A stretch of 64,000 nt of DNA from IMG/VR virus record IMGVR_UViG_3300020419_000004; one strand, 5' to 3'. Origin of the DNA: a virus. Numbering within the stretch: position 1 is the first letter of the stretch; each line of letters opens with the position of its first letter. A model generated the notes under the pieces. It worked only from the letters and a program-made list of their open reading frames with translations, was not told the origin of the DNA and searched no databases. The position numbers and the translations under genes are program-made. Of the stretch, positions 1 to 64,000 are shown one piece after another.

Positions 1-858
1 ACTCGTTGGTTCGCTGACCTTGCAAAAGAAAAAGGTGCAGCAAGAGTAAACTATCAGGCAGTTGGATCTGGTAGTGGTCGTAAGGCATTTATTGATGAGA
101 CAGTAAACTTTGGTGCATCTGATGATCCTATGAAGGACGCAGACATTGCTAAAGTAAAACGTGGTCTAGTTCAGATACCTATGACAGGTGGAACAATCGC
201 ATTTGGATACAACAATCCTGGTTGTGATCTTAAATTGACACAACAAAAGGCAGTTGAAGTTGCTATGGGTATGATTGACAACTGGAAAGAACTTGGATGT
301 GATGACCAGAAGTTAACTTGGGCACATCGTTCAGATGGTTCTGGTACAACTAAGGCATTCACTAATAGTATGGAAGCATTCTCTCCTACATGGACACTAG
401 GTACAGGTAAGTCTGTAGCGTGGCCAAAAGGAGTTGGTGGTAAGGGTAATGCTGGTGTTGCTGGTGTTATTAAGAATACACCTGGTGCTATCGGTTATGT
501 GAATCAGTCTTACATTGATGACACTGTTGTAGCAGCTGCACTTCAAAACTTAAACGGTGAGTTTGTAAAACCATCTGTTGAAGCTGGAGCAAAGGCACTT
601 AATGGTATTGAGTTAGATGAAAACCTAGCAGGTAAGAACCCTAACCCAACAGCAGAAGGAGCATATCCAATTGCTACATTGACATGGATACTTGCATATG
701 AAGAGGGCAATGGTAGAAATACCAAAGCAATCAAATCTACATTGAGTAGATTACTAAGTGATGAGTATCAGGACAAAGCACCTAAGTTAGGGTTTGTTCC
801 TTTGAAAGGTGACATTCTTGAGAAATCTCGTGCTGCTGTTGATAGAATCAGCAAGTAG
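1..858 (+). CDS. pstS: Phosphate ABC transporter substrate-binding protein, 5'-truncated by the window
   Basis: Frame 1 is open from base 1 (TRWFADLAKEKGAARVNYQAVGSGSGRKAFIDETVNFGASDDPM); motifs HRSDGSGTT, GGKGNAGVA, IGYV, AYPI. Confidence 0.95.
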   Translation, partial: TRWFADLAKEKGAARVNYQAVGSGSGRKAFIDETVNFGASDDPMKDADIAKVKRGLVQIPMTGGTIAFGYNNPGCDLKLTQQKAVEVAMGMIDNWKELGCDDQKLTWAHRSDGSGTTKAFTNSMEAFSPTWTLGTGKSVAWPKGVGGKGNAGVAGVIKNTPGAIGYVNQSYIDDTVVAAALQNLNGEFVKPSVEAGAKALNGIELDENLAGKNPNPTAEGAYPIATLTWILAYEEGNGRNTKAIKSTLSRLLSDEYQDKAPKLGFVPLKGDILEKSRAAVDRISK

Positions 859-887
859 TATATATACTGTTAGTAATTGCTAACATA

Positions 888-1535
888 ATGGATCAAGATG
901 AAGCGATGTTTGGTGCGGAACCAAAACCAAAGAAGAAAATAAATTTGACCAAGTGGTTTGCCCTAGGTGTGGGTGGACTGGTTGGTCTTTCTCATATTGG
1001 TATGATTGGCATGGTTGCCAATAGGAAGGATGGAGTACCTAAGTTAGACATACCTGTAGGACCTTACACATCTTACGTGGTTCAAGCAGACAAAGAGGGA
1101 TACAAGATCAGTTATACTGCAAACGATCCCAAGACAGCGTATATAACTAAGGACATCAAAGAGAAGGGTGGTTTCTTAGGACTAGCAAATAATACACAGA
1201 AGGTAGTAGAAGAATACTTCATGGATGGTCAGATCAACCAAGGTGGTGCAGTATCGAATCATAGATCATGGTTAGATGGACAACCAGGTTTAACACAAGG
1301 TGAAGCAACAAAGATAACTGCTGCCCGAAAAAGTGAAGCCTGTATCAAAGCAATCGGAAGTGCAGAAGGTACAGGTCGTCTCGTGGGTACAAGTATTGGT
1401 GCTAGTGCTGCCCCTGCTCTTAGTGGTATCCCCTTTGTTGGTTGGGTCGCTGCTGGTTGGGTGGCAATGTTTGGCGGTAATCAAGGAGCTGATATAGGCG
1501 GTACCATGGCAGAAGACATCAACAAGAACTGTTGA
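888..1535 (+). CDS. Hypothetical membrane-anchored protein with C-terminal glycine-zipper-like segment
   Basis: N-terminal hydrophobic stretch (WFALGVGGLVGLSHIGMIGMV); C-terminal GTSIGASAAPALSGIPFVGWVAAGWVAMFGG. Confidence 0.75.
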   Translation: MDQDEAMFGAEPKPKKKINLTKWFALGVGGLVGLSHIGMIGMVANRKDGVPKLDIPVGPYTSYVVQADKEGYKISYTANDPKTAYITKDIKEKGGFLGLANNTQKVVEEYFMDGQINQGGAVSNHRSWLDGQPGLTQGEATKITAARKSEACIKAIGSAEGTGRLVGTSIGASAAPALSGIPFVGWVAAGWVAMFGGNQGADIGGTMAEDINKNC

Positions 1536-1560
1536 CACCTCAGAAATAATATACTATACT
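1532..1560 (+). promoter_or_regulatory. sigma70-type promoter
   Basis: TTGACA(1532)-17 nt-TATACT(1555). Confidence 0.85.
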
Positions 1561-1638
1561 GACCACAGGAGATTCGACTTTTTGAGCACCAGAAAGTCGG
1601 AAAAAAAATTCGGGTAATTTTTTGCCCTATAGGTTTTT

Positions 1639-1998
1639 ATGATTAAAAAATTAATTAACAAATATCTCAATCTGATCAAAAAGGTTGATGAAAGGCATTA
1701 TTGGCCACTTTTCATATTTCTGTCATGTTACTTTGTAGTGCCATATTCAGAATATGTCATTACACTACTAATTGTCTTGTATTTCAAATTTGAAGCACAA
1801 TTTCGTAAATGGGGTGCTAGACTGATTCGCCCATTTCCTGAGTGGATCAGATATGGTACTTCTACGATTTTCTTCCTTGTTATGTTAGATGATACACTTG
1901 CATATCTTAGTATTATAGCAATTGCTTTCTGGAGTAACAGAGCGTTAAAAAATAGAGAAAAAAAACTAAATAAAGAATTAAACTCTAATGCAGAATGA
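1639..1998 (+). CDS. Hypothetical membrane protein
   Basis: Two to three hydrophobic segments; ATGA overlap with the next gene. Confidence 0.7.
   Translation: MIKKLINKYLNLIKKVDERHYWPLFIFLSCYFVVPYSEYVITLLIVLYFKFEAQFRKWGARLIRPFPEWIRYGTSTIFFLVMLDDTLAYLSIIAIAFWSNRALKNREKKLNKELNSNAE
1966..1972 (+). promoter_or_regulatory. Late (gp55-type) promoter
   Basis: CTAAATA about 23 nt before the glutaredoxin start. Confidence 0.55.
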
Positions 1999-2231
1999 AC
2001 TTTACCGTATACTCAAAGGACGGATGCCCTTATTGCACCAAAGTTACTGAAGTGCTAGATATCGCTAAATTTAAGTTTGTCGAATATAAACTAGATCAAC
2101 ATTTCGACAGACATGCCTTTTATGAGGAGTTTGGAGGAAATGCAACATTCCCCCAAGTCATGTGTAACGGAGTGAAATTGGGTGGATGTCAAGAAACTGT
2201 TAAATACCTCAAAGAACACAACATGGTCTAA
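1995..2231 (+). CDS. nrdC: Glutaredoxin
   Basis: CPYC active site; TFPQV and GG motifs. Confidence 0.92.
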   Translation: MNFTVYSKDGCPYCTKVTEVLDIAKFKFVEYKLDQHFDRHAFYEEFGGNATFPQVMCNGVKLGGCQETVKYLKEHNMV

Positions 2232-2569
2232 TGGATAAAGAAGACGTACTCATTGACATTGTAGAGAAAGTTGTCAATGACGCAATGTTTGCCCACAAGC
2301 ATACTTTCAAAATGTACGACTATTTGATATCCAACGATCTGACAAAACGTGACGTAGTAGATTTCCTCAAGTGTGGAACTGCTAAAAACATCAAAATAAC
2401 ACTTGAAGACCTCGACCTCTTAATTGAGGGGGGTCGTTCTGATATTAAGGAAGCGTATCCAAATTGGAAGAAATCCGAAGCAAGAAAGATCAGAAAATAC
2501 CTTAAATCAATTATTAGTGATGCTGAAAAATACACCGTTAAAAAGTCCCGAAGAGTTCGCTCTAAATAG
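2231..2569 (+). CDS. Conserved cyanophage hypothetical protein
   Basis: 112 aa ORF coupled to the upstream gene; EAYPNWKKSEARKIRKYL. Confidence 0.75.
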   Translation: MDKEDVLIDIVEKVVNDAMFAHKHTFKMYDYLISNDLTKRDVVDFLKCGTAKNIKITLEDLDLLIEGGRSDIKEAYPNWKKSEARKIRKYLKSIISDAEKYTVKKSRRVRSK

Positions 2570-2582
2570 GGGTATAGAGATT

Positions 2583-2702
2583 ATGCTGCCTAGAGCAAGG
2601 AGGGTAAGGCAACCAAGTTGGATTGATCGTACCTTTCGCTTACTAGATCGTTGGGTGCGTATTAGAATAGACATACGTAAGGAGGAACTCAATGGAAACT
2701 AG
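2583..2702 (+). CDS. Small basic protein (39 aa), true start inside track ORF 2424..2702
   Basis: MLPRARRVRQPSWIDRTFRLLDRWVRIRIDIRKEELNGN; late promoter CTAAATA at 2562-2568 just upstream. Confidence 0.6.
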   Translation: MLPRARRVRQPSWIDRTFRLLDRWVRIRIDIRKEELNGN

Positions 2703-2928
2703 TACAATACTCTTTTTTTCGGGAGTTGGAATGTTTATAACGCTATTACTCGGTGGGGTAATTGGATGGCAATATAACGAGGCCGTGAGCAAGCATACAT
2801 ATAAGAGACAATTAGATAACTTACATCCTGAGTTCTTAGATGGCAACGGATCGTATGTTAACGAAGAACTTCTCGCAGTTCGTTTTCCAGATCCAGATGA
2901 TCTGCTTGACGAAGACGACGAAGTATGA
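2692..2928 (+). CDS. DUF2973-like small membrane protein
   Basis: N-terminal TM then HPEFLDGNG...EELLAVRF; strong SD (AAGGAGG). Confidence 0.65.
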   Translation: METSTILFFSGVGMFITLLLGGVIGWQYNEAVSKHTYKRQLDNLHPEFLDGNGSYVNEELLAVRFPDPDDLLDEDDEV

Positions 2929-2934
2929 TACAAT
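2906..2934 (+). promoter_or_regulatory. sigma70-type promoter
   Basis: TTGACG-17 nt-TACAAT. Confidence 0.7.
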
Positions 2935-2953
2935 AGTAAAAATGTGATTTGAT

Positions 2954-3409
2954 ATGGCAGCAAGAAAACTACCAAATGATGCATTAGTAACCGAAATCCT
3001 TCAAAAGGTCTCCTCAGCGAAGACTAAGAAGGAAAAAGTAGATCTACTCCAAGAGTATAATCAAGATGCGTTACGTGCAATTTTAATCATCAATTTTGAT
3101 GAAACATTAAAATTTCTCCTACCAGATGGAGAAGTACCATTCAATGCTAATGATGCACCTGCAGGTACAGAGCATACTCGTTTAACACATGAGTATCGTG
3201 GACTATACAGGTTCTTCAAAGGTGGAGATAGTTCTATTAAAGGAATGAAGAGAGAACAACTCTTTGTACAGTTATTAGAAGGACTTCATGAAGACGAAGC
3301 AAATCTATTAGTAAGTGCCTGTAATAAGGATATTCAATCAAAATATCGTATTACTAAACAAGTGGTATCTGAAGCATTCCCATCTATAGAATGGGGCAAC
3401 AGAGGATGA
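2954..3409 (+). CDS. Conserved T4-like cyanophage hypothetical protein
   Basis: 151 aa; EILQKVSSAKTKKEKVDLL, KREQLFVQLLEGLH. Confidence 0.8.
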   Translation: MAARKLPNDALVTEILQKVSSAKTKKEKVDLLQEYNQDALRAILIINFDETLKFLLPDGEVPFNANDAPAGTEHTRLTHEYRGLYRFFKGGDSSIKGMKREQLFVQLLEGLHEDEANLLVSACNKDIQSKYRITKQVVSEAFPSIEWGNRG

Positions 3410-3726
3410 TCTGGAACAGTAATGAAGAGATAGCATCAATCAAAGACAAGTACACTGTCATTCTTTTGCACAGTGCTTGTGATTATGCTGTATCCAGAAG
3501 CAAAAAACTTCCTACTAATGCATGTCTAGTCCATTACCTAGACATGAAGAAGGGGGAAGAGCATTACTCTGATCACTATGATATAGTAATGGGAAGCAAA
3601 GTAAACATTTTTGATTGCTATTATGACAAAATCGGATCAAAACACCTCAAATCCATCGGATTCTGCGGAGGAACAGTTTCTCCAGGAAATTTCAATATCA
3701 AAACATATCTCGCAGCAAGCAAATGA
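3406..3726 (+). CDS. Hypothetical protein
   Basis: ATGA overlap at 3406-3409 gives the likely start. Confidence 0.65.
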   Translation: MIWNSNEEIASIKDKYTVILLHSACDYAVSRSKKLPTNACLVHYLDMKKGEEHYSDHYDIVMGSKVNIFDCYYDKIGSKHLKSIGFCGGTVSPGNFNIKTYLAASK

Positions 3727-3853
3727 TCTCTTCAAAGAGAAGAGAAAGAACCCAAAGGATTTCTTATTTGAAGCAGATCCTAATGTTCAAGACATTGATG
3801 AACTAGCAGATAACCTTTTTGAAGCACTATATGATCACACAAACAATAAATAG
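3623..3853 (+). CDS. Hypothetical acidic protein overlapping the previous gene by 104 nt
   Basis: Only sizeable ORF covering 3727-3830; helical acidic C-terminus DIDELADNLFEALYD. Confidence 0.5.
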   Translation: MTKSDQNTSNPSDSAEEQFLQEISISKHISQQANDLFKEKRKNPKDFLFEADPNVQDIDELADNLFEALYDHTNNK

Positions 3854-4055
3854 TGATATAGACCTACTACATCACTTAAGAGAATACGAACGCATTGCCA
3901 ATGGGCAAAATCAGGAAACTGAGTGTATGCGTTCCTTTTTGCTCTTTTGGAACCAGTATCCAGTCAACTCGGTAGAAATAGTAAACGAGTGGATTGGATT
4001 TAGAACCCACCATGAAAGACAAAAAAGCAGCGAAAAAATTAATAAAAAGAGCTAA
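3831..4055 (+). CDS. Hypothetical protein (start uncertain)
   Basis: Only ORF covering 3854-4011; a late-promoter-like ATAAATA lies at 3846-3852. Confidence 0.4.
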   Translation: MITQTINSDIDLLHHLREYERIANGQNQETECMRSFLLFWNQYPVNSVEIVNEWIGFRTHHERQKSSEKINKKS

Positions 4056-4266
4056 ACTACATCCTGAGTGGTATACCAAGCAAGAAGCATGGTATGCTAA
4101 AATGATTAAAAAACAACATGAACGTAAAATTGATGAGCGTGACCCCAGACGCAGAAAAGACGATGGGGTACGTAGCGAGAGTGAGCAATCCGAACAACCA
4201 AGGAAATCCAGCAGTAGCTGGTTTACTAGGCTATTGCATAAAGCACGGTCACTGGTCAGTTTTTGA
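4012..4266 (+). CDS. Small basic protein overlapping thyX
   Basis: MKDKKAAKKLIKRAKLHPEWY, typical of the cyanophage gene preceding thyX. Confidence 0.6.
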   Translation: MKDKKAAKKLIKRAKLHPEWYTKQEAWYAKMIKKQHERKIDERDPRRRKDDGVRSESEQSEQPRKSSSSWFTRLLHKARSLVSF

Positions 4267-4759
4267 GCAAGCACACATGACAGTGGAGATTGAGACTACT
4301 CGTGGTCTCGCTGCACAAATATTAAGACATAGATCATTTACGTTTCAGGAGTTCTCACAAAGATATGCTGACACTAATCTGTTAGCAGAAGAGATCCCCA
4401 TGTTCGATCTTCGTAGTCAAGATTTAAAAAATAGACAGAACAGTATAGACGATGTACCGAAGAACAAAAAAGCAGATCTCCAATACAAGATTGCTGAACA
4501 TTTTGTTGAAGCGATGGATCTATACAACGAACTCCTCGCTTCGGGTATTGCGAAGGAATGTGCGAGATTTGTTCTCCCGTTAGCGACACCTACAAGACTG
4601 TATATGACAGGCAGTGTTCGGTCATGGATCCACTATATAGATTTAAGATCCGCACACGGAACACAAAAAGAACATATGGACGTAGTACATGAAGTCAGGC
4701 AGATTTTTAAACAACAGTTTCCTATCTGCACCAACGCTCTAAATTGGGAGTATAAGTAA
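4118..4759 (+). CDS. thyX: Flavin-dependent thymidylate synthase
   Basis: ThyX signature RHRSFTFQEFSQRY; HWSVFE; ARFVLP. Confidence 0.97.
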   Translation: MNVKLMSVTPDAEKTMGYVARVSNPNNQGNPAVAGLLGYCIKHGHWSVFEQAHMTVEIETTRGLAAQILRHRSFTFQEFSQRYADTNLLAEEIPMFDLRSQDLKNRQNSIDDVPKNKKADLQYKIAEHFVEAMDLYNELLASGIAKECARFVLPLATPTRLYMTGSVRSWIHYIDLRSAHGTQKEHMDVVHEVRQIFKQQFPICTNALNWEYK

Positions 4760-4998
4760 TGCCAATGTATTCAGTGAAACACCTTAAAACAGGTGAGCAA
4801 AAAGAAATGACTATGACCATTTCCCAATATGAGGAATGGAGGAAAGATAATCCCGATTGGGATAAAGACTGGATGGCAGGTGTAGCATCTGCAGTCAGTG
4901 GGGTAGGTGACTACCAAAACAAACTTCCTCAAGGTTTCAAAGATCGTTTAAATAACGTCAAGAAACATCACCCATACGCTAAGTTCGACAAAATCTAA
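4759..4998 (+). CDS. Conserved hypothetical protein (FmdB-like start MPxY)
   Basis: Position between thyX and phoH; MPMYSVKHLKTGE. Confidence 0.7.
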   Translation: MPMYSVKHLKTGEQKEMTMTISQYEEWRKDNPDWDKDWMAGVASAVSGVGDYQNKLPQGFKDRLNNVKKHHPYAKFDKI

Positions 4999-5745
4999 AT
5001 GCCTGTAAAAAGTAAGAAGCAACCAACACTTGTTGGTCTATCCACTAGACAAATGAGAAGAAAACCGATCGGTACAGAACATCTAATAGATATCAAACCT
5101 CTCACTGATAATCAGGAGAAGGTGTTTGAGGCATGGGATAAATCTAAAAACTTATTCTTATTTGGATGTGCTGGTACTGGTAAATCATTTATTACCATTT
5201 ATCTTGCACTTCGTGATATACTAGATGAGAAGACACCATATGATAAACTCTATATTGTCAGGTCATTAGTACCTACAAGGGAGATTGGTTTCTTACCAGG
5301 TGACCATGAGGACAAAGCAAACCTCTATCAGATACCATATAAGAACATGGTTAGGTTCATGTTCAATATGCCTGATGACCCATCATTTGAAATGCTCTAT
5401 GCTAATTTAAAACAGCAAGACACTATATCATTTTGGTCTACAAGTTTCATCCGTGGAACTACCATAGATAACAGTATAGTCTTAGTGGATGAATCAGAGA
5501 ACCTAAACTTCCACGAACTTGACTCCATAATCACACGTCTAGGAGTTAACAGTAAGATTGTATTTGCAGGAGACGCTGCACAAACTGACTTGACAAAAGC
5601 CCATGAGAAAACTGGTATCATGGACTTTAAAAAGATTATTGATGACATGGATGAATTTGAGGGTATCGAATTCGGTATTGATGACATCGTTAGATCTGGT
5701 CTAGTCAAATCCTATTTGATTAGTAAGATGAACCTTGGACTTTAA
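4999..5745 (+). CDS. phoH: PhoH-family ATPase
   Basis: GCAGTGKS P-loop; IGFLPG; RGTT; DESEN; GDAAQTD; DIVRSGLV. Confidence 0.96.
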   Translation: MPVKSKKQPTLVGLSTRQMRRKPIGTEHLIDIKPLTDNQEKVFEAWDKSKNLFLFGCAGTGKSFITIYLALRDILDEKTPYDKLYIVRSLVPTREIGFLPGDHEDKANLYQIPYKNMVRFMFNMPDDPSFEMLYANLKQQDTISFWSTSFIRGTTIDNSIVLVDESENLNFHELDSIITRLGVNSKIVFAGDAAQTDLTKAHEKTGIMDFKKIIDDMDEFEGIEFGIDDIVRSGLVKSYLISKMNLGL

Positions 5746-6403
5746 ACATTTAAACATACATAACTTTCCAGAGTTAAAAGCAACAACAACTACAAAGGGT
5801 AGGAGGTATCGTGTTGAAGATACTTTCTACCCTTCTGTTACGACTGTGATAGGGCATTCTAAAAAGAAGTCTATTATGGAGTGGAGAAACAGGGTAGGTG
5901 AAGAGGAAGCAAATAGGGTTACTAAACGTGCTACAACTCGTGGTAATAAGTGCCACAAACTTGCGGAGTTGTATCTTGAAAACAAAGATATAAGCAAATA
6001 TAAGGATGATCCACTATCCATGGGTATGTTTTATCAGATCAAACCCCACATAGATAGTATCAACAACATACATGCAATAGAAGCACCTTTATCCAGTAAG
6101 TTGCTGAAGTTAGCAGGTCGAGTGGATTGTATTGCGGAGTATAAGGGAGAACTTGCGATAATAGATTTCAAAACCAGTACAAAGGAGAAACGTGAAGAAT
6201 GGATACACGACTACTTTGCACAAGAGACAGCGTATGCTATAATGTTTCAAGAGCTAACAGGATTACAAGTTAAGAAGTTAGTTACGATCATTGCCTGTGA
6301 AACAGGCTCACCTCAAATATTTGAAATTTATGACAAGTTTAAGTATGCTCGCAAACTTAAAGGATATATTGACTCCTACCGAGAAGCATATGGCGAGTGG
6401 TAA
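5735..6403 (+). CDS. PD-(D/E)XK exonuclease (cyanophage core)
   Basis: PSVTTV; RGNKCH; LAGRVDCIAEYKGELAIIDFKT; QETAYA. Confidence 0.88.
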   Translation: MDFKHLNIHNFPELKATTTTKGRRYRVEDTFYPSVTTVIGHSKKKSIMEWRNRVGEEEANRVTKRATTRGNKCHKLAELYLENKDISKYKDDPLSMGMFYQIKPHIDSINNIHAIEAPLSSKLLKLAGRVDCIAEYKGELAIIDFKTSTKEKREEWIHDYFAQETAYAIMFQELTGLQVKKLVTIIACETGSPQIFEIYDKFKYARKLKGYIDSYREAYGEW

Positions 6404-6647
6404 GATAGATGAAGTCTTTGAAGAAAATTTTATGACTGCTGCGAAGTTCTCAGTAGAAATAGAAAAGATAGTCAAAGATAGCAGTCTCAACTACATCGAA
6501 GCTGTAGTACAGTTTTGTGAAGACAAGAATATAGAAATGGATGGCATCAGTAAACTGATATCAAAACCATTAAAAGAAAAATTAAAATATGAGGCACAAC
6601 GTCTCAATTACATGAAGAAAACCTCTAGAGGTCTATTGAAACTGTGA
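6390..6647 (+). CDS. gp33: Late transcription coactivator gp33
   Basis: NYIEAVVQFCED; LISKPLKEKLKYEAQRLNY; precedes gp59. Confidence 0.9.
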   Translation: MASGKIDEVFEENFMTAAKFSVEIEKIVKDSSLNYIEAVVQFCEDKNIEMDGISKLISKPLKEKLKYEAQRLNYMKKTSRGLLKL

Positions 6648-7228
6648 CAGGTTTTGAAGTTTACAAGATGTACCTTGCTCTGAAACTTCATTTTACTTCC
6701 AACACCTATGACTATTTTCAATATGGTGGAAATGCTAAGGCATCACAGGTTTCTTTTGACCAAAGAAGAGATAAGTTCTTTTTTGTCAAACTTTCAAGGA
6801 AGTTCAAGGACTTCGAGTTACGCGAATTTTTTGTAGCAAATTTAATCGCAGAGGATAAGGTATATCCTGCAACCCTAGTCAGAGAGGGTGCCAAGAATTA
6901 TGCCGAGTATACCAAACGCAAACAATCTCTGACTTATCACTTCAAGGAAGATGTGGCAGCACTTCACGAGGAATGCGAGAAGTTTGATGATCTCTTTAAG
7001 ATACAGTCAGTGCACCCACCCTTGCTAAAAGCACACTTAGGTGGTAGAATATGTTTGGAGACATTAACCATCTTTAACAAGATCTTCCAGTATGCACCTC
7101 AGTTTGATAAACATATCAAAGAAGAGATAGTCTGGAAGCCATTGAGGAACAAGGTAGTTAAATACGACCCCTTCCTGAGTGTAGACTTGGGTAAATATAA
7201 GAGAATAGTAAAAGCACAGTACTTATGA
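6644..7228 (+). CDS. gp59: Helicase loader gp59
   Basis: VYKMYLALKLHF...YDYFQY; RRDKFFFVKL. Confidence 0.9.
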   Translation: MTGFEVYKMYLALKLHFTSNTYDYFQYGGNAKASQVSFDQRRDKFFFVKLSRKFKDFELREFFVANLIAEDKVYPATLVREGAKNYAEYTKRKQSLTYHFKEDVAALHEECEKFDDLFKIQSVHPPLLKAHLGGRICLETLTIFNKIFQYAPQFDKHIKEEIVWKPLRNKVVKYDPFLSVDLGKYKRIVKAQYL

Positions 7229-7545
7229 AATTTTTCAAGTCTGAGATAGTTCAAAGGGAACTCGAACAGATGCAAGAACTCTATCTAGAAATTAACAAGA
7301 TGGGTTTATTGTTGAGCACAGAGCAGAAACGAGAACAACTTCAGAAGATGATGGAACTCATAAATCTACAGCAAACTATGTACATGCGTGTAACGTTATC
7401 TGACGATCCTGACGCTAAACAGTTAGTGAATCAAGTTAAACAGGCAGCAAGTATGTTGGGAATGTCACCTAACGAGGTCGGACCCCAATTTTATGATACA
7501 TTAAAGGACAATGTACAAGAAATGATCAACCAATTACCTAAATAA
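7225..7545 (+). CDS. DUF1825-family protein
   Basis: FFKSEIVQ; R.TLSDDPDAK. Confidence 0.7.
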   Translation: MKFFKSEIVQRELEQMQELYLEINKMGLLLSTEQKREQLQKMMELINLQQTMYMRVTLSDDPDAKQLVNQVKQAASMLGMSPNEVGPQFYDTLKDNVQEMINQLPK

Positions 7546-7549
7546 TTTC

Positions 7550-7633
7550 ATGCATTTAATAATTATGGGCGTAGCAATCGTATTGATTGTTACTATAATT
7601 TGCGTACTAGTTCTATACGATCCACACTCATGA
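7550..7633 (+). CDS. 27-aa membrane peptide (not in ORF track)
   Basis: MHLIIMGVAIVLIVTIICVLVLYDPHS; late promoter CTAAATA at 7538; ATGA overlap with purN. Confidence 0.6.
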   Translation: MHLIIMGVAIVLIVTIICVLVLYDPHS

Positions 7634-8262
7634 GATTAGCCGTACTGTGTTCTGGAAATGGTTCAAATTTCGAGAATATAGTGCGAACGTGTAGAAGTGA
7701 CGAAGTTGTGTTAATGATCCATAACAAACCCAAGTGCGGTGCTGCAAAGCGTGCCGATAAACTTGGAATACCTCATTCATACATCGAGTCAACCGACGAA
7801 ATCAACATGATTCGTCTCATTCAAGCATGGAATGTAGATCTAATCGTACTCGCAGGATGGATGCGAATTGTTACAAAAGATTTTATAAACGCATTCCGTG
7901 GTAGAATAATTAACGTTCACCCCTCTCTCTTACCTAAGTATAAGGGGTTACATGCAGTAGAACAGGCAATGGACGCAGGTGATGAATACACTGGTGCCAC
8001 TGTTCACTACGTTAACGAAGAACTCGATGGTGGCGAAATCATCATCCAGTCTAAAGTTCCTATATTACATAATGATGATATCAAGTCACTTACCAAGGCG
8101 ATTCAACGAAGAGAATACGCAATCCTTCCAGAGGCTATTAAACATGTTAAGCAACAACTACAGAAACAAGATAGTGGATATCTGTTGCAGGATGATATCT
8201 ACCGATGGGACGGTAGAATTAGACGAAAGGATTTGGATGAACAAATTGTGCAGCAACAATAA
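7630..8262 (+). CDS. purN: Phosphoribosylglycinamide formyltransferase
   Basis: SGNGSNF; LAGWMRI; INVHPSLLP; GATVHYV..ELDGGEII. Confidence 0.96.
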   Translation: MRLAVLCSGNGSNFENIVRTCRSDEVVLMIHNKPKCGAAKRADKLGIPHSYIESTDEINMIRLIQAWNVDLIVLAGWMRIVTKDFINAFRGRIINVHPSLLPKYKGLHAVEQAMDAGDEYTGATVHYVNEELDGGEIIIQSKVPILHNDDIKSLTKAIQRREYAILPEAIKHVKQQLQKQDSGYLLQDDIYRWDGRIRRKDLDEQIVQQQ

Positions 8263-8329
8263 GTCTGCTTCAGCACTTGCGGGTGCTTTATTATGCCCTG
8301 ATTATATACCTCACGAATATGAGCAATGA
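8144..8329 (+). CDS. Conserved cyanophage hypothetical protein overlapping the purN 3' end
   Basis: MLSNNYRNKIVDICCRMI...ERIWMNKL. Confidence 0.6.
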   Translation: MLSNNYRNKIVDICCRMISTDGTVELDERIWMNKLCSNNKSASALAGALLCPDYIPHEYEQ

Positions 8330-8935
8330 AATTATTCCACTGTTTTCTACACCAGTATACAAAACCTCAGTAGAGGTAACTGATTTAGATACAGTACTGA
8401 AGACTATACCATACGAACCATACCCAGATAATAGCGGATATACAAGTAAAGACGTAAAGATATTACTCTCAGAACCTTTTAAAGGTATTAGAAAACTTAT
8501 CGAACAGCACATGAACATGTACTGTTTCGAGTTGCTTAAACTTGCCAACTGTAGGATTAAGCATTCACAGTCATGGATCAACCTTCATAAACCTGGTAAC
8601 TATTCACCTAAGCACTACCATAGCAACTCATGCTTTAGTGGTGGTCTTTATCTTGATGTGCCAGAGGGTAGTGGTGGATTAGTGTTCTGTGCATCACATA
8701 CATCACCAACTTATACCACTGGTACAGTGAGACCACTCACAACTGATGGTAACATCTTTAACGCTGATAGATGGGGATTTGATGTACAGAAGGGAGATCT
8801 AATTCTCTTCCCGTCACACCTCATGCATCAGACTGATGTCAACGTTACCAATAGCAACCGCTACATGGTAGCGTTCAATTATTTCTTGGAGGGTAAGATC
8901 GGAGATAATACTCGTCAACTTCATATCAAAGTGGT

Positions 8936-8939
<4 letters not shown>
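8319..8939 (+). CDS. 2OG-Fe(II) oxygenase (TIGR02466-like)
   Basis: PLFSTP; WINLHKPGNYSPKHYH...SGGLYL; FPSHLMH; RYMVAFN. Confidence 0.85.
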
Positions 8940-10122
<1,183 letters not shown>

Positions 10123-10146
10123 TGTATTAAGGCGACGGTTTTAATA

Positions 10147-10317
10147 CTGGGAGTGACTGAATAAACTTACTGGCAATCGCTAGTTAAGGTGATGAGACAC
10201 AGGTGGTGCTGCTGCGAGAGCAGAATCGACTTACCAGTCGGGTCTCAGGCAAAGAATGTTTTTTACACTGTAGTAATGCCCATTCTTTTGTTGGTACACA
10301 GTAATCCAACCTCCCCC
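10147..10317 (+). ncRNA. Structured RNA, probably the manA RNA motif
   Basis: Closing stem GGGAG(10149)/CTCCC(10311); internal stems ACTGGC/GCTAGT, TGAGAC/GTCTCA, CTGC-GAGA-GCAG, CGACT/AGTCG, AAAGAATG/CATTCTTT, GTTGG/CCAAC; lies 5' of gp32. Family name from recall. Confidence 0.7.
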
Positions 10318-10352
10318 TTTTCATACACAAATACAATAATAGGAGAATACGT

Positions 10353-11219
10353 ATGTCATTTGCTTCACTTAAGAAGTCCTCATTTCAAGATCTACTTGCT
10401 AAGGCAGATAACCTTAACAAATCAGAGGCTAAAGGTCCTGATGAAAGATTATGGAAACCAGAGGTTGACAAGGCAGGTAATGGTTACGCAGTAATCAGAT
10501 TTCTACCTGCACCCAACGGAGAAGACCTTCCTTGGGCACAAGTTTGGACACATGCCTTCCAAGGTCCAGGTGGATGGTATATTGAGAATAGTCTAACTAC
10601 TTTAGGCAAAAAGGATCCTGTTTCGGATTTAAACAGGGAACTCTGGAATTCTGGTGGCGAAGGTTCTCCACAGAGAGCACAAGCACGTAACCAGAAACGT
10701 AAACTAAACTATTATAGCAACATCTACGTTGTTAAAGATAGTGCCAACCCTGAGAACGAAGGTAAGGTATTCTTATACCGTTATGGTAAGAAGATCTTTG
10801 ATAAGGTTATGGAATCAATGCAACCTGCATTTGAGGACGAATCACCTGTCAATCCATTCGATCTATGGAAGGGTGCTGACTTCAAATTAAAGATTACAAA
10901 GGTCGCAGGTTTTTGGAACTACGACAAGTCAGAATTCGATGCCCCATCTACTTTAGGAGACCTAAAGGATAAAGAATTGGAAAGCATCTGGCAACAGGAA
11001 CATAGTCTAGCAGCATATACTGCGGAAGATCAGTTCAAACCTTATGAGGAACTCAAGGAACGTCTTGACAGAACTCTTAAGTCAACTTACCGTCCTGATC
11101 CAGAGACGGTTGATGAGGAAGCAACTCCTGTACCAACACCTACTGCAGCACCAACTCCAGTGGCAACAGGTTCAGATGATACCTTATCGTACTTTGCTAA
11201 ATTAGCATCTGAAGACTAA
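10353..11219 (+). CDS. gp32: Single-stranded DNA-binding protein gp32
   Basis: DERLWKP; GNGYAVIRFLP; WYIENS; YGKKIFDK; PFDLWKGADFKLK; acidic tail. Confidence 0.96.
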   Translation: MSFASLKKSSFQDLLAKADNLNKSEAKGPDERLWKPEVDKAGNGYAVIRFLPAPNGEDLPWAQVWTHAFQGPGGWYIENSLTTLGKKDPVSDLNRELWNSGGEGSPQRAQARNQKRKLNYYSNIYVVKDSANPENEGKVFLYRYGKKIFDKVMESMQPAFEDESPVNPFDLWKGADFKLKITKVAGFWNYDKSEFDAPSTLGDLKDKELESIWQQEHSLAAYTAEDQFKPYEELKERLDRTLKSTYRPDPETVDEEATPVPTPTAAPTPVATGSDDTLSYFAKLASED

Positions 11220-12641
11220 ATGAAAGTCTGTATCGTTGGTGGTGGGTCGTCTGGATGGATGACCGCCACCACTTTTTGTAAGAAATTAAATTATGATGTC
11301 ACTCTCGTCGAAAGTCCAGACGTTCCGATCTCTGGTGTGGGTGAGAGTACATTACATCAGTTCCAACGATGGATAGATTTCGTTGGTATTAGAGATGATG
11401 AGCAAGAATTTATAAGAGAGACAGGTGGCACGATCAAACATGCCATCAAATTTACCAATTTTTTAGAAAAAAATTCTGGGTCATTTTATTACCCCTTTGG
11501 TTTATCTCCCAAAGATCCAAATGGATGGTGGAGTGAACAATTACGTACTGGTAGATTGCACCACAATGAATATGCACAGAATATCAATCATATTGCCCTA
11601 CTCGCTGCAAGGAATAAGGTTGATCTGAATTCAGATTATGCATACCATTTTGATGCGATCAAGTATGGTCAGTTTTTAAAAAGAAAGTATTGCCAGAAAG
11701 TAGAACACATCCGTGCCAACGTAGTGAATTACGTTACCACAGATGAGATAAATTTCCATAGTTTAGTATTAGATGATGGTTCAGAAATAGAAGCAGATCT
11801 CTTCATAGATTGTACTGGATTTGCTGCTAAATTAATTGGTGAGTATGTAGAAGAACCATTCGTACCATTTGACCATGTACTGTTCAATGATTCTGCATGG
11901 ACTACTCATATACCTTATAGAGATAAAGCAAAAGAATTAACATCAGTCACTGAATGTACTGCTATTGAAAATGGATGGGTATGGAATATACCACTATGGG
12001 ATAATGTTGGTACTGGTTATGTCTATTCTTCTAGACATGTCAGTAAAGAGGATGCTAAACAACAATTCATCAATCATATTGGAACTGATGAGGTAGAGTT
12101 TAAGCATATTCCAATGAGAATTGGAAGGCATGAGAATACATGGGTCAACAATGTAGTCGCTATTGGTCTGAGTGCAGGTTTTATAGAACCGTTAGAATCT
12201 AATGGATTGCTCATGGTGCATGATAACCTAATCAAACTTGCCAAGACACTAAGACGTGGACCTGCATCCCAACTGTTGAAACAGATGTATAATGCAGATG
12301 TTAGACGTGAGTTTGACCAGACAGCAGATTTCATTGCAATACACTATGCCTTTACTCAAAGAAGAGACACACCATACTGGAATGATTGTTTTAACAGGGA
12401 ATATAACTTAGACAGATTGTTTCATTATGGTATGCGTGCATATAGTAGTGAACTATATGAGCAATCTAAGTACACACATGTTGAAAGTGGGTTCCATTAC
12501 ATTGCATCAGGCATGAACATATGTCCACTGACAGAACCAGTGTGTGATTATACTAGTGACGTTGATGCATGGGAAGCAGCAGTAGAGAAGCTACCTATCC
12601 CATACTTATTTCTGAAGGAGAAAGTCCAAACTCAAGACTAG
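11220..12641 (+). CDS. Tryptophan-halogenase-like flavoprotein (PrnA family)
   Basis: GGGSSG; GVGEST; IKHAIKF (catalytic Lys position); GWVWNIP; FIEPLESNG. Confidence 0.88.
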   Translation: MKVCIVGGGSSGWMTATTFCKKLNYDVTLVESPDVPISGVGESTLHQFQRWIDFVGIRDDEQEFIRETGGTIKHAIKFTNFLEKNSGSFYYPFGLSPKDPNGWWSEQLRTGRLHHNEYAQNINHIALLAARNKVDLNSDYAYHFDAIKYGQFLKRKYCQKVEHIRANVVNYVTTDEINFHSLVLDDGSEIEADLFIDCTGFAAKLIGEYVEEPFVPFDHVLFNDSAWTTHIPYRDKAKELTSVTECTAIENGWVWNIPLWDNVGTGYVYSSRHVSKEDAKQQFINHIGTDEVEFKHIPMRIGRHENTWVNNVVAIGLSAGFIEPLESNGLLMVHDNLIKLAKTLRRGPASQLLKQMYNADVRREFDQTADFIAIHYAFTQRRDTPYWNDCFNREYNLDRLFHYGMRAYSSELYEQSKYTHVESGFHYIASGMNICPLTEPVCDYTSDVDAWEAAVEKLPIPYLFLKEKVQTQD

Positions 12642-13212
12642 AACCATGCTGCAATCTTACAATATATGATTCCACAAAGTCTTCAATAAATTCTGGTTTA
12701 ACTAACTGTATTTTTTCTTTCTTAGCATTAACTTCCTCTTCATATTGGAAGTAAGATCTTGATGCTACTGGATTGGCAGTAACGATAGTAGATCCATTAT
12801 AATATGATATTTGGAATGTAGATGGTACTATCTTACCTGCAGGTACAATGATTTGTGTACCGTTCTTGACCTCAGTAGTCAGATAGTCCTTGGTTGCAGC
12901 TGCATTCTCATACTTAGCAGCAGCATATTCTTGTAGTTGCTGTGTTGATCTTGGCCATTGCTCATGATAATTGACGATATCATTTATCACCAACAGTGTC
13001 CAGTTGTAGAATGGGTTGTCATAGAACTTTAAGGCAACATCTTCAGGTTTCTCACCATTCTGTACGATATATTCATCAAACATTGCTAATGATTTCTTAT
13101 ACTCACGTAAGATCTCAGCACGTCTCCATATATTTTTCGTCATGAAAAATTTAGGATCAACTGCTGATGGTCCGAAGTTGTATAGTAAATCTGGTAGTGC
13201 TCTTAATAACAT
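12595..13212 (-). CDS. gp53: Baseplate wedge protein gp53
   Basis: YIVQNGEKPEDVALKFY; WTLLVINDI; WPRS; YEEEVNAKKEKI. Confidence 0.88.
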   Translation of the reverse strand: MLLRALPDLLYNFGPSAVDPKFFMTKNIWRRAEILREYKKSLAMFDEYIVQNGEKPEDVALKFYDNPFYNWTLLVINDIVNYHEQWPRSTQQLQEYAAAKYENAAATKDYLTTEVKNGTQIIVPAGKIVPSTFQISYYNGSTIVTANPVASRSYFQYEEEVNAKKEKIQLVKPEFIEDFVESYIVRLQHGSSLEFGLSPSEISMG

Positions 13213-14546
13213 TAGAAACCTATGCCTGGATGATTAGCCATTTCAGAGGATGCGACAAATCCTTTATCAAGTTTGTTATTACTCCTAGTTCTTGAACCTT
13301 CAAAGTCCATTCTTGTAAGAGCAGTTGTCTCGTTAAACTTAAGTTCTACAGTAACAAGAGGTATAGTACCATCAAAGACAGTATTCAACATACCCAATGG
13401 TGTGGTATTGACTCTTAAACTTGTTAATGCACAAAGCTTTGTCTTGGGCATCATAGGATGTTGTATTGGTTCGTCAGCAATTTCAAGTTTCTTCCTACCA
13501 TCGTTATCTTCTGTCTCTACAGTTTTAACGAACATAGGTTTCAATACAAATACATCTGGGAACGTAAGCATAACTGCACTACCTTTACCATTCTTTGAGC
13601 CAGGATGCATACCACGTTTAAACCATTCAATAATAGTTTGGATCTCCTCGGACTCTTTAGAATTACGAGCAGCAAAAGAGAAACTAAGAGAGAACTCTCT
13701 AAAGTCAATCCTTTGGAACATCTGTATAGCATTCTCGTTTGGTGCCATACCACCTAGACCTGCAATATTCTTAGGACTTAAGGAGTCGTTCACACCGAAT
13801 GGGTTGGTTGCCATTGATGCACCTGCAGCCATGTTCTTGGCATACTCGTCAGGTCCAGGCATACCAGGTATATTACCTGCAATACCTGATGCTTTTTGTA
13901 ATTGACCTAGCGATGATGTAAATGCTGCACCAGCACCTGCACCAGCAAGACCTAACGCTGCAAACTTAGCAGCATTATCTGCCATGAGTGCCATGGTACC
14001 CATTTTAAATGTATTATTCCAGTCAGCAGAATACCCATATTGAAATTCTTCTGGTAATGCTACGTTGAGTTCTGATGCTTGTAAACCCTTACGACGTTTC
14101 TCCATCAACTCATCCTTTTCACCCTTCAATTGGTTCCAAGTTGTTGTTTCTCCGTTGGGGAGTGTGATTTCATTATCCCCACCAGGAACTTCGGTAGCAC
14201 CCATATTACTGAACACACCAAATATATCCCACCTCTTCTTAGTTGTTACTTGACCGTCTCTCTCTATATCTTCTTGCATCTGGTTCATTCTGGCATCTGC
14301 ATCACCACCAGTACCTGCACCACCGTATATACCTGACGCTATGTTGGTAGCAGTATTCACCAGACCTTTCATGGTACCACTACGTTGGAAAGAACCTAGT
14401 GCATCATTCTGGTTGGCAGCTACCTTAGCTAATCCTTCTTGATATTCATATTTTTCTATCTTCATAAAAGATGCATATGGAACCTGATCAATACCGTTAG
14501 GGTATGATAGTACCGTTTGCTTCTCTTCTAATGATGCTGTTGACAT
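13212..14546 (-). CDS. gp48: Baseplate tail-tube cap gp48
   Basis: VALPEE..YGYSADW; PN..QMFQRIDFREFSLSF.F; FPDVF; CALTSLRVN. Confidence 0.8.
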   Translation of the reverse strand: MSTASLEEKQTVLSYPNGIDQVPYASFMKIEKYEYQEGLAKVAANQNDALGSFQRSGTMKGLVNTATNIASGIYGGAGTGGDADARMNQMQEDIERDGQVTTKKRWDIFGVFSNMGATEVPGGDNEITLPNGETTTWNQLKGEKDELMEKRRKGLQASELNVALPEEFQYGYSADWNNTFKMGTMALMADNAAKFAALGLAGAGAGAAFTSSLGQLQKASGIAGNIPGMPGPDEYAKNMAAGASMATNPFGVNDSLSPKNIAGLGGMAPNENAIQMFQRIDFREFSLSFSFAARNSKESEEIQTIIEWFKRGMHPGSKNGKGSAVMLTFPDVFVLKPMFVKTVETEDNDGRKKLEIADEPIQHPMMPKTKLCALTSLRVNTTPLGMLNTVFDGTIPLVTVELKFNETTALTRMDFEGSRTRSNNKLDKGFVASSEMANHPGIGF

Positions 14547-15040
14547 TACTTATTACGATGAAATTTTTGTACGGGAAACTGACTAAGGACAGGTACGTCT
14601 AAGTCATCCACTTCAAAGAACAGTCCGTCTGCATTCTTTGGAATATAATAATGTAAAGTCGACTCAGGGAATCTGTTGTTATTTATAGCAGATAATCTGA
14701 CTCTTACGGGTAAGTAGTGTATATTCGCCCCTAAAAGGTTACCTTTATTGAATTCCATGAGGTGTATGAGTGGATATTGATCATATTCTTTCAACTGATC
14801 CTTAAATTTTGGGTCATATTCAAATAGATACCACTTACCTACAGATGGATTGTCTGTAGCATTATCGTATAGGGAGAGAAATATATCCTGTCTGATCTTA
14901 TTGGCAGATAATTTCTTTCCATTTATTGATTCAACATAGGAACTAAATTTCGAGTTCGACTTCTGTGATGAGTTTGAACTTCCAGAGTCTGTCTCTGCAG
15001 TATCGCTCTGCTGACTTCCACTTAGCTGTGTTTGTTGCAT
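14546..15040 (-). CDS. DNA end protector gp2-like (start uncertain)
   Basis: GKWYLFEYDPKFK...YDQYPLI...GANIHYLP. Confidence 0.7.
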   Translation of the reverse strand: MQQTQLSGSQQSDTAETDSGSSNSSQKSNSKFSSYVESINGKKLSANKIRQDIFLSLYDNATDNPSVGKWYLFEYDPKFKDQLKEYDQYPLIHLMEFNKGNLLGANIHYLPVRVRLSAINNNRFPESTLHYYIPKNADGLFFEVDDLDVPVLSQFPVQKFHRNK

Positions 15041-15383
15041 ACGTCATTACCTCCGAGATGTACGCTTTCTGGTTTTTTCGTTGTAGAGGTTTCTTAGGAA
15101 GTTCAGTTTGCTTCTTGGGTTTAACTTCTACGAGGTAGGACTGAGTCTTTCCATTGGGTTCTAGGACTTTCATGTAGAAGTCTGGGAAATACCTTCTGAC
15201 CTTTTTTTGTACGGGATCTTTGTACGGGATTACTATTTCTTCGCTCGACCATTCAACCACATTTGGGTTCTTATCACAGTAATCCATGAACTTTTTCTCC
15301 CAAAGAGAACGAAATACTACAGAGGTGGGGTCACCTTTGTACTTCTTATAGTTCTTTACTCTATATTTTCCTTTGTATGCCAT
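14943..15383 (-). CDS. gp4: Head completion nuclease gp4
   Basis: KYKGDPT..VFRSLWE; WSSEEIVIPY; RYFPDF; VEVKPKKQT; N.AKW. Confidence 0.92.
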   Translation of the reverse strand: MAYKGKYRVKNYKKYKGDPTSVVFRSLWEKKFMDYCDKNPNVVEWSSEEIVIPYKDPVQKKVRRYFPDFYMKVLEPNGKTQSYLVEVKPKKQTELPKKPLQRKNQKAYISEVMTYATNTAKWKSAERYCRDRLWKFKLITEVELEI

Positions 15384-15384
15384 G

Positions 15385-15420
15385 ATAAATAAAGATGGTC
15401 ACACCATATTCAGTATTTAT
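15385..15420. promoter_or_regulatory. Face-to-face pair of late promoters
   Basis: ATAAATA at 15385-15391 (+) and TATTTAT at 15414-15420 (-). Confidence 0.75.
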
Positions 15421-16102
15421 GCCACAAGCTACATCTATTGAGAATTTTAAACAGGCAGTCCTCGGAAGGTCTGGTGGTATCTCTGCGTCTAATCTATATC
15501 AGTTTCAAATAGCTGTGCCAGAACTACCTGCAACGGGATACACTCTCTCAAAGCACTTCGGTCAAAATATGAACGAAGGAATCCAAGCAACAGATATGGT
15601 CAACTATCAGTTGAACATGCTATGTAATGAAATACAAGTACCTGGTGTTACCATGTCGTCATCTGATGTAAAAATGCCCCAGAAGGGTATGATACAGAAG
15701 GTTGCGAGTGCCAAAGTGTTCAATGAACTTGACGTTAGTTTCTATTGTGATGCAGACTCCTTGCCCTTTAAATTCTTTAGGACATGGCAAGACTTCATTA
15801 TAGGTGCTATTGAAAAACCCAGAGACATGTACTCTGGAGATCATACCATGTCTCAAATGCGTCATAAAGCATATGCACAAAGGTACTACGATCACTATAC
15901 ATGTGATATAATTATAGACAAGCTAGAAAAAAGCGGACAGAAGAAGAAGCAAAATAAGGAGGATTACCGTTTTGGTTTCCGTGCTAAATTAGTAAAAGCA
16001 TATCCTTACACTGTATCATCTATTCCATATTCTGCTGGTGCTGCACAACTTGTGAAAGTCACCGTCGGATTCTACTACGAGTATAGTCATTTAATTTACT
16101 GA
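15419..16102 (+). CDS. Tail-tube-like baseplate protein (gp54/gp19 family)
   Basis: LCNEIQVPG; ELDVSFYCD; FFRTWQD; LVKAYP..V..I; VTVGFYY. Confidence 0.75.
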   Translation: MPQATSIENFKQAVLGRSGGISASNLYQFQIAVPELPATGYTLSKHFGQNMNEGIQATDMVNYQLNMLCNEIQVPGVTMSSSDVKMPQKGMIQKVASAKVFNELDVSFYCDADSLPFKFFRTWQDFIIGAIEKPRDMYSGDHTMSQMRHKAYAQRYYDHYTCDIIIDKLEKSGQKKKQNKEDYRFGFRAKLVKAYPYTVSSIPYSAGAAQLVKVTVGFYYEYSHLIY

Positions 16103-16107
16103 TAATC

Positions 16108-16806
16108 ATGCCATTACCTGAAATTGTTACGCCAACGTACACGTTGACGGTGCCTTCTACTAAAAAGAAACTTAAGTATAGACCATTCCTTGTCAAGGAA
16201 CAGAAAGCATTAATCATAGCTCTAGAGCAACAAGACTCCGAGCAAACGCTAGAAGCGATAAAAACAGTACTGACCAACTGTATCATCACCAAGCATAATC
16301 TTGATGATATGGCTCTATTTGATATAGAGTTTATCTTCCTACAAGTACGTGCTAGATCAATCAGCGAGGAGATTGAGATGAAAGTTACATGTCCTGATGA
16401 TGGGGAGACTGAGGTCAATGTGTCATTCATGGTAGATGATGTCAAGGTCAACTTCCCTAAAGGACATAAGAACGTGTTCAAGATCAGTGATGACATCACT
16501 GTAGAAATGAAGTATCCAGACATGGAATACTTTGCTGCTATCACATTCTCATCTGAGAAGGTTGATCCGTATGAGTTAGTAGGTAAGTGTATCAAGAGAG
16601 TATACGTAGGTGAGGACGCAACTGGTTCATTTACACAAGATGAAGCGAGGGATTGGGTTGAGACTCTAACCAACTCCCAGTTTGGATTGATACAAGAGTT
16701 CTTTAATACTATGCCTACACTTCGTCATGTACTTAAGGTTAAAAACCCAAAGACACAGGTGGTAAATGAGGTCGTAATTGAAGGTCTTGCTGATTTTTTC
16801 GCATAG
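16108..16806 (+). CDS. gp26: Baseplate hub subunit (cyanophage gp26)
   Basis: MPLPEIVTPTYTL; YRPFLVKEQK; FDIEFIFLQVRARS; FFNTMP. Confidence 0.88.
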   Translation: MPLPEIVTPTYTLTVPSTKKKLKYRPFLVKEQKALIIALEQQDSEQTLEAIKTVLTNCIITKHNLDDMALFDIEFIFLQVRARSISEEIEMKVTCPDDGETEVNVSFMVDDVKVNFPKGHKNVFKISDDITVEMKYPDMEYFAAITFSSEKVDPYELVGKCIKRVYVGEDATGSFTQDEARDWVETLTNSQFGLIQEFFNTMPTLRHVLKVKNPKTQVVNEVVIEGLADFFA

Positions 16807-16823
16807 CCCTCTTCCATGAGGGC

Positions 16824-16997
16824 ATGATGAACTTCTACCAGACGAATTTTTCGTTAGTTCAACACCATAAATATAGCTTGACTGATATTGAAAACATGAT
16901 CCCGTGGGAACGAGACGTGTATGTAAACCTTCTATCTTCTCACCTCCAGAAGGAGAGAGAAAGAATAGATGAAGAACGCAGAAGACAAAACCGCTAA
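16824..16997 (+). CDS. gp51: gp51-like baseplate hub assembly chaperone segment (not in ORF track; probably the -1 extension of gp26)
   Basis: NFYQTNFSLVQHHKYSLTDIENMIPWERDVY. Confidence 0.85.
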   Translation: MMNFYQTNFSLVQHHKYSLTDIENMIPWERDVYVNLLSSHLQKERERIDEERRRQNR

Positions 16998-18751
16998 TGG
17001 CACAAGTAACCATAGAAGACTTAGCAGATCAACTCACTGAAGTGAGTGATAAGTTTGTCGCGTCCTTTGAAGAGACCATGGAGACTGAGGATGAACTCTT
17101 TACATTCCTCAGAGGTAGAGAGAGATGGTATATTGGTAAGACAACAGTTCAAGAGCAACAACGTACATATAATGTAACTCCAACTGAGAGTGAAGCACCC
17201 GTTGCAGCACCAGAAGAACCAGAAATATTACGAGGGACACACTCTCTACATGGTACGATACCAGATCCTAATGCATTTAAGATGCCAAAGATGCCTGACT
17301 TCGGTAAGATAGCAGCGTCATTTAAAAAAGGATTTGGCAAAGCAAAGAGCGTAGCAAAAAATATTGGGAAAAAAATTAGGAAGGGTGCTGCTGCAATAAC
17401 CAAACCTACCAAAGCACTCATAGGTGAAGCAGGTCCAGAAATAGTCGTTCCAATGCAGAAACTTGGGGATGCTATCAACAGTATATACAAGAAGGGTTCA
17501 AAGACCATGTTGGAAGCCACGACTGGATTCCTGAACTCGTTGCCATCGACTCCAAGTAAGGGGAAGGTGCTGTCACAGATTAATAAACTGAAAAACTTAT
17601 TTGGATTGGGAACTCTAAAGGTCAAAGGTGGATCCTTTGGACTGCCTAATCCTATAGAATGGTGGAATAAAGGTAGGAACGAACGCATACCTGATGAAGA
17701 TAAGGCATCATGGAAAGATTTGATGGAAGACGATCTGGCACAGAGAGGTCAGAGTGATGAATCATTTGAGAAAGGAGAAGCACCTCCATTATTAGGAAGA
17801 CCAGACCAAGCATTTAATCCATTCCGACCTGCAGACAAGGGTGGTCCTGGCTCAGGTCCTACACCTGCAGTCAGACAGGCAGTTGAAAGACCTATAAAAG
17901 GTCTGATGAATTTTGGTAAGGGATTGGCAGGTTCTCTTGGTGCTCAGGTCAATAAGTTTAAAGATAATAGAGCAAAGAGAAGTAAACCCATACCTACACC
18001 ACTAGGCACAGGTAAAGATATGTTTGGTCAAACTATCACCATGAATCCTCCCACGGAGTCTGCATGGAAGAAAGTCAGTGCAGCTGCTGCAGCTGATGGT
18101 GTCAACCTACCTAGTTCTGTTACCAGTGCATTCAGAAGTGTACAGGAGCAGCAAGATTTGTTAGATAATGCGGATGATCCTAATGTCATAACACCTGCAC
18201 CCCAAGGTATGTCACCACACCAACAAGGATGGGCTGTTGATATAGATCAGAACTCAGAAGCAAACCACTGGATGAGAGAGCATGGTCATAAGCATGGATT
18301 CCATTGGGAAGGTCCTTCAGATCCAGTTCACTTTGACTTCATAAACAATGAACCAAGAGATAAGTACGTACAACCAGATAAGGATCAGTGGTTACCAAAG
18401 GAGGGAGATAAGGGTGGAGCAACTACCACAGGTGGTAAGTTAGTATCAGTTATTGGTGACTTCCTTAAAAAGAAATTTAAGAAAGGTGATCCAAAAGATC
18501 TACAGTCATCTACTACAACTAATACCATAGCACCAAACGTATCACCAGAACAACAGACTGTAATGAATGCACCAGTGTCACAGAGTGGTAAGGATAAACC
18601 TGTAGCATTTGGTGTACCTATGGTAATTCCTGGTCCTACTGTAGTGATACCTGGTCCTCCACAGGTTTCAAAACTTGATCCTCAGGTCATGCGTCACCAT
18701 ATCGTAGATCCATTCGGTAAGGGTACAAGAGTAGAGGTGGCATATGTATAG
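16997..18751 (+). CDS. Tape-measure-like protein with M15/VanY-type peptidase domain
   Basis: ALIGEAGPEIVVP; SAFRS..EQ; SPHQQGWAVD; DPVHFDF. Confidence 0.7.
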   Translation: MAQVTIEDLADQLTEVSDKFVASFEETMETEDELFTFLRGRERWYIGKTTVQEQQRTYNVTPTESEAPVAAPEEPEILRGTHSLHGTIPDPNAFKMPKMPDFGKIAASFKKGFGKAKSVAKNIGKKIRKGAAAITKPTKALIGEAGPEIVVPMQKLGDAINSIYKKGSKTMLEATTGFLNSLPSTPSKGKVLSQINKLKNLFGLGTLKVKGGSFGLPNPIEWWNKGRNERIPDEDKASWKDLMEDDLAQRGQSDESFEKGEAPPLLGRPDQAFNPFRPADKGGPGSGPTPAVRQAVERPIKGLMNFGKGLAGSLGAQVNKFKDNRAKRSKPIPTPLGTGKDMFGQTITMNPPTESAWKKVSAAAAADGVNLPSSVTSAFRSVQEQQDLLDNADDPNVITPAPQGMSPHQQGWAVDIDQNSEANHWMREHGHKHGFHWEGPSDPVHFDFINNEPRDKYVQPDKDQWLPKEGDKGGATTTGGKLVSVIGDFLKKKFKKGDPKDLQSSTTTNTIAPNVSPEQQTVMNAPVSQSGKDKPVAFGVPMVIPGPTVVIPGPPQVSKLDPQVMRHHIVDPFGKGTRVEVAYV

Positions 18752-20123
18752 AGATAAACTGCTAACGACGTTTAGAAATCTAAACCACAAGTTTGATGGT
18801 CTTGCTGAGTTACTTACTGATCGTAACCTGATATTGAAGGTACTCACACGTAAGGAACAACGTGAGGATTTCTTACTTGGTGAAAGAATACAGTCATTAG
18901 ATGAGGTTGGTGGAGTATCAGTTCAGGCAATGAACCGTAACGTGGATCTAAGTCCCGTTAATAATATGATGCCCCCGTTGAATATCAAGGGATCTGGTTC
19001 AGAAGATAAGGAAGTACCATTTAAAAAGGGTGGTGCTGTAGGTATGCAACCTATCATTGATATTACTGCACAAAATTTAGGATCTGAACCTACTGACGAA
19101 CCATACCAGACACTAGAAGAGAGCAATGCTATCGTACCGATAGACAAAGCTGCATCTGCTATAGTTGAAGACTTTGAGATAGACAAGAAATTTAAGAAAG
19201 CATTCCAAACTGCAATGACATTGCCATCAAAGGCAGCTGCTGCAGGTTTGACTGATCTATTATCCAAGACACCAACACAGGGTGAAGGTACTACAGTCAT
19301 CAAAAAGAATTTAAAGGTATTATCATCTGCATTCAAACTCCCAACACCTGAAGCACCCACTGAAGAAGCAGCACCCGATGTCATTGATGTTGATGCAGTT
19401 GATCTCAGTAAGGAGGAGAAGGCAAAGAAAGATAAAGAGATAGAACAATATGAAGCAAACAAAGGTAAGAATGTATTTGAGTTAGGTGTTCAGTGGTTGA
19501 TGGGTAAAGCAGCCTCTGGTGGTGCTGCTGGCTCTCCTAGTGGTGCACCTGCACTACCACCTGCACAGGGAGACCCATTAATACCAGACTTTGCTACCGC
19601 ACCTGGCTATATGCCAGGATATATTGGTGATGGCAAAGGATTATTAGGCCGCATAGGTGGTGGACTGAAGTCATTTGGTAAGAAAGCATTTGAGTATAGT
19701 CCTGTAGGTCTCGGCATGAAAGCTGCAGGTGCTGCTAAGGACAAATTCCAGAACATCACTGAGAACAAAGGTGTGAGAGGTTTCTTCAAGGGTGCAGGTA
19801 ACTTTGCTAAGAAAGCATTCAAGTACACACCAATGGGTATGGCTGCGTCACTTGGTGGTGGTATTATCAATAAGATTAGAGGTGGTGATCAAACAACTAA
19901 TCTCAATGAACTAACAGAGAATGTAATCACTGAAGAGAACCAAAGGAAGCAAGAGATCATTGATCAAGCTAAGAACCCAACACCAGGTATCGCAGCAATG
20001 CCAATGCCAGGTGCACCGAAAGGTAGTGGTGGTAGCAGCATGGATCAGGGTGGAGATGAAGCTATACCTAAGATCAAGTACAGTCCATACTTTGATAGTT
20101 ACGCAGAAACGAGTCAATTCTAA
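18744..20123 (+). CDS. Second tape-measure-like or baseplate hub protein
   Basis: FKKGGAV; repeated Gly/Ala/Lys amphipathic segments; position between gp51 and the gp27-like gene. Confidence 0.5.
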   Translation: MYRDKLLTTFRNLNHKFDGLAELLTDRNLILKVLTRKEQREDFLLGERIQSLDEVGGVSVQAMNRNVDLSPVNNMMPPLNIKGSGSEDKEVPFKKGGAVGMQPIIDITAQNLGSEPTDEPYQTLEESNAIVPIDKAASAIVEDFEIDKKFKKAFQTAMTLPSKAAAAGLTDLLSKTPTQGEGTTVIKKNLKVLSSAFKLPTPEAPTEEAAPDVIDVDAVDLSKEEKAKKDKEIEQYEANKGKNVFELGVQWLMGKAASGGAAGSPSGAPALPPAQGDPLIPDFATAPGYMPGYIGDGKGLLGRIGGGLKSFGKKAFEYSPVGLGMKAAGAAKDKFQNITENKGVRGFFKGAGNFAKKAFKYTPMGMAASLGGGIINKIRGGDQTTNLNELTENVITEENQRKQEIIDQAKNPTPGIAAMPMPGAPKGSGGSSMDQGGDEAIPKIKYSPYFDSYAETSQF

Positions 20124-21394
20124 TGCAAGATAGTAAGTCAAATTTTTCACTAAGGCATTTCGTTATCTCCGTACCAGGCGTAGACGAACCAGTTCCTATG
20201 ACACCCAATCATATCCTATACTTAAAGTATACTGAGGATATTAGAAGTGCATCTATCAGATTGGAAGCACAGATAACTGATAGTGGTACTGGAGCAGTGT
20301 CAGCACTACAGGGTATGGAACCAGTATTCATTGGATGGGAAGACACAGAGGATCCTACTAATTTCTATCAGATCAACGGAGTCATATATGACATACAGGA
20401 TAGAACCACTAAGGATGGTAAGTCTAAAGCTACCTTATTAATATGTACATACGATTTCGTAAACAACGCTGCTACTAAATTATCCAAACGATTTGGTAAA
20501 GGTGGTGGGCGTAAGATCCATGATATAGTGAAGAAAGAGATCTTACAAGATGTCTTACACACAACGTATGACATTCATATAGAGGATACTCAGAATAAAT
20601 TCTCCTTCATATCACCATACTGGTCACCATATACTATGATCAAATGGTTGTGTGCTAAATCTATACCTGCAAGGAAGAAAGGAACTAAGAATGCATCTGC
20701 AGGCTATTGTTTCTACCAGAACAAGAGAGGGTATAACTTTGAGTCCTATGATAACTTCTCTCGTAAGGATCCAGTTAAAAAATTTGTGGTGGGTCACCAA
20801 CCCGAAGAGGGAGAGGAAGATACAGACAAAGGTATCATACCTATTGATAAGATGTCAGTGGTCTCTAGCTTTGATGTACTCAAGGGATTGAACATAGGAT
20901 CATACAATAGTATGGTGATGACATTGGATGTAAAGGATATGAATTACGTAGAGCATCCCTTTAACATAACTAAATATTACAAGGAAGTACCCCTAATGAA
21001 CCCTAACTTTGTAGCACCAGAGTACTACAAGAAGTTTGATAGGGATAACGCACACACTCGTATTATGTCTAAAGTGATGGATACTGCACTCTTTACTGAA
21101 GGTACATACAGTAAGGGAATGACAAGGCAACTGTCCCAAGCATCCCTCAGGGAAAAATTATTTTATAGTAAAGCAGTCGAAGTAGAATATATTGGTACGA
21201 ATGAATTGACAGTCGGTGACGTAGTAGAACTACTAACGTTCAAAGGCAAAGACAGAGATACAGACTATGAGAATAGTGGTTTCTATGTTATTGGTAGGAT
21301 AGAGAAGCAGTTCTTGTCTGCTGACGATAAGATGTCAACCAAATGTATTTTGTATACAGATAGTCCTGGCTCAATGCCTAGTATGAACTCATGA
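20123..21394 (+). CDS. Baseplate hub protein, gp27/gpD-like
   Basis: Y.EDI....I...A.I.DS; SP.WSPY..IKWL; YCFYQNKRGYNF; directly before gp5. Confidence 0.6.
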   Translation: MQDSKSNFSLRHFVISVPGVDEPVPMTPNHILYLKYTEDIRSASIRLEAQITDSGTGAVSALQGMEPVFIGWEDTEDPTNFYQINGVIYDIQDRTTKDGKSKATLLICTYDFVNNAATKLSKRFGKGGGRKIHDIVKKEILQDVLHTTYDIHIEDTQNKFSFISPYWSPYTMIKWLCAKSIPARKKGTKNASAGYCFYQNKRGYNFESYDNFSRKDPVKKFVVGHQPEEGEEDTDKGIIPIDKMSVVSSFDVLKGLNIGSYNSMVMTLDVKDMNYVEHPFNITKYYKEVPLMNPNFVAPEYYKKFDRDNAHTRIMSKVMDTALFTEGTYSKGMTRQLSQASLREKLFYSKAVEVEYIGTNELTVGDVVELLTFKGKDRDTDYENSGFYVIGRIEKQFLSADDKMSTKCILYTDSPGSMPSMNS

Positions 21395-24024
21395 GTGAAG
21401 GTAACGCTAATTTTATAGGTAAAGATGGTTTCAACTGGTTCGTAGGACAAGTTGAGAACGATGGTAGTGGTCACTTTTTATCTGACCTTGCCAAGAATGT
21501 TGCTGGCAGTGCAGTCAATATTGCAACCAGAACTAATCCTTTACTAGCAGCACTAGCAGGTAAAACAAACTTTGACTGGGACTGGACTAACAAGGTAAAG
21601 GTTAGGATCATGGGTTACCATAGTCCTAGTAAAATTGATTTACCTACAGAAGATCTACCATGGGCGTTGGTAATGATGCCCGTCACCTCTCCACAGAGAT
21701 CTGGTATTGGTAGTGTACACCAGTTACAAATAAATTCTTGGGTTATCGGTTTCTTCATGGATGGAGAGAACGCACAGGTTCCTATCATCCTAGGTGCTCT
21801 TGGTGATGAAAATCCTCAGGGTGGTTATGGTTCTCTAGGTGGTACGTCAGTAGGATTTGATCAACTGTCTGCACCTGCATATAATGAGAAGAAACATGGT
21901 GGTGAGGGTAGTAGCGTAGGTGGTACAGGTAGTACAGTACAAGATAACGAAGAGACAGGACAGGAAGAGGCACCAAAAAATAATGATGGTATACCAGACG
22001 AGGAAGGTAAGGACGATACTAAGAACCCTCGTGGTCCTGCTGAAGGTCAGACGCAATCACAGCAAGCAGCGAACAAAAAGAAATGTGTAACAGTACAGGT
22101 TGGTAATGGTAAGTGTGGTGGTGAGACTGCTACAAAACTAGAAGCACCCATGGCAGAGTTCATGAAGTTTGCCCGTGGTATCGAACAGAACGCCATAGGT
22201 GACTTCATTGACAAGCAAACAGGAGATATAGTTGACCTAGAACAGAAGATTACAAGCACTACTAACAGAATACAGGCAAAACTCAATGGTCTACTTGGTA
22301 ATATCAAGGGTGTTGTCATGGAAGATGTCAACAAACTGGTACAGGAAGGTCTTGATGAGATAAGCATACCCAATCCAGACCTAGAAAATGAAGTCAAGAC
22401 CCAACTTAAGGACGTTGGTGGACTAGTATCATGTCTATTCAAGGACATGATCGAAGATCTGAAGGACTTCATCAAAGGTATGCTTGAAGATCTGTTGGAG
22501 AATGTACTTGACACTGCACTGTGCTTGATTGAAAACATGATTGGTGACATCATGGGTAAGATCATGGAGAAGATAGACGGAGCATTGAGTGTATTGAAAG
22601 GGGTGACTGGATCTATCAAGGGTGCTGCTGATAAGATACAAGGTTTATTAAGTAAGGTTGGTGAGTTCCTAGATTTATTCTGCGATGGTGCAGTATCATG
22701 TGCTATTGGTGCATCTGTATTTGAAACATGTCATGGTGCTAAAGCAAAGGGTAATGATGCAAAGGCAAAAGAAGTTGAGCAGTATCCAGTCAAACCACCT
22801 GCTGCAGGTGAGGTTATTGGTGACGGTAAGCCAATCAATGGTTTCGTACCTTTCGTCAAGGATGGCATCAAGCAAGTATTTGACACCAAGAGTGGTGCTC
22901 TGACAGCATTATCAAGTGCTGCAGGTATAGCAAGTGGCATAACTGCTCTTAATTTTGACACTAGAGGACCGTTACAAAAGTTTGAGGGGTTGAATTTCTA
23001 CGGAAGTGATGGTAAGATAGCAAGTAGTGCTGTCAACTGCAACAATAGTATACTCAACAAGAAACCCTGCTTCCCCGAAATGGTCTGGGATAACTTGCAA
23101 TCTACAACTCCAGTGAAGGCACTACCTATTATTGATGATATTGGAACTATTGTTGGTGTATTCATGCGTAACAAGGGTTCCAGAGTAAATCTAGAAGCAA
23201 AAGTTCGTGCTCAGTTCACATGTAATGAACCTGAGGGTGGAGGTGCAACCTTCAAACCTAACATCATAGACGGTGGACTAGAGACAGGTAATATAGTAGA
23301 CTCAATCACAGTTACCTCTGGTGGTATCGGATATGGATTTGATCCTGCTGACACATTCTGTCCCAAAGAACAGTATGCTGCTCTAGTTCCAAAGGCAGGT
23401 TTAGTTCAATATCTTAAGGATGGTGACATACTTATGTTATCCAAGACTGCTGCAGGCGTTGAGGATCCTACCACACCTGACCTATTGAACGTGGTTGATG
23501 TAGACCATGATGATGACCACATCCTCATTGCTACAATTGATCCCAAATATAATGCACAGTTTGAGATAGGTATGGAGTTGATGACCAAATCAAAACACAA
23601 ATTCATACTAAACTTCCAAAATAAATTCCCAGATCTTATAGTACCAGGTCAAGCAAAGGCAGTATATGCCAATTGTGGTGACATGATACCTGTCATAGAG
23701 ACAATTAAACCTATCAACGTGGGTGCAAACTATGTCAATCCTATTATTACTATAGGTAATGGTGAGAAAGAACAACAAATTGGTACGTTTAGTACTGATA
23801 AAGATGGTAGACTGGTCGAACCTACCATAACTAACAAGGTTCTTGGCTTTGTTAAACCAAAAATTAGAGATGTAGGAACAACAGACACGCCTGGTCGTGG
23901 ATCTGGTGCTGAAATAGCACCAACTTATACCTTCACAGGTCCGAGAAAGATCAAAGAGACAGGTATTTTACAGCGTCAAACCTACATAGATTGTGTCGGA
24001 CACCCGATGTTAAATGGCAGTTAA
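21391..24024 (+). CDS. gp5: gp5 N-terminal (OB-fold) baseplate hub protein with long extension
   Basis: FIGKDGFNWFVGQVE; KVRIMGYH; LPWA; WVIGFFMDG...QVPIILG. Confidence 0.85.
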   Translation: MSEGNANFIGKDGFNWFVGQVENDGSGHFLSDLAKNVAGSAVNIATRTNPLLAALAGKTNFDWDWTNKVKVRIMGYHSPSKIDLPTEDLPWALVMMPVTSPQRSGIGSVHQLQINSWVIGFFMDGENAQVPIILGALGDENPQGGYGSLGGTSVGFDQLSAPAYNEKKHGGEGSSVGGTGSTVQDNEETGQEEAPKNNDGIPDEEGKDDTKNPRGPAEGQTQSQQAANKKKCVTVQVGNGKCGGETATKLEAPMAEFMKFARGIEQNAIGDFIDKQTGDIVDLEQKITSTTNRIQAKLNGLLGNIKGVVMEDVNKLVQEGLDEISIPNPDLENEVKTQLKDVGGLVSCLFKDMIEDLKDFIKGMLEDLLENVLDTALCLIENMIGDIMGKIMEKIDGALSVLKGVTGSIKGAADKIQGLLSKVGEFLDLFCDGAVSCAIGASVFETCHGAKAKGNDAKAKEVEQYPVKPPAAGEVIGDGKPINGFVPFVKDGIKQVFDTKSGALTALSSAAGIASGITALNFDTRGPLQKFEGLNFYGSDGKIASSAVNCNNSILNKKPCFPEMVWDNLQSTTPVKALPIIDDIGTIVGVFMRNKGSRVNLEAKVRAQFTCNEPEGGGATFKPNIIDGGLETGNIVDSITVTSGGIGYGFDPADTFCPKEQYAALVPKAGLVQYLKDGDILMLSKTAAGVEDPTTPDLLNVVDVDHDDDHILIATIDPKYNAQFEIGMELMTKSKHKFILNFQNKFPDLIVPGQAKAVYANCGDMIPVIETIKPINVGANYVNPIITIGNGEKEQQIGTFSTDKDGRLVEPTITNKVLGFVKPKIRDVGTTDTPGRGSGAEIAPTYTFTGPRKIKETGILQRQTYIDCVGHPMLNGS

Positions 24025-24883
24025 CTTATTTTCGGGTGGATCTATCCTCAATAGATTTCTACCTGACATCAAAATTAGATATCCTCAGAACTGGGTAGAA
24101 ATAAGTTCTGCAGGTCACGTATTCGAGAGGAATAACACCAAAGATGGTGAGCAATTCCGAATGATCCATGCTCTTGGCAACTTCATTGACATGGACGAGA
24201 AGAAGAATACAAACATAGTCTCCTACAATGATTTGATCGTTTTAGCTGACCATAATGTTGTAATTCGTTGTGGTGAAGATCCTAAAACAGATAAATTAGT
24301 CTTACAGGTGATAGGAGACGTTAATTTGTATGTCGAAGGTGACATGCATACTGAAGTCGAAGGCAATCGCTATGATATAGTGAATGGCAACTGGCAACAA
24401 GAGTGCAAGGGTGTCTACAGTTTGATTGCTGATGAGAACATGACAGTTGTCAGTAAGAACCAGATGAAACTCAGGTCTAATTCTTACGAGAACAAAACTA
24501 CCTTCTTATACAATGACTTGACTGAAGGTGGCTCCATCAAGGAGGATGTCAAAGGAAATTATGAAGTTAGAGTCCAGAAGGAATCATCGACGTTCTCAGT
24601 CCGTAGTGACGGAGATATTCGTACCGAAGCACTCAAGTGTAGGTATGAGAAGACCGATGGTAATGTTATCCAACAGGTAACAGGAAAGGTAAAGACAACC
24701 ATAAGTGGTTCGTCAGTATCTTGCATAAGCGGTGGTTCATTCGATGGAATGGCTGCAGTACCTTCAGGCAATAGTTATGACATCAATGTTACTGGTGTGA
24801 TGAACACATATTCCAGTGGCAACTATAATGTAGGATCAGGTGGCAACATAGACATGGATGCTACCAACATCTATTTGAATTGA
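24014..24883 (+). CDS. gp5 C-terminal-like beta-helix spike protein
   Basis: YPQNWVEISSAGHVFE; V.GD..L.VEG...TEVEGN repeats. Confidence 0.7.
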   Translation: MAVNLFSGGSILNRFLPDIKIRYPQNWVEISSAGHVFERNNTKDGEQFRMIHALGNFIDMDEKKNTNIVSYNDLIVLADHNVVIRCGEDPKTDKLVLQVIGDVNLYVEGDMHTEVEGNRYDIVNGNWQQECKGVYSLIADENMTVVSKNQMKLRSNSYENKTTFLYNDLTEGGSIKEDVKGNYEVRVQKESSTFSVRSDGDIRTEALKCRYEKTDGNVIQQVTGKVKTTISGSSVSCISGGSFDGMAAVPSGNSYDINVTGVMNTYSSGNYNVGSGGNIDMDATNIYLN

Positions 24884-25134
24884 ATGTCGAATTAAGAGAA
24901 CCAATGACTTTTCACATGTCAGTAACCAAGCAAGAAGCACTATTCTTAAAGAGCATACTTGCAAAGCATTTAGACGATTACGTAGAAGAAATCGTAAGAG
25001 AAGAAACAAATAATTCCCAAGCCATGCAGCATCTACAGGAAACTCGTGCGACTGGACTTAGCCTCATAGAGAAGGCAGGTGAGGTCAATCGACGTGCCAG
25101 TAGAAGTTCTGGCCACCCATACTTTACAAATTAA
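24880..25134 (+). CDS. Hypothetical protein
   Basis: Coupled ORF, helical. Confidence 0.6.
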   Translation: MNVELREPMTFHMSVTKQEALFLKSILAKHLDDYVEEIVREETNNSQAMQHLQETRATGLSLIEKAGEVNRRASRSSGHPYFTN

Positions 25135-25151
25135 AAAGTCCGTGCTAGTAT
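25123..25151 (+). promoter_or_regulatory. sigma70-type promoter upstream of the ACP block
   Basis: TTTACA-17 nt-TAGTAT. Confidence 0.55.
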
Positions 25152-25176
25152 AGATAAGTCCCGTATTGTCCAGTAA

Positions 25177-25386
25177 ATGACCGATGAATTAACAAATCCG
25201 TCCATCTTTGACGGTAGTGAGGAGCTACTAGCAAAGGTTACGGTTGACATTCCTAGGAAACAGTTTACAATGTTATCAAATAGGGGATCAATGAAAACTG
25301 TCACATGCGATGATGGTGACCAATTCCTGAGAGTTCTCGATCTCGTTCGAGACACAGTAAAATTTGATGATGTGGTGTATCTTTAA
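25177..25386 (+). CDS. Hypothetical protein
   Basis: 69 aa; TAATG coupling to the ACP gene. Confidence 0.65.
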
Positions 25387-25865
25387 TGTCTTATAACAAA
25401 ACTTATTCTGAAATAAAGCAGATCCTCAAGGACAACAAGAAGATCTCTAAAATGACTATGGTCAAGGTTGCTAAGATGGCAATCATTGAGACCATGGGTG
25501 AAACCAGACAACTTGAAACAGAAGTGACATGGGATTCTAAACTAGGTGATGACCTAGAACTAGACAGTCTAGACATGGTAGAACTTGTCATGTTCTTGGA
25601 AGAATGTTTTAATGTTGAAATACCTGACGAAGAAGCAGGTGAAATAGTTACCGTTGGTGATGCTATTGAAGTAATTAAAAAATGCAAGGCAAACAAGGGT
25701 AAAAAGAAAACGATCAATGTATCTAAGTACAAGAAGGCAGCAAATCCAGATGCACCTTTAACTGCTGCAAAGGCAGCACGTGCTCAGGCAGATGCTGCTG
25801 CTAAGAAAACAGCAGAGATCGAAGCAGAAATAGATAAAGCAATAGAGGAAGATGAAAAAGTCTGA
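25386..25865 (+). CDS. acpP: Acyl carrier protein with N- and C-terminal extensions
   Basis: [36 protein letters not shown]; attachment Ser codon at 25566. Confidence 0.9.
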
Positions 25866-26037
25866 ACTAATACACTGGAGATTACAGGCAATGCTAAGAG
25901 AGCATAGTTTTAGTGATCTTGCATACTTAGGGGTAAGACCTGATAGTATTGGTATGGATCAACACTGGTATAGTATAGATGGTAATGAAGTACCAGTTGA
26001 TGCTATTCAAGAAGTAGAATCAGTAGAGGAAGAGTGA
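25852..26037 (+). CDS. Hypothetical protein
   Basis: 61 aa coupled ORF. Confidence 0.65.
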
Positions 26038-26720
26038 AGAGAGTTTATTGGGACTATACATTGGGAGACAACCCCAATGTACAATTCCCTCCTGAGATTG
26101 TAAAAGACCCAAAAAAATATCGGGCAGGATATTCGTCCAAATACGATCATGCCAAATGTCCTGCATGGAAGAAGTGGACTGAGAACTGTTGGGAAGTAAC
26201 TCAACCGTTCGATATTGGTATGAAATGTGATACCAAGAATGCAAAACTTGCTACTGACTTATCACAGAAAGCATATGATGCTTACGTTCATGTGGGAGAG
26301 AACTGGTTAGGGGGTCCTTATCCAGAAATTCAATTTAGGTTGAGTTACATGCTATGGACAAACGAGAAAGATGTATGGGTGGAACAGATCCCACATCCTT
26401 TATTGTCTAGATATGGATTTGAGTTGATACCTGCAACGTTCCCCATATCACACTGGCATAGACCACTGGTAGTTGGAATGAAGATCCTAGATACGGATCG
26501 GAACTTGATGCTCAAGCAAGGTACTCCACTATATTATTTCAGACTATACTCCAAGAAGAGTGATCCAGACTTCATCATAGAACGTAAGGCACCTCCAGAG
26601 GAGTGGCACAAAGCTAACAAACAAACTGCTATACTACGTGAGTTCCTTCCTTTCAAGTCATGGGACATCATTAAACAGAGATTATCCAATGGTGGTAAAT
26701 GTCCGATCAAGTGGAAATAG
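26034..26720 (+). CDS. Conserved cyanophage hypothetical protein (beta-rich)
   Basis: KCPAW; LKQGTPLYYFR. Confidence 0.7.
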   Translation: MKRVYWDYTLGDNPNVQFPPEIVKDPKKYRAGYSSKYDHAKCPAWKKWTENCWEVTQPFDIGMKCDTKNAKLATDLSQKAYDAYVHVGENWLGGPYPEIQFRLSYMLWTNEKDVWVEQIPHPLLSRYGFELIPATFPISHWHRPLVVGMKILDTDRNLMLKQGTPLYYFRLYSKKSDPDFIIERKAPPEEWHKANKQTAILREFLPFKSWDIIKQRLSNGGKCPIKWK

Positions 26721-27145
26721 ATTTATTTGAGGAGTGGTTCGAGGGAGAGTTTGATAACTGGGGTCAGGCATCATCTAATCCTACATCATGGGCTCATATA
26801 TTTGTGAAGCATGAGAAGATAGACGACCATAAGTTCCTTACCAGTTCACGATACAACTATGAACCGAACAAACCATACAGAGAACAGGTAGTAGAAGTGA
26901 CAGAACCTGTTGTCCTCGGTGCTCAGGTCTCTATTATAATAGTAAAAAATCCTGCATGTGATATGATATTCTCTTACATGGAAGAGGATGGTTATTTCCT
27001 TGGTAACTCATGTGATGGATGCACATGGAAGGGTAAACCACTAGAGAGTAAGGCTAAATTATACAAGGATAAGTACCATACATGGGATAAAGGGTACTGG
27101 CAAGGCAGCGAAGGTTTCTTTCACTTTGATAAGAGTTATAAATAA
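26699..27145 (+). CDS. cpeT: T-type phycobiliprotein lyase
   Basis: FEGEFDNWGQA..NP..WAHI; YNY...KPYR; CDMIF; GC; WDKG; WQGS..GFFHF. Confidence 0.85.
   Translation: MSDQVEIDLFEEWFEGEFDNWGQASSNPTSWAHIFVKHEKIDDHKFLTSSRYNYEPNKPYREQVVEVTEPVVLGAQVSIIIVKNPACDMIFSYMEEDGYFLGNSCDGCTWKGKPLESKAKLYKDKYHTWDKGYWQGSEGFFHFDKSYK
27137..27144 (+). promoter_or_regulatory. Late promoter
   Basis: TATAAATA (full T4 consensus) 28 nt before the GTG start. Confidence 0.8.
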
Positions 27146-27172
27146 CCTTGAACGTTTTATTGTGGAATAGGT

Positions 27173-28756
27173 GTGGCAACACGTAAAATATCTGATCTTA
27201 CATTATTAGACGCTGGTAATGTATCGTCTTCTGATACATTATTATTACTTGATAACTCAGACCCAACTGATCAAAATAAAAGATCTGCAGTCGGAAGTAT
27301 ATTCCGTGCAGTACCTTCTGGTACGTACTCAGTGCCAGGTGTTCAGTTCGAGTTAAAGACAAAGACAGGAATATTCTCTGAATCACAGGGACAAATTGGT
27401 CTTGCGATGGGAGACGCGAGATTAAACCTACAAAAGGTAGGTACAACATTAAATATACAGGCAAAGGATAGTGCTGACACGAACCTAGACTTTACCATAT
27501 CTGCTCAAGGTACTGGTAAGATACGTCTAGGTTCTATTTTGGCAATCACTGATACCTTGTTTATCATCCCAAACTCTTCAGATAATACTAAGGTTGCAAA
27601 GTTTAGTACAGCAGATATGCCAACAGGTGTAACACATACTTACGTGTTACCTTCAAATGGTGCTGTTGCTGCATCTGATACATTAGTCACACTGGCTGCA
27701 ACACAGACATTAACTAATAAAACTCTATCAAATGCTGCATTCACTGGAACGCTGACTGTTGAAACAATTCAAATCAATGGTAATACAACCTTAGGTGATG
27801 GTGCAAGTGATAGCATGACAGTTAATGCTGCTAGTATATTCAGTGCTTCAGCAACATTCTCTAACACTGCAATATTTCAACAGACTGTTGACATAACCAG
27901 TACTCTTACATGTAACGACCACATTGAGATGGTTGATGATAAGCAAATCAGGTTGGGAACTGATGATGACTATAAATTATATTATCTCACTGCTTCAGAC
28001 AATGCTTACCTATCAACATTTGGAACTACCAAACTAACTATATCCTCTGCTGAGGTAGGAATACTAAATGCAGGTCATACATCATACTATTTCAAAGGTA
28101 GTGAAACAGCATCAATAGTATATCATAACAACTCTGCACGAGTTACAACCACAAACACAGGAATTTCGATTGGAGGAGCAATAGATGATGTCACATCTAT
28201 CACAGGCAGTGGCGACATCGCTATTGCTACTGACAAGTTTACTCTGGCTAGTGCTAGTGGTAACGCTGTATTTGGGGGGAACATTACCGCAAATGGCACA
28301 GGTGATTTCCAACTAGGATCACAGGCAACTACTAAATGCGGTATTGGTAGGGCACCTACTACATATAACCTCGAAGTTGAGGGAACTATATATGCTACAG
28401 GATCTACCCTTATTGCAGGTAATGCAAGTGCTGGTAAATTTATCATCCAAAAGGGTGTCGCAGGTATTGGGATGCACTTTACTGATAATACAGGCACAGA
28501 TCAAATGGTGCTAGATACTAATGGTAACCTCGGTATCGCCAAAACTCCAACTAAAAAATTGGATGTATTAGGTGACTCTAACATCGACGGAGACCTAGCT
28601 ATCACAACCACTAACCCTGCTGCAGGTACAGGTGGTAAGATCACTGCCAGAGAAATCGTCCTCACAGATTCCCAAACAGGGGCAACTGCAACATTAAACG
28701 CAAATACATCTGGGGGTACTTCCAGAGGTAAAGTATACTTCCATTCATTTAATTAA
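27173..28756 (+). CDS. Tail fibre or virion structural protein
   Basis: ATRKISDL; TLTNKTL; GIG..P...L.V.G repeats. Confidence 0.75.
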   Translation: MATRKISDLTLLDAGNVSSSDTLLLLDNSDPTDQNKRSAVGSIFRAVPSGTYSVPGVQFELKTKTGIFSESQGQIGLAMGDARLNLQKVGTTLNIQAKDSADTNLDFTISAQGTGKIRLGSILAITDTLFIIPNSSDNTKVAKFSTADMPTGVTHTYVLPSNGAVAASDTLVTLAATQTLTNKTLSNAAFTGTLTVETIQINGNTTLGDGASDSMTVNAASIFSASATFSNTAIFQQTVDITSTLTCNDHIEMVDDKQIRLGTDDDYKLYYLTASDNAYLSTFGTTKLTISSAEVGILNAGHTSYYFKGSETASIVYHNNSARVTTTNTGISIGGAIDDVTSITGSGDIAIATDKFTLASASGNAVFGGNITANGTGDFQLGSQATTKCGIGRAPTTYNLEVEGTIYATGSTLIAGNASAGKFIIQKGVAGIGMHFTDNTGTDQMVLDTNGNLGIAKTPTKKLDVLGDSNIDGDLAITTTNPAAGTGGKITAREIVLTDSQTGATATLNANTSGGTSRGKVYFHSFN

Positions 28757-28758
28757 CC

Positions 28759-29769
28759 ATGGCAACTAAGCAAAATGGTGTACTTGGTTCTTTTACACCA
28801 ACAGTCACACCATACACAAACGGAACCGTCGAAGCTAACGCACAGGCGATAACAACACAGGAATTTCCTTTTTATACATGTCCTGGTGCGACAGTCGTTA
28901 GTGCCAAGTTAGTAATATCAAATAATACTGGTGGCACTGCTGCAGTAGACGTAGGGATAATCGAACAGACAGACGCTATACAATTAGATACACCAGGTAA
29001 CCAACCTGGCACACCTGTAAACTATGAGGGTTTCTCACTACCTACAGGTCAGTACACATCATCAATTGTTGCTGATGTTGCTAACGTAACTGGTACATTC
29101 TCTGTTGGTGAGACAGTAACTTGGACAAATACCTCTGTTACTCCTAATGCACAGAGTGGAGTTGTACAGTATTGGGACGCAAGTAACAGCAAGTTGTGGT
29201 TCAGAGGACTACAATATGCCACTTCACTAGAGCAAGCCACAGGAGATGTTACTTTCACAGGTGGTACATCTGGTGCTGTTGCTTCTGTTGGAACCTCACA
29301 TGCAGGAACTGGTACAACCAGAGGTAACTCAGGTAGAGTTAAGTACTTTGATAAACTGAGAGGTATTATTTACTTTGATAACCATGAGTTTAGGAACAAT
29401 TTAGATTATACTCTAGCAAAGTTCCGTGATCTTAATAATGAAGTGAGAGTTCTTGATAACAATAACTTACTCAGAGCTCATACCAATAAGCACAGACCTG
29501 TTGCTACTACTGTTGCTAGGATTGCTGCTTCAAACACAACACCTGCAACAGAGTTTATTGATGCAGCTGGTGTTGAGCTATTGGTATCTGGGGTATCAAT
29601 GATCAAAGAACATCAATACCTTGTCAAGGGCAGAGATGTTGCTGACAAAACTATATTTGAACTAGGTGGATTGGTCTTAGGATCATATCAGTCAATTTAT
29701 ATTAAATCTACTGCTGCTGTTACTGCAACCTTAATTGGATTTGAAGAAACTGCAGAGACACCTTCATAG
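28759..29769 (+). CDS. Virion structural protein
   Basis: Thr/Gly-rich beta protein within the late operon. Confidence 0.65.
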   Translation: MATKQNGVLGSFTPTVTPYTNGTVEANAQAITTQEFPFYTCPGATVVSAKLVISNNTGGTAAVDVGIIEQTDAIQLDTPGNQPGTPVNYEGFSLPTGQYTSSIVADVANVTGTFSVGETVTWTNTSVTPNAQSGVVQYWDASNSKLWFRGLQYATSLEQATGDVTFTGGTSGAVASVGTSHAGTGTTRGNSGRVKYFDKLRGIIYFDNHEFRNNLDYTLAKFRDLNNEVRVLDNNNLLRAHTNKHRPVATTVARIAASNTTPATEFIDAAGVELLVSGVSMIKEHQYLVKGRDVADKTIFELGGLVLGSYQSIYIKSTAAVTATLIGFEETAETPS

Positions 29770-29780
29770 AGTTCTAAAAG

Positions 29781-32700
29781 ATGGCACTTACAAGACTAAA
29801 GAACGTCTTTACATCAAAAACTGGACGTTGCCTATATGTCAACTCTGATGATTTTGATGCATCAGACGCATTTGACAATAGAGGTAACTCACCCAACCGT
29901 CCTTTCAAGAGTATACAAAGGGCATTACTGGAAGCTGCACGATTTTCATATCGTAGTGGACAGTACAATGATGCATTCGAGTCATTTAGTATTGTATTAT
30001 ATCCTGGCGACTATTTTATAGACAATAGACCAGGCAGAAATGCATCTGGACAAGCATATGTTGCTTCTGATGTTGCTGAACTATCGGCATCAAGTGACAT
30101 GGATCTCATTGATGGCAGTGGCAATCCTAATCCAAACAATATTTTATACAGATTTAACTCAGTAGAAGGTGGTCTTGTAATCCCTAGGGGTACATCCATC
30201 GTGGGTATGGATCTAAGAAAGACTAAGTTAAGACCGTTATATGTTCCCGATCCTGCAGCTGGTGGTATTGAACCTTCTGCTATCTTCCGTGTAACTGGTG
30301 GATGTTATTTCTGGCAGTTCTCATTCTTTGATGGTCCTTCCACAGGTGTCTACAAGGATCCTGCACAACCAAGTGCATCATCACCTCCAACATATTCTCA
30401 CCATAAACTAACATGTTTTGAGTATGCTGACGGTACAAACATACAGAGTACTGTATTCGATACATCAAGCACAGCTCTAGCAGTAACTGACTTAGACTTA
30501 TACTACCAGAAAGTTGCTAAAGCATTCTCTGATATTCCTGACTCTACCAGTGTATTGACTGCTGATGAACTACAGTCAAGGGTAGAAGAAAACAGAATTG
30601 TAGGTCCGAATACTTCAGGTCCGAAACAAATTTCCAGTATAGTAACTGACTATGTTAACACAAACGTATTTACTACAACAGCTGAGGTTACAACCTCCAC
30701 GCCCCATGGGTTCTCTGTCAATACTCCTGTTCTTGTTAGTGGTGTAACAGGCACTGATGCATCCAGATTCAATGGATCATACTATATCAGTGAGATACCA
30801 ACAACAACTACATTCAGATATATTATTAAAGATCCTAGCACAGGAGCACCATCTGGTAACCCAACTGCAACTGGATCCACTGTTGAAGTAGAAGTTGATA
30901 ACGTAGACAGTTCATCACCATATATCTTTAACATATCCCTACGTTCTACATGGGGTATGCAAGGTATGCACGCTGATGGTAGCAAGTCAACTGGATTCAA
31001 ATCCATGGTTGTTGCCCAGTTTACTGGTGTATCACTACAAAAAGATGACAATGCCTTCATAAAATGGGATGGATCAGCATATATTGCAGGTTCACACACC
31101 GATGGAGACTCTATATACAAGACAGCATATCGTAATTTCCATGTTAAATGCTCTAATGATGCAGTTATCCAAGCTGTTTCTGTTTTCGCTGTTGGTTTTG
31201 CTGATCATTTCGTTGCCCTTACTGGTGGCGACCAGTCGATTACCAACTCTAACTCAAACTTTGGATCCTGTGCATTAAGAGCAAAAGGATTCAAATCAGC
31301 ACCATTCACTCAGGATAAAGCTGGTACAATAACACACATAATACCACCACAAAAGTTAGCACGTACCTATAGTGCTACTACTGGTTATACATGGGCTGTC
31401 ACTCAGGACAACAAAACAGCGACTCCAACGCCAGCCAATGCTACTCATGGTATAACACAGGGATCTTATGTTAGATTTAATACTATTGACAACGAAGAGA
31501 CATATAAGGTTGATGCAGTCAACGGTGGTACTGGAGTCTTAACACTTAACAGAGGTTATAGAGGTAGCACAGCTAATCCTGAATCTGCATTTAAGAGTTC
31601 TGTTAATGAAATTCCTGTTGGTTATGTTGCATGTGACGTGCAGAAGATACAATATAATGCTGATGCAGGTAACCAGACATGGACTGCTAACTCAGGATTT
31701 AATGCCACTATCCAACACAGTTGTATATACAACGGTAACGCATACTATTCAGCTCAGTTGTTAGCTGCATCTGGTACAGTTACATCTGGTACTACTGCAC
31801 CTACACATACATCTGGTACAGTCAGTGATGGAGCAATCACTTGGTCATACATCGGACCTATTAATACTAGACTATATCTTTACGGATATAATTCACAAGC
31901 AACTAAACCTCCATATAAATTACAAGGTTTCAATATTGGTGCAAGAAAGCAAGATGTATTGTATGTTTCATTGATTGAATCATCTGCTACAGTCACTTTC
32001 GCTGCTCTTATATCACCTGATGGTACTGCATCACCTGCTGATAGTGCATTTACTAATGTTACTACACAACAGTATACACCTGGTGATCCAGCCCATCCAC
32101 TACAGTTCGATACTCAGTTAAACACATGGTACGTGAGATGTACTGCTGCTACATCTAGTAGTGCTAGTGTATCATCTACTGGATACAAAGGTATCCACTA
32201 TCATTTGGGTAACGATTCATTCTATGCTAATGCACTATTCACTGGTGCATCATACATGCAACGTGTACCTGACAATAGATCATCAAGAGACAGAACTTAC
32301 AGAGTCAGATACGAAGTAGACAGCTCTCCTTCAGCTCTATCAAGAGAACCTATCAATGGTTACGTTATCCAACCAAGGAACGTACCTACGGGTCAGTCAT
32401 ACGGGGACGTATATTATATCTACGACATTAAAACTGAACAGGAACTGATTAAATCAGTCCAGAACGGTATCTATTATATGACTGTTATCAAGGGTAGTGT
32501 GTCACCTACCAATGGTAATGTCAATACATTTGCATTCTCACAGAACATCAATAACCTATATCCTACGTTGGATAAGGATAACCCAACTGAAGACTCTGGT
32601 GCAGCAACATCTATTGCAAGTAATACTACTGTTGGTCTTGTTACTACAACAGATGGATCTGTTGAGGATAAGTCATTATCAATAACCAAAGAAATTGTCA

Positions 32701-34409
32701 ATGCCTTCATCGTTGAGAATAGAAACGCATATGTAAACTCATCCACTTCAGACAGCTCTGTCTCTGGATACATCACTCTTGAAGCAAGAGATGGTGAGAC
32801 TAGTGAAGTAGACAAGAACAAGAGGATGATACCTGTTAATAGCACAGGTGGTACACAGACAGAACTTAGACGACCTAGTATCCTAAGATCTGGTAACCAC
32901 ACATTTGAATATGTTGGTTTCGGACCAGGTAACTATTCAACTGGTTTACCTTCAGTTCAGAACAGAGTTCTTACTGATGCTGAGACACTACTAGCACAGT
33001 CACAGAAGGAAGACGGTGGTATCGCATTCTACTCTGGACTTAACAGTAATGGTGACCTATTCATTGGTAACACTAGAATATCTGCTGTTACTGGTGAGGA
33101 AGCATCACTTGATACTCCATCACTATCAATCGTTGGTGAGACTGCAAACCTACGTCCTGTATTTGATGAGATCATTATCAGAGACAAGATCACAGTTGAT
33201 GACACTAACCTAGAGTCAGTATTCAAAGGTTTCTTATCAGTCAACCAAGACTTGAACGTATCCAAATCATTATTTGCTGAGGATGTCACAATTACTGGTG
33301 AGAGTGCAGACAACGAAGGAACTAAAAAGTTTGATGTTGTAACTACTGATCCTAATGGTAATACAACTGCTGCTAACAATGGTGACTATGCACTATTAAA
33401 TAACGTCACTCGTGGATCATCCTTAGGTTGGTATTGGAATACATCACAGAATGCATGGGTTAAGATGGGTCTTACCGATACTGGTAACCTTAATATAACT
33501 GGTGGATCTGGTACTGGTGATGCAACTGGTGATGTACAATTTAAGAACGGACTAGGTATTGACATACAGTCAACTGGTACATTAAATGTAAACAGTGGAA
33601 CTACTACACTTGGTGGTGAGTTAGATGTAACAGGTAGCGTTGATATTAATTCAACACAGTCATCTACAACTAACAGCACTGGTGCATTGAAAGTGGATGG
33701 TGGTGTTGGTATTGCCGAGAACCTCAACATGGGTGGTAGTGCTGACATTGATGCTAATCTAACAGTAGCAGGTAACGTAACTTTAGGTACCTCTGGTGCT
33801 AATAACGTCACATTTAATGCTGATATTAATAGTAATCTCCTACCTAATACCACTGGTGCACATAACTTAGGGTCAGTTGGACAGAAATGGGGTACAGTAT
33901 ATGCTGACGCAATCGTTGGTATCACCAATGTTACAGCAAGTATCACAGGTAACGTTACTGGTAATGTATCTGGTTCATCTGGAAGTTGTACTGGTAATGC
34001 TGCTTCGGCAACTGTATTACAGACAGCAAGAAATATTGGTGGTGTATCGTTCAACGGTGGTGCAAGCATTAATCTACCAGGTGTTAACACTGCAGGTAAC
34101 CAGAATACATCTGGAACTGCAACTCAGGCAGACAACATAAATATTGATGAAGCAAACGGTAACACCAACTATCAGGTATCGTTCTCAGCACTGAACAATG
34201 CAGGATACAACAGACAATACATTGATAGTGATGACAGTCATTTAGTGTATAATCCTGGCACTGCTACACTATCTGGATTAAATATTTCAGGTAGCACTAT
34301 AACAGCAAGCACATTTGGTAACTCAAACCAAAACGCATACGGTGCAAGGACAGTATCTACTGGTAACCCTAGTGGTGGATCCGACGGAGACATTTGGTAC
34401 AAGTATTAA
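29781..34409 (+). CDS. Large tail-fibre-like structural protein
   Basis: MALTRL; PFKSIQRAL; RPSILRSGNHTFEYVGFGPGNYST; C-terminal PSGGSDGDIWYKY. Confidence 0.8.
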   Translation: MALTRLKNVFTSKTGRCLYVNSDDFDASDAFDNRGNSPNRPFKSIQRALLEAARFSYRSGQYNDAFESFSIVLYPGDYFIDNRPGRNASGQAYVASDVAELSASSDMDLIDGSGNPNPNNILYRFNSVEGGLVIPRGTSIVGMDLRKTKLRPLYVPDPAAGGIEPSAIFRVTGGCYFWQFSFFDGPSTGVYKDPAQPSASSPPTYSHHKLTCFEYADGTNIQSTVFDTSSTALAVTDLDLYYQKVAKAFSDIPDSTSVLTADELQSRVEENRIVGPNTSGPKQISSIVTDYVNTNVFTTTAEVTTSTPHGFSVNTPVLVSGVTGTDASRFNGSYYISEIPTTTTFRYIIKDPSTGAPSGNPTATGSTVEVEVDNVDSSSPYIFNISLRSTWGMQGMHADGSKSTGFKSMVVAQFTGVSLQKDDNAFIKWDGSAYIAGSHTDGDSIYKTAYRNFHVKCSNDAVIQAVSVFAVGFADHFVALTGGDQSITNSNSNFGSCALRAKGFKSAPFTQDKAGTITHIIPPQKLARTYSATTGYTWAVTQDNKTATPTPANATHGITQGSYVRFNTIDNEETYKVDAVNGGTGVLTLNRGYRGSTANPESAFKSSVNEIPVGYVACDVQKIQYNADAGNQTWTANSGFNATIQHSCIYNGNAYYSAQLLAASGTVTSGTTAPTHTSGTVSDGAITWSYIGPINTRLYLYGYNSQATKPPYKLQGFNIGARKQDVLYVSLIESSATVTFAALISPDGTASPADSAFTNVTTQQYTPGDPAHPLQFDTQLNTWYVRCTAATSSSASVSSTGYKGIHYHLGNDSFYANALFTGASYMQRVPDNRSSRDRTYRVRYEVDSSPSALSREPINGYVIQPRNVPTGQSYGDVYYIYDIKTEQELIKSVQNGIYYMTVIKGSVSPTNGNVNTFAFSQNINNLYPTLDKDNPTEDSGAATSIASNTTVGLVTTTDGSVEDKSLSITKEIVNAFIVENRNAYVNSSTSDSSVSGYITLEARDGETSEVDKNKRMIPVNSTGGTQTELRRPSILRSGNHTFEYVGFGPGNYSTGLPSVQNRVLTDAETLLAQSQKEDGGIAFYSGLNSNGDLFIGNTRISAVTGEEASLDTPSLSIVGETANLRPVFDEIIIRDKITVDDTNLESVFKGFLSVNQDLNVSKSLFAEDVTITGESADNEGTKKFDVVTTDPNGNTTAANNGDYALLNNVTRGSSLGWYWNTSQNAWVKMGLTDTGNLNITGGSGTGDATGDVQFKNGLGIDIQSTGTLNVNSGTTTLGGELDVTGSVDINSTQSSTTNSTGALKVDGGVGIAENLNMGGSADIDANLTVAGNVTLGTSGANNVTFNADINSNLLPNTTGAHNLGSVGQKWGTVYADAIVGITNVTASITGNVTGNVSGSSGSCTGNAASATVLQTARNIGGVSFNGGASINLPGVNTAGNQNTSGTATQADNINIDEANGNTNYQVSFSALNNAGYNRQYIDSDDSHLVYNPGTATLSGLNISGSTITASTFGNSNQNAYGARTVSTGNPSGGSDGDIWYKY

Positions 34410-34412
34410 ATT

Positions 34413-35303
34413 ATGGCAGTCCCTTATAACGATGTAATAGCAGGTTATCTTGACGGACACACACGTATCAAGAAAGATGGCACATGGCAAATCGTAGAAG
34501 ATATTCAAGTAAAACACTCAGGTGCATGGCGAGATACTAAGGCAGTATACGTCAAGTCAGGTGGTTCATGGCGTACAGTCCATGATGGTGAACATTTCTT
34601 ATTCAGTTACTATCAGTCAAGTGATGATGCTAGTGAGTTTAACTTAGCAGCACATATCTCAGGACTAGGATATGGTGGTAACTTAATTAAGGGGTGTGTA
34701 CAAATAAATGCAAAGAGACAGAGAGTACATCTAGGTAGTTTCTCATCCGACTCAAAAGTATTTCTTGGTGTTGCAAATTATGGTAGCATCAAAGGACGTG
34801 GTGGTAATGGTGGATCAGTTCCTAGTCAAAATGGCCAAGGAGGTCAGACTGCAGTATATTCTGGTGGTACACCATTTATTCTCAACAACGGTGGCATCAT
34901 TGCAGGTGGTGGAGGTGGCGGTGGTGCTGGCATCAACGGTCAATGTGTCTATCAGAATACATACTATTACGGTTGTATGAAAGGTGCCCAATGCGATGGC
35001 ACTGACCAACAGTTCTCACAGCAATCAGGCGGTGGGGGAGGTGGCGGTGCTGGCTATCCTGGTGGCACTGGTTACAATGGTGGTCAAAACGGTCAGGAAA
35101 CTGGCGGTGGTGGCGGTGGCGGTAACGGTGGTTGCGGAGCAGAATCTGGTGGTGGAGGTGGAAACCTCGGAGCTGGTGGTGGTAATGCAACTAGTGGTGG
35201 TAACGGTGCTGGTAACGGTATTGGTATCCAAGGTATCAACCACAGATACCAACAAGTAATGACAGGCGACGGTGACATCCGTGGCGGTACAAGTAACACT
35301 TAG
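34413..35303 (+). CDS. Glycine-rich fibre-tip adhesin, gp38-like
   Basis: N-terminal K..G.W repeats; GRGGNGG; NNGGIIAGGGGGGG; follows the fibre gene. Confidence 0.65.
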   Translation: MAVPYNDVIAGYLDGHTRIKKDGTWQIVEDIQVKHSGAWRDTKAVYVKSGGSWRTVHDGEHFLFSYYQSSDDASEFNLAAHISGLGYGGNLIKGCVQINAKRQRVHLGSFSSDSKVFLGVANYGSIKGRGGNGGSVPSQNGQGGQTAVYSGGTPFILNNGGIIAGGGGGGGAGINGQCVYQNTYYYGCMKGAQCDGTDQQFSQQSGGGGGGGAGYPGGTGYNGGQNGQETGGGGGGGNGGCGAESGGGGGNLGAGGGNATSGGNGAGNGIGIQGINHRYQQVMTGDGDIRGGTSNT

Positions 35304-35312
35304 GTTAAAACT

Positions 35313-35786
35313 ATGTCTTTAGAAGATATTGATCCGCAGTTTAGATTAGATGCAGACGTTGCACCACAGTTTAAATGCGAGAACTACAACGCAGAGGATA
35401 GAACCTTTGAAGTATGGTACAACGATGGTACTCTAAACAATGATGAGTGGTATGGTCCTCTTTATATGGATCTAGACTCATTGAAACCAGAGACGGAAGA
35501 ACCATTAAGGTTTCAGATAGGACAGGCAGTCTATGCTGCTGTAAATAATTGCAGACTAGCAGAGTGTGATATGTCTTCAACTACACTGGTATTATCTGGT
35601 ATGCTCGGAACGGTACAGACAGTACCAATGGAAGAGTTGATGAAGCATCAAGAAGCAATGGCGAAGAAGAATATACAGAACGTAGATCCAGTAGTACAGG
35701 CTACTACAGTCGTAAATGTATACAGTGAGGATGATTTCGACGAACAGTTTGAAGCATTGAGTGCTGCATTATCCGAAGAGGAGTAG
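35313..35786 (+). CDS. Hypothetical acidic protein
   Basis: 157 aa ORF. Confidence 0.7.
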   Translation: MSLEDIDPQFRLDADVAPQFKCENYNAEDRTFEVWYNDGTLNNDEWYGPLYMDLDSLKPETEEPLRFQIGQAVYAAVNNCRLAECDMSSTTLVLSGMLGTVQTVPMEELMKHQEAMAKKNIQNVDPVVQATTVVNVYSEDDFDEQFEALSAALSEEE

Positions 35787-35787
35787 C

Positions 35788-36519
35788 ATGACAGGTATCT
35801 ACGCACTTGCAGAGTCCCAAGACGCACGCATTGCTCAGTATACATTTGGTAAGAGCATAGCACAGTTCGGTGTTAGTGTATTCTCATGCAATAATGCACG
35901 CAAAGGCAAGAAAGTGTTCGGCAACGATCCTGACCCAGTGAAGGAGATCATGCTAGAAACACAGGATGATATTATATCTGCACATATAAAGAGTAATCCT
36001 GACGGGAAGGTAGCAGGTTACGAGAAGATTATACGGGAATGTGGTCAGACATATCAAGTACACCACAGAACTGTATCGTTTGGTAGTACATGGAGGAGTG
36101 ACTCAGTCAAGCTATCAGACTATTCATTGCTATATCACGCTAACTCACACACTCACTTCCGTTTTCCTGGTATGAATAGACTGACATCACGAGAGGATGG
36201 AGGCACAGTTGCATGCTCAGGATTTGAAGATCTCAGTGCAACCGCACGTAAGGTGCATATGTTTGAGTCAAGTGACAGCTTTACACCCGCAGGTAATGGT
36301 AGTATAATAGTTCCTATGAAGGACATCTACTATCATAAGAAGAAAGTTTATCAACATTATCCATTCCCAGTATCAGAACTAGATACAGTACAGATCTCAG
36401 TTGATGAACCTACACTGGTCTTGGAATTTATTACAGATCAAGAACCTGATGTTGCAGAATTCACGCAGTCATGGTTAAATCAGATAGAAGAGGGATTAAT
36501 CGAAATCGTAAACAGATAA
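35788..36519 (+). CDS. Hypothetical protein (paralog A)
   Basis: SD GAGGAG before ATG 35788; similar to the next ORF. Confidence 0.7.
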   Translation: MTGIYALAESQDARIAQYTFGKSIAQFGVSVFSCNNARKGKKVFGNDPDPVKEIMLETQDDIISAHIKSNPDGKVAGYEKIIRECGQTYQVHHRTVSFGSTWRSDSVKLSDYSLLYHANSHTHFRFPGMNRLTSREDGGTVACSGFEDLSATARKVHMFESSDSFTPAGNGSIIVPMKDIYYHKKKVYQHYPFPVSELDTVQISVDEPTLVLEFITDQEPDVAEFTQSWLNQIEEGLIEIVNR

Positions 36520-36522
36520 CAA

Positions 36523-37194
36523 ATGAATTGTGATTACACTGTAAGAGATAGTAATAACGATCTCACAGTACTATACTATAAGGGTTGCGGTCAAGGATTT
36601 AAGTTTTTCGGGGATGACCCAGAAGAATACAAGCATCACATCAAGCAAGAACATATTGAGATGGTGCAAGGTATGTTTGAACGGGAGTTGAAGGAGTTAC
36701 CCGTAGACTTCTTGCCCAAATTTTATATGCATAGTCGATGCCTAGTGTTTCCCGATGGTGTATGGATGAGTGAAACAGCAGGTGTTCCACAATATCTCAG
36801 GTATAGGTCAGGAACCAACCTGAGTTTTCGTGTATCTGGTGTCACTCGGTTCACATCATTGACCGAAGATAGTAGTGCTATCTGTATTGGTGCCGATCCT
36901 GGTGCGGATACTATTCCATTGCTACGTAGATTGGTACACAAATGCAGTGGTAGTACACACTTCATGCCACTCAGTACATCATCTATCCTCGTACCAACAG
37001 AGAATTGTACTTACGGAGACCTAAAGATAGACTTAGGACACCCAGTACTTGCCAAACATGAGTTTGATGAGTTAGTATTTGAGAAACCAGGTTACCTTAT
37101 TGAGTTTATGAATGAACCTATGAGTTTGGAAGAAGAGCTTGTAAACTATTGTCATCAATACATATCACAAGACATTGAGGTATTTCAGCGATGA
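36523..37194 (+). CDS. Hypothetical protein (paralog B)
   Basis: 223 aa; similar to the previous ORF. Confidence 0.7.
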   Translation: MNCDYTVRDSNNDLTVLYYKGCGQGFKFFGDDPEEYKHHIKQEHIEMVQGMFERELKELPVDFLPKFYMHSRCLVFPDGVWMSETAGVPQYLRYRSGTNLSFRVSGVTRFTSLTEDSSAICIGADPGADTIPLLRRLVHKCSGSTHFMPLSTSSILVPTENCTYGDLKIDLGHPVLAKHEFDELVFEKPGYLIEFMNEPMSLEEELVNYCHQYISQDIEVFQR

Positions 37195-37517
37195 TGTTTA
37201 TAGAGGATGGACTGTATCCGCAATGGCAGAAGCATTTAGATCATCCACCACTGGAGTATAAGCATCTTGAACGTGATAAGTTTGAAGAGTTACTCGATCT
37301 AATGATAGAAGCACACCCAAATCACGAACTAACGGAGTGGTTGAAGCGTGGTTACGCTATGAATGAGGGAGATAGTACCATAACATTCGCTAGTCTGCAA
37401 GGACATAGAGTATTACAGTGGACTATGAACCATTTTGATGAGGAGGATGCGGAGAGTTATGAAATGATGTTCGGTGAAGAGGAGGAAATGGACTGGGATG
37501 ACGATTGGGACGATTAA
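37191..37517 (+). CDS. Hypothetical acidic protein
   Basis: Coupled ORF, last of the late block. Confidence 0.65.
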   Translation: MMFIEDGLYPQWQKHLDHPPLEYKHLERDKFEELLDLMIEAHPNHELTEWLKRGYAMNEGDSTITFASLQGHRVLQWTMNHFDEEDAESYEMMFGEEEEMDWDDDWDD

Positions 37518-37563
37518 TAAAGTTGCACAATAGCTTGCATATCCGCACAAAATAGACTATAAT
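37506..37563 (+). promoter_or_regulatory. Early promoter with 23-bp palindromic motif
   Basis: TGGGACGAT-N6-AGTTGCAC, then TTGCAT-17 nt-TATAAT. Confidence 0.8.
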
Positions 37564-37588
37564 AAGTACATACACAAACAGGAGACAC

Positions 37589-38074
37589 ATGACAGTAGCA
37601 ACCGCACCTGCAACACTCGAAGAAAGAGTACAAGGTTGGGCTAACGATCTATGTTCAGCACTAGACTTAAACTATAAGAAGCAAGCAATCAGACATCATG
37701 AGAGAGAACTAGCAGATGAGAGATCATATGCGGAGTATCATGAAGAGCAACTAGACAAGATTGCATTTGGTACTGCTAACCTAAACAGATTTGTTGCATA
37801 CACAGGACGTAAGTACATCAAGATCGTTATGCAAGAGTTTGGCAGACACGAGACAGAGTACAAGGACAGCACTGTACATGCATTTATAGATAAGAAGACA
37901 GGTCAGGTGTATATGCCTGCAGGTTATAATGCACCAACAAAGACAGGTAAGTATCCAGTAAGATGGGACTTAAGAATTATCAAGGATAGAGAGTATATCC
38001 TTAATCCAGTAAACTGCACATGGTCTGGTGGTTATCTTTACGATAGATCAACTTTACCTACCAAGTATATCTAA
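37589..38074 (+). CDS. Conserved phage hypothetical protein
   Basis: GRKYIKIV; VHAFIDKKTG.VYMPAG..AP.K; SD AGGAG. Confidence 0.75.
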   Translation: MTVATAPATLEERVQGWANDLCSALDLNYKKQAIRHHERELADERSYAEYHEEQLDKIAFGTANLNRFVAYTGRKYIKIVMQEFGRHETEYKDSTVHAFIDKKTGQVYMPAGYNAPTKTGKYPVRWDLRIIKDREYILNPVNCTWSGGYLYDRSTLPTKYI

Positions 38075-38102
38075 GACCCCACAGGGGGTCTCAGACCCCT
38101 TT
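38074..38102 (+). terminator. Intrinsic terminator with alternative hairpin
   Basis: GGGGTC-TCA-GACCCC then TTT; competing AGACCCC/GGGGTCT. Confidence 0.55.
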
Positions 38103-38114
38103 CAATAGAGAATT

Positions 38115-38372
38115 ATGCCAGTATATAGAGACTACGAGATTAGACTTAACCTCAATGAATTAATAGAACACAGGATACCAACCTGTGATTTGTTGCATCC
38201 AGACCATTGTTTATCTGAAGCACAGGTGGCACAGATAGCACACGATATTAACATGGATTTAGATCTGCATCCAATCTATCATCAGATAGATGATCACATC
38301 ATGCGGTATGTCAAGGCAGCAGGTATTGATAACTCAGAACATTGGGTAGAACCTAAACTCAAAGACCTATGA
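38115..38372 (+). CDS. Hypothetical protein
   Basis: 85 aa ORF. Confidence 0.7.
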   Translation: MPVYRDYEIRLNLNELIEHRIPTCDLLHPDHCLSEAQVAQIAHDINMDLDLHPIYHQIDDHIMRYVKAAGIDNSEHWVEPKLKDL

Positions 38373-38515
38373 AGAAGATACTTGAATACCTAGTCTTGAT
38401 AGGATTTATAGTAGGTTTATGTTTTGTATTTCTATTTGAGGTATTGGATCTCTTTTTGGTGCGACCCATATATCAAAGGTTCTTTAAAAAGAAAAAAAGG
38501 AGGAGAAGGCGATGA
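38369..38515 (+). CDS. 48-aa membrane peptide with polybasic tail (not in ORF track)
   Basis: MKKILEYLVLIGFIVGLCFVFLFEVLDLFLVRPIYQRFFKKKKRRRRR; ATGA overlaps at both ends. Confidence 0.7.
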   Translation: MKKILEYLVLIGFIVGLCFVFLFEVLDLFLVRPIYQRFFKKKKRRRRR

Positions 38516-38709
38516 ATGACATAACAATATTCATATTCGGTCTTAGTTTTGCAGCAGTCACTGGTGCAACATTCGCATTTATGTTTAAGATGACAGGTGC
38601 TGTATTAGAAGACGCGAAGAAACCACGGAGAACAGTGCATCCAGAGATGAAAGAGGTGCAAGATGGTGAAGAACTCCTCGTATTCCGTGCGGAGGACAAG
38701 GACGAGTGA
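38512..38709 (+). CDS. DUF2973-like small membrane protein
   Basis: TM then VHPEM...EELLVFR. Confidence 0.6.
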   Translation: MNDITIFIFGLSFAAVTGATFAFMFKMTGAVLEDAKKPRRTVHPEMKEVQDGEELLVFRAEDKDE

Positions 38710-38909
38710 AGAAGATATGGAAGATATGGAAGTATGCACTCGGATCTTTCCAAGATGAGACAACTAAAGAGTATGATGATATCATATGTTGCATAAGATC
38801 TCTAATTATGCTACAATTGGTTATCACCAACTGTTTCATTATAGGTGGCAACATTCGTCATTGGAATGACCACTATACTAGACCACATTATGAACATATT
38901 CGTAACTGA
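38706..38909 (+). CDS. Conserved cyanophage membrane peptide
   Basis: WKIWKYALGSF.D..T..YD; TNCFIIGGNIRHWND. Confidence 0.7.
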   Translation: MKKIWKIWKYALGSFQDETTKEYDDIICCIRSLIMLQLVITNCFIIGGNIRHWNDHYTRPHYEHIRN

Positions 38910-39387
38910 CGCTGATCCGCATAAGTCTGCACAGGTGTTACCTGACAAGCATATTGTCAAGATGCCACTAGAGACATGTCAAATGTTATCTATTGTTGCA
39001 TCCGAGAAGTGGGGTCATGGTTTCGGCACACTACCTAAGTTAGATGGTACTCCGTACAAAACTGACAAAGGTGCGTTTCGTAATCATCCATGCACCATCT
39101 GGGCACAGACTAACTTCTATTGGTTAATAGAACATGGTCTTGCATTGTGTGCAGAGTATACACACAGGTACAACAAGGTTCATAGTTGTCAGCATACTAT
39201 TGAGTGTGCGGATATTATGTTTCCATCATGCCCACCACCCACATCCTTTACACGTGCTATGCCCGATGAGTTTAAATATGACACAAGCATTGACACTTTT
39301 ACTGCTTACAAGAATTACATTGGCAGCAAACCTTGGGTTGCATCTAATTATTTACGTGACCCATCCCGCAAACCAGATTGGTTATGA
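38890..39387 (+). CDS. Pyrimidine-dimer DNA glycosylase (DenV)-like protein
   Basis: MNIFV...P...A..L.DKHIVKMPLE..QML; HPCTIW. Confidence 0.7.
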   Translation: MNIFVTDADPHKSAQVLPDKHIVKMPLETCQMLSIVASEKWGHGFGTLPKLDGTPYKTDKGAFRNHPCTIWAQTNFYWLIEHGLALCAEYTHRYNKVHSCQHTIECADIMFPSCPPPTSFTRAMPDEFKYDTSIDTFTAYKNYIGSKPWVASNYLRDPSRKPDWL

Positions 39388-39605
39388 GTAGAGTGTATCC
39401 CAACATGAGTGCTAACTTGCAACTCACGTTTACTGAAAGAGAACTAGAGTGTATAAGAGTGTGTCTAGCAAACGCACCATCACCATATGATATTCGGTTG
39501 AAGAAACTTCCGAAAACAATCTTAGATAAGATTGGTGAACCAACACCACTCAAGGGTGAACCATTACCACTCATTGAGTGTGATTTAACAAAATACGATA
39601 GATGA
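39378..39605 (+). CDS. Hypothetical protein
   Basis: Coupled ORF. Confidence 0.6.
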   Translation: MVMSRVYPNMSANLQLTFTERELECIRVCLANAPSPYDIRLKKLPKTILDKIGEPTPLKGEPLPLIECDLTKYDR

Positions 39606-39880
39606 AACTAACACAGGAAATTATTGACCAGATACAGGAAGCAATGCTTCATACCAAGAAAGATGGTAGTATCAACTGGAAAGATGGAGATGAATTGGAA
39701 GTGCAGTTAGCAGGTACGTTTGCTGCTGATAGATTTATTGTCATCAAGAACAAGAGAATGTCTCCTGTTGTGAGTGCAGCACCTCATCCTTACTTTGATT
39801 ATGAGAAGAATGTCTTTACCGAAGATGGTAGAGATAAGTGGATGAAGGATTGGATGAGGGACAATCCTGATGATGAATAA
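39602..39880 (+). CDS. Conserved cyanophage hypothetical protein
   Basis: EVQLAGTFAADRFIVIKN. Confidence 0.7.
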   Translation: MKLTQEIIDQIQEAMLHTKKDGSINWKDGDELEVQLAGTFAADRFIVIKNKRMSPVVSAAPHPYFDYEKNVFTEDGRDKWMKDWMRDNPDDE

Positions 39881-40805
39881 AGTATTATTCGGTGACTGTC
39901 GTGAAACACTGAAGACTATTGATACCAAGGCACGCATGTGTGTCACATCGCCACCATACTACGGACTACGTAACTATGGTGATGAGGACAGGCAGATAGG
40001 TATGGAACAATCACCAGAAGAATACATTGCTGAAATGGTTAAGGTATTCCGATCAGTACGTGATGTACTCACTGATGATGGTACACTATGGTTAAACATA
40101 GGAGACACATACTATAACTACAGGTCAGATGGTAACTATCCTAAACAGACAGTATCCAGAACCAAGCAAGACCTACCTAACTTCTCACCTGTTCGTGGTA
40201 ACAAACTACAAGGACTGAAGAGTAAGGACTTGATAGGTATACCATGGATGTTAGCATTCGCATTGAGAGCAGACGGATGGTGGTTAAGACAGGATATCAT
40301 CTGGAATAAACCTAACCCTATGCCTGAGAGTGTCAAGGATAGATGTACCAAGTCACATGAGTACATATTTCTATTGAGTAAGAGTAAACAGTATTATTAT
40401 GACAATGAAGCAATTAAAGAGCCAGTCAAGCAAGACTGGGGGACAAGAGACCGCACGAACGGTAAGTACCATAATCCTGGTACTGGCCTGGCTCCTCATA
40501 GTGGGTTATCCAAGTCTTATGACAGGAAGAATAAACGATCTGTTTGGACTGTGACTAATAAACCATACAAGGGAGCACACTTCGCTGTATTCCCACCTGA
40601 CCTCATTGAACCATGCATACTAGCAGGCAGTGAGGAGAATGATATAGTCCTTGACCCATTCATGGGTAGTGGCACCACAGCAATGGTTGCCAAGAAACAC
40701 AATCGTAACTACATTGGTTGCGAGTTACATGAGGACTATGCCAGTTTACAGACTGACCGCATTGACAGCATTCCATCCCAATTACCTGCTATACTATGGA
40801 AGTAA
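39870..40805 (+). CDS. DNA N4-cytosine/N6-adenine methyltransferase (beta class)
   Basis: TSPPY precedes HFAVFP and LDPFMGSGTT. Confidence 0.92.
   Translation: MMNKVLFGDCRETLKTIDTKARMCVTSPPYYGLRNYGDEDRQIGMEQSPEEYIAEMVKVFRSVRDVLTDDGTLWLNIGDTYYNYRSDGNYPKQTVSRTKQDLPNFSPVRGNKLQGLKSKDLIGIPWMLAFALRADGWWLRQDIIWNKPNPMPESVKDRCTKSHEYIFLLSKSKQYYYDNEAIKEPVKQDWGTRDRTNGKYHNPGTGLAPHSGLSKSYDRKNKRSVWTVTNKPYKGAHFAVFPPDLIEPCILAGSEENDIVLDPFMGSGTTAMVAKKHNRNYIGCELHEDYASLQTDRIDSIPSQLPAILWK
40738..40795 (+). promoter_or_regulatory. Early promoter (23-bp motif) embedded in the MTase 3' end
   Basis: ATGCCAGT-N6-ACTGACCGC, 29 nt, TATACT. Confidence 0.65.
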
Positions 40806-41005
40806 TCATCACAGAGCAACCAGAAATGGACAAAGTAGTAACTATGGTTGAACTCGATACTCAACAGATCAAGTATCTTATTGATCTTATGTGGTCTACC
40901 GATCCTACAATTTCAAACAATGTAGCATTGAGACACAGCGTTGATGACGTTCAACTAGAGAGTAGATTGAACCTAGCACTAGGTAGTGCACTAGGAGAAG
41001 TATGA
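40796..41005 (+). CDS. Hypothetical protein
   Basis: 69 aa ORF. Confidence 0.55.
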   Translation: MEVIITEQPEMDKVVTMVELDTQQIKYLIDLMWSTDPTISNNVALRHSVDDVQLESRLNLALGSALGEV

Positions 41006-41196
41006 ACGCAAAAAATATGTCAAGCACAGAAAAACTTATCTTTATCTTCTCATTCATTAATTTTCTTCATTGGTCATGTCTTGTTATGTCACGTTTGGTG
41101 GGTATCGCAATCGGAAGCGTATCGCTCGCAATGCAGTCGAGTGGTTCCTACAACATCGTAAACTCAATCGCTTCAACACGTTTATCCATATTGTAG
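41002..41196 (+). CDS. Small membrane-type hypothetical protein
   Basis: EKLIFIFSFINFLHWSC; ATGA coupling. Confidence 0.5.
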   Translation: MNAKNMSSTEKLIFIFSFINFLHWSCLVMSRLVGIAIGSVSLAMQSSGSYNIVNSIASTRLSIL

Positions 41197-41534
41197 ATAA
41201 ACGACTGTGGCCTGAGGATGATGGTGCTTGTATCGCCATTGATAGTATGTCACGTCCTAGATACTTTGAGATTGAGATAGAAAATCGTCTCGATAACAAA
41301 GAACAATACCTCACAACTCTATTTCATGAGTTAATTCATGTAGAGCAACGTCTTCGTAATACACACAGTGTCACTTATGATGCACGTCTCTGTCGTAGTG
41401 TCAACAAATGGCATGGTGATGTAGTTCCACCAGAAACTGCATACATGGATGAACCATGGGAGATAGAAGCATATGGTTTAGAGGGTCAACTGTATAAGGA
41501 ATACAGGAAATATGAAGCAAAACTTAAGAATTGA
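41076..41534 (+). CDS. Zincin-like (HExxH) protein
   Basis: TLFHELIHVEQ; PWEIEAY. Confidence 0.75.
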   Translation: MSCYVTFGGYRNRKRIARNAVEWFLQHRKLNRFNTFIHIVDKRLWPEDDGACIAIDSMSRPRYFEIEIENRLDNKEQYLTTLFHELIHVEQRLRNTHSVTYDARLCRSVNKWHGDVVPPETAYMDEPWEIEAYGLEGQLYKEYRKYEAKLKN

Positions 41535-41994
41535 GACGTTTTACGTTAAACCACCAGTAAATACAGATGAGATCCTTGATGATCTCGACTGGTGTCGTAG
41601 GGAAGATGCACCTGTAAAGGCAAATCTGACCGAATGGAATATATCTGACTACCTACCCGACCTATGCTCACAATTATATGTCCTCTTCCCGAACTATAAG
41701 ATCGAAGATCTTTGGATTGCTTCGTACGGACTGGGAGACTACACAGAAAGTCATGACCATCGCGGTTTTGATTGGAGTTTTGTGTGGTATCTGGATGCCT
41801 GTATTGACTGCAGTCCTCTCACGTTCCCAAACTTAAAGCATCCATGGTTGCCACCTCATGTAATATATCCTAAGGTAGGCAACCTGCATGTATTTGATGG
41901 TGGATTAGTCCACTATGTGTGTCCACACACATGTACCCACGATCGAGTTGTGGTATCTGGAAACCTGACTACATATAACTCGGATAAGAAATGA
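41512..41994 (+). CDS. 2OG-Fe(II) oxygenase-like protein
   Basis: GDYTESHDH..WSFVWYL; LVHYV; RVVVSGN. Confidence 0.75.
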   Translation: MKQNLRIETFYVKPPVNTDEILDDLDWCRREDAPVKANLTEWNISDYLPDLCSQLYVLFPNYKIEDLWIASYGLGDYTESHDHRGFDWSFVWYLDACIDCSPLTFPNLKHPWLPPHVIYPKVGNLHVFDGGLVHYVCPHTCTHDRVVVSGNLTTYNSDKK

Positions 41995-41998
41995 AACA

Positions 41999-42241
41999 AT
42001 GGATCCTGACATTCAAAAACACTTTGACTTCAAATATGTGGAGGGAGAACTTCACATGTATATTAAGGCAGAATTCGTCAAGAAACTAGGATGGACGGAT
42101 AAAGATATAGAACTATCATTCGGTAACATCAAGAGAATGAATAGTTTTAAGGGAGCATCCCTATCCATCAACACAATTGAACAATCACATTATGAACACC
42201 CATGGCACTTACACCAGAAGAAAGAGAACTTAGAGCAATAG
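41999..42241 (+). CDS. Hypothetical protein
   Basis: 80 aa ORF. Confidence 0.6.
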   Translation: MDPDIQKHFDFKYVEGELHMYIKAEFVKKLGWTDKDIELSFGNIKRMNSFKGASLSINTIEQSHYEHPWHLHQKKENLEQ

Positions 42242-42420
42242 CAAGATTTTATAAGGATGCCAAGTATGGTTTTGCGACCGAAGACGGTTATTACGCAATC
42301 CCTAGTGATGGTAAGAAGTTGGCTTTATTCCATAAAGGTGCTATAATTAAATGGTGTAGGAACGAACAATCCGCACGCAATTTAGTTAATCGCCTTCGTA
42401 AACGTGAAACCAATCGTTAA
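42202..42420 (+). CDS. Hypothetical protein
   Basis: 72 aa ORF. Confidence 0.6.
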   Translation: MALTPEERELRAIARFYKDAKYGFATEDGYYAIPSDGKKLALFHKGAIIKWCRNEQSARNLVNRLRKRETNR

Positions 42421-43273
42421 ATACCAAGGTGGTAAGTCAAGAGAGTTACCACTCATCAAGACATTACTACCACAGAACTATGACACTGTGCTCGAACCTT
42501 TTGCAGGTGGAGCAGCAGTGTCTTTTGCATTAGGACACCGATGCATATTAAATGATATGAATGATGCATTGATAAACATGTATCAACAAGTATCAAATCC
42601 AACTACCTTTCATGATGTATTCTCTCATGTAGCATACTTGAAGACACTGGAGCATGATGCACTCAGTGATGAGTACTATAAAGCAAGAGACTACATCAAT
42701 GGTACAGAACGTGACCCATATGACTGGGCAGTATCATATATCACATTGAGACAGTTATGTTTCAGTGGTATGGAGAGATACAACAAGGATGGTAAGTTCA
42801 ATGTACCATTTGGACATTACAAGAGATTTTCATGTAACCTAGACTGGAACCACATGAAGTTCTTACATCAATCAGGTAGTAGCATCTATCATGGAGACTT
42901 CGCACCCATATTTGATATGGCAACAGAGGATGACTTCATATTCATAGACCCACCATACCTAGACAGACTAGGATATACACATGGGGATGGAGGTAATACA
43001 CTTCATACAAGACTAGTCGAGTGTATGCATAAGACCAAGGCAAAGTGGTTGTTCATACACACTAAGCATGACTTCTACATGGATACACTATGGGAGTATA
43101 ACATCATGTTCAGACCACATGGTTACTCACAGAGGTTCGGTAAGAACAGAGACCATAGTGGTGCACAGGTAGAACACATGTATGTTACCAACTACGAGGA
43201 TGATATGACACTCCATAGGGTGTCTAACTCATCGTTGCAGAATTTATTAGACCATGATAGAATAGGAGCATGA
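42404..43273 (+). CDS. Dam-family (alpha class) adenine methyltransferase
   Basis: KYQGGK; EPFAGGAAV; LND; FIDPPY. Confidence 0.92.
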   Translation: MKPIVKYQGGKSRELPLIKTLLPQNYDTVLEPFAGGAAVSFALGHRCILNDMNDALINMYQQVSNPTTFHDVFSHVAYLKTLEHDALSDEYYKARDYINGTERDPYDWAVSYITLRQLCFSGMERYNKDGKFNVPFGHYKRFSCNLDWNHMKFLHQSGSSIYHGDFAPIFDMATEDDFIFIDPPYLDRLGYTHGDGGNTLHTRLVECMHKTKAKWLFIHTKHDFYMDTLWEYNIMFRPHGYSQRFGKNRDHSGAQVEHMYVTNYEDDMTLHRVSNSSLQNLLDHDRIGA

Positions 43274-43953
43274 AACTAAGACCCCAATCACCTGGTAATG
43301 AGTACTTGAGGTATAACCTACTACCTCTCATTGATAGTATCGTGCCAAAGAATACATCATCCAGTATATTATCTGCATGTGGTTTAGGTGATACCACATC
43401 AAGTCAGAGTATACTCATCACATGTGGTAACCGTTTCGAGAAGTTTTGGAACAAGGTCATTACACACAGTCGTGGTGTAGACAATCAATTACCATTTGCA
43501 AATGGCACTGATAGGATTAAAGTTGATGCTAAGGACAGACAAGTAGATCACTTCTTCAGTATTCATGACCTTGAAAACAACAACTATGTGTATCTGGAGA
43601 GTAAGACCAACCTCGACTTCGATACAGAGAAGAAACCAGAGAGTAACGAGAAGATCAAGAGAGTTGGTGAACAACTAGGATTTGCATTTGATGCAACAGT
43701 AAATTGTGGTTACTATGTACCAGTTGAACGTGAGATTGACCAGAAGGTTAGATCACACTATACCAAACATGGTGTTAATGTATATGGTGTAGAGGACATG
43801 TTCCGATGGTTAAATGATGTACCATTCACAATAGATGAGTATTTCATATTCCTACGTGAGGTCATAGGTCCTATATTGAAGGAGAAACTTGATGGTGTGA
43901 CAGTGCAACAACCTGCACACAGTGGTAGACATAGTGACCTAGATGCACTATAA
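43270..43953 (+). CDS. Putative PD-(D/E)XK restriction-type endonuclease
   Basis: GNRFE...QVDHFF...YLESKTNLDFDTEK; ATGA-coupled to the MTase. Confidence 0.55.
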   Translation: MKLRPQSPGNEYLRYNLLPLIDSIVPKNTSSSILSACGLGDTTSSQSILITCGNRFEKFWNKVITHSRGVDNQLPFANGTDRIKVDAKDRQVDHFFSIHDLENNNYVYLESKTNLDFDTEKKPESNEKIKRVGEQLGFAFDATVNCGYYVPVEREIDQKVRSHYTKHGVNVYGVEDMFRWLNDVPFTIDEYFIFLREVIGPILKEKLDGVTVQQPAHSGRHSDLDAL

Positions 43954-43954
43954 T
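43896..43954 (+). promoter_or_regulatory. Early promoter (23-bp motif) embedded in the nuclease 3' end
   Basis: TGTGACAGT-N6-ACCTGCAC, then TAGACA-17 nt-TATAAT. Confidence 0.75.
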
Positions 43955-43977
43955 AATAGAGGGAAACAAAGGCACAC

Positions 43978-44229
43978 GTGCTTTTTGTTTCTCGCACCCT
44001 ATTACTCACGGAGAGGTACTTGACCACTTATTATTATGACGTTGTATGGACTGACTATCAGTACACACACAACCTTACCACAACAGAGATGCAAGAAAAG
44101 CATCATATTGATGCAATGCTTAAACAAGTAGACCATCTCAAGTGGCAAGACGAGCAACGTAGCAAATGGATGGGTGGTGAAGAACCAGAGTATGTATCAA
44201 GGGGTATCCCCGAAGACTGTCCTTTTTAA
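43978..44229 (+). CDS. Hypothetical protein (start uncertain)
   Basis: First ORF after the promoter. Confidence 0.55.
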   Translation: MLFVSRTLLLTERYLTTYYYDVVWTDYQYTHNLTTTEMQEKHHIDAMLKQVDHLKWQDEQRSKWMGGEEPEYVSRGIPEDCPF

Positions 44230-44237
44230 TCATCATC

Positions 44238-44351
44238 ATGTCACAGACATTCGCAAACTTCCTTCTTTGTCAAGCAGATACAGGCAATGACTTGCTTGCT
44301 ATACTCGAAGACATCGTGGACACAGTAGACTATGATCACACCATCTTATAA
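44238..44351 (+). CDS. 37-aa peptide (not in ORF track)
   Basis: MSQTFANFLLCQADTGNDLLAILEDIVDTVDYDHTIL; fills the gap. Confidence 0.5.
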   Translation: MSQTFANFLLCQADTGNDLLAILEDIVDTVDYDHTIL

Positions 44352-44355
44352 CTCA

Positions 44356-44538
44356 ATGTCCACTGTTACCACTCTTGCTTCAGTCAACTCTATGATTAAA
44401 TCACTCAAGAAGGCACTCAAGGCATCTGACCTTGATCCATTTCTATATGAGGAGAAGGAGATCATATACATGAAGACCAAACTTCGTGAAATGTATGCTG
44501 AAAGACAAGAGTTAAATAGTGGAAATGGTTTTGGTTAA
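44356..44538 (+). CDS. Hypothetical protein
   Basis: Ends in GNGFG; coupled to the next gene. Confidence 0.6.
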   Translation: MSTVTTLASVNSMIKSLKKALKASDLDPFLYEEKEIIYMKTKLREMYAERQELNSGNGFG

Positions 44539-44744
44539 TGAAACTACCTTTCCGCAAGGGAGATCACGTACAGTATGAAGGTAAGCAATGCCTTATCACA
44601 TTTGTATGTCGCGATTACATCACAGTATGTACTCAGCAGTGGCCAGATGAGAATACTCTTCATGGTCACAAACAAGTCAACGTTGTAGTATCTCGTAGAT
44701 ACTGGAACACTATCACACCTCATGCTTCAAATGAAGAAAAGTAA
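44538..44744 (+). CDS. Hypothetical protein (SH3-like start)
   Basis: FRKGDHVQY.G. Confidence 0.55.
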   Translation: MKLPFRKGDHVQYEGKQCLITFVCRDYITVCTQQWPDENTLHGHKQVNVVVSRRYWNTITPHASNEEK

Positions 44745-44952
44745 GAACGTACAGTTCTCCGTCCTCAACAGTGACGTGACTGTCCAACTACAACCGAAGA
44801 GAAGAGGGATATATTGGAACTATCAGGATGTACCATTTAACTATGGTCCATTCAAAGACGACAATCAGGCAATCAATGATGCCAAACTATACTCACAGTA
44901 TGGTACAACATCAAAGGTCTTCCTTACTACACAAGGTAGGAGGAGAAGATAA
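44722..44952 (+). CDS. Hypothetical protein
   Basis: YGPFKDDNQAINDA. Confidence 0.55.
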   Translation: MLQMKKSKNVQFSVLNSDVTVQLQPKRRGIYWNYQDVPFNYGPFKDDNQAINDAKLYSQYGTTSKVFLTTQGRRRR

Positions 44953-45098
44953 TGCAGAACGTACCGTTTTATGACTTACCACAGTCACCAATACTATGGA
45001 TAGGACTATGTGGCATACTGTTCACGTTAGTACTGTACTACTTCACGCAGAGAGCGTATTTCCAATCACCACTCAATAGGGACAATGACAAAAACTGA
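44952..45098 (+). CDS. 48-aa membrane peptide (not in ORF track)
   Basis: MQNVPFYDLPQSPILWIGLCGILFTLVLYYFTQRAYFQSPLNRDNDKN; TAATG coupling. Confidence 0.6.
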   Translation: MQNVPFYDLPQSPILWIGLCGILFTLVLYYFTQRAYFQSPLNRDNDKN

Positions 45099-45348
45099 AA
45101 TCATCCTCGAACGCTTCCCATACAGATTTGTACAGAAAGGACTGCTAGAGATCAATGGCGAACCAGACTATCGCATACAGAAGTTCAATGACATCACCAG
45201 ACAGTACAATGACATGTACTACCTCGATAGCAGCATACAGTTAGATGCATGCCTAGAGGATCATGAGTATGTCAAGTGGTTAGACCCAGATCCTGAGGTT
45301 GCTGCATATCCCAACAAGACAGACAAGGTGGTATCCCCATATGCCTGA
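45085..45348 (+). CDS. Conserved cyanophage hypothetical protein
   Basis: ERFPYRFV; PDYRIQK; EYVKWLDP. Confidence 0.7.
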   Translation: MTKTEIILERFPYRFVQKGLLEINGEPDYRIQKFNDITRQYNDMYYLDSSIQLDACLEDHEYVKWLDPDPEVAAYPNKTDKVVSPYA

Positions 45349-45523
45349 TAGAATACTCGAACGTAGACAACGATGCTACAAACAACTGATACAGACAGAC
45401 CTGCCCATGGAGTTTGTATATGCATATTGTACTGAATGGGCAGAAGGAGACGAGATCGAACTCAATGTACCCAAGAACCCCAAGGTAGTCAAACGTGTTC
45501 CTACGTACAGACCAAGTAAGTAA
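45341..45523 (+). CDS. Hypothetical protein
   Basis: 60 aa from the in-frame ATG at 45341. Confidence 0.55.
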   Translation: MPDRILERRQRCYKQLIQTDLPMEFVYAYCTEWAEGDEIELNVPKNPKVVKRVPTYRPSK

Positions 45524-46076
45524 TAATAAACTCATCGGACTAGAACATGTGTATCCTACACTTAAACAAGAGTGGGATGCATATAACCATGACATAGAGT
45601 GGAGAGACTTTACCACTTATATGGAACGTACTATCAATCAATCTAACCAAGGACATGAGATAGACAGTATAGAGAATGCACCAATAGCAACACCTCAATC
45701 TAAATGGAGTATCGCACCATTATTCTATCACAATCAACCATATACAAGGAATACTAACCTATTACCTAAGTTAAGGAAGACTATGTACTGGTTAGGAGAG
45801 ACTAGTTACGTAGGAATGGTTAAACTAGCATCAGATAGTGGTCTTGGATGGCATTATGACCCTGATCCGAACCCAGTTACTCAGAGGATCAGATGTCAGT
45901 TACCATTTGACTGCTCAATCTCTACGTTATCTGTACAGAGTGAGAATAGACCCTATGCGGAGGGTAAGCTCATGATTTTCTTGAGTTCCGCACGTCATAA
46001 AGTACAAAATCAGGGAGAAAACGATAGAATTTCACTAGTTTTTGACCTGTTCCGTAAGGGGAAGGGTATTTTGTAG
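45495..46076 (+). CDS. Aspartyl/asparaginyl beta-hydroxylase-like 2OG oxygenase
   Basis: LGWHYD; RIRCQLP; EGKLMIF...HKVQN.G..DRISLVFD. Confidence 0.75.
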   Translation: MFLRTDQVSNNKLIGLEHVYPTLKQEWDAYNHDIEWRDFTTYMERTINQSNQGHEIDSIENAPIATPQSKWSIAPLFYHNQPYTRNTNLLPKLRKTMYWLGETSYVGMVKLASDSGLGWHYDPDPNPVTQRIRCQLPFDCSISTLSVQSENRPYAEGKLMIFLSSARHKVQNQGENDRISLVFDLFRKGKGIL

Positions 46077-46194
46077 TGAAATGAGTATAGGATAGTATCC
46101 TTTTATGAAACGTTTAATTAAATGTAACTGGGCGATTTACTTTGCGGATCTCTTGTAGTCTAAGCCCGCAGTCTAGCAGAAGTCAAGCTCGCAT

Positions 46195-46251
46195 GTGCCA
46201 CTATGTAAACTGTCTGAAATATTTGACAATTCTCTGAGGTTTCGCTATAAT
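46195..46251 (+). promoter_or_regulatory. Early promoter with 23-bp motif
   Basis: GTGCCACT-N6-ACTGTCTGA, then perfect TTGACA-17 nt-TATAAT. Confidence 0.88.
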
Positions 46252-46274
46252 TAATAGTATAAACACAAAAAGAA

Positions 46275-46529
46275 ATGCCCGCAAAGAAACACACATTTGA
46301 CATCGGCGAGTTGAGTTCTGCCATAGATAAGGTAGTCGTGCAAGGATCCAAGGTTTTCATCAATTTTTCAGGAAACGAAAAAACCTACGAGTATAAGTGG
46401 AAACCTGCAAGCTCGCAGCTTTTGTCAGTTCTTGAAGGTTTTGTCAAAAACCCAGAAAGTGTATCACTTGGACGCTTTTACAACAATTCACTAAAAAGTG
46501 AAGACCTTGTACAAATTACAACAGTCTAG
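46275..46529 (+). CDS. KTSC-like small protein
   Basis: SSAIDKV....V.I.F....YEY ... SLGRFYN. Confidence 0.5.
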   Translation: MPAKKHTFDIGELSSAIDKVVVQGSKVFINFSGNEKTYEYKWKPASSQLLSVLEGFVKNPESVSLGRFYNNSLKSEDLVQITTV

Positions 46530-46553
46530 TAAAAACTACCAAAAGGCAAACTA

Positions 46554-46721
46554 ATGGCAAATACTTGGAGTTATCGTGGAAACGGTAAGAAAGGTTCATT
46601 TGGTCAAAAAAAGAAGAAACTGAAAGAAAATGAGGATTTGAGATCTTCTGGCTATTATGACATGTTATCTAATAGGCAAAAGATAAATAGTGATACAGAC
46701 ATGGAGGACCTTTATGGTTAA
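46554..46721 (+). CDS. 55-aa basic protein (not in ORF track)
   Basis: MANTWSYRGNGKKGSFGQKKKKLKENEDLRSSGYYDML. Confidence 0.55.
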   Translation: MANTWSYRGNGKKGSFGQKKKKLKENEDLRSSGYYDMLSNRQKINSDTDMEDLYG

Positions 46722-46914
46722 GCTGCCACAGCTAGTACAAATGTACACAGATGGACTCATGAGTCCATTAGAACAAATAGAACTAGTACAAATCCTACTA
46801 GACACTGAATTATTATCAGAGTATCCACAATTTGACAAACTGGCAGATTATTTCATAAGTGAAGGTTTATGCTACTATGTGCCAATTAATATAATGCCTG
46901 AACTAAAGGATTAA
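46714..46914 (+). CDS. Hypothetical protein
   Basis: SD GGAGG before ATG 46714. Confidence 0.6.
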   Translation: MVKLPQLVQMYTDGLMSPLEQIELVQILLDTELLSEYPQFDKLADYFISEGLCYYVPINIMPELKD

Positions 46915-46921
46915 AAGACAA

Positions 46922-46948
46922 AAAAAAGAGGGGTTGACCCTCTTTTTT
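46922..46948. terminator. Bidirectional intrinsic terminator
   Basis: AAAAAAGAGGG-GTTGA-CCCTCTTTTTT between convergent units. Confidence 0.85.
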
Positions 46949-46949
46949 A

Positions 46950-47111
46950 TTATATAATGGTCAACTCCTCTGGACGGAATGCCTTACGGTCAAACCTCTC
47001 CTCTACTGTAGTGATACAGACCACGGAGTTGATCTCAGGGAAGAGAGATAGAACCCACCATTCTAATCCCTCTTCGTCTCTTACCTTGTCGGAAATACTC
47101 AGCTGAGTCAT
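46950..47111 (-). CDS. 53-aa protein (not in ORF track)
   Basis: MTQLSISDKVRDEEGLEWWVLSLFPEINSVVCITT. Confidence 0.55.
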   Translation of the reverse strand: MTQLSISDKVRDEEGLEWWVLSLFPEINSVVCITTVEERFDRKAFRPEELTII

Positions 47112-47239
47112 GAAAATTCTCTGATGTAAAGTTCGTAATTGATCATGTCATCTAATTCTACGGGGATATCCTCTTTAAGATATGCCCGTAGTTTAGCAGT
47201 AGATGCTCTGCGAATTTCGTCATGTGTCAATGGTCGCAC
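47108..47239 (-). CDS. 43-aa protein, GTG start (not in ORF track)
   Basis: RPLTHDEIRRASTAKLRAYLKEDIPVELDDMINYELYIREFS; ATGA coupling. Confidence 0.5.
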   Translation of the reverse strand: MRPLTHDEIRRASTAKLRAYLKEDIPVELDDMINYELYIREFS

Positions 47240-47421
47240 CTCTTGTCCTGATATGCATCCTCGTTCCAATGCTCATTAGCATCCAATGCCCCTACGTATT
47301 GTAGGATTTCATCATAAGTTTGCATACCACTACGTGACATTCTATTACAGGTGTATTCCCATCCTAGGTCACAAAGTTTATCCATTAGCACGGATAGTTT
47401 AATTTGCTGTTTTGATTTCAT
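47227..47421 (-). CDS. Hypothetical protein
   Basis: LGWEY...MSRSG..TYD. Confidence 0.6.
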   Translation of the reverse strand: MKSKQQIKLSVLMDKLCDLGWEYTCNRMSRSGMQTYDEILQYVGALDANEHWNEDAYQDKRCDH

Positions 47422-47681
47422 GCCGCCACCTCTTCTTCAAGGTAACGGAATGGATTGAAACCGCCATCATAAATCTGGTTCATGATGTCTCTTACTCGCT
47501 CTCTGTCGAGACTATCGCCATCGCCCCACGTGTAAACGTCGCTGTCATAATGTGCAATAGCATCAAGGTAAATGCATGTAGCGTAGGCAATCTGTTCACG
47601 TGACCTACCTTGATCATATAAACCACCGTAACCATAAAATTCTTTACAGTAGTTTATGAAGTCGTTAAAAGATGTGTTCAT
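47418..47681 (-). CDS. Hypothetical protein
   Basis: FINYCKEFYG; GDSLDRERVRD. Confidence 0.65.
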   Translation of the reverse strand: MNTSFNDFINYCKEFYGYGGLYDQGRSREQIAYATCIYLDAIAHYDSDVYTWGDGDSLDRERVRDIMNQIYDGGFNPFRYLEEEVAA

Positions 47682-47683
47682 GA

Positions 47684-47878
47684 TTAACCTACCATTTTTT
47701 TGATATCGTTTAGGAAATCTTCGTATTTCCATTGTGCTGATTGGTTCAGCATCTGTTGACCGTACATAGGTAGGTCTCCAGTATCCGTTGCTTCTGCTAC
47801 TACTTCGTCGTAGCATGCCTGATAGATACCCTCGTTTGTTACAGGATAGTCACTAGGGTCAACGTAGAAGAATTGCAT
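47684..47878 (-). CDS. Hypothetical protein
   Basis: First ORF after the minus-strand promoter. Confidence 0.6.
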   Translation of the reverse strand: MQFFYVDPSDYPVTNEGIYQACYDEVVAEATDTGDLPMYGQQMLNQSAQWKYEDFLNDIKKMVG

Positions 47879-47914
47879 AATCTAAAAATGAATGAATTTC
47901 GTTTGTACTCTTTT

Positions 47915-47975
47915 ATTATAGTCGAAAGTATGCCCAAAAAAGAGATAAGTGAGCATACTGAAACAATTCGTTACA
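47915..47975 (-). promoter_or_regulatory. Early promoter with 17-bp motif
   Basis: TATAAT (minus, 47915-47920); TGTAA-N7-TTTCA 38 nt upstream. Confidence 0.7.
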
Positions 47976-48483
47976 AATAACCTGCGACCTCTTGACCTGG
48001 TTCATCATAGAACCAACTCATGCTTAAGTCGTCAAATTGCTCACAAATTGCTGAATGGATTTCCTCAGGTGGAGACCACGCAGTTTCAAAATTGACCTCG
48101 AAACCGTTTGGCATATCGCAATCGTCAATCTCTAAGGAATAAGCATCCCACTTAGTTCCCCAGTTTGCATTTCGCCAGTTGTACCATCTGTCATCATTAT
48201 TTCCAGTAGAGGGAAAGCAAAGACCTCTCATAGGATCTTCATTCATTACAGGCAGTTCACCAACTTCACCTCTAGGGGAACTGAATGAATACTCTCTAAC
48301 GTGTTCTTCAGCGAGGGGAACTTTACTCCAATCAGGTTCGGGGACAAATGATCCGAACACGGAATCTCTTCTCTCTGTATTGTCATCATTCTTAAGACCC
48401 TTTTTAAATATGTTATGTAGTTTAAGGATCGCTGTTGTATCTTCACTATAGAAAGTGACTCTGTTATGGCAATGATTTGGCAT
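47971..48483 (-). CDS. DUF1281/YubB-like ferredoxin-fold protein
   Basis: MPNHCHNRV; WYNWR..NWGTKWD; FETAWSPP; YDEPG..AG. Confidence 0.75.
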   Translation of the reverse strand: MPNHCHNRVTFYSEDTTAILKLHNIFKKGLKNDDNTERRDSVFGSFVPEPDWSKVPLAEEHVREYSFSSPRGEVGELPVMNEDPMRGLCFPSTGNNDDRWYNWRNANWGTKWDAYSLEIDDCDMPNGFEVNFETAWSPPEEIHSAICEQFDDLSMSWFYDEPGQEVAGYL

Positions 48484-48611
48484 TAATGACACCTCTGTTG
48501 GAATAGTTCGTTTGCTAGGTCGATTTGTTCTTCGTATGACAAATCTGGTCTCTCTTCTAGGACATCTTCGTAGATGTCCATTAAGATGTCTGCATGATGG
48601 AGGGAACTCAT
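48483..48611 (-). CDS. 42-aa acidic peptide (not in ORF track)
   Basis: MSSLHHADILMDIYEDVLEERPDLSYEEQIDLANELFQQRCH; TAATG coupling. Confidence 0.55.
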   Translation of the reverse strand: MSSLHHADILMDIYEDVLEERPDLSYEEQIDLANELFQQRCH

Positions 48612-48672
48612 TTTTTGTTGCCCCCTAGATAACGTTTCTTAGGGAATCCGTCTCTGTTGTACTGTCCACAGT

Positions 48673-48879
48673 TCATTTCTTTACCTCGTATGGTTCGTAA
48701 TCAAATGGGGATGGTTCGCAGTATTTCTCACAGAGTGAGTCATATGCTTCTTGAGTTGAATCGTCGATCCAACCCATATCGTTAAAAAACGAGATCATGT
48801 CGCCGAGTACGGTTTCTTCGTCTTCGGTCATTGTGATGGTTCTTAGAAAACCAGAGTTTGCGAATGAATTATCTCTCAT
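48673..48879 (-). CDS. Hypothetical protein
   Basis: In-frame ATG just after a minus-strand TATAAT at 48886-48891. Confidence 0.55.
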   Translation of the reverse strand: MRDNSFANSGFLRTITMTEDEETVLGDMISFFNDMGWIDDSTQEAYDSLCEKYCEPSPFDYEPYEVKK

Positions 48880-48886
48880 GATTCTA

Positions 48887-49129
48887 TTATACTCCCTCTG
48901 GATGACATAAAGAAACAATGACATCATCTGTAACAATGTTGACTTGATCAACGTGTTTGAAGTACTGATTGATGTGCTTGCTAGTTGTACGACTGTAATA
49001 GGTCTCAGTTTTGAAGTGACCTAGTTTAGGTGAAAAACCTGCAACAGGTGTTTCATATGAAAAGAATAGCGTATTGCCATTGTTCAAACTGATTTCGGTT
49101 TGGTTGCTACCGACTTGTCTTAAGATCAT
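48887..49129 (-). CDS. Hypothetical protein
   Basis: LFFSYETPVA; YSRTTSKHINQY. Confidence 0.7.
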   Translation of the reverse strand: MILRQVGSNQTEISLNNGNTLFFSYETPVAGFSPKLGHFKTETYYSRTTSKHINQYFKHVDQVNIVTDDVIVSLCHPEGV

Positions 49130-49157
49130 TTTAGTCTTATTGGTTTGGTACTCTTCT

Positions 49158-49252
49158 ATTATAGACTCACGGATCACTGAATCAGGGAAAAAGTGGACGG
49201 AAATATTACTGGCACACTGAGTCGGGTTTGGATGGATATCACCCCTTATAAT
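49158..49252. promoter_or_regulatory. Divergent early promoter pair sharing one 23-bp motif
   Basis: ATTATA(49158) - 29 nt - GTGGACGGA-N6-ACTGGCAC(49193-49215) - 31 nt - TATAAT(49247). Confidence 0.75.
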
Positions 49253-49273
49253 GGAATCAGTTCAACAAAGACT

Positions 49274-49588
49274 ATGCAAACCCACTCAATCACCCTAGGA
49301 ATGAATATTGGATCCGAGGGAAGAGTAACGAATCAGATGTGGTTGCAATTCCTAACCGATGAGATTTGCTCCATGCTCGACTATGCCACAATCACCGATG
49401 CAATCGGAATTTATAAAGGCACCGTTGAGAATTCAAAAATCATTTCAGTGACTGTTGACGAACGTACAACACGCGGTAACTCAATCATTGAATCATTACA
49501 AGAGGTCGGACAGACCTACAAAAAACAGTTCAGGCAAGAAGCAATCTTGTATACATGCACGGAGGTCCCCACGCTCACCTTCGCGTAA
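49274..49588 (+). CDS. DUF3574-like protein
   Basis: G.NI...G.VT...W..FL; T..DA.G.YKG..E.SKII; YKKQFRQEAI. Confidence 0.65.
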   Translation: MQTHSITLGMNIGSEGRVTNQMWLQFLTDEICSMLDYATITDAIGIYKGTVENSKIISVTVDERTTRGNSIIESLQEVGQTYKKQFRQEAILYTCTEVPTLTFA

Positions 49589-49662
49589 TTATGCCGAACC
49601 CTTACGGGTGATCCTACTCACCTTTGCCCTATTATTTGAATCCTAAGCAGCTTGAATCCTTA

Positions 49663-49723
49663 TGTTACAGATTGTTTCAATTCTCTATCTTTCACTACTC
49701 ATCATACACTTACCGAGTATAAT
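49663..49723 (+). promoter_or_regulatory. Early promoter with 17-bp motif
   Basis: TGTTA-N7-TTTCA, 38 nt, TATAAT. Confidence 0.7.
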
Positions 49724-49729
49724 AGTAGT

Positions 49730-49891
49730 ATGAACAAACTTCAAACACATTTCAACGGTGCAGTACTCATGAACGAGACAGCAACCAAAGACAAAGCAGT
49801 AATGGCAGCATTAACAGCAATGTCGAAACGCAACTTTGAACCACAGGAAATCAATCGCTATGGCATATGGTACATAAGCGATAGGCACTAA
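49730..49891 (+). CDS. 53-aa hypothetical protein
   Basis: MNKLQTHFNGAVLMNE...DKAVMAAL. Confidence 0.6.
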   Translation: MNKLQTHFNGAVLMNETATKDKAVMAALTAMSKRNFEPQEINRYGIWYISDRH

Positions 49892-50118
49892 GTGCCTTGG
49901 GCATTGATTGGGCATGGTGAGAGTCCATGCATAAAGGAGATCAATCTATGTAAGTCCCATTCCACTAGGCAGTAAGAACCTTAAATGACCGTGTATTGAA
50001 CATGGTGGTTGTAACGTAAGTCCTATCCCACAGTCAGGCAAGCGTGACCTCATTCCTCTAAGTCTAAAGACTCGCGAGACGGAGGTGGTACAGGTCTTTA
50101 ATTTGAAGCTCTGACTCT

Positions 50119-50213
50119 ATTCTAGCACGAAGGATGTTGGTTCGGCCACAGGCGAGTGCCAGTTTACAAAGTGTCCACTGAGTCATGACTCGGTGGGCAT
50201 TTTCTTTTATAAT
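50119..50213. promoter_or_regulatory. Divergent early promoter pair sharing one 23-bp motif
   Basis: ATTCTA(50119) - 31 nt - GTGCCAGT-N6-AGTGTCCAC(50156-50178) - 29 nt - TATAAT(50208). Confidence 0.75.
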
Positions 50214-50240
50214 AGAATCAAACAAACAAAGGTTTACTAA

Positions 50241-50495
50241 ATGCTAAATCAAACTTCACTCAACCTCACCGATCTCCCAAAGAAGGACTATAACGGTTGG
50301 TCAGACTGGACTACATGGAATTGTGCCTTATGGGTTGGAGGTGACGAAGGACTCTATAACCTCGCTAAGGACTGCGAGTCATGGTTCGACTTCATCATAT
50401 GCATGCAAGATATGGGCATGAACCAGACTCCAGATGGTGCAAAGTGGACAGAAGCAGACTATGACGAGATGATGGAGATGATGGATGAATTGTAA
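50241..50495 (+). CDS. Conserved phage hypothetical protein
   Basis: YNGWSDWTTWNCALW...DEGLY; TPDG. Confidence 0.7.
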   Translation: MLNQTSLNLTDLPKKDYNGWSDWTTWNCALWVGGDEGLYNLAKDCESWFDFIICMQDMGMNQTPDGAKWTEADYDEMMEMMDEL

Positions 50496-50552
50496 ATCTT
50501 TGTTACAACACCTCGTCATTACTATAGACGAGGTATTCATCAATGCTATAAT
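50491..50552 (+). promoter_or_regulatory. Early promoter with 17-bp motif
   Basis: TGTAA-N7-TTACA, 39 nt, TATAAT; hairpin ACCTCGTC/GACGAGGT over the -35. Confidence 0.7.
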
Positions 50553-50580
50553 TAGAACATACACATCATCACTTGAACAA

Positions 50581-50769
50581 ATGAACAAAACTACTTGGGC
50601 AGTTCAACCTACATCATGGGGAAACGATTTAAGATCATGGGCAGATCATTGTGCTACATGGGAACAAGTCGAAGACATGGCATTAGACATGGCAGAGGAA
50701 ATGATGGAGGAAATGACAATTTTCAAAGTCGGATCAGTAAGCGAGTTTAAATGGGCGACTAGGGGTTAA
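50581..50769 (+). CDS. Hypothetical protein
   Basis: In-frame ATG after the promoter; Trp-rich. Confidence 0.6.
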   Translation: MNKTTWAVQPTSWGNDLRSWADHCATWEQVEDMALDMAEEMMEEMTIFKVGSVSEFKWATRG

Positions 50770-50823
50770 CGCACCCCGTCGAACTATTAGACGACTAATT
50801 ATTCACCTTTTCTATTACAATCA

Positions 50824-50946
50824 ATGACGCGACTCATCATTTTAACTTTGGCAATCTTTTGCATAGGACAAAACACATTTGCTCGAACGCAATTATCAAA
50901 CGTGTTAGACTTAACAAGTGATGTAATTAGACCTAGTTCATACTAG
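50824..50946 (+). CDS. 40-aa peptide with signal-peptide-like N-terminus (not in ORF track)
   Basis: MTRLIILTLAIFCIGQNTFARTQ. Confidence 0.45.
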   Translation: MTRLIILTLAIFCIGQNTFARTQLSNVLDLTSDVIRPSSY

Positions 50947-50956
50947 GTCTTTTTTT
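50929..50956 (+). terminator. Intrinsic terminator
   Basis: AGACCTAGT-TCAT-ACTAGGTCT then a T-run. Confidence 0.85.
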
Positions 50957-50983
50957 ATACCCCGTCGAATATACAGGGCGGGC

Positions 50984-51196
50984 TATATATCGCTATATGT
51001 GGGTATATAATACACATATATGAGATTAATTTGTTTTGTTATATCAGCTCATATATTATATACTATACACATATACTATTATACTCATATACTATACACA
51101 CATATAATATACTATGACACATATATAACTGTCACATATACTATACTATAGTCAATATACTATACTATAATAATACTATACACATATATCACACGT
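50984..51196. repeat. AT-rich degenerate repeat (CATATACTATA-like units)
   Basis: About 210 nt of non-coding low complexity; includes a 23-bp motif copy (51113-51135) and TATAAT (51166). Confidence 0.8.
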
Positions 51197-51349
51197 ATGA
51201 ATTCACTATCTAATGACACATATGAGTCACTACTCAATGACAAGTTTATTAAAGAACACTTCACAGTAATAACATATGGATCACTAGAAGAGGAACGCGA
51301 AGACTTAGGGTATTGCCCTTGCTGTTGCTCACCACCTGAGGAAGAGTAG
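51197..51349 (+). CDS. 50-aa acidic peptide with Cys cluster (not in ORF track)
   Basis: ...YGSLEEEREDLGYCPCCCSPPEEE. Confidence 0.5.
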   Translation: MNSLSNDTYESLLNDKFIKEHFTVITYGSLEEEREDLGYCPCCCSPPEEE

Positions 51350-51489
51350 CACTCAGGCAGTACCGCCCCCCCGTCGCGGTTTTGCCCCCCGCCCTAGCTT
51401 AACTTTCTATATAAGTCTAACCTACAAAGTCTTGCATGAGCGAGCGTGATATAAAATAAAAAATTTTCCCAAAATTGCCCAGACCCCCA

Positions 51490-51669
51490 ATGAAAACTTT
51501 CGATGTAGAAACCACAGTAACCTATAAGCAGTGGATCAGAGTGGATGCCGATAGTGAGTATGCTGCTCAGAAACGTGTCAATGATATGGCATGGGACGTA
51601 ACCGCAATCCAGTATCAGACGATGGAGAGTGCGAATGCCACAGGAACGGTTAGAGAGTGCCCAAACTAA
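51490..51669 (+). CDS. Hypothetical protein
   Basis: MKTFDVETTVTYKQWIRVDADSEYAA. Confidence 0.6.
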   Translation: MKTFDVETTVTYKQWIRVDADSEYAAQKRVNDMAWDVTAIQYQTMESANATGTVRECPN

Positions 51670-52103
51670 TATACTCGGATGACGTAGCAAACGTTTATCT
51701 AACTGAAGATGTCAAAGCTGCCCTAAGAGATTTTCTTGGCAGATACCCTCTGAATTGCAAAGAGAGCATCCAACTACACTGGAACAAATCTGACACCGCA
51801 CACTACGCTGTAGTAGCAGTGGGTTTCAGAGAACTTGGAGTAGATATTGAGTACATGAGAGATAGAAGGTTCGGAGATATATCTCGAAGATACTTTCATA
51901 AGGATGAAGAGACAGTCAATATCAACATCTTCTATGAACTATGGTGTAAGAAAGAAGCATACACCAAGTGGAAGAAAGGTAAGATATCTCAGTATATGTC
52001 TCAGAAGATAGACAAGGATGTGTCTCAACTTGTACCACAATCGAGGTATTCTCTGATAGAACTAGAGTTACCTGATAATCTCAAAGGATATCTCTGCTAT
52101 TGA
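51657..52103 (+). CDS. 4'-phosphopantetheinyl transferase (Sfp/AcpT-type, compact)
   Basis: NKSDTAHY; LGVDIE; FYELWCKKEAYTK. Confidence 0.85.
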   Translation: MPKLIYSDDVANVYLTEDVKAALRDFLGRYPLNCKESIQLHWNKSDTAHYAVVAVGFRELGVDIEYMRDRRFGDISRRYFHKDEETVNINIFYELWCKKEAYTKWKKGKISQYMSQKIDKDVSQLVPQSRYSLIELELPDNLKGYLCY

Positions 52104-52133
52104 CATTGTGTTCAAACTCAGATATAATAAATA
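52100..52133 (+). promoter_or_regulatory. Composite sigma70 and late promoter
   Basis: TTGACA-17 nt-TATAAT overlapping ATAAATA. Confidence 0.85.
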
Positions 52134-52148
52134 AAACATCTACACTCC

Positions 52149-52331
52149 TTGCCAATGCAATACGTCTTGTACAACGAACATCTAGACCAAGTAGGTACTT
52201 ACAGTAGTATCTACGATTTACGTAAGTTTCTCTGTGATCGAAAGTATGAGATAGACTGTGACAAGGACATAGGGGATACATTTGATTATATCAAACATAT
52301 CAAGTGGACATTCGACATCAAACAAAATTAA
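52149..52331 (+). CDS. Hypothetical protein
   Basis: SIYDLRKFLCDRKY; DTFDYI. Confidence 0.6.
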   Translation: MPMQYVLYNEHLDQVGTYSSIYDLRKFLCDRKYEIDCDKDIGDTFDYIKHIKWTFDIKQN

Positions 52332-52543
52332 TGGCATTATCAAACGAAGAACTTCTCGGTCGGATTGAGGCACTCGAAGCAAAGGTGAGACAATCTCGAC
52401 TAATGATGAAGAGACCTGGTCATGATGAATATGAGAGACTTGTCGATGTTGTATGCGACCATGAAACCAGATTAGCAAGAGAGGAAGAGGAACTTCAGAA
52501 GTGTTCTGAGAGTGTCTCTGAGCTTGAAGATGCGAACTGGTAA
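52331..52543 (+). CDS. Coiled-coil hypothetical protein
   Basis: TAATG coupling; YERLVDVVCDHETRL. Confidence 0.65.
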   Translation: MALSNEELLGRIEALEAKVRQSRLMMKRPGHDEYERLVDVVCDHETRLAREEEELQKCSESVSELEDANW

Positions 52544-52616
52544 AAAATCGCGAATCCTAACCAAAGGGCAAAAATCGCGTCGTGTATCTCTAAATAAACT
52601 CAAGTAAGTAACAACC

Positions 52617-52832
52617 ATGTTAGGACTGGAATCACTCGAAGGAGAGTTCGTTATCAAAAAGGATGGTCAACTCATAAGGCATACGAAAGCCAGAGACCTA
52701 CCTGCTAGTTTCGACCATCTAATAAAGTTTTGCCCTACCCCTCCCGAACCTCCACATAGTGTGAATGATCATACAGAAATGAGTCGGTATACGGAATACT
52801 TGCAGGAATTAATGACAAGAGAAACTAAATGA
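52617..52832 (+). CDS. Conserved late protein preceding PAAR
   Basis: FDHLIKF.P..PEPPH; late promoter CTAAATA at 52590. Confidence 0.7.
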   Translation: MLGLESLEGEFVIKKDGQLIRHTKARDLPASFDHLIKFCPTPPEPPHSVNDHTEMSRYTEYLQELMTRETK

Positions 52833-53026
52833 CAGAATACGATTTCTGGTTCGACGAAGAAATACCAAAGGCACAGTACGGAAGTCTCCAATGTTGGATA
52901 TCAAATGAGAAGACGCAACCATGGTCAACTGCATACGATATGACAATACATAGTATTATGTACGAGATAGCGTCAAAGAACGGATTAATATTAGGAGGGA
53001 GCGAATGCCAGCAGTCACCCGTATAG
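52829..53026 (+). CDS. Hypothetical protein
   Basis: Coupled ORF. Confidence 0.55.
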   Translation: MTEYDFWFDEEIPKAQYGSLQCWISNEKTQPWSTAYDMTIHSIMYEIASKNGLILGGSECQQSPV

Positions 53027-53292
53027 GAGATGCAGACACACCTCATTGTTCTGGAATGTCCAGAGCACAGGGTTCGTCTAATGTGTTTTGCAATGGTATA
53101 GGTATCTCTCGTCAAGGAGATAACAATACTGTTCACCTTAAACCTCCTGCAGCACCTGTATGTCCTCCTCATTCAGCATCAATAGCTACAGGAAGTACAA
53201 CTGTCTTTGTAAATGGCAAAGGATGTGGTAGAGTAGGAGATGCAACATGTACTAGCGTCGCTGCTGGTTCATCAAACGTATTCGCAGGTTAA
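53005..53292 (+). CDS. PAAR spike-tip protein (gp5.4-like)
   Basis: PAVTRIGD...HC; GSSNVFCNG; H..P..C..H; GS.TVFVNG..GRVGD. Confidence 0.9.
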   Translation: MPAVTRIGDADTPHCSGMSRAQGSSNVFCNGIGISRQGDNNTVHLKPPAAPVCPPHSASIATGSTTVFVNGKGCGRVGDATCTSVAAGSSNVFAG

Positions 53293-53294
53293 TT

Positions 53295-53435
53295 ATGGCA
53301 ACAAGATATGCAATGGGTCTTCCCTCTATTGAGCAGCACCCAAAGAAGACAAGACAAGGTAAAGGATCACATACCAAGTATTCTGCTACCTCTAGAAATA
53401 AAGCAAGGAAGAGATACCGTGGCCAAGGCAAATAG
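53295..53435 (+). CDS. 46-aa basic protein (not in ORF track)
   Basis: PKKTRQGKGSHTKYSATSRNKARKRYRGQG. Confidence 0.7.
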   Translation: MATRYAMGLPSIEQHPKKTRQGKGSHTKYSATSRNKARKRYRGQGK

Positions 53436-53580
53436 AATTAAAGACGGTGGAAGGAACGCTAACATTCCTGTGGATATGAGTGATCATTTTTACGATCATG
53501 GTAACGAATATTGTAGATATTTGATCACAGATCCTAGGTCTGATAGGGCAGGTAAAAAAAAGTCACAAAAAGAAGTATAA
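53419..53580 (+). CDS. Hypothetical protein, GTG start
   Basis: IPVDMSDHFYDHG...LITDPRSD. Confidence 0.55.
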   Translation: MAKANRIKDGGRNANIPVDMSDHFYDHGNEYCRYLITDPRSDRAGKKKSQKEV

Positions 53581-53583
53581 ATA
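53576..53583 (+). promoter_or_regulatory. Late promoter
   Basis: TATAAATA 27 nt before gp25. Confidence 0.8.
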
Positions 53584-53610
53584 TACCTGAGGTTAATAAT
53601 AGGCTAACAG

Positions 53611-54000
53611 TTGGCATTAATATCGAAGTCATTTCGTGACTTCTCGTTGACTTTTGAAAAGAACGCAGTGACAAACGATGTATTGGCACTGAACAATGAA
53701 GCAGCCATTAAGGAATCAGTAAAGAATATTGTACTCTACAACTTCTACGAGAAACCTTTTGACCCAGCATTCGGTGGTAATATCATCGGATTGCTTTTTG
53801 AAAATTTTACACCAAACGACGCACAGAAGATTAAGAGACGACTTAAGCAATGCATAGGAACTCATGAACCCAGAGTGGCGGTATATGAGATAAAGGCAAC
53901 TTGGACTGAGGATCGTAATCAATTAGATGTAAGTGTAGCATACGTTATTATGGGTTTACCACCAACTTTTGATTCCATTGACGTAGCATTTAAACCATAA
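53611..54000 (+). CDS. gp25: Baseplate wedge subunit gp25
   Basis: FRDFSL.F; AIKESVKNIV; EKPFDP.FG; EPRV. Confidence 0.92.
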   Translation: MALISKSFRDFSLTFEKNAVTNDVLALNNEAAIKESVKNIVLYNFYEKPFDPAFGGNIIGLLFENFTPNDAQKIKRRLKQCIGTHEPRVAVYEIKATWTEDRNQLDVSVAYVIMGLPPTFDSIDVAFKP

Positions 54001-55853
54001 TGGCATTTAATCAGGTCAACGCCTTAGAATTTAATCAAATCAAGGCACAAATTAAAGATTACCTAAGGGCACAGGAACAATTCTCGGATTATGACTTCGA
54101 GGGATCGTCCATGACTGTCCTTTTAGACGTTTTAGCATACAATACTTACTATACAAGTGTAAATGCTAACCTTGCAGTGAACGAAGGGTTCCTTGAAACT
54201 GCTGTTTTAAGAGAAAACGTTGTAAAACTTGCTAGAATGATTGGATATACTCCAAAATCAGCAAGATCTGCTCAGACAGTAGTCGATATTTCAGTTCAGA
54301 CTGTAGTTCCATACCCAAAAACAGTTACAATCAACAAAGGATTGGTTTTAAACTTCACAGGATTGGATAATAACAACTTTGTATTCTCATTAGGGACTGA
54401 TACTACCCAATCAGTAGACAGTACGAGTGGAATTGCCACCTTTACTGGTGTACAATTGTTTGAGGGAGTGTTTCTTACCGATACTTTTGTAAAAGATATC
54501 AACCAAAGACAGAGATTTATACTAACCAATGCAAATGCAGACACAACTTCTATGAGAGTAGAGGTTACTTCTGGTACTATTACAGAAAGATACCTTCAAG
54601 CAACTGATATTACAAAGATAGATTCAACTTCTAAGGTATTTTTCCTAGAAGAATCTGAGTATGAGATACCCGAAATATTATTTGGTGACGGAAAGGTAGG
54701 AAAGGATCTAGAGAATGGAGATGTAGTAAGCGTACAGTATTCTACATCTAGTGGAACTGGTGCAAATGGACTAAAAGTGTTTGAGAATATTGGTACATTT
54801 AGAGATAACCTTAATAATACAATTACAAGTGGCATCACTATTACTGCTACTACGTTCCCTGATGGGGGTTCTCAAGCAGAAACTACGGAGTCTATTAAAT
54901 TTGCTGCTCCTAAATTCTATTCTGCCTTTGGTAGAGCAGTTTCCACACGAGATTATGAAGCAATTATTCCTCAAATATATCCAAACGTGGGTTCCATAGC
55001 ATGTTATGGTGGTGAGGAAGCAGAACCACCTGAATATGGTAAAGTATTTTTGGCAATCAAACCAAAAAATGCAGATAAATTATCTCTTTCCGAGAAAAAT
55101 GTGGTTCTTAAGAGGTTAAGAGAGTATTCAGTTGCTGCAATTCAGCCTTCTATCATTGATCCGTCCATATTATACATTGATGTGGACAGTTTTGTGTACT
55201 TTAACCCGAATATAACGCGGAGAGAAGCGTCTGGAGTGAAAAATACCGTAATTAATTCATTAACTGTCTTGAATAATAGCGGAGAGTTCAATAAATTTGG
55301 CGGAAAATTCAAATTTTCAAAGCTTCAGAGTATAATTGATAGTTCAGAGACCTCAATTACGTCCAATATCACTCGTCTCAAGATGAGAAAGAACGTAACT
55401 GTCGATCTGGGTGCACGTGTGAACTACAAGATATGCTACGGTAACCGCATTAAGCAAGGAACTAGCACAAAACCTACCGTTATTAGTAGTGGATTTAAGA
55501 TTGTTGGAGATGATTTCAACACTTACTACTTAAATGATGACGGAGCGAGTTCTTTGAGACTCTATTATGTCAAAGGAACTGGTGAATATGAGTATGTTGA
55601 TGGTCTATGGGGTACAGTTGACTACTCCATGGGTGAAATTGTAATCAATGATTTGATTATTTCATCTACAAGTGTAGCAAATAATCAATTACAGATATCT
55701 GGAACTCCTGAATCTAATGATATCATATCTTTACGAGAAACCTACTTGACAGTAGGCATAGATAATACGACTGTAAGTGTTGTAGAAGACACTATCAGTA
55801 GTGGTTCAAATATTTCTGGTACAGGAGTAGTACCAGAGTCCAGCTATAGTTAG
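54000..55853 (+). CDS. gp6: Baseplate wedge subunit gp6
   Basis: FSDYDFEGS; LAYNTYY; E.FL.TA.LRENVV; RAVS..DY; GGEEAEPPEYGKVF. Confidence 0.93.
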   Translation: MAFNQVNALEFNQIKAQIKDYLRAQEQFSDYDFEGSSMTVLLDVLAYNTYYTSVNANLAVNEGFLETAVLRENVVKLARMIGYTPKSARSAQTVVDISVQTVVPYPKTVTINKGLVLNFTGLDNNNFVFSLGTDTTQSVDSTSGIATFTGVQLFEGVFLTDTFVKDINQRQRFILTNANADTTSMRVEVTSGTITERYLQATDITKIDSTSKVFFLEESEYEIPEILFGDGKVGKDLENGDVVSVQYSTSSGTGANGLKVFENIGTFRDNLNNTITSGITITATTFPDGGSQAETTESIKFAAPKFYSAFGRAVSTRDYEAIIPQIYPNVGSIACYGGEEAEPPEYGKVFLAIKPKNADKLSLSEKNVVLKRLREYSVAAIQPSIIDPSILYIDVDSFVYFNPNITRREASGVKNTVINSLTVLNNSGEFNKFGGKFKFSKLQSIIDSSETSITSNITRLKMRKNVTVDLGARVNYKICYGNRIKQGTSTKPTVISSGFKIVGDDFNTYYLNDDGASSLRLYYVKGTGEYEYVDGLWGTVDYSMGEIVINDLIISSTSVANNQLQISGTPESNDIISLRETYLTVGIDNTTVSVVEDTISSGSNISGTGVVPESSYS

Positions 55854-55859
55854 TAACAG

Positions 55860-58800
55860 ATGACAAATTCTTCCTGGAAGGTTAGTTCGTGGACTACCCC
55901 GACCACAACGGTTTCTGTACCACCAGTACCGTCTGAGGTCAGTCCTGAATCTAAATCGCAAATATCCCTCAGTGTTGCGGGACAGTTTGCTTCGTTTATA
56001 CAGGAAAATTATCCAACCTTCATATCGTTTGTAAAAGAATACTATAAGTCACAAGAATTAAAGGGATACTGTTTTGATGTCATTCAGAACTGGTCTGATT
56101 ATTATAATATTGACAACTACGGTGGTCTAGTTACTGAGACTACACTAATTTCAGCGTTAACAACTACCTCTTCAGCAGTTGACGTTGAATCTACTCGTGA
56201 TTTTCCTAATGAAGGTCTTTTAATGGTAGATGATGAGATCATTTACTACCAAAAGAAAGGATCTACACTTTTTCAAGACTGTGCAAGGGGATTTAACGCT
56301 GTAAAGTCAGTTGGAGAGGTTGGAACTTTCCAATTTGAAGAAACAACTGCTGCAACTCATGCTCTTGGAGCAAAAGTTGTCAATTTAAACAATATATTTC
56401 CACTTTACATACTTGGAAAGTTCAAAGAACAGTTTTTAGCGACTTTTCCAAAGAACTTTGCAAGTGGAGTTACTGAATCAACAGTAATTAAGAGAATTAA
56501 AGACTTCTATGCTGCAAAGGGGTCTACAAGGTCATTCCAATTTGTTTTAAGAACACTATTTGGCGTAGAATCAGAAGTTAACTACCCAAGAGAGAGAATA
56601 TTCAAACCATCCGATGCATATTACACCTCCAGAGAGGTTATTCGTGCGGTTGCTGTCTCTGGAGACCCTATTGCACTTGTTGGACAAGTATTATACCAAG
56701 AAAACGACGCAAACGACGCAAATGTTGCTTCTGCAAGAATTTACGTTAAGGGAGTTGTAGAAGTATTCACTCCAAGTGGCACAATCTTTGAAATTGACGT
56801 AGATACCAATAATTCACTAGGTACATTTGTTACACCGTACAAATCTACTCTTGCAAATGACTTAGGTGGTCAATTAACAGATACAACTGTTACAGTTGAC
56901 TCTACATTAGGTTGGCCAGAGGCAAATGGTCGATTTAGGATCGAAGATGAGATTATAAGTTATACAGACAAGACTGTAACCCAATTTCTTGGTTGTAACC
57001 GTGCTAGAGAGAATACAATTATCAATGCACATGATTCAGGTCAAGAAGTCTTTGCTGCATTCAAGATTTTCGGATATTCTAATGTAGATAACTCAGAAAT
57101 CCAGTTAAAGGTATATGGTGGTACTAGAGGTGTAATATTGAACGATGGTGGTAAGTATTATCTACCAGACAGTAAAGTCACAACACCTGCAGCACCTGGC
57201 TTTGATAGTATTGATCCTCTATGGGATAGTTTTACATATAATGTGAGACGTGCTCTCAGAGGGTCTTCAGCGACCCTAGGAAGCGTACTTGCTGATGGTT
57301 CGGTACGTTGTACTGTTGTGACTAAAGAGAGACATTATTTAAAAAGAGATGATGTCATTAGAATACTGAATGCACCTGAAGACATCTACAATAATATGCA
57401 CGATGTTGCAGGTATTATTGATGACTTTACATTTGAGTTTATATTCAGCTCAACACCTGCAAATGGTATAACAGGATTTGAATTCTACATTGCTAGAGAG
57501 TTTGCATTTGGTAAGAGTGACTATAATTCAATTAATGTAGGAATTGAGAAGTATACCGCAGATGTACAGAACACTTATAAGAGTAGTACAGATGCACTTG
57601 TAACTAGTACAGGTTTACCATCACATAAGATAGGTCCTTTCGGTACTAACGACTTAAATCCTGGCAACCAGAGATATCTTAAGAGAATACCTCTTGTACC
57701 ATCTACTAAGAGTACAAAGACTGCTACTCCAGTAGGTCAAGTTGGTATTGGATCAAATGGTGTACCTTTCTTCTCATATAAGGGAGAAGGTAAAAAGAAA
57801 TATGGTGGATTGAAGTCTATTACGAAAATTAACGGTGGAACTGGATATGATATCACAAACCCTCCTACAGTTGAGTTTGAAGCAGACTATAAACTCAATA
57901 CACCCTATGCTTCAGGTATAAGAGTCAAATATAATGGTAATAGGTATAAATCGTTACAAGCAGGTATATCTTCTAATACATTATACCCAACACACAATAC
58001 TGGAGACGCTGCAGTAGGTCAAATCACTTGGGAATACGAAGGAACGCCAGCAGCAGCGACTGTTTCCGTAAAAGGATCAGTAACAGCTATAAACGTTACT
58101 AATGGTGGTAGTGGATATACAACAGAACCAATTATATCAATTACTGGTGGTGGAACAACCTCTGATAACCAAGCATCTGCTACTGCACAGATTACATCGG
58201 GTACTGTAACTGGTATTAACGTTGTTAGTGGTGGATCTGGATATACCAGTGTCCCAACTATCACAATTACTGGTGGTAATGGTTCTGGGGCAACTGCAAC
58301 CGCAACTTGTCGAGGTCCTGTTGATACTATTAACATTTCTAATGCAGGAACTCAATATACATACGAACCAACTATCAATTTGATCTCTGGTAGTGGTGCT
58401 GTTGCATATCCGTCAATATTGAACGGAAAGATCGAAAGTATTATTGTTACATTTGGTGGTAGTGGATATTTTGGTGCTCCAGACGTTATTATCACTGGAG
58501 ATGGAGTTGGTGCTACTGCATTTGCTCAAGTAGACCTTTCTAGCAACATTGTTACAGGTATTGTCATAACAAACAAAGGTGCAGGTTACTCTGCAGGTGC
58601 TACAACCGTTAGTATCGTATATCCTGGTTCTGGTGCGTCATTCCAGACCAATTTGACAGAATTAACATATAATGAAGCAGCAACAGCAGAAGAACTAGGA
58701 GTTCCGTCAAATCAGTTCACAAATAGGAAAACTGTAGACGCTTCAAACGGTGCAACCATGCAAGGTGAGAACTATTTGATATATGGTGGAGAATATGGAT

Positions 58801-61800
58801 ATTTGTACAATCCTAAGCAACTTAGATTCCTTTTAAGGGATAATATTGACGCAAACATGACTGAGTTGAATCCAACCTCTCATTCACCGATTATTGGGTA
58901 TGCATTTGACGGACATCCGATATATGGACCTTATGGTTTCGAGGATGCTGAAAATACCGCACCATACAACTCATATAAGTTGATGGTTTCCAGTTATAAC
59001 GTAAAGTCCTCTAGAGATGCTCTTCTAAGCGGTCTAACAGACCCTATGGGGACTTATATCGACGATTATGAATATACAGAAGGATATGGAGATTTAGATC
59101 AATATAATGGAAGATTTTGTGTTACTCCCGAATATCCAAATGGAGTTTATGCATATTTCGCTACAATTAAGGGATCTGCGGGAGAACCGAAGTTTCCGTA
59201 CTTTGTAGGACCTAATTTCTACTCAGAAGCGGATGCTGTCAACTGGAATGGTAATGGTCTGCAGAAAAACTTCACAGAAGACGCAGTTAGGTATAAAGCA
59301 CCATTTATCAGCACAGATAACATTGTAGCGAAGAGAAAACAGTTAGATAACCGAGTTGACTTCTTTTTAGCACTAGAAGACACCACAACTTTGATTGTGA
59401 TGGAAACTGGGGAGATATTAACTTATCTTGAAGATGGAATTGGGTATTACAGTTACTATCCTACTATTAGAGGTGGTACTGCTGATTCTATGGTTGTATC
59501 AGGTACTAATAAGTATTCATCCTCTGGCGTTGACCAATATCTAGTTGAAGGTGGTGGTAAAGAGTATAAAGTCAATGATAGACTTCAATTTGACAATACT
59601 GGCACTGGTGGAGAAGGTATAAGTGCAATTGTATCAAATGTACAAGGTACTACAGTAAGTTCCATCAGTATGATGGTTTTATCAGGTGAGGACAGATATC
59701 TTGCAACTGTTAACACTACAGAGAACCATTATTTGCAAGTTAACGATACAGCTGTCATTACAGTAGCAGATAATCTTTATACGAGAAATATCAAGACAAA
59801 AATCATTGGTAGCAGATATCACTTCAAATATGGAGATATGTTGAGTGGTGGAATGAAACTTATTGCCCCATATCAAAATACTACCGCATATGTCTATGGT
59901 GACTTAATATATGTTGCAGATAGAGTTTATAGAGCTGCACAAGGTACATCTGGTTCATCAGCACCTACACACACTTCTGGGACTGTTTCTGACGGTTCTA
60001 TGGACTGGACTTACATGAGATTACGTACAGATGGTAATTTGTACCAAGATGGTTGGTCTAGCATCACAGGTGGGTCTGGATACACAAATGGCACATATTC
60101 TGGAGTTCCTATAACAACTAATGGATCTGGTAAGGGTGCAAAAGCAACTATCGTCGTTTCTGGTGGTTCTGTAACAAATGTTACACTTACAGAGATGGGA
60201 ACCGCATATAACGTCGGTGACACTATAACTGCTGCAGATATTAACCTTGGTAATGCAGGTGGGTCTGGATTTACAATAACATTGACTGAAGTTGAAACTG
60301 AAGCACAAATTCAACTTAATAAAGCTCATCAGACTGAAATTGGCGATATAGTCAATATCTCAGGTGTATCACCTGCGTCTTACAATAAGACAGACTATAC
60401 AGTTGTTCGTAGTGATACATTAAGAAGATTTGTCGTAAAACGCAACTTTGGAAGTGTTGCAGCTGCAACAACGACTAATGCCGAGGTTTATGTCCAAGAA
60501 CCGAAGTTAAAACTCATTGACGGACACAAATACACTTTTGACACTTCTGATGCAAGTAATGTTGGAAAAACACTTGCATTTACTTTAGATTCGGCAAATA
60601 CCGATATTTTCACTTATAAGAACATTACTGACGAAGTTAGAGACGCAGTTACTGGAGATCAGACCTCAATCACTATTTTGGTCGATGGTTTACCTGGTAT
60701 CTTCTATTATTTCGATATTCAAGGATCTACAAGCGGAAATTACTTCCAAGCGATTAATGATCCGATTATCGGCACTCAAACCGTATTCTCAAAAACTGAT
60801 ACATCATTTACCTATGAAATGGCAGTTGCACCTGAAAGTGGATATGCAGCTGCAACTTACACTACAGACTCCGTTTATCCTTCAGGAGGGATTGCATCTA
60901 TCTCTATTGGTGATCCTGGTCGAAATTACTCATCTCTTCCAAAATTATTAAGTTCTACTAGATCTGGTTCTGGAGCAACTGCGGTAGCGACTATTTCTGG
61001 TTCTTTATCAAATGTATCGGTTACTAATCAAGGATCTGGATATAATCAGGCATCTTTACCAAGTGGAGTTGTTACGTTACCAGATTACGTAGATTTAACA
61101 CTTACTAACATACTTGGGTCATTTGTTCCAAATGAGATCCTTATTTCACAAACAGTCCAAGGTAACCAGACTGCTAGGGGACAAGTAATTAATTGGAACC
61201 CAGTTACCTCTGTATTGAGAATTAGACCACTTAGGAACGAAAGAACTGGTGCAGGTAATAAAGGATACATTATGTTCAGTACTGGGGTTGCTGAGACCAA
61301 TAATCTCTTTAGTGCAGATTCACAAGCATCTATTAGTGCTATAAGTGGAACCCAAGCAACTGTAGCAACTGTAGTGTCTGGTGGTGGTGCACTTTCAGAA
61401 GTGACCGTTACTGCTGCAGGTTCTAACTACAGAGCTGCTCCTAACGTTATATTTGATGATCCTTACTATGGATCTGTAGATACTATTACTACACTAGTCC
61501 AACCAGCTGGTAACGGTACATATACCGCAGACCAGACTACAACTGGTGTAACTCAAACTAGTGTTGCTCCTGTCAACGGTACAGGTGCTACTTTCACAGT
61601 TGTCACAGATGGTAATGGAAGAATAGCTACTGTCACCGTGACTGGTGGTGGTAGTGCATATGCATTGGGTGATGTAATCACTTTTGATGGTACAAAGATA
61701 CCAGGTGGTGCTTCTAACGAAGACTTTACTGTGACAGTTAATGGATTGGCACATGCTAATCCTGCAACGATCGCTACTCTGTTAGATGCTGCTGTAGATA

Positions 61801-64000
61801 CCATTACTATTACTAATAGTGGATCTGGTTATCTATCTGCTCCTAATATCGAAGTTAGTGGTGGTAATGGAATTAATGCTAAGTTCAATGCTACTATAGT
61901 CAATCAGGGTGTCAGTGCAATTAATATCGAGACTGGTGGTCTTCAGTACCAAAGTGCTCCTGTAGTCAATATCACACAAAAAACAGGTTCAGGTGCTTCT
62001 ATACTACTCAAGTCATCAGACATGGGTAAGATATTGAAGATAGGTGGAGATAACATCACATTCAACTATTCTCACGATAGAACCTTAAAACCAGAACTCA
62101 ATACAACATATAACCTTCAACTTACAAGAACTCAGGTTCTTGATTACTTCACTATCACTTCTGGTGGTGCGAATTTCGTATCTACACCTGAGATTGTTCT
62201 TGTCGGTGGAAGTGGGTCATTATATGAGACAAGGGCATTAATAGAGAACGAAGTCATACAAACCATTCAAATCATCAATGAAGGTAGAGGTTTCTTAGCT
62301 GCTCCTACAGTTGAAGCAAGAGTAACTCATACATGGGTTGGATTGCAGTCTAATAGTACTTTAAACTTCCCATACAATACTAAAATACCAACAGGGACTA
62401 AAGTAACCCTACAACAGAACAGTGGTCAGTTCCCACCACCTCTTGCTGTTGGTACAACTTATTATGCTGTTGCAGCAACTATAGCAAATGGATTGGCAGA
62501 TAACCAGATCAGACTAGCTACAAGTCTTGCAAATGCAAATACTGGAACAGTCATTTCGTTTACTGGTGCACCAGTGGGTGATGCTCTAACTGGACAAACA
62601 TCCTTTACACTTCAGACTAGTGACCTAGGAGATAATATTACTGCGTTTATGAAACCTGCTACTTTCTCTGTTGGAGAGAGGATTTATCAGGGTGCATCAA
62701 CATCTTCCTTTACTGCATATGGATTTGTTAAGAACTGGGATGCTTCTGGTCGTGTTGTAAGTGTAGAGATAGTAGAAGGTGAGTTTAAGGTCGGTGAACC
62801 TGTATTTGGTGAAGAGACTGCTGCATTTGGTCAGATCCATGAGTTTACTAGAGCAGATGCTGTATTTGAGGTTTCACCAATCAGTACATCAGCAACCACA
62901 TGGGAAAAGACAACTGGTTTCTTAGATCTTAACGAACAGAGACTATATGACAGTGACAGGTATCAGGAATTCTCATATGACATCTCCTCATCTATTAATA
63001 TTAATGATTGGAAGAACCCACTTAAGTTTGCTGCTCATCCTGCAGGCTTTAAAGTCGTTGGTACACAAGTACTATCACAAGCAAGCATTAAAGACCATAG
63101 ATCTAAACCAACTCTTAACCTTAACTCTGGTAATTCATACGATTGGTGGATTCCAGCTACAAATAGTCTAGGAACTACCTTTAATGGTACAACATACGTC
63201 ATACCTAAACCATCTGCTAGAAATACTGGTAAGTTATCAGTTATTCAGAACTTTGCTCTAGGTAAGGCAGACTATAGTGCAGCAGTTCCAACTGAGGTTC
63301 AAGTATATGGTAAGCAACTACTAGACATTCAGAAGATCTTATCTTGTATTGCTTATAAGGCAGATGACATCAGTGATAGGTCTCTCAGTTTTGATGGATC
63401 ATCATCTAGTCTCGTAGATACAAGCACTAATAGAATTACTCTTACAGGTCACAACCTAGTTGATGATCAACGTGTCATCTATAACTCTGGTGGAGATAGA
63501 TTCCAAGATGCTAGAGATTTGGTCATTAAGAATATTGATTATATCGTAGAAGAGGTCATTGGTGATCTAAACTACACATACCCAAATCTTATATACAACT
63601 CAACAACCTGTGCTAGAGATACAAGACTAATATTAGCTGCATTTGCAAATGATTTAAGATATGGTGGTAACCAGTTTAGTTTAACAGCAGTCAATTCTTA
63701 TGTTGGGCAGACTATATCTCAAGGTAATGCTTATATTGACGCTGCTAATCTCTTAAAGGACAATAAGAACCTAATTGCTGCTGAAGCAGTGTATCAAATG
63801 TTACAAGACCAAACAGTTGGTATACCAAGTGGTTATGCAGGTGTACCAGGTGGAGATCAGAACTGTATTGACGATATTGTAGATGTAATTGAGGCAATTG
63901 CTTATAACCTACGTTATGGTGGTAATAGTGAAGTATGGGATGCTGCAAACTACTATGTAAACACAGTTCACCTAGATGGTGAAGAAACCCAATCAGTATG
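55860..64000 (+). CDS. Giant baseplate wedge initiator (gp7-like), over 2700 aa, 3'-truncated and absent from the ORF track
   Basis: ATG 55860; translated blocks at the start, middle and end share one frame; QENYPTFISFVKEYY, IKDFYAAKGS, YHYH-like block, GSGY repeats, terminal Cys repeats. Confidence 0.85.
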   Translation, partial: MTNSSWKVSSWTTPTTTVSVPPVPSEVSPESKSQISLSVAGQFASFIQENYPTFISFVKEYYKSQELKGYCFDVIQNWSDYYNIDNYGGLVTETTLISALTTTSSAVDVESTRDFPNEGLLMVDDEIIYYQKKGSTLFQDCARGFNAVKSVGEVGTFQFEETTAATHALGAKVVNLNNIFPLYILGKFKEQFLATFPKNFASGVTESTVIKRIKDFYAAKGSTRSFQFVLRTLFGVESEVNYPRERIFKPSDAYYTSREVIRAVAVSGDPIALVGQVLYQENDANDANVASARIYVKGVVEVFTPSGTIFEIDVDTNNSLGTFVTPYKSTLANDLGGQLTDTTVTVDSTLGWPEANGRFRIEDEIISYTDKTVTQFLGCNRARENTIINAHDSGQEVFAAFKIFGYSNVDNSEIQLKVYGGTRGVILNDGGKYYLPDSKVTTPAAPGFDSIDPLWDSFTYNVRRALRGSSATLGSVLADGSVRCTVVTKERHYLKRDDVIRILNAPEDIYNNMHDVAGIIDDFTFEFIFSSTPANGITGFEFYIAREFAFGKSDYNSINVGIEKYTADVQNTYKSSTDALVTSTGLPSHKIGPFGTNDLNPGNQRYLKRIPLVPSTKSTKTATPVGQVGIGSNGVPFFSYKGEGKKKYGGLKSITKINGGTGYDITNPPTVEFEADYKLNTPYASGIRVKYNGNRYKSLQAGISSNTLYPTHNTGDAAVGQITWEYEGTPAAATVSVKGSVTAINVTNGGSGYTTEPIISITGGGTTSDNQASATAQITSGTVTGINVVSGGSGYTSVPTITITGGNGSGATATATCRGPVDTINISNAGTQYTYEPTINLISGSGAVAYPSILNGKIESIIVTFGGSGYFGAPDVIITGDGVGATAFAQVDLSSNIVTGIVITNKGAGYSAGATTVSIVYPGSGASFQTNLTELTYNEAATAEELGVPSNQFTNRKTVDASNGATMQGENYLIYGGEYGYLYNPKQLRFLLRDNIDANMTELNPTSHSPIIGYAFDGHPIYGPYGFEDAENTAPYNSYKLMVSSYNVKSSRDALLSGLTDPMGTYIDDYEYTEGYGDLDQYNGRFCVTPEYPNGVYAYFATIKGSAGEPKFPYFVGPNFYSEADAVNWNGNGLQKNFTEDAVRYKAPFISTDNIVAKRKQLDNRVDFFLALEDTTTLIVMETGEILTYLEDGIGYYSYYPTIRGGTADSMVVSGTNKYSSSGVDQYLVEGGGKEYKVNDRLQFDNTGTGGEGISAIVSNVQGTTVSSISMMVLSGEDRYLATVNTTENHYLQVNDTAVITVADNLYTRNIKTKIIGSRYHFKYGDMLSGGMKLIAPYQNTTAYVYGDLIYVADRVYRAAQGTSGSSAPTHTSGTVSDGSMDWTYMRLRTDGNLYQDGWSSITGGSGYTNGTYSGVPITTNGSGKGAKATIVVSGGSVTNVTLTEMGTAYNVGDTITAADINLGNAGGSGFTITLTEVETEAQIQLNKAHQTEIGDIVNISGVSPASYNKTDYTVVRSDTLRRFVVKRNFGSVAAATTTNAEVYVQEPKLKLIDGHKYTFDTSDASNVGKTLAFTLDSANTDIFTYKNITDEVRDAVTGDQTSITILVDGLPGIFYYFDIQGSTSGNYFQAINDPIIGTQTVFSKTDTSFTYEMAVAPESGYAAATYTTDSVYPSGGIASISIGDPGRNYSSLPKLLSSTRSGSGATAVATISGSLSNVSVTNQGSGYNQASLPSGVVTLPDYVDLTLTNILGSFVPNEILISQTVQGNQTARGQVINWNPVTSVLRIRPLRNERTGAGNKGYIMFSTGVAETNNLFSADSQASISAISGTQATVATVVSGGGALSEVTVTAAGSNYRAAPNVIFDDPYYGSVDTITTLVQPAGNGTYTADQTTTGVTQTSVAPVNGTGATFTVVTDGNGRIATVTVTGGGSAYALGDVITFDGTKIPGGASNEDFTVTVNGLAHANPATIATLLDAAVDTITITNSGSGYLSAPNIEVSGGNGINAKFNATIVNQGVSAINIETGGLQYQSAPVVNITQKTGSGASILLKSSDMGKILKIGGDNITFNYSHDRTLKPELNTTYNLQLTRTQVLDYFTITSGGANFVSTPEIVLVGGSGSLYETRALIENEVIQTIQIINEGRGFLAAPTVEARVTHTWVGLQSNSTLNFPYNTKIPTGTKVTLQQNSGQFPPPLAVGTTYYAVAATIANGLADNQIRLATSLANANTGTVISFTGAPVGDALTGQTSFTLQTSDLGDNITAFMKPATFSVGERIYQGASTSSFTAYGFVKNWDASGRVVSVEIVEGEFKVGEPVFGEETAAFGQIHEFTRADAVFEVSPISTSATTWEKTTGFLDLNEQRLYDSDRYQEFSYDISSSININDWKNPLKFAAHPAGFKVVGTQVLSQASIKDHRSKPTLNLNSGNSYDWWIPATNSLGTTFNGTTYVIPKPSARNTGKLSVIQNFALGKADYSAAVPTEVQVYGKQLLDIQKILSCIAYKADDISDRSLSFDGSSSSLVDTSTNRITLTGHNLVDDQRVIYNSGGDRFQDARDLVIKNIDYIVEEVIGDLNYTYPNLIYNSTTCARDTRLILAAFANDLRYGGNQFSLTAVNSYVGQTISQGNAYIDAANLLKDNKNLIAAEAVYQMLQDQTVGIPSGYAGVPGGDQNCIDDIVDVIEAIAYNLRYGGNSEVWDAANYYVNTVHLDGEETQSV

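Follow-up and report, generated by a model that had tools for sequence, protein, structure and literature searches.

In phage lambda the tail assembly chaperone gpG is approximately 140 aa in length and the slippery heptamer is G_GGA_AAG. The gpG and gpGT proteins reportedly arise through a -1 frameshift that is conserved in tail assembly chaperone genes (Levin et al. 1993; Xu, Hendrix & Duda 2004). Short and long chaperones have also been described for T4-like phages, where they are termed TAC-N and TAC-NC, the source being Vladimirov, Gautam & Davidson (Virology 2022;566:9-15, PMID 34826709, doi 10.1016/j.virol.2021.11.003) as cited in the PRFect paper (PMC10885494) and the phage Adele paper (PMC12846349). 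The citing passage of the PRFect paper attributes to Vladimirov et al. that some T4-like phages carry a short gene together with a fused long gene and no frameshift, and the corresponding passage of the Adele paper uses the terms TAC-N and TAC-NC and refers to poly-T -1 signals in T4-like phages. On the wording of these two passages the short/long chaperone frameshift in T4-like phages is already known, having been published in 2022, and the remark in a preliminary description of the present locus that it was not described for such phages is wrong. Direct literature searches yielded no paper on a gp26/gp51 frameshift, the prior work surfacing only through the citing papers, and no experimental proof of the frameshift in any cyanophage was found in the literature. 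In T4 itself, gp26 and gp51 are given as hub assembly chaperones, with gp51 being absent from the particle (Leiman et al. 2010, PMC3004832).

The locus analyzed here is located in 64,000 nucleotides of DNA of a marine cyanophage (IMG/VR record IMGVR_UViG_3300020419_000004), the whole of which is termed the window. It belongs to the same family as the T4-like TAC-N/TAC-NC system with the same two forms and a poly-T -1 signal ending TAC-N, and there is no demonstrable difference between the two as far as the citing papers describe the T4-like case. T4 differs in that gp26 and gp51 are encoded by two divergently transcribed genes without a T-run, whereas the window carries a single gene and a slip site. 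The arrangement resembles lambda gpG/gpGT in that the gene is placed between a tube-like gene and a candidate tape-measure gene, but there is no detectable sequence similarity to lambda gpG, and the window protein has a body of approximately 230 aa with a β-rich C-terminal half (ancestrally zinc-ribbon) and the heptamer U_UUU_UUC.

In the window all features of the junction lie on the plus strand. The gp26 ORF (16108-16806, 232 aa) occupies the 0 frame, corresponds to the short form TAC-N and has the 3' end GAT TTT TTC GCA TAG. This contains the slippery heptamer T_TTT_TTC (16794-16800) in the X_XXY_YYZ register with the 0 frame, followed by a 5-nt spacer (16801-16805) and the hairpin GCCCTC-TTCCAT-GAGGGC (16806-16823), a candidate stimulator with a 6-bp stem and a 6-nt loop. 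The TAG stop codon ending the short form (16804-16806) contributes its G as the first base of the stem. In the translated -1 frame a TGA (16791-16793) sets the upstream limit of the shift, and together with the 0-frame stop this means that the two ORFs can be joined by a -1 shift only inside 16794-16806 (13 nt). Starting at the first T of the run, the -1 frame stays open as far as a stop codon at 16995-16997 and reads FFRIALFHEGMMNFYQ..., with the extension of 65 aa plus stop (16800-16997) containing the annotated gp51 ORF (16824-16997). The predicted long form, TAC-NC, consists of gp26 residues 1-231 joined to these 65 residues to give 296 aa, with the predicted fusion junction ...GLADFF-RIALFHEG... 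and the predicted trans-frame junction peptide GLADFFRIALFHEG. The heptamer, spacer and hairpin of the preliminary description are thus all present in the sequence as given there. TTTTTTC occurs 12 times in the 64-kb window compared with 11.9 expected and is not rare by itself, so the weight of the heptamer rests on its position, frame and conservation.

Conservation was assessed over 94 junctions comprising the window, 13 phage records and 80 IMG/VR contigs found by searching with an alignment of the tail (the C-terminal extension), all distinct over 500 nt. The phage records represent six cyanophage genera, two other cyanophages, two pelagiphages, Sinorhizobium phiM7 and two KVP40-like vibriophages, with the whole set covering Kyanoviridae, Eurybiavirus, pelagiphages, phiM7, KVP40-like vibriophages and the IMG/VR contigs. 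Among cultured phages the closest relative is Prochlorococcus phage P-HM2 (on Prochlorococcus MED4) with 74% nucleotide identity, and one IMG/VR contig (L016) has a tail 100% identical at the protein level and a near-identical junction. An in-frame T_TTT_TTN is present at the equivalent site in all 94 junctions, the final base being mostly C and otherwise T or A, and in 92 of them it is placed exactly 108 nt from a conserved P-W-E motif located downstream. The entropy is zero across the six T columns of the run. The first T belongs to a codon that specifies S, N, D, A or F yet ends in T every time, compared with a background in the gp26 bodies of 0.74 for T-ending codons and with TTT making up 0.69 of Phe codons.

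The same short and long proteins could be produced with the ribosome unshifted if RNA polymerase added one U within the T-run, leaving part of the mRNAs with both ORFs in frame, and this transcriptional slippage is the main rival to a ribosomal frameshift. It agrees with the invariant feature of the family being a homopolymer of at least six T and with the downstream hairpin not being conserved. Bacterial and phage polymerases, however, usually slip efficiently only on runs of at least some 8-9 bases, and in most loci a C comes directly after exactly six T. In addition, the run keeps the X_XXY_YYZ register with the 0 frame in every locus, which is relevant to tRNA re-pairing and not to a polymerase. 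The published accounts point in the same direction in the passages concerned, with PMC12846349 calling these poly-T sequences -1 frameshift (slippery) signals and PMC10885494 explaining the title of Vladimirov et al. as referring to separate short and fused genes. Taken together, transcriptional slippage is considered improbable, and we infer a ribosomal mechanism in which one gene would give a short and a long chaperone through a -1 frameshift on the T-run, a reading to which a probability of roughly 0.77 is assigned. Longer runs are seen in some loci, with T7-T8 in 11 and T9 in L077. In L077, an IMG/VR relative, the nine T lie at the slip site (region 1495-1510) with the 0-frame stop directly after, a run length that would be more favorable to polymerase slippage.

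The column entropy by codon position follows a 0-frame pattern upstream of the run, and in the 24 nt just 3' of the run a -1-frame pattern is present (1.10/0.76/1.62), before any usable ATG. This switch of frame at the run indicates that the -1 frame is translated from the slip site onward, and, judged by these alignment columns, coding selection on the -1 frame begins at the slip site. The preliminary description had read the -1 frame as open and protein-like and running into gp51, and the open frame and its coding selection bear this out.

The entropy pattern also bears on the possibility that no recoding takes place and that gp26 and gp51 are made separately, gp51 starting at the ATG at 16824 or 16827 as annotated. 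This would agree with the separate annotation of both ORFs in GenBank/RefSeq, with the pair of ATG codons following GAGGG in the window and with an ATG at tail codon 11-12 in 15 of the 94 loci, mostly from the clade of the window. No gp51 start codon is conserved among the 94 loci, however, and in 54 of them the first tail-frame ATG is found at codon 21 or later, within the conserved domain. The residues FFRIxLxH, located upstream of any ATG, are conserved with -1-frame periodicity, and gp51 of the T4 type has the same tail fused in frame. In the window the only SD-like motif, GAGGG, is placed inside the stem 1 nt from the first of the two ATG codons, and the earlier view that independent initiation of gp51 is poor agrees with the missing conserved start. 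Two wholly separate proteins are on this evidence very improbable, although in the clade of the window, where the ATG codons at 16824/16827 directly follow the stem, some independent initiation of a 57-aa peptide may occur alongside the frameshift.

The arrangement could in principle be due to a mistake in sequencing or assembling the homopolymer, or to the recent decay of a single-frame gene. Homopolymers are error-prone and a single-frame fused form exists in T4-type phages, but this explanation is scarcely credible, as many laboratories and platforms have yielded the same frame arrangement in 94 distinct sequences, both of isolates and of metagenomes, with the 0-frame stop one codon past the heptamer in 78 of them. 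In six loci of the Pelagibacter phage Mosig type (L007, L030, L058, L065, L092 and L093) the 0 frame continues for 8 codons past the heptamer, giving an altered C terminus of the short form and a shift window of 46-58 nt.

The relationship to the T4 proteins is apparent from profile comparisons. The gp26 product matches PF12322 (T4_baseplate) with an E-value of 4.8e-62 and 209.9 bits compared with a curated cut-off of 24.5, covering profile positions 1-219, and matches phrog_150 (E 3.2e-68) over profile positions 5-232. The small -1 ORF matches phrog_634 ("hub assembly catalyst", E 9e-25) and also positions 242-280 of phrog_150. The two products thus match successive parts of phrog_150, a first hint that they form one polypeptide in some phages. 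T4 gp26 (208 aa) and T4 gp51 (249 aa) are both complete PF12322 proteins, and the gp51 proteins of Aeromonas phage phiAS4 and T4 each consist of a full PF12322 body (E 8.5e-46 and 3.9e-52, respectively) with an in-frame C-terminal tail, to which the -1 product of the window aligns column for column. The C terminus of T4 gp26 (...GLKEFF) coincides with the point where the 0-frame product of the window stops, and no T-run is present at the end of T4 gene 26 (GAG TTC TTT GAG). As the fusion has the architecture of T4 gp51 and the 0-frame product ends where T4 gp26 ends, the predicted 296-aa fusion corresponds, at the level of sequence, to T4 gp51, and T4 gp26 has its counterpart in the 232-aa product. 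The number of PF12322 genes follows the same division, with two in T4 and one each in the four frameshift-type genomes checked (phi-ST2, phiM7, HTVC008M and S-PM2). The tree of PF12322 bodies is unrooted with T4 gp26, the N-terminal body of T4 gp51 and phiM7 on long branches that meet, and for this reason it gives no order for the frameshift and two-gene states.

A CxxC...CxxC motif resembling a zinc ribbon is present in the second half of the protein in most relatives and in T4 gp26/gp51, with T4 gp51 giving weak zinc-ribbon matches. The gp26 of the window (approximately residues 95-100 and 212-217) has one of the four Cys left, with KNPKT in place of KCPKC as in many cyanophages.

The fold of gp26 was examined using an AlphaFold model generated from 71 sequences (pLDDT 85.6) and compared with 48,161 representative PDB chains. 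The three highest ranking matches are all to tail assembly chaperones of phages, namely the HK97 TAC (PDB code 2ob9), Bacillus subtilis YqbN (PDB code 3klu) and rbstp2171 (PDB code 3fgx), each with a Z score of 7.6, which is middling on the scale of the comparison tool and applies to a match covering the N-terminal 40% of gp26 only, with the next match at 4.5. The superpositions span gp26 residues 1-95 with 84-85 residues aligned, rmsd values of 3.8-4.1 and sequence identities of 2-10%. Foldseek comparison of the model with the PDB gave nothing at E ≤ 0.001, 2ob9 having the highest probability (0.66), and a profile search of PDB sequences gave chance-level matches only. The model comparison supports a tail assembly chaperone fold for the N-terminal domain of gp26. 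A predicted complex of gp26 with the 584-aa tape-measure candidate scored 0.00, a result that gives no verdict and counts neither for nor against an interaction.

The hairpin downstream of the heptamer has a calculated folding energy of -14.0 kcal/mol over a 45-nt folding window, with the 6-bp stem alone contributing approximately -12 kcal/mol (as in L017), and the 116-nt junction context has a z-score of -2.5 compared with shuffled sequences. Across the 94 loci the junctions fold better than control segments from the same genes (mean -7.7 versus -5.1 kcal/mol, Mann-Whitney p 2e-9), but only 26% lie beyond the 5th percentile of the controls and many loci have no convincing stem. Strong stems are found in approximately 20 loci, mostly with a spacer of approximately 5 nt, and are of three distinct designs. 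In the clade of the window (class A) the stem is conserved with 91% of positions paired and no compensatory changes, and in the class C clade only two pairs have double-sided changes, a number equalled by 16 of 500 shuffles. The lack of compensatory changes, together with the small proportion of junctions beyond the 5th percentile, means that the hairpin may be expendable or may in part reflect the coding sequence. It is clade-specific and not family-wide; in the clade of the window it is a reasonable candidate for a stimulator.

The canonical -1 signal of the preliminary description is accordingly borne out for the heptamer, which has the X_XXY_YYZ form and is retained in every junction aligned. 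For the stem at 5 nt, which is stable in the window, the picture is mixed, with no covariation in the clade of the window, weak covariation in class C and many relatives having no stem. The three designs occupy the same place 5 nt past the heptamer and are distributed by clade (L004/L013/L014/L051; L025/L033/L039-L041; and the window clade L016-L024). Class B stems are of the forms GGCTCA/TGAGTC and GGCGCA/TGCGTC, and class C stems have G-C to A-U changes at synonymous sites.

The gp26 gene is flanked by a tube-like gene and a tape-measure candidate. Directly upstream is a tube-like protein of 235 aa (15395-16102, plus strand) with matches to PF23849 Phage_TTP_2 (E 7.5e-18) and phrog_45 tail tube (E 2.3e-31), and its homologues in the relatives are annotated as baseplate tail tube initiator or tail tube protein. 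Downstream the order is a 584-aa protein (16997-18751, plus strand), a 459-aa protein, a gp27-like protein and gp5. The 584-aa protein has matches to PF02557 (E 2.1e-09), phrog_23178 and phrog_16823 TMP (E 5.2e-10), and in HTVC008M the large downstream gene is annotated as putative tail tape measure. Neither of the two downstream ORFs showed similarity to T4 gp29 in BLASTP, and a search of the downstream ORFs against NCBIfam gave nothing useful. The 584-aa neighbor is a tape-measure candidate by its position, composition and weak profile matches; of the tape-measure-like genes proposed downstream in the preliminary description, position and composition are in agreement and sequence similarity to T4 gp29 is not. 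The PF02557 match of the candidate is to a D-Ala-D-Ala peptidase domain of the VanY type, at residues ~348-438, and the motif GEAGPEIVVP is found close to residue 143. The VanY domain would mean that a cell-wall hydrolase is embedded in the inner protein of the tail.

In the proposed mechanism most ribosomes would remain in the 0 frame and terminate at the TAG (16804-16806) to release gp26, the short chaperone of 232 aa (TAC-N). A minority would slip back by one base, with two Phe tRNAs on U_UUU_UUC (16794-16800), a step in which the GC-rich 6-bp hairpin located 5 nt further on probably assists in the clade of the window. The shifted ribosomes would read the -1 frame to 16997 to produce the 296-aa long form (TAC-NC). 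The fold and gene order suggest, by analogy with lambda G/GT, that the shared body would coat the tape-measure protein made from the neighboring gene, and on the same analogy the extra C-terminal domain may recruit tube or hub subunits. The finished virion would be expected to contain neither form. The gp26/gp51 pair had earlier been proposed to be a G/GT-type chaperone system, which is supported by the conservation of the signal, the coding selection on the -1 frame, the T4 gp51 architecture of the fusion, the position between a tube-like gene and a tape-measure candidate and the fold of the N-terminal domain.

The stop codon of the -1 ORF and the ATG of the tape-measure candidate share bases (TAATG, 16995-16999), and in 53 of the 94 relatives the ATG of the next ORF overlaps the stop of the tail ORF by 1, 4, 8 or 14 nt. 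This suggests that synthesis of the tape-measure candidate could be translationally coupled to the shifted minority of ribosomes, a tentative and rather unlikely proposal, although overlapping starts are common in phage operons. If it were true, the frameshift would set more than the chaperone ratio, and the clade-specific hairpins would tune the dose of the tape measure as well as that of the long chaperone.

The junction is unevenly annotated in the public databases. In all 13 frameshift-type GenBank/RefSeq records inspected the tail ORF is left unjoined to gp26. P-HM2 has a gp51 annotated as 30 aa, S-RIM2 one of 45 aa and others one of 57 aa, and S-CAM1 and ACG-2014e have none, variation that arises from the first ATG being located inside the conserved domain in more than half of the loci. 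Hundreds of listed records still use names such as "baseplate hub subunit" and "assembly catalyst". As the central insight has already been published, the practical value of the present analysis is in annotation, and what remains is to correct this widespread error and to obtain experimental proof of the frameshift in cyanophages. The reading also accounts for the nature of T4 gp26 and gp51, which have long been recorded as hub chaperones with no known mode of action, and presents a single gene with a slip site and a pair of genes as two evolutionary solutions to one need.

What the first reader, a model, noticed from the sequence alone, without database searches (positions are those of the whole stretch)
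63498..64000. Phycobiliprotein-like, Cys-bearing repeats in a giant virion protein of a phage that encodes PebS and CpeT
Seen: the gp7-like frame ends with two helical repeats, RFQDARDLVIKNIDYIVEEVIGDLNYTYPNLIYNSTTCARDTRLILAAFANDLRYGGN and AYIDAANLLKDNKNLIAAEAVYQMLQDQTVGIPSGYAGVPGGDQNCIDDIVDVIEAIAYNLRYGGN (Cys codons 63609 and 63864). Established: phycobiliproteins bind bilin at Cys82/84 in [21 protein letters not shown] (phycocyanin alpha) or ACLRDMEIILRYVTY (beta), preceded by N...IV.....L....P.LI. The repeats keep the spacing C-x-x-D-x4-[LI]-x6-L-x2-GG, and repeat 1 also matches the upstream pattern. Inference: these may be globin-fold bilin-binding domains, so the phage could chromophorylate its own baseplate with PebS-made phycoerythrobilin, for light sensing, UV screening or antenna mimicry. 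This would give phage CpeT a phage-encoded target. Caveats: T-type lyases normally serve Cys153/155; repeat 2 lacks the Arg; similar CxRD repeats occur in other cyanophage structural proteins and could be plain helical bundles.
Basis: partly seen in the sequence, partly recalled or inferred. Interest (0 to 1): 0.9.

Follow-up and report, generated by a model that had tools for sequence, protein, structure and literature searches.

The report
Phycobiliprotein-like domains in cyanophage baseplate protein
The giant baseplate protein of this marine cyanobacterial virus contains true relatives of its host's light-harvesting pigment proteins that keep the pigment-attachment residues, so it can now be tested whether the virus particle carries pigment; pigment binding itself is not shown.

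Summary
Both quoted repeats and their Cys codons (63609, 63864) lie at the open 3' end of a gp7-like ORF (55860-63998). Repeat 2 passes Pfam's Phycobilisome family (PF00502) above its gathering score. Sequence searches of the PDB return only phycobiliproteins. An AlphaFold model of the full module, taken from a 94%-identical ortholog, superposes on phycoerythrin beta (Z 14.8, 148 of 159 residues). The "repeats" are the front halves of two nested domains, and the rest lies beyond the window. Across about 1,380 copies in cyanophage tail and baseplate proteins, the bilin triad C-x-R-D is 98/92/99% conserved. A second invariant Cys aligns with beta-Cys153, the site served by T-type lyases. The window also encodes CpeT and a PebS-type reductase. 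Two supporting statistics shrink on phylogenetic correction: Asp8-Cys137 covariation, and cpeT-module co-occurrence (14/0 versus 2/5 genomes), which reduces to about two events. PebS does not track the modules. Bilin binding is untested (my odds about 45%). The closest isolates, P-HM1 and P-HM2, do not adsorb in the dark, which suggests a testable link. This scan has already found the same domain family on other cyanophage DNA. I found no publication describing it.

The parts
55860..63998 (+). gp7-like giant baseplate wedge protein, 2713 aa seen, open at the 3' end. The full length is 4784 aa in ortholog L002:2564-16918.
   Evidence: Synteny gp25-gp6-gp7-gp8 in P-HM2. 62-64% identical to P-HM1/P-HM2/MED4-213 gp7 over the first 138 aa of the query 63300-63998. 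YHYH domain PF14240 at E 5.8e-25, and weak hits to Baseplate_wedge and CBM_5_12.
63492..63710 (+). Domain D1, N-terminal half (helices A/B, E, F; module-profile positions 3-77). Its G and H helices lie about 150 aa downstream, beyond the window.
   Evidence: P-HM2 has the same domain uninterrupted.
63507..63509 (+). Asp of D1 at the position aligned with beta-Asp39, which H-bonds the pyrrole nitrogens of the beta153 bilin in phycocyanin.
   Evidence: alignments; PMC6614406
63609..63620 (+). C-A-R-D of D1, the full phycobiliprotein Cys82-x-Arg84-Asp85 chromophore motif.
   Evidence: CXRD is named as the chromophore motif in PMC10151467.
63720..63998 (+). Domain D2, inserted in the loop after helix F of D1. 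The window holds its first 88 of 160 profile positions.
   Evidence: The full D2 from L002 was folded and matched to phycobiliproteins.
63738..63740 (+). Asp of D2 at the position aligned with beta-Asp39.
63864..63875 (+). C-I-D-D of D2. Cys and Asp are kept, but the Arg is replaced by Asp, a minority variant (4% of copies).
26699..27145 (+). Phage CpeT (T-type bilin lyase family), 148 aa. It sits between the gp5 baseplate hub and the tail-fibre genes, 29 kb from gp7.
   Evidence: PF06206 at E 2.1e-11. Same neighbourhood as in P-HM2.
9478..10122 (+). Ferredoxin-dependent bilin reductase, 214 aa. Called PebS-type because the related phages P-HM1 and P-HM2 carry pebS.
   Evidence: PF05996 at E 5.5e-16; Sullivan 2010 Table 3
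54000..55853 (+). gp6 baseplate wedge subunit, directly upstream of gp7.
   Evidence: 80-81% identical to P-HM1/P-HM2 gp6; annotation

Best explanation
SHOWN: the window's last 500 bases encode the beginnings of two nested domains of the gp7-like baseplate protein of a P-HM1/P-HM2-like Prochlorococcus myovirus. These domains are true homologs of phycobiliprotein beta-subunits. They have the globin core (helices A/B, E, F, G, H) without the X-Y dimerisation hairpin. D2 is inserted into the loop after helix F of D1, and a third copy (D3) lies near the C-terminus in the ortholog. The family occurs only in marine cyanophage tail, baseplate and fibre proteins, with up to about 33 module stretches per protein. 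INFERRED, most likely mechanism: the modules are bilin-binding. A phycoerythrobilin-type bilin would be thioether-linked to the Cys of C-x-R-D and held by the Asp and Arg. In this phage's class of module a second bilin would attach at the Cys that aligns with beta-Cys153, held by the Asp that aligns with beta-Asp39. Attachment would occur in the infected cell, by phage CpeT at the second site, by host S-type lyases, or autocatalytically as in BBAG globins. The bilin would come from the host or from phage HO and PebS. FURTHER INFERENCE: the pigmented modules on the baseplate act as a light sensor or light-driven conformational switch that gates adsorption.
For: Homology. PF00502 scores above its gathering cut-off. 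Both a single-sequence search and a 17-sequence profile search of PDB sequences return only phycobiliprotein-family chains, 55 of 55 and 47 of 47. They are colinear at both ends of the domain, with the two Cys aligned to Cys82/84 and beta-Cys153/158. The AlphaFold model has pLDDT 81 and pTM 0.83. Foldseek's top 50 PDB hits are all phycobiliprotein-family chains, nearly all beta chains, with TM about 0.70. An aligner that does not use Foldseek puts eight phycobiliprotein-family chains first: PE beta Z 14.8, rmsd 2.8 A, 148 of 159 residues, chain residues 30-184. Haem globins follow at Z 12 or less.

Ligand-site conservation. In 1,381 copies from 150 representatives clustered at 50% identity, C is 98%, R 92% and D 99% conserved. 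These are three of the five most conserved positions, in modules that are otherwise about 30% identical. CXRD is the recognised chromophore motif, and distant CXRD-bearing paralogs (BBAG-1/3) self-attach bilins (PMC10151467). In this phage's lineage D8, C50, D53 and C136 are invariant. beta-Asp39 and beta-Asn35 hold the beta153 bilin (PMC6614406).

Context. The family is confined to cyanophages among 50,697 phage records. cpeT and a bilin reductase are in the window. No genome of 21 has cpeT without modules. The order cpeT, 2OG oxygenase, module-bearing giant ORF, gp12 is shared by S-PM2 and Syn1.

Phenotype. P-HM1 and P-HM2 do not adsorb in the dark, and S-PM2 adsorption needs light independently of photosynthesis. 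P-SSM2 and P-SSP7 adsorb in the dark (PMC6628666). The first three carry modules and the last two have none.
Against: No bilin binding has been measured. Fold and motif conservation do not prove a ligand. The X-Y hairpin and the alpha partner are missing, yet in phycocyanin alpha-chain residues surround ring D of the beta153 bilin, so that pocket would be incomplete. D2 in the window has Asp in place of the Arg. About three quarters of copies in the wider family show no alignable last helix, and the second Cys is only 61% conserved where that helix aligns. The Asp8-Cys137 association (Fisher 6e-39) rests on about 7 changes on a tree and is not significant once kinship is allowed for. The cpeT-module association (Fisher 0.001) rests on one clade of seven phages, about two events. 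Sf-CH8 has a module but no cpeT. pebS and ho1 occur in P-SSM2 and S-SSM7, which have no modules. cpeT is a middle gene like psbA, while g7 is late. The match with the adsorption phenotype covers five phages only, and P-SSM2 adsorption is also enhanced by light. To my knowledge nobody has reported coloured or fluorescent cyanophage virions. A rough estimate says the 18-36 bilins per virion expected from gp7 alone would be invisible at usual titres.
Confidence: 0.45

Rival explanations
1. Same homology, but the domain has been co-opted as a chromophore-free structural, spacer or adhesion module of the baseplate and fibres. The conserved Cys, Arg and Asp would then serve folding, inter-domain contacts or receptor binding.
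For: The modules sit in giant, highly repetitive virion proteins, are nested and multiplied up to about 33 times, and are often shortened to four helices. That pattern is typical of structural repeat expansion. The dimerisation hairpin and alpha partner are lost. Part of the family varies at the Arg. cpeT is not co-expressed with g7. The co-occurrence statistics are not significant after phylogenetic correction. No pigmented virion has been reported.
Against: It gives no reason why exactly the three bilin-contact residues should be among the most conserved positions (98/92/99%) in copies that are otherwise about 30% identical. In phycobiliproteins these residues contact the chromophore, not the fold. 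Nor does it explain why the second Cys and its Asp sit at the beta153 and beta39 positions. The family is restricted to phages of bilin-containing hosts.
Confidence: 0.4
2. The conserved Cys/Asp face binds something other than a bilin, such as a metal ion, a haem-type tetrapyrrole or a host surface ligand, or it acts as a redox-sensitive thiol.
For: Cys plus two acidic residues (profile positions 44, 47 and 58; D or N at 58 in 96-100% of copies) lie on one face of helix E (helical periodicity is my inference). Globin folds bind many ligands: globin-coupled sensors and photocobilins are the next structural matches at Z 11-12.
Against: No His is conserved at a haem-ligand position in A1. The sequence similarity is specifically to phycobiliproteins, not to haem globins. 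C-x-R-D is the bilin motif.
Confidence: 0.1
3. The two invariant cysteines form a stabilising disulfide in the released virion.
For: Two invariant Cys per module in this lineage, in a protein that ends up extracellular.
Against: The first Cys is kept in 132 of 329 modules that lack the second Cys, and in 989 of 1,013 copies with no alignable last helix. The two Cys align with Cys82 and Cys153 of beta subunits, which hold two bilins about 34 A apart in phycocyanin (distance from memory, not measured here).
Confidence: 0.03
4. The resemblance is chance or convergent similarity between helical bundles, with no homology.
For: Individual E-values are modest: 4e-4 to 8e-4 against PDB sequences and about 2e-3 in Foldseek. 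Helical proteins often reach middling Z-scores (note).
Against: Four independent methods agree, and every top hit is a phycobiliprotein: 55 of 55, 47 of 47, Foldseek's top 50 and VIA-align's top 8. The match is colinear over the whole domain, shares the motif, is 20-25% identical, and the Pfam gathering score is passed.
Confidence: 0.02

Closest known systems
Phycobiliprotein beta subunits (CpeB, CpcB, cryptophyte beta chains; Pfam PF00502)
   Same: Same globin-type fold over helices A to H: Z 14.8, TM about 0.7, 20-25% identity. C-x-R-D on helix E. A second Cys at the start of helix H with an Asp on helix A, as at beta153 and beta39. The N..D....N..IV..A pattern of helices A/B.
   Different: No X-Y hairpin, so no alpha-beta dimer or (alpha-beta)3 ring is expected. 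The domain is embedded, nested and multiplied inside giant virion proteins. It is encoded by a phage. Pigment binding is not shown. No Asn at the position of the methylated beta-Asn72.
ApcE (core-membrane linker) phycobiliprotein domain
   Same: A phycobiliprotein-fold domain built into a large multidomain protein. Structural match Z 13.4 (4xxi_A) and Z 12.8-13.1 in phycobilisome structures. From memory, ApcE attaches its bilin without a lyase.
   Different: ApcE has one such domain, it sits in the allophycocyanin core of the phycobilisome, and its Cys position differs. The phage modules are many and lie in the tail.
BBAGs, bilin biosynthesis-associated globins (Rockwell et al. 2023, PMC10151467)
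   Same: Distant phycobiliprotein paralogs outside phycobilisomes. BBAG-1/3 keep CXRD and self-assemble with bilins. They sit near bilin-synthesis genes. The bacterial fluorescent protein 8u0f appears among the hits.
   Different: BBAGs are small stand-alone bacterial proteins. The phage modules score closer to light-harvesting beta subunits, and their phylogenetic position relative to BBAGs was not resolved here.
T4 gp7 baseplate wedge protein
   Same: Gene position between gp6 and gp8. Late expression in P-HM2. A weak Baseplate_wedge match at the N-terminus (E 0.0018).
   Different: Four to five times longer than T4 gp7, with YHYH, carbohydrate-binding-like, repeat and phycobiliprotein-like inserts that T4 gp7 lacks.
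Cyanobacteriochrome-like GAF folds in cyanophages (PMC12481020)
   Same: Another bilin-photoreceptor fold found in phage proteomes by structure prediction, also without demonstrated chromophore binding.
   Different: A different fold (GAF, not globin), different phages (freshwater siphoviruses without photosynthesis genes), and not reported as a virion tail component.

Membership tests
Phycobiliprotein family (Pfam PF00502) | Sequence match to the family profile above the curated gathering score | tested here: met
   Window repeat 2: 26.7 bits against a cut-off of 22.2, E 6.3e-6, profile positions 23-96 of 155. P-HM2's copies give no hit at E<0.1, so the match is marginal across the family.
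Phycobiliprotein family (Pfam PF00502) | Globin-type fold with helices A, B, E, F, G, H | tested here: met
   AF2 model of the full D2 from the 94% ortholog: pLDDT 81. Foldseek's top 50 are all phycobiliprotein-family chains. VIA-align: PE beta Z 14.8, rmsd 2.8 A, 148 of 159 residues.
Phycobiliprotein family (Pfam PF00502) | N-terminal X-Y helical hairpin that forms the alpha-beta monomer | tested here: not met
   The structural alignment starts at residue 30 of PE beta. The module profile starts at helix A and is preceded by another domain. It is therefore not a canonical subunit.
Phycobiliprotein family (Pfam PF00502) | C-x-R-D chromophore motif on helix E (Cys82/84, Arg, Asp) | tested here: met
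   D1 is CARD (63609-63620). D2 is CIDD, lacking the Arg. D3 in the ortholog is CIRD. Family-wide conservation: C 98%, R 92%, D 99%.
Phycobiliprotein beta subunits | Second attachment Cys (beta153/155/158) with Asp39 on helix A | tested here: met
   C136 and D8 are invariant in the 17-sequence lineage alignment, and HMMER aligns them with the beta-chain GDCS Cys and with Asp39. Only the Asp positions lie inside the window; the Cys positions are read from ortholog L002.
Phycobiliprotein family (Pfam PF00502) | Covalently bound bilin | not testable with these tools
   Needs expression with bilin synthesis genes, or virion mass spectrometry.
Phycobiliprotein family (Pfam PF00502) | Assembly into (alpha-beta)3 rings and phycobilisome rods with linkers | not tested
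   Not expected, given the missing X-Y hairpin and the embedding in a 4,784-aa virion protein.
T4-type gp7 baseplate wedge protein | Position in the baseplate wedge gene block and sequence match to wedge profiles | tested here: inconclusive
   Synteny gp25-gp6-gp7-gp8 is met. The PF23786 match is 18.2 bits, below the cut-off of 27.
Substrate of a T-type bilin lyase (CpeT/CpcT) | Lyase-dependent bilin attachment at the beta153-equivalent Cys; lyase and substrate co-occurring | tested here: inconclusive
   Among 21 genomes: cpeT with modules 14, cpeT without modules 0, modules without cpeT 2, neither 5. This amounts to about two events on the gp6 tree. The biochemistry is not testable here, and the complex predictor was closed.

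The most novel reading that the evidence does not exclude
Cyanomyovirus particles carry covalently bound bilins on phycobiliprotein-derived modules of the baseplate and tail fibres. These modules would work as a virion-borne photoreceptor that permits adsorption only in light. The long-unexplained phage lyase CpeT would be the enzyme that loads the beta153-type site. This would be the first light sensor built into a virus particle.
Probability: 0.2. Interest if true: 0.95.

Novelty: new variant of a known kind. Interest (0 to 1): 0.8.

Why it matters
Two questions about marine cyanophages have been open for 15 to 20 years. First, why do phages of Prochlorococcus, which has no phycobilisomes, carry bilin synthesis genes and a bilin lyase homolog? 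Sullivan et al. 2010 call the role of pcyA and pebS 'a mystery'. Second, why do some cyanomyoviruses, including P-HM1, P-HM2 and S-PM2, adsorb only in light and independently of host photosynthesis? Liu et al. [quoted passage not shown] A phage-encoded, virion-located homolog of the bilin-carrying protein that keeps both attachment sites gives both questions a concrete target that can be tested at the bench, in phages that are already in culture. If the modules turn out to be pigment-free, they remain a clear case of a host photosynthetic antenna fold captured, nested and multiplied as a building block of phage tails.

Tried and rejected
1. Folding the whole nested region (A2, 325 aa, 7 near-identical sequences) failed with pLDDT 38.8. 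The 3-D nesting is therefore not shown. It rests on HMM coordinates, on the uninterrupted D1 of P-HM2, and on the insertion point falling in the loop after helix F of the D2 model.
2. The Asp8-Cys137 covariation looked decisive (93/91/14, Fisher 6e-39). On a tree it reduces to 7 changes and 4 independent pairs, sign test p about 0.5. I do not count it as evidence of coupling.
3. The cpeT-module co-occurrence was perfect in 16 genomes and 14/0/2/5 in 21. All discordant or negative genomes that could be placed on the gp6 tree fall in one clade, supported at 96/97 and later 98/97. S-PRM1 gave no gp6 match and could not be placed.
4. The disulfide rival is rejected on the distribution of the two Cys.
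5. The ESM Atlas gave pilin clusters at 0.89, below its own reliability line, and is uninformative.
7. A profile scan of 185,579 prokaryote genomes found no relative, but it used only one degenerate pattern.
8. Megablast of the window's end against phage records found nothing. An exact 52-mer from the window's end found nothing in viral or metagenome contigs. The downstream parts are therefore read from L002 (94% identical), not from this genome.
9. Gasper et al. 2017 on phage CpeT is not held in the library, so what I say about it is from memory.
10. Literature searches for earlier descriptions found none. The library omits most subscription journals.


Full report
WHAT IS THERE. The window ends inside a 2,713-codon open frame (55860-63998, + strand, no stop before the window's end). 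The frame follows a gp6 homolog (54000-55853) that is 80-81% identical to gp6 of Prochlorococcus phages P-HM1 and P-HM2. The closest annotated relatives of the frame are the gp7 'baseplate wedge' proteins of P-HM2, P-HM1 and MED4-213. In P-HM2 the gene sits in the order gp25-gp6-gp7-gp8 and is 4,454 aa long. An uncultured viral contig (L002) is 94% identical over the last 233 residues of the window. It gives the full protein at 4,784 aa, followed by gp8. The window also encodes a ferredoxin-dependent bilin reductase (9478-10122, PF05996, E 5.5e-16) and a CpeT homolog (26699-27145, PF06206, E 2.1e-11).

IS IT PHYCOBILIPROTEIN-LIKE? Yes, by four routes. (1) Pfam's Phycobilisome family PF00502 matches repeat 2 at 26.7 bits, above the curated cut-off of 22.2 (E 6.3e-6). 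(2) phmmer of the last 173 residues against all PDB sequences returns 55 hits. Every one is a phycobiliprotein, the best E is 4e-4, and the repeat-2 Cys sits on Cys84 of phycocyanin alpha. (3) A profile of 17 non-redundant full modules (A1) returns 47 hits, all from the phycobiliprotein family. The N-terminal block aligns to the beta-chain GNKRLDAVN...IV..A...C-x-R-D stretch. A second, colinear block puts the module's last-helix Cys on the GDCS Cys (beta153/158). (4) An AlphaFold model of the complete D2 module from L002 has five helices, pLDDT 81 and pTM 0.83. Foldseek's top 50 PDB hits are all phycobiliprotein-family chains, nearly all beta chains, with TM about 0.70 over 155-160 columns at 20-25% identity. 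An aligner that does not rely on Foldseek also puts eight phycobiliprotein-family chains first. The best is phycoerythrin beta at Z 14.8, rmsd 2.8 A, 148 of 159 residues, chain residues 30-184. Far-red allophycocyanin scores 14.5 and the ApcE bilin domain 13.4. Globin-coupled sensors, photocobilins and RsbR follow at Z 12 or below. The alignment starts at residue 30, so the module lacks the X-Y hairpin that makes the alpha-beta monomer. It is a phycobiliprotein-type globin core, not a canonical subunit.

ARCHITECTURE: NESTED, NOT TANDEM. An HMM of the module finds the following in the window's protein and its orthologs. Last comes a C-terminal half (72-144). P-HM2 has the outer domain in one piece. 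So D2 is inserted into D1, at the loop after helix F in the D2 model. More distant relatives (L021, L023) nest a third level deep, at the long G-H loop. A third copy, D3, lies about 1,270 residues further on in L002. Inside the window only D1's front half (63492-63710) and the first 88 profile positions of D2 (63720-63998) are visible. My attempt to fold the whole nested region failed (pLDDT 39), so the three-dimensional nesting is an inference from sequence.

CONSERVATION OF THE PIGMENT SITES. In the lineage alignment the invariant residues include D8, C50 and D53 (the C-x-x-D) and C136. A profile search of 1.84 billion representative proteins finds 1,024 relatives at E<=1e-3 and 648 at E<=1e-10. 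They are giant proteins of up to 6,982 aa with up to 33 matched stretches. In 1,381 copies from the best 150, the Cys is 98% conserved, the Arg two places on 92%, and the Asp 99%. These are three of the five most conserved positions. Rockwell et al. describe CXRD as the phycobiliprotein chromophore motif. They also show that distant CXRD-bearing paralogs (BBAG-1/3) attach bilins without lyases (PMC10151467). The second Cys is less general: 61% where the last helix aligns, and most copies show no alignable last helix. In phycocyanin the beta153 bilin is held by beta-Asp39 at its pyrrole nitrogens and by beta-Asn35 and Thr149 at its propionates (PMC6614406). The module's D8 and N4 align with Asp39 and Asn35. 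All three modules of this phage lineage belong to the two-site class. D2 has Asp in place of the Arg (C-I-D-D), a 4% minority variant.

TESTS THAT WEAKENED ATTRACTIVE ARGUMENTS. Asp8 and Cys137 go together in 184 of 198 copies (Fisher 6e-39). On a tree of those copies Cys137 changes only 7 times and only 4 independent pairs exist. The association therefore describes two clades of modules and shows no repeated co-evolution. For cpeT, I scanned 21 complete cyanomyovirus genomes with the module profile and with PF06206. For six of them cpeT presence is taken from Sullivan's Table 3. Fourteen have both: P-HM1, P-HM2, P-SSM4, P-RSM4, P-SSM7, S-PM2, Syn9, Syn19, Syn33, Syn1, S-ShM2, S-SSM5, S-SM1 and S-CAM7. 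Five have neither: P-SSM2, S-SM2, S-SSM7, S-PRM1 and S-8S55. Two have modules but no cpeT: Sf-CH8, and ACG-2014f with weak partial hits only. None has cpeT without modules. The raw Fisher p is 0.001. But every negative or discordant genome that could be placed lies in one clade of seven on a gp6 tree (98/97 support), which means about two events. The pattern fits 'cpeT is kept only where modules exist' but does not establish it. pebS and ho1 do not track the modules at all: P-SSM2 and S-SSM7 have both genes and no module. In P-HM2, cpeT is a middle gene like psbA, whereas g7 and the neighbouring fibre genes are late (PMC5082946, supplement 3). The lyase would therefore be made before its putative substrate, not with it.

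CONTEXT THAT SUPPORTS A LINK. Among 50,697 phage records of all hosts, both a module from this window and a divergent multi-copy member hit only Synechococcus or Prochlorococcus phages, plus marine single-cell virus records. The hits fall in genes annotated as baseplate wedge, short tail fibre, tail protein or virion structural protein. BFVD structure matches are the same proteins, and none is named as phycobiliprotein-like. In S-PM2 and Syn1, cpeT lies two genes upstream of a module-bearing giant ORF, in the order GC730, cpeT, 2OG-Fe(II) oxygenase, giant ORF, gp12. Profile search found the Syn1 cpeT although the table as extracted from Sullivan et al. shows none. In the window and in P-HM2, cpeT sits between the gp5 hub and the tail-fibre genes.

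A PHENOTYPE WORTH CONNECTING. Liu et al. 2019 show that P-HM1 and P-HM2, the closest isolates to this phage, do not adsorb to Prochlorococcus in the dark. P-SSM2 adsorbs in the dark, though less than in light, and the podovirus P-SSP7 adsorbs freely. For S-PM2, light-dependent adsorption does not depend on host photosynthesis, and the authors suggest light-sensitive receptors or tail fibres (PMC6628666). P-HM1, P-HM2 and S-PM2 carry 6, 5 and 9 profile matches, and P-SSM2 and P-SSP7 carry none. Five phages are an anecdote, not a test, but they point to a clear experiment.

VERDICT. Homology to phycobiliprotein beta subunits is as secure as sequence and predicted structure can make it (about 0.95). 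The most likely function, at about 0.45, is bilin binding at the conserved Cys sites. A pigment-free structural module is nearly as likely, at about 0.40. A virion-borne light switch with CpeT as its lyase is the most novel reading that remains open, at about 0.2. The same domain family has been noted repeatedly by this scan on other cyanophage DNA. Those notes agree on the homology. My tests add the phylogenetic corrections, one counter-example to 'modules only with cpeT', the lack of any PebS link, and the nested layout in this gp7. I found no publication describing these domains, within a library that lacks most subscription journals.

Noticed in passing
window 8277-8939, 8936-9496, 9478-10122: Two 2OG-Fe(II) oxygenase genes (PF13759, PF13640) lie directly upstream of the bilin reductase and overlap it. 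In S-PM2 and Syn1 a 2OG-Fe(II) oxygenase (T4-GC104) sits between cpeT and the module-bearing giant ORF. This hints at a recurring link between oxygenases and bilin or module genes.
   Followed up: no
L002:11900-14900 (downstream of the window's end in the ortholog): About 20 copies of a 45-60-aa repeat, each with a '...F(S/T)C...(H)TYPR(x)(T/S)DP...' signature and one Cys, fill the stretch between the nested domains and D3. The family and role of these repeats are unknown.
   Followed up: no
window about 58870-59170 (gp7 residues about 1004-1104): A YHYH domain (PF14240, E 5.8e-25) and weak carbohydrate-binding module 5/12 matches lie inside gp7. P-HM2 gp7 has the same YHYH domain.
   Followed up: no
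P-HM2 NC_015284 82592-83908; L002's contig (G001:C1) 22032-26348: Relatives carry a second giant ORF (3,682 and 4,213 aa) with three or more further phycobiliprotein-like modules. It lies outside this window, which holds modules only at 63492-63998.
   Followed up: partly
window 25386-25865 and 26034-26720: An acyl-carrier-protein gene (PP-binding, E 1.3e-6) and a 228-aa ORF with no Pfam match lie just upstream of cpeT. The 228-aa ORF overlaps cpeT by 22 bases. P-HM2 has ACP and an endonuclease V gene at this place.
   Followed up: no
Syn1 GU071105 19938-20477: Syn1 encodes a long, host-like CpeT (PF06206, E 1.5e-35; annotated cpeT, T4-GC338), although Table 3 of Sullivan et al. 2010, as extracted, shows none. 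Phage CpeTs come in a long form (187-189 aa: S-PM2, Syn1) and a short, divergent form (open frames of 135-156 aa; 224 aa in Syn9): the window, P-HM2, S-SM1, Syn9, P-SSM4.
   Followed up: partly
S-PM2 AJ630128 168556-173383: The record lists 16 tRNA features inside the coordinates of CDS S-PM2p218, the module-bearing giant ORF. This is most likely a coordinate offset in the record's annotation.
   Followed up: no
window 27173-35303: Downstream of cpeT lie ORFs of 527, 336, 1,542 and 296 aa. They match the P-HM2 block of YadA-like protein, hypothetical, tail fibre and host-specificity protein. The last one has a weak gp38 adhesin match (E 2e-4). None contains a phycobiliprotein-like module.
   Followed up: partly
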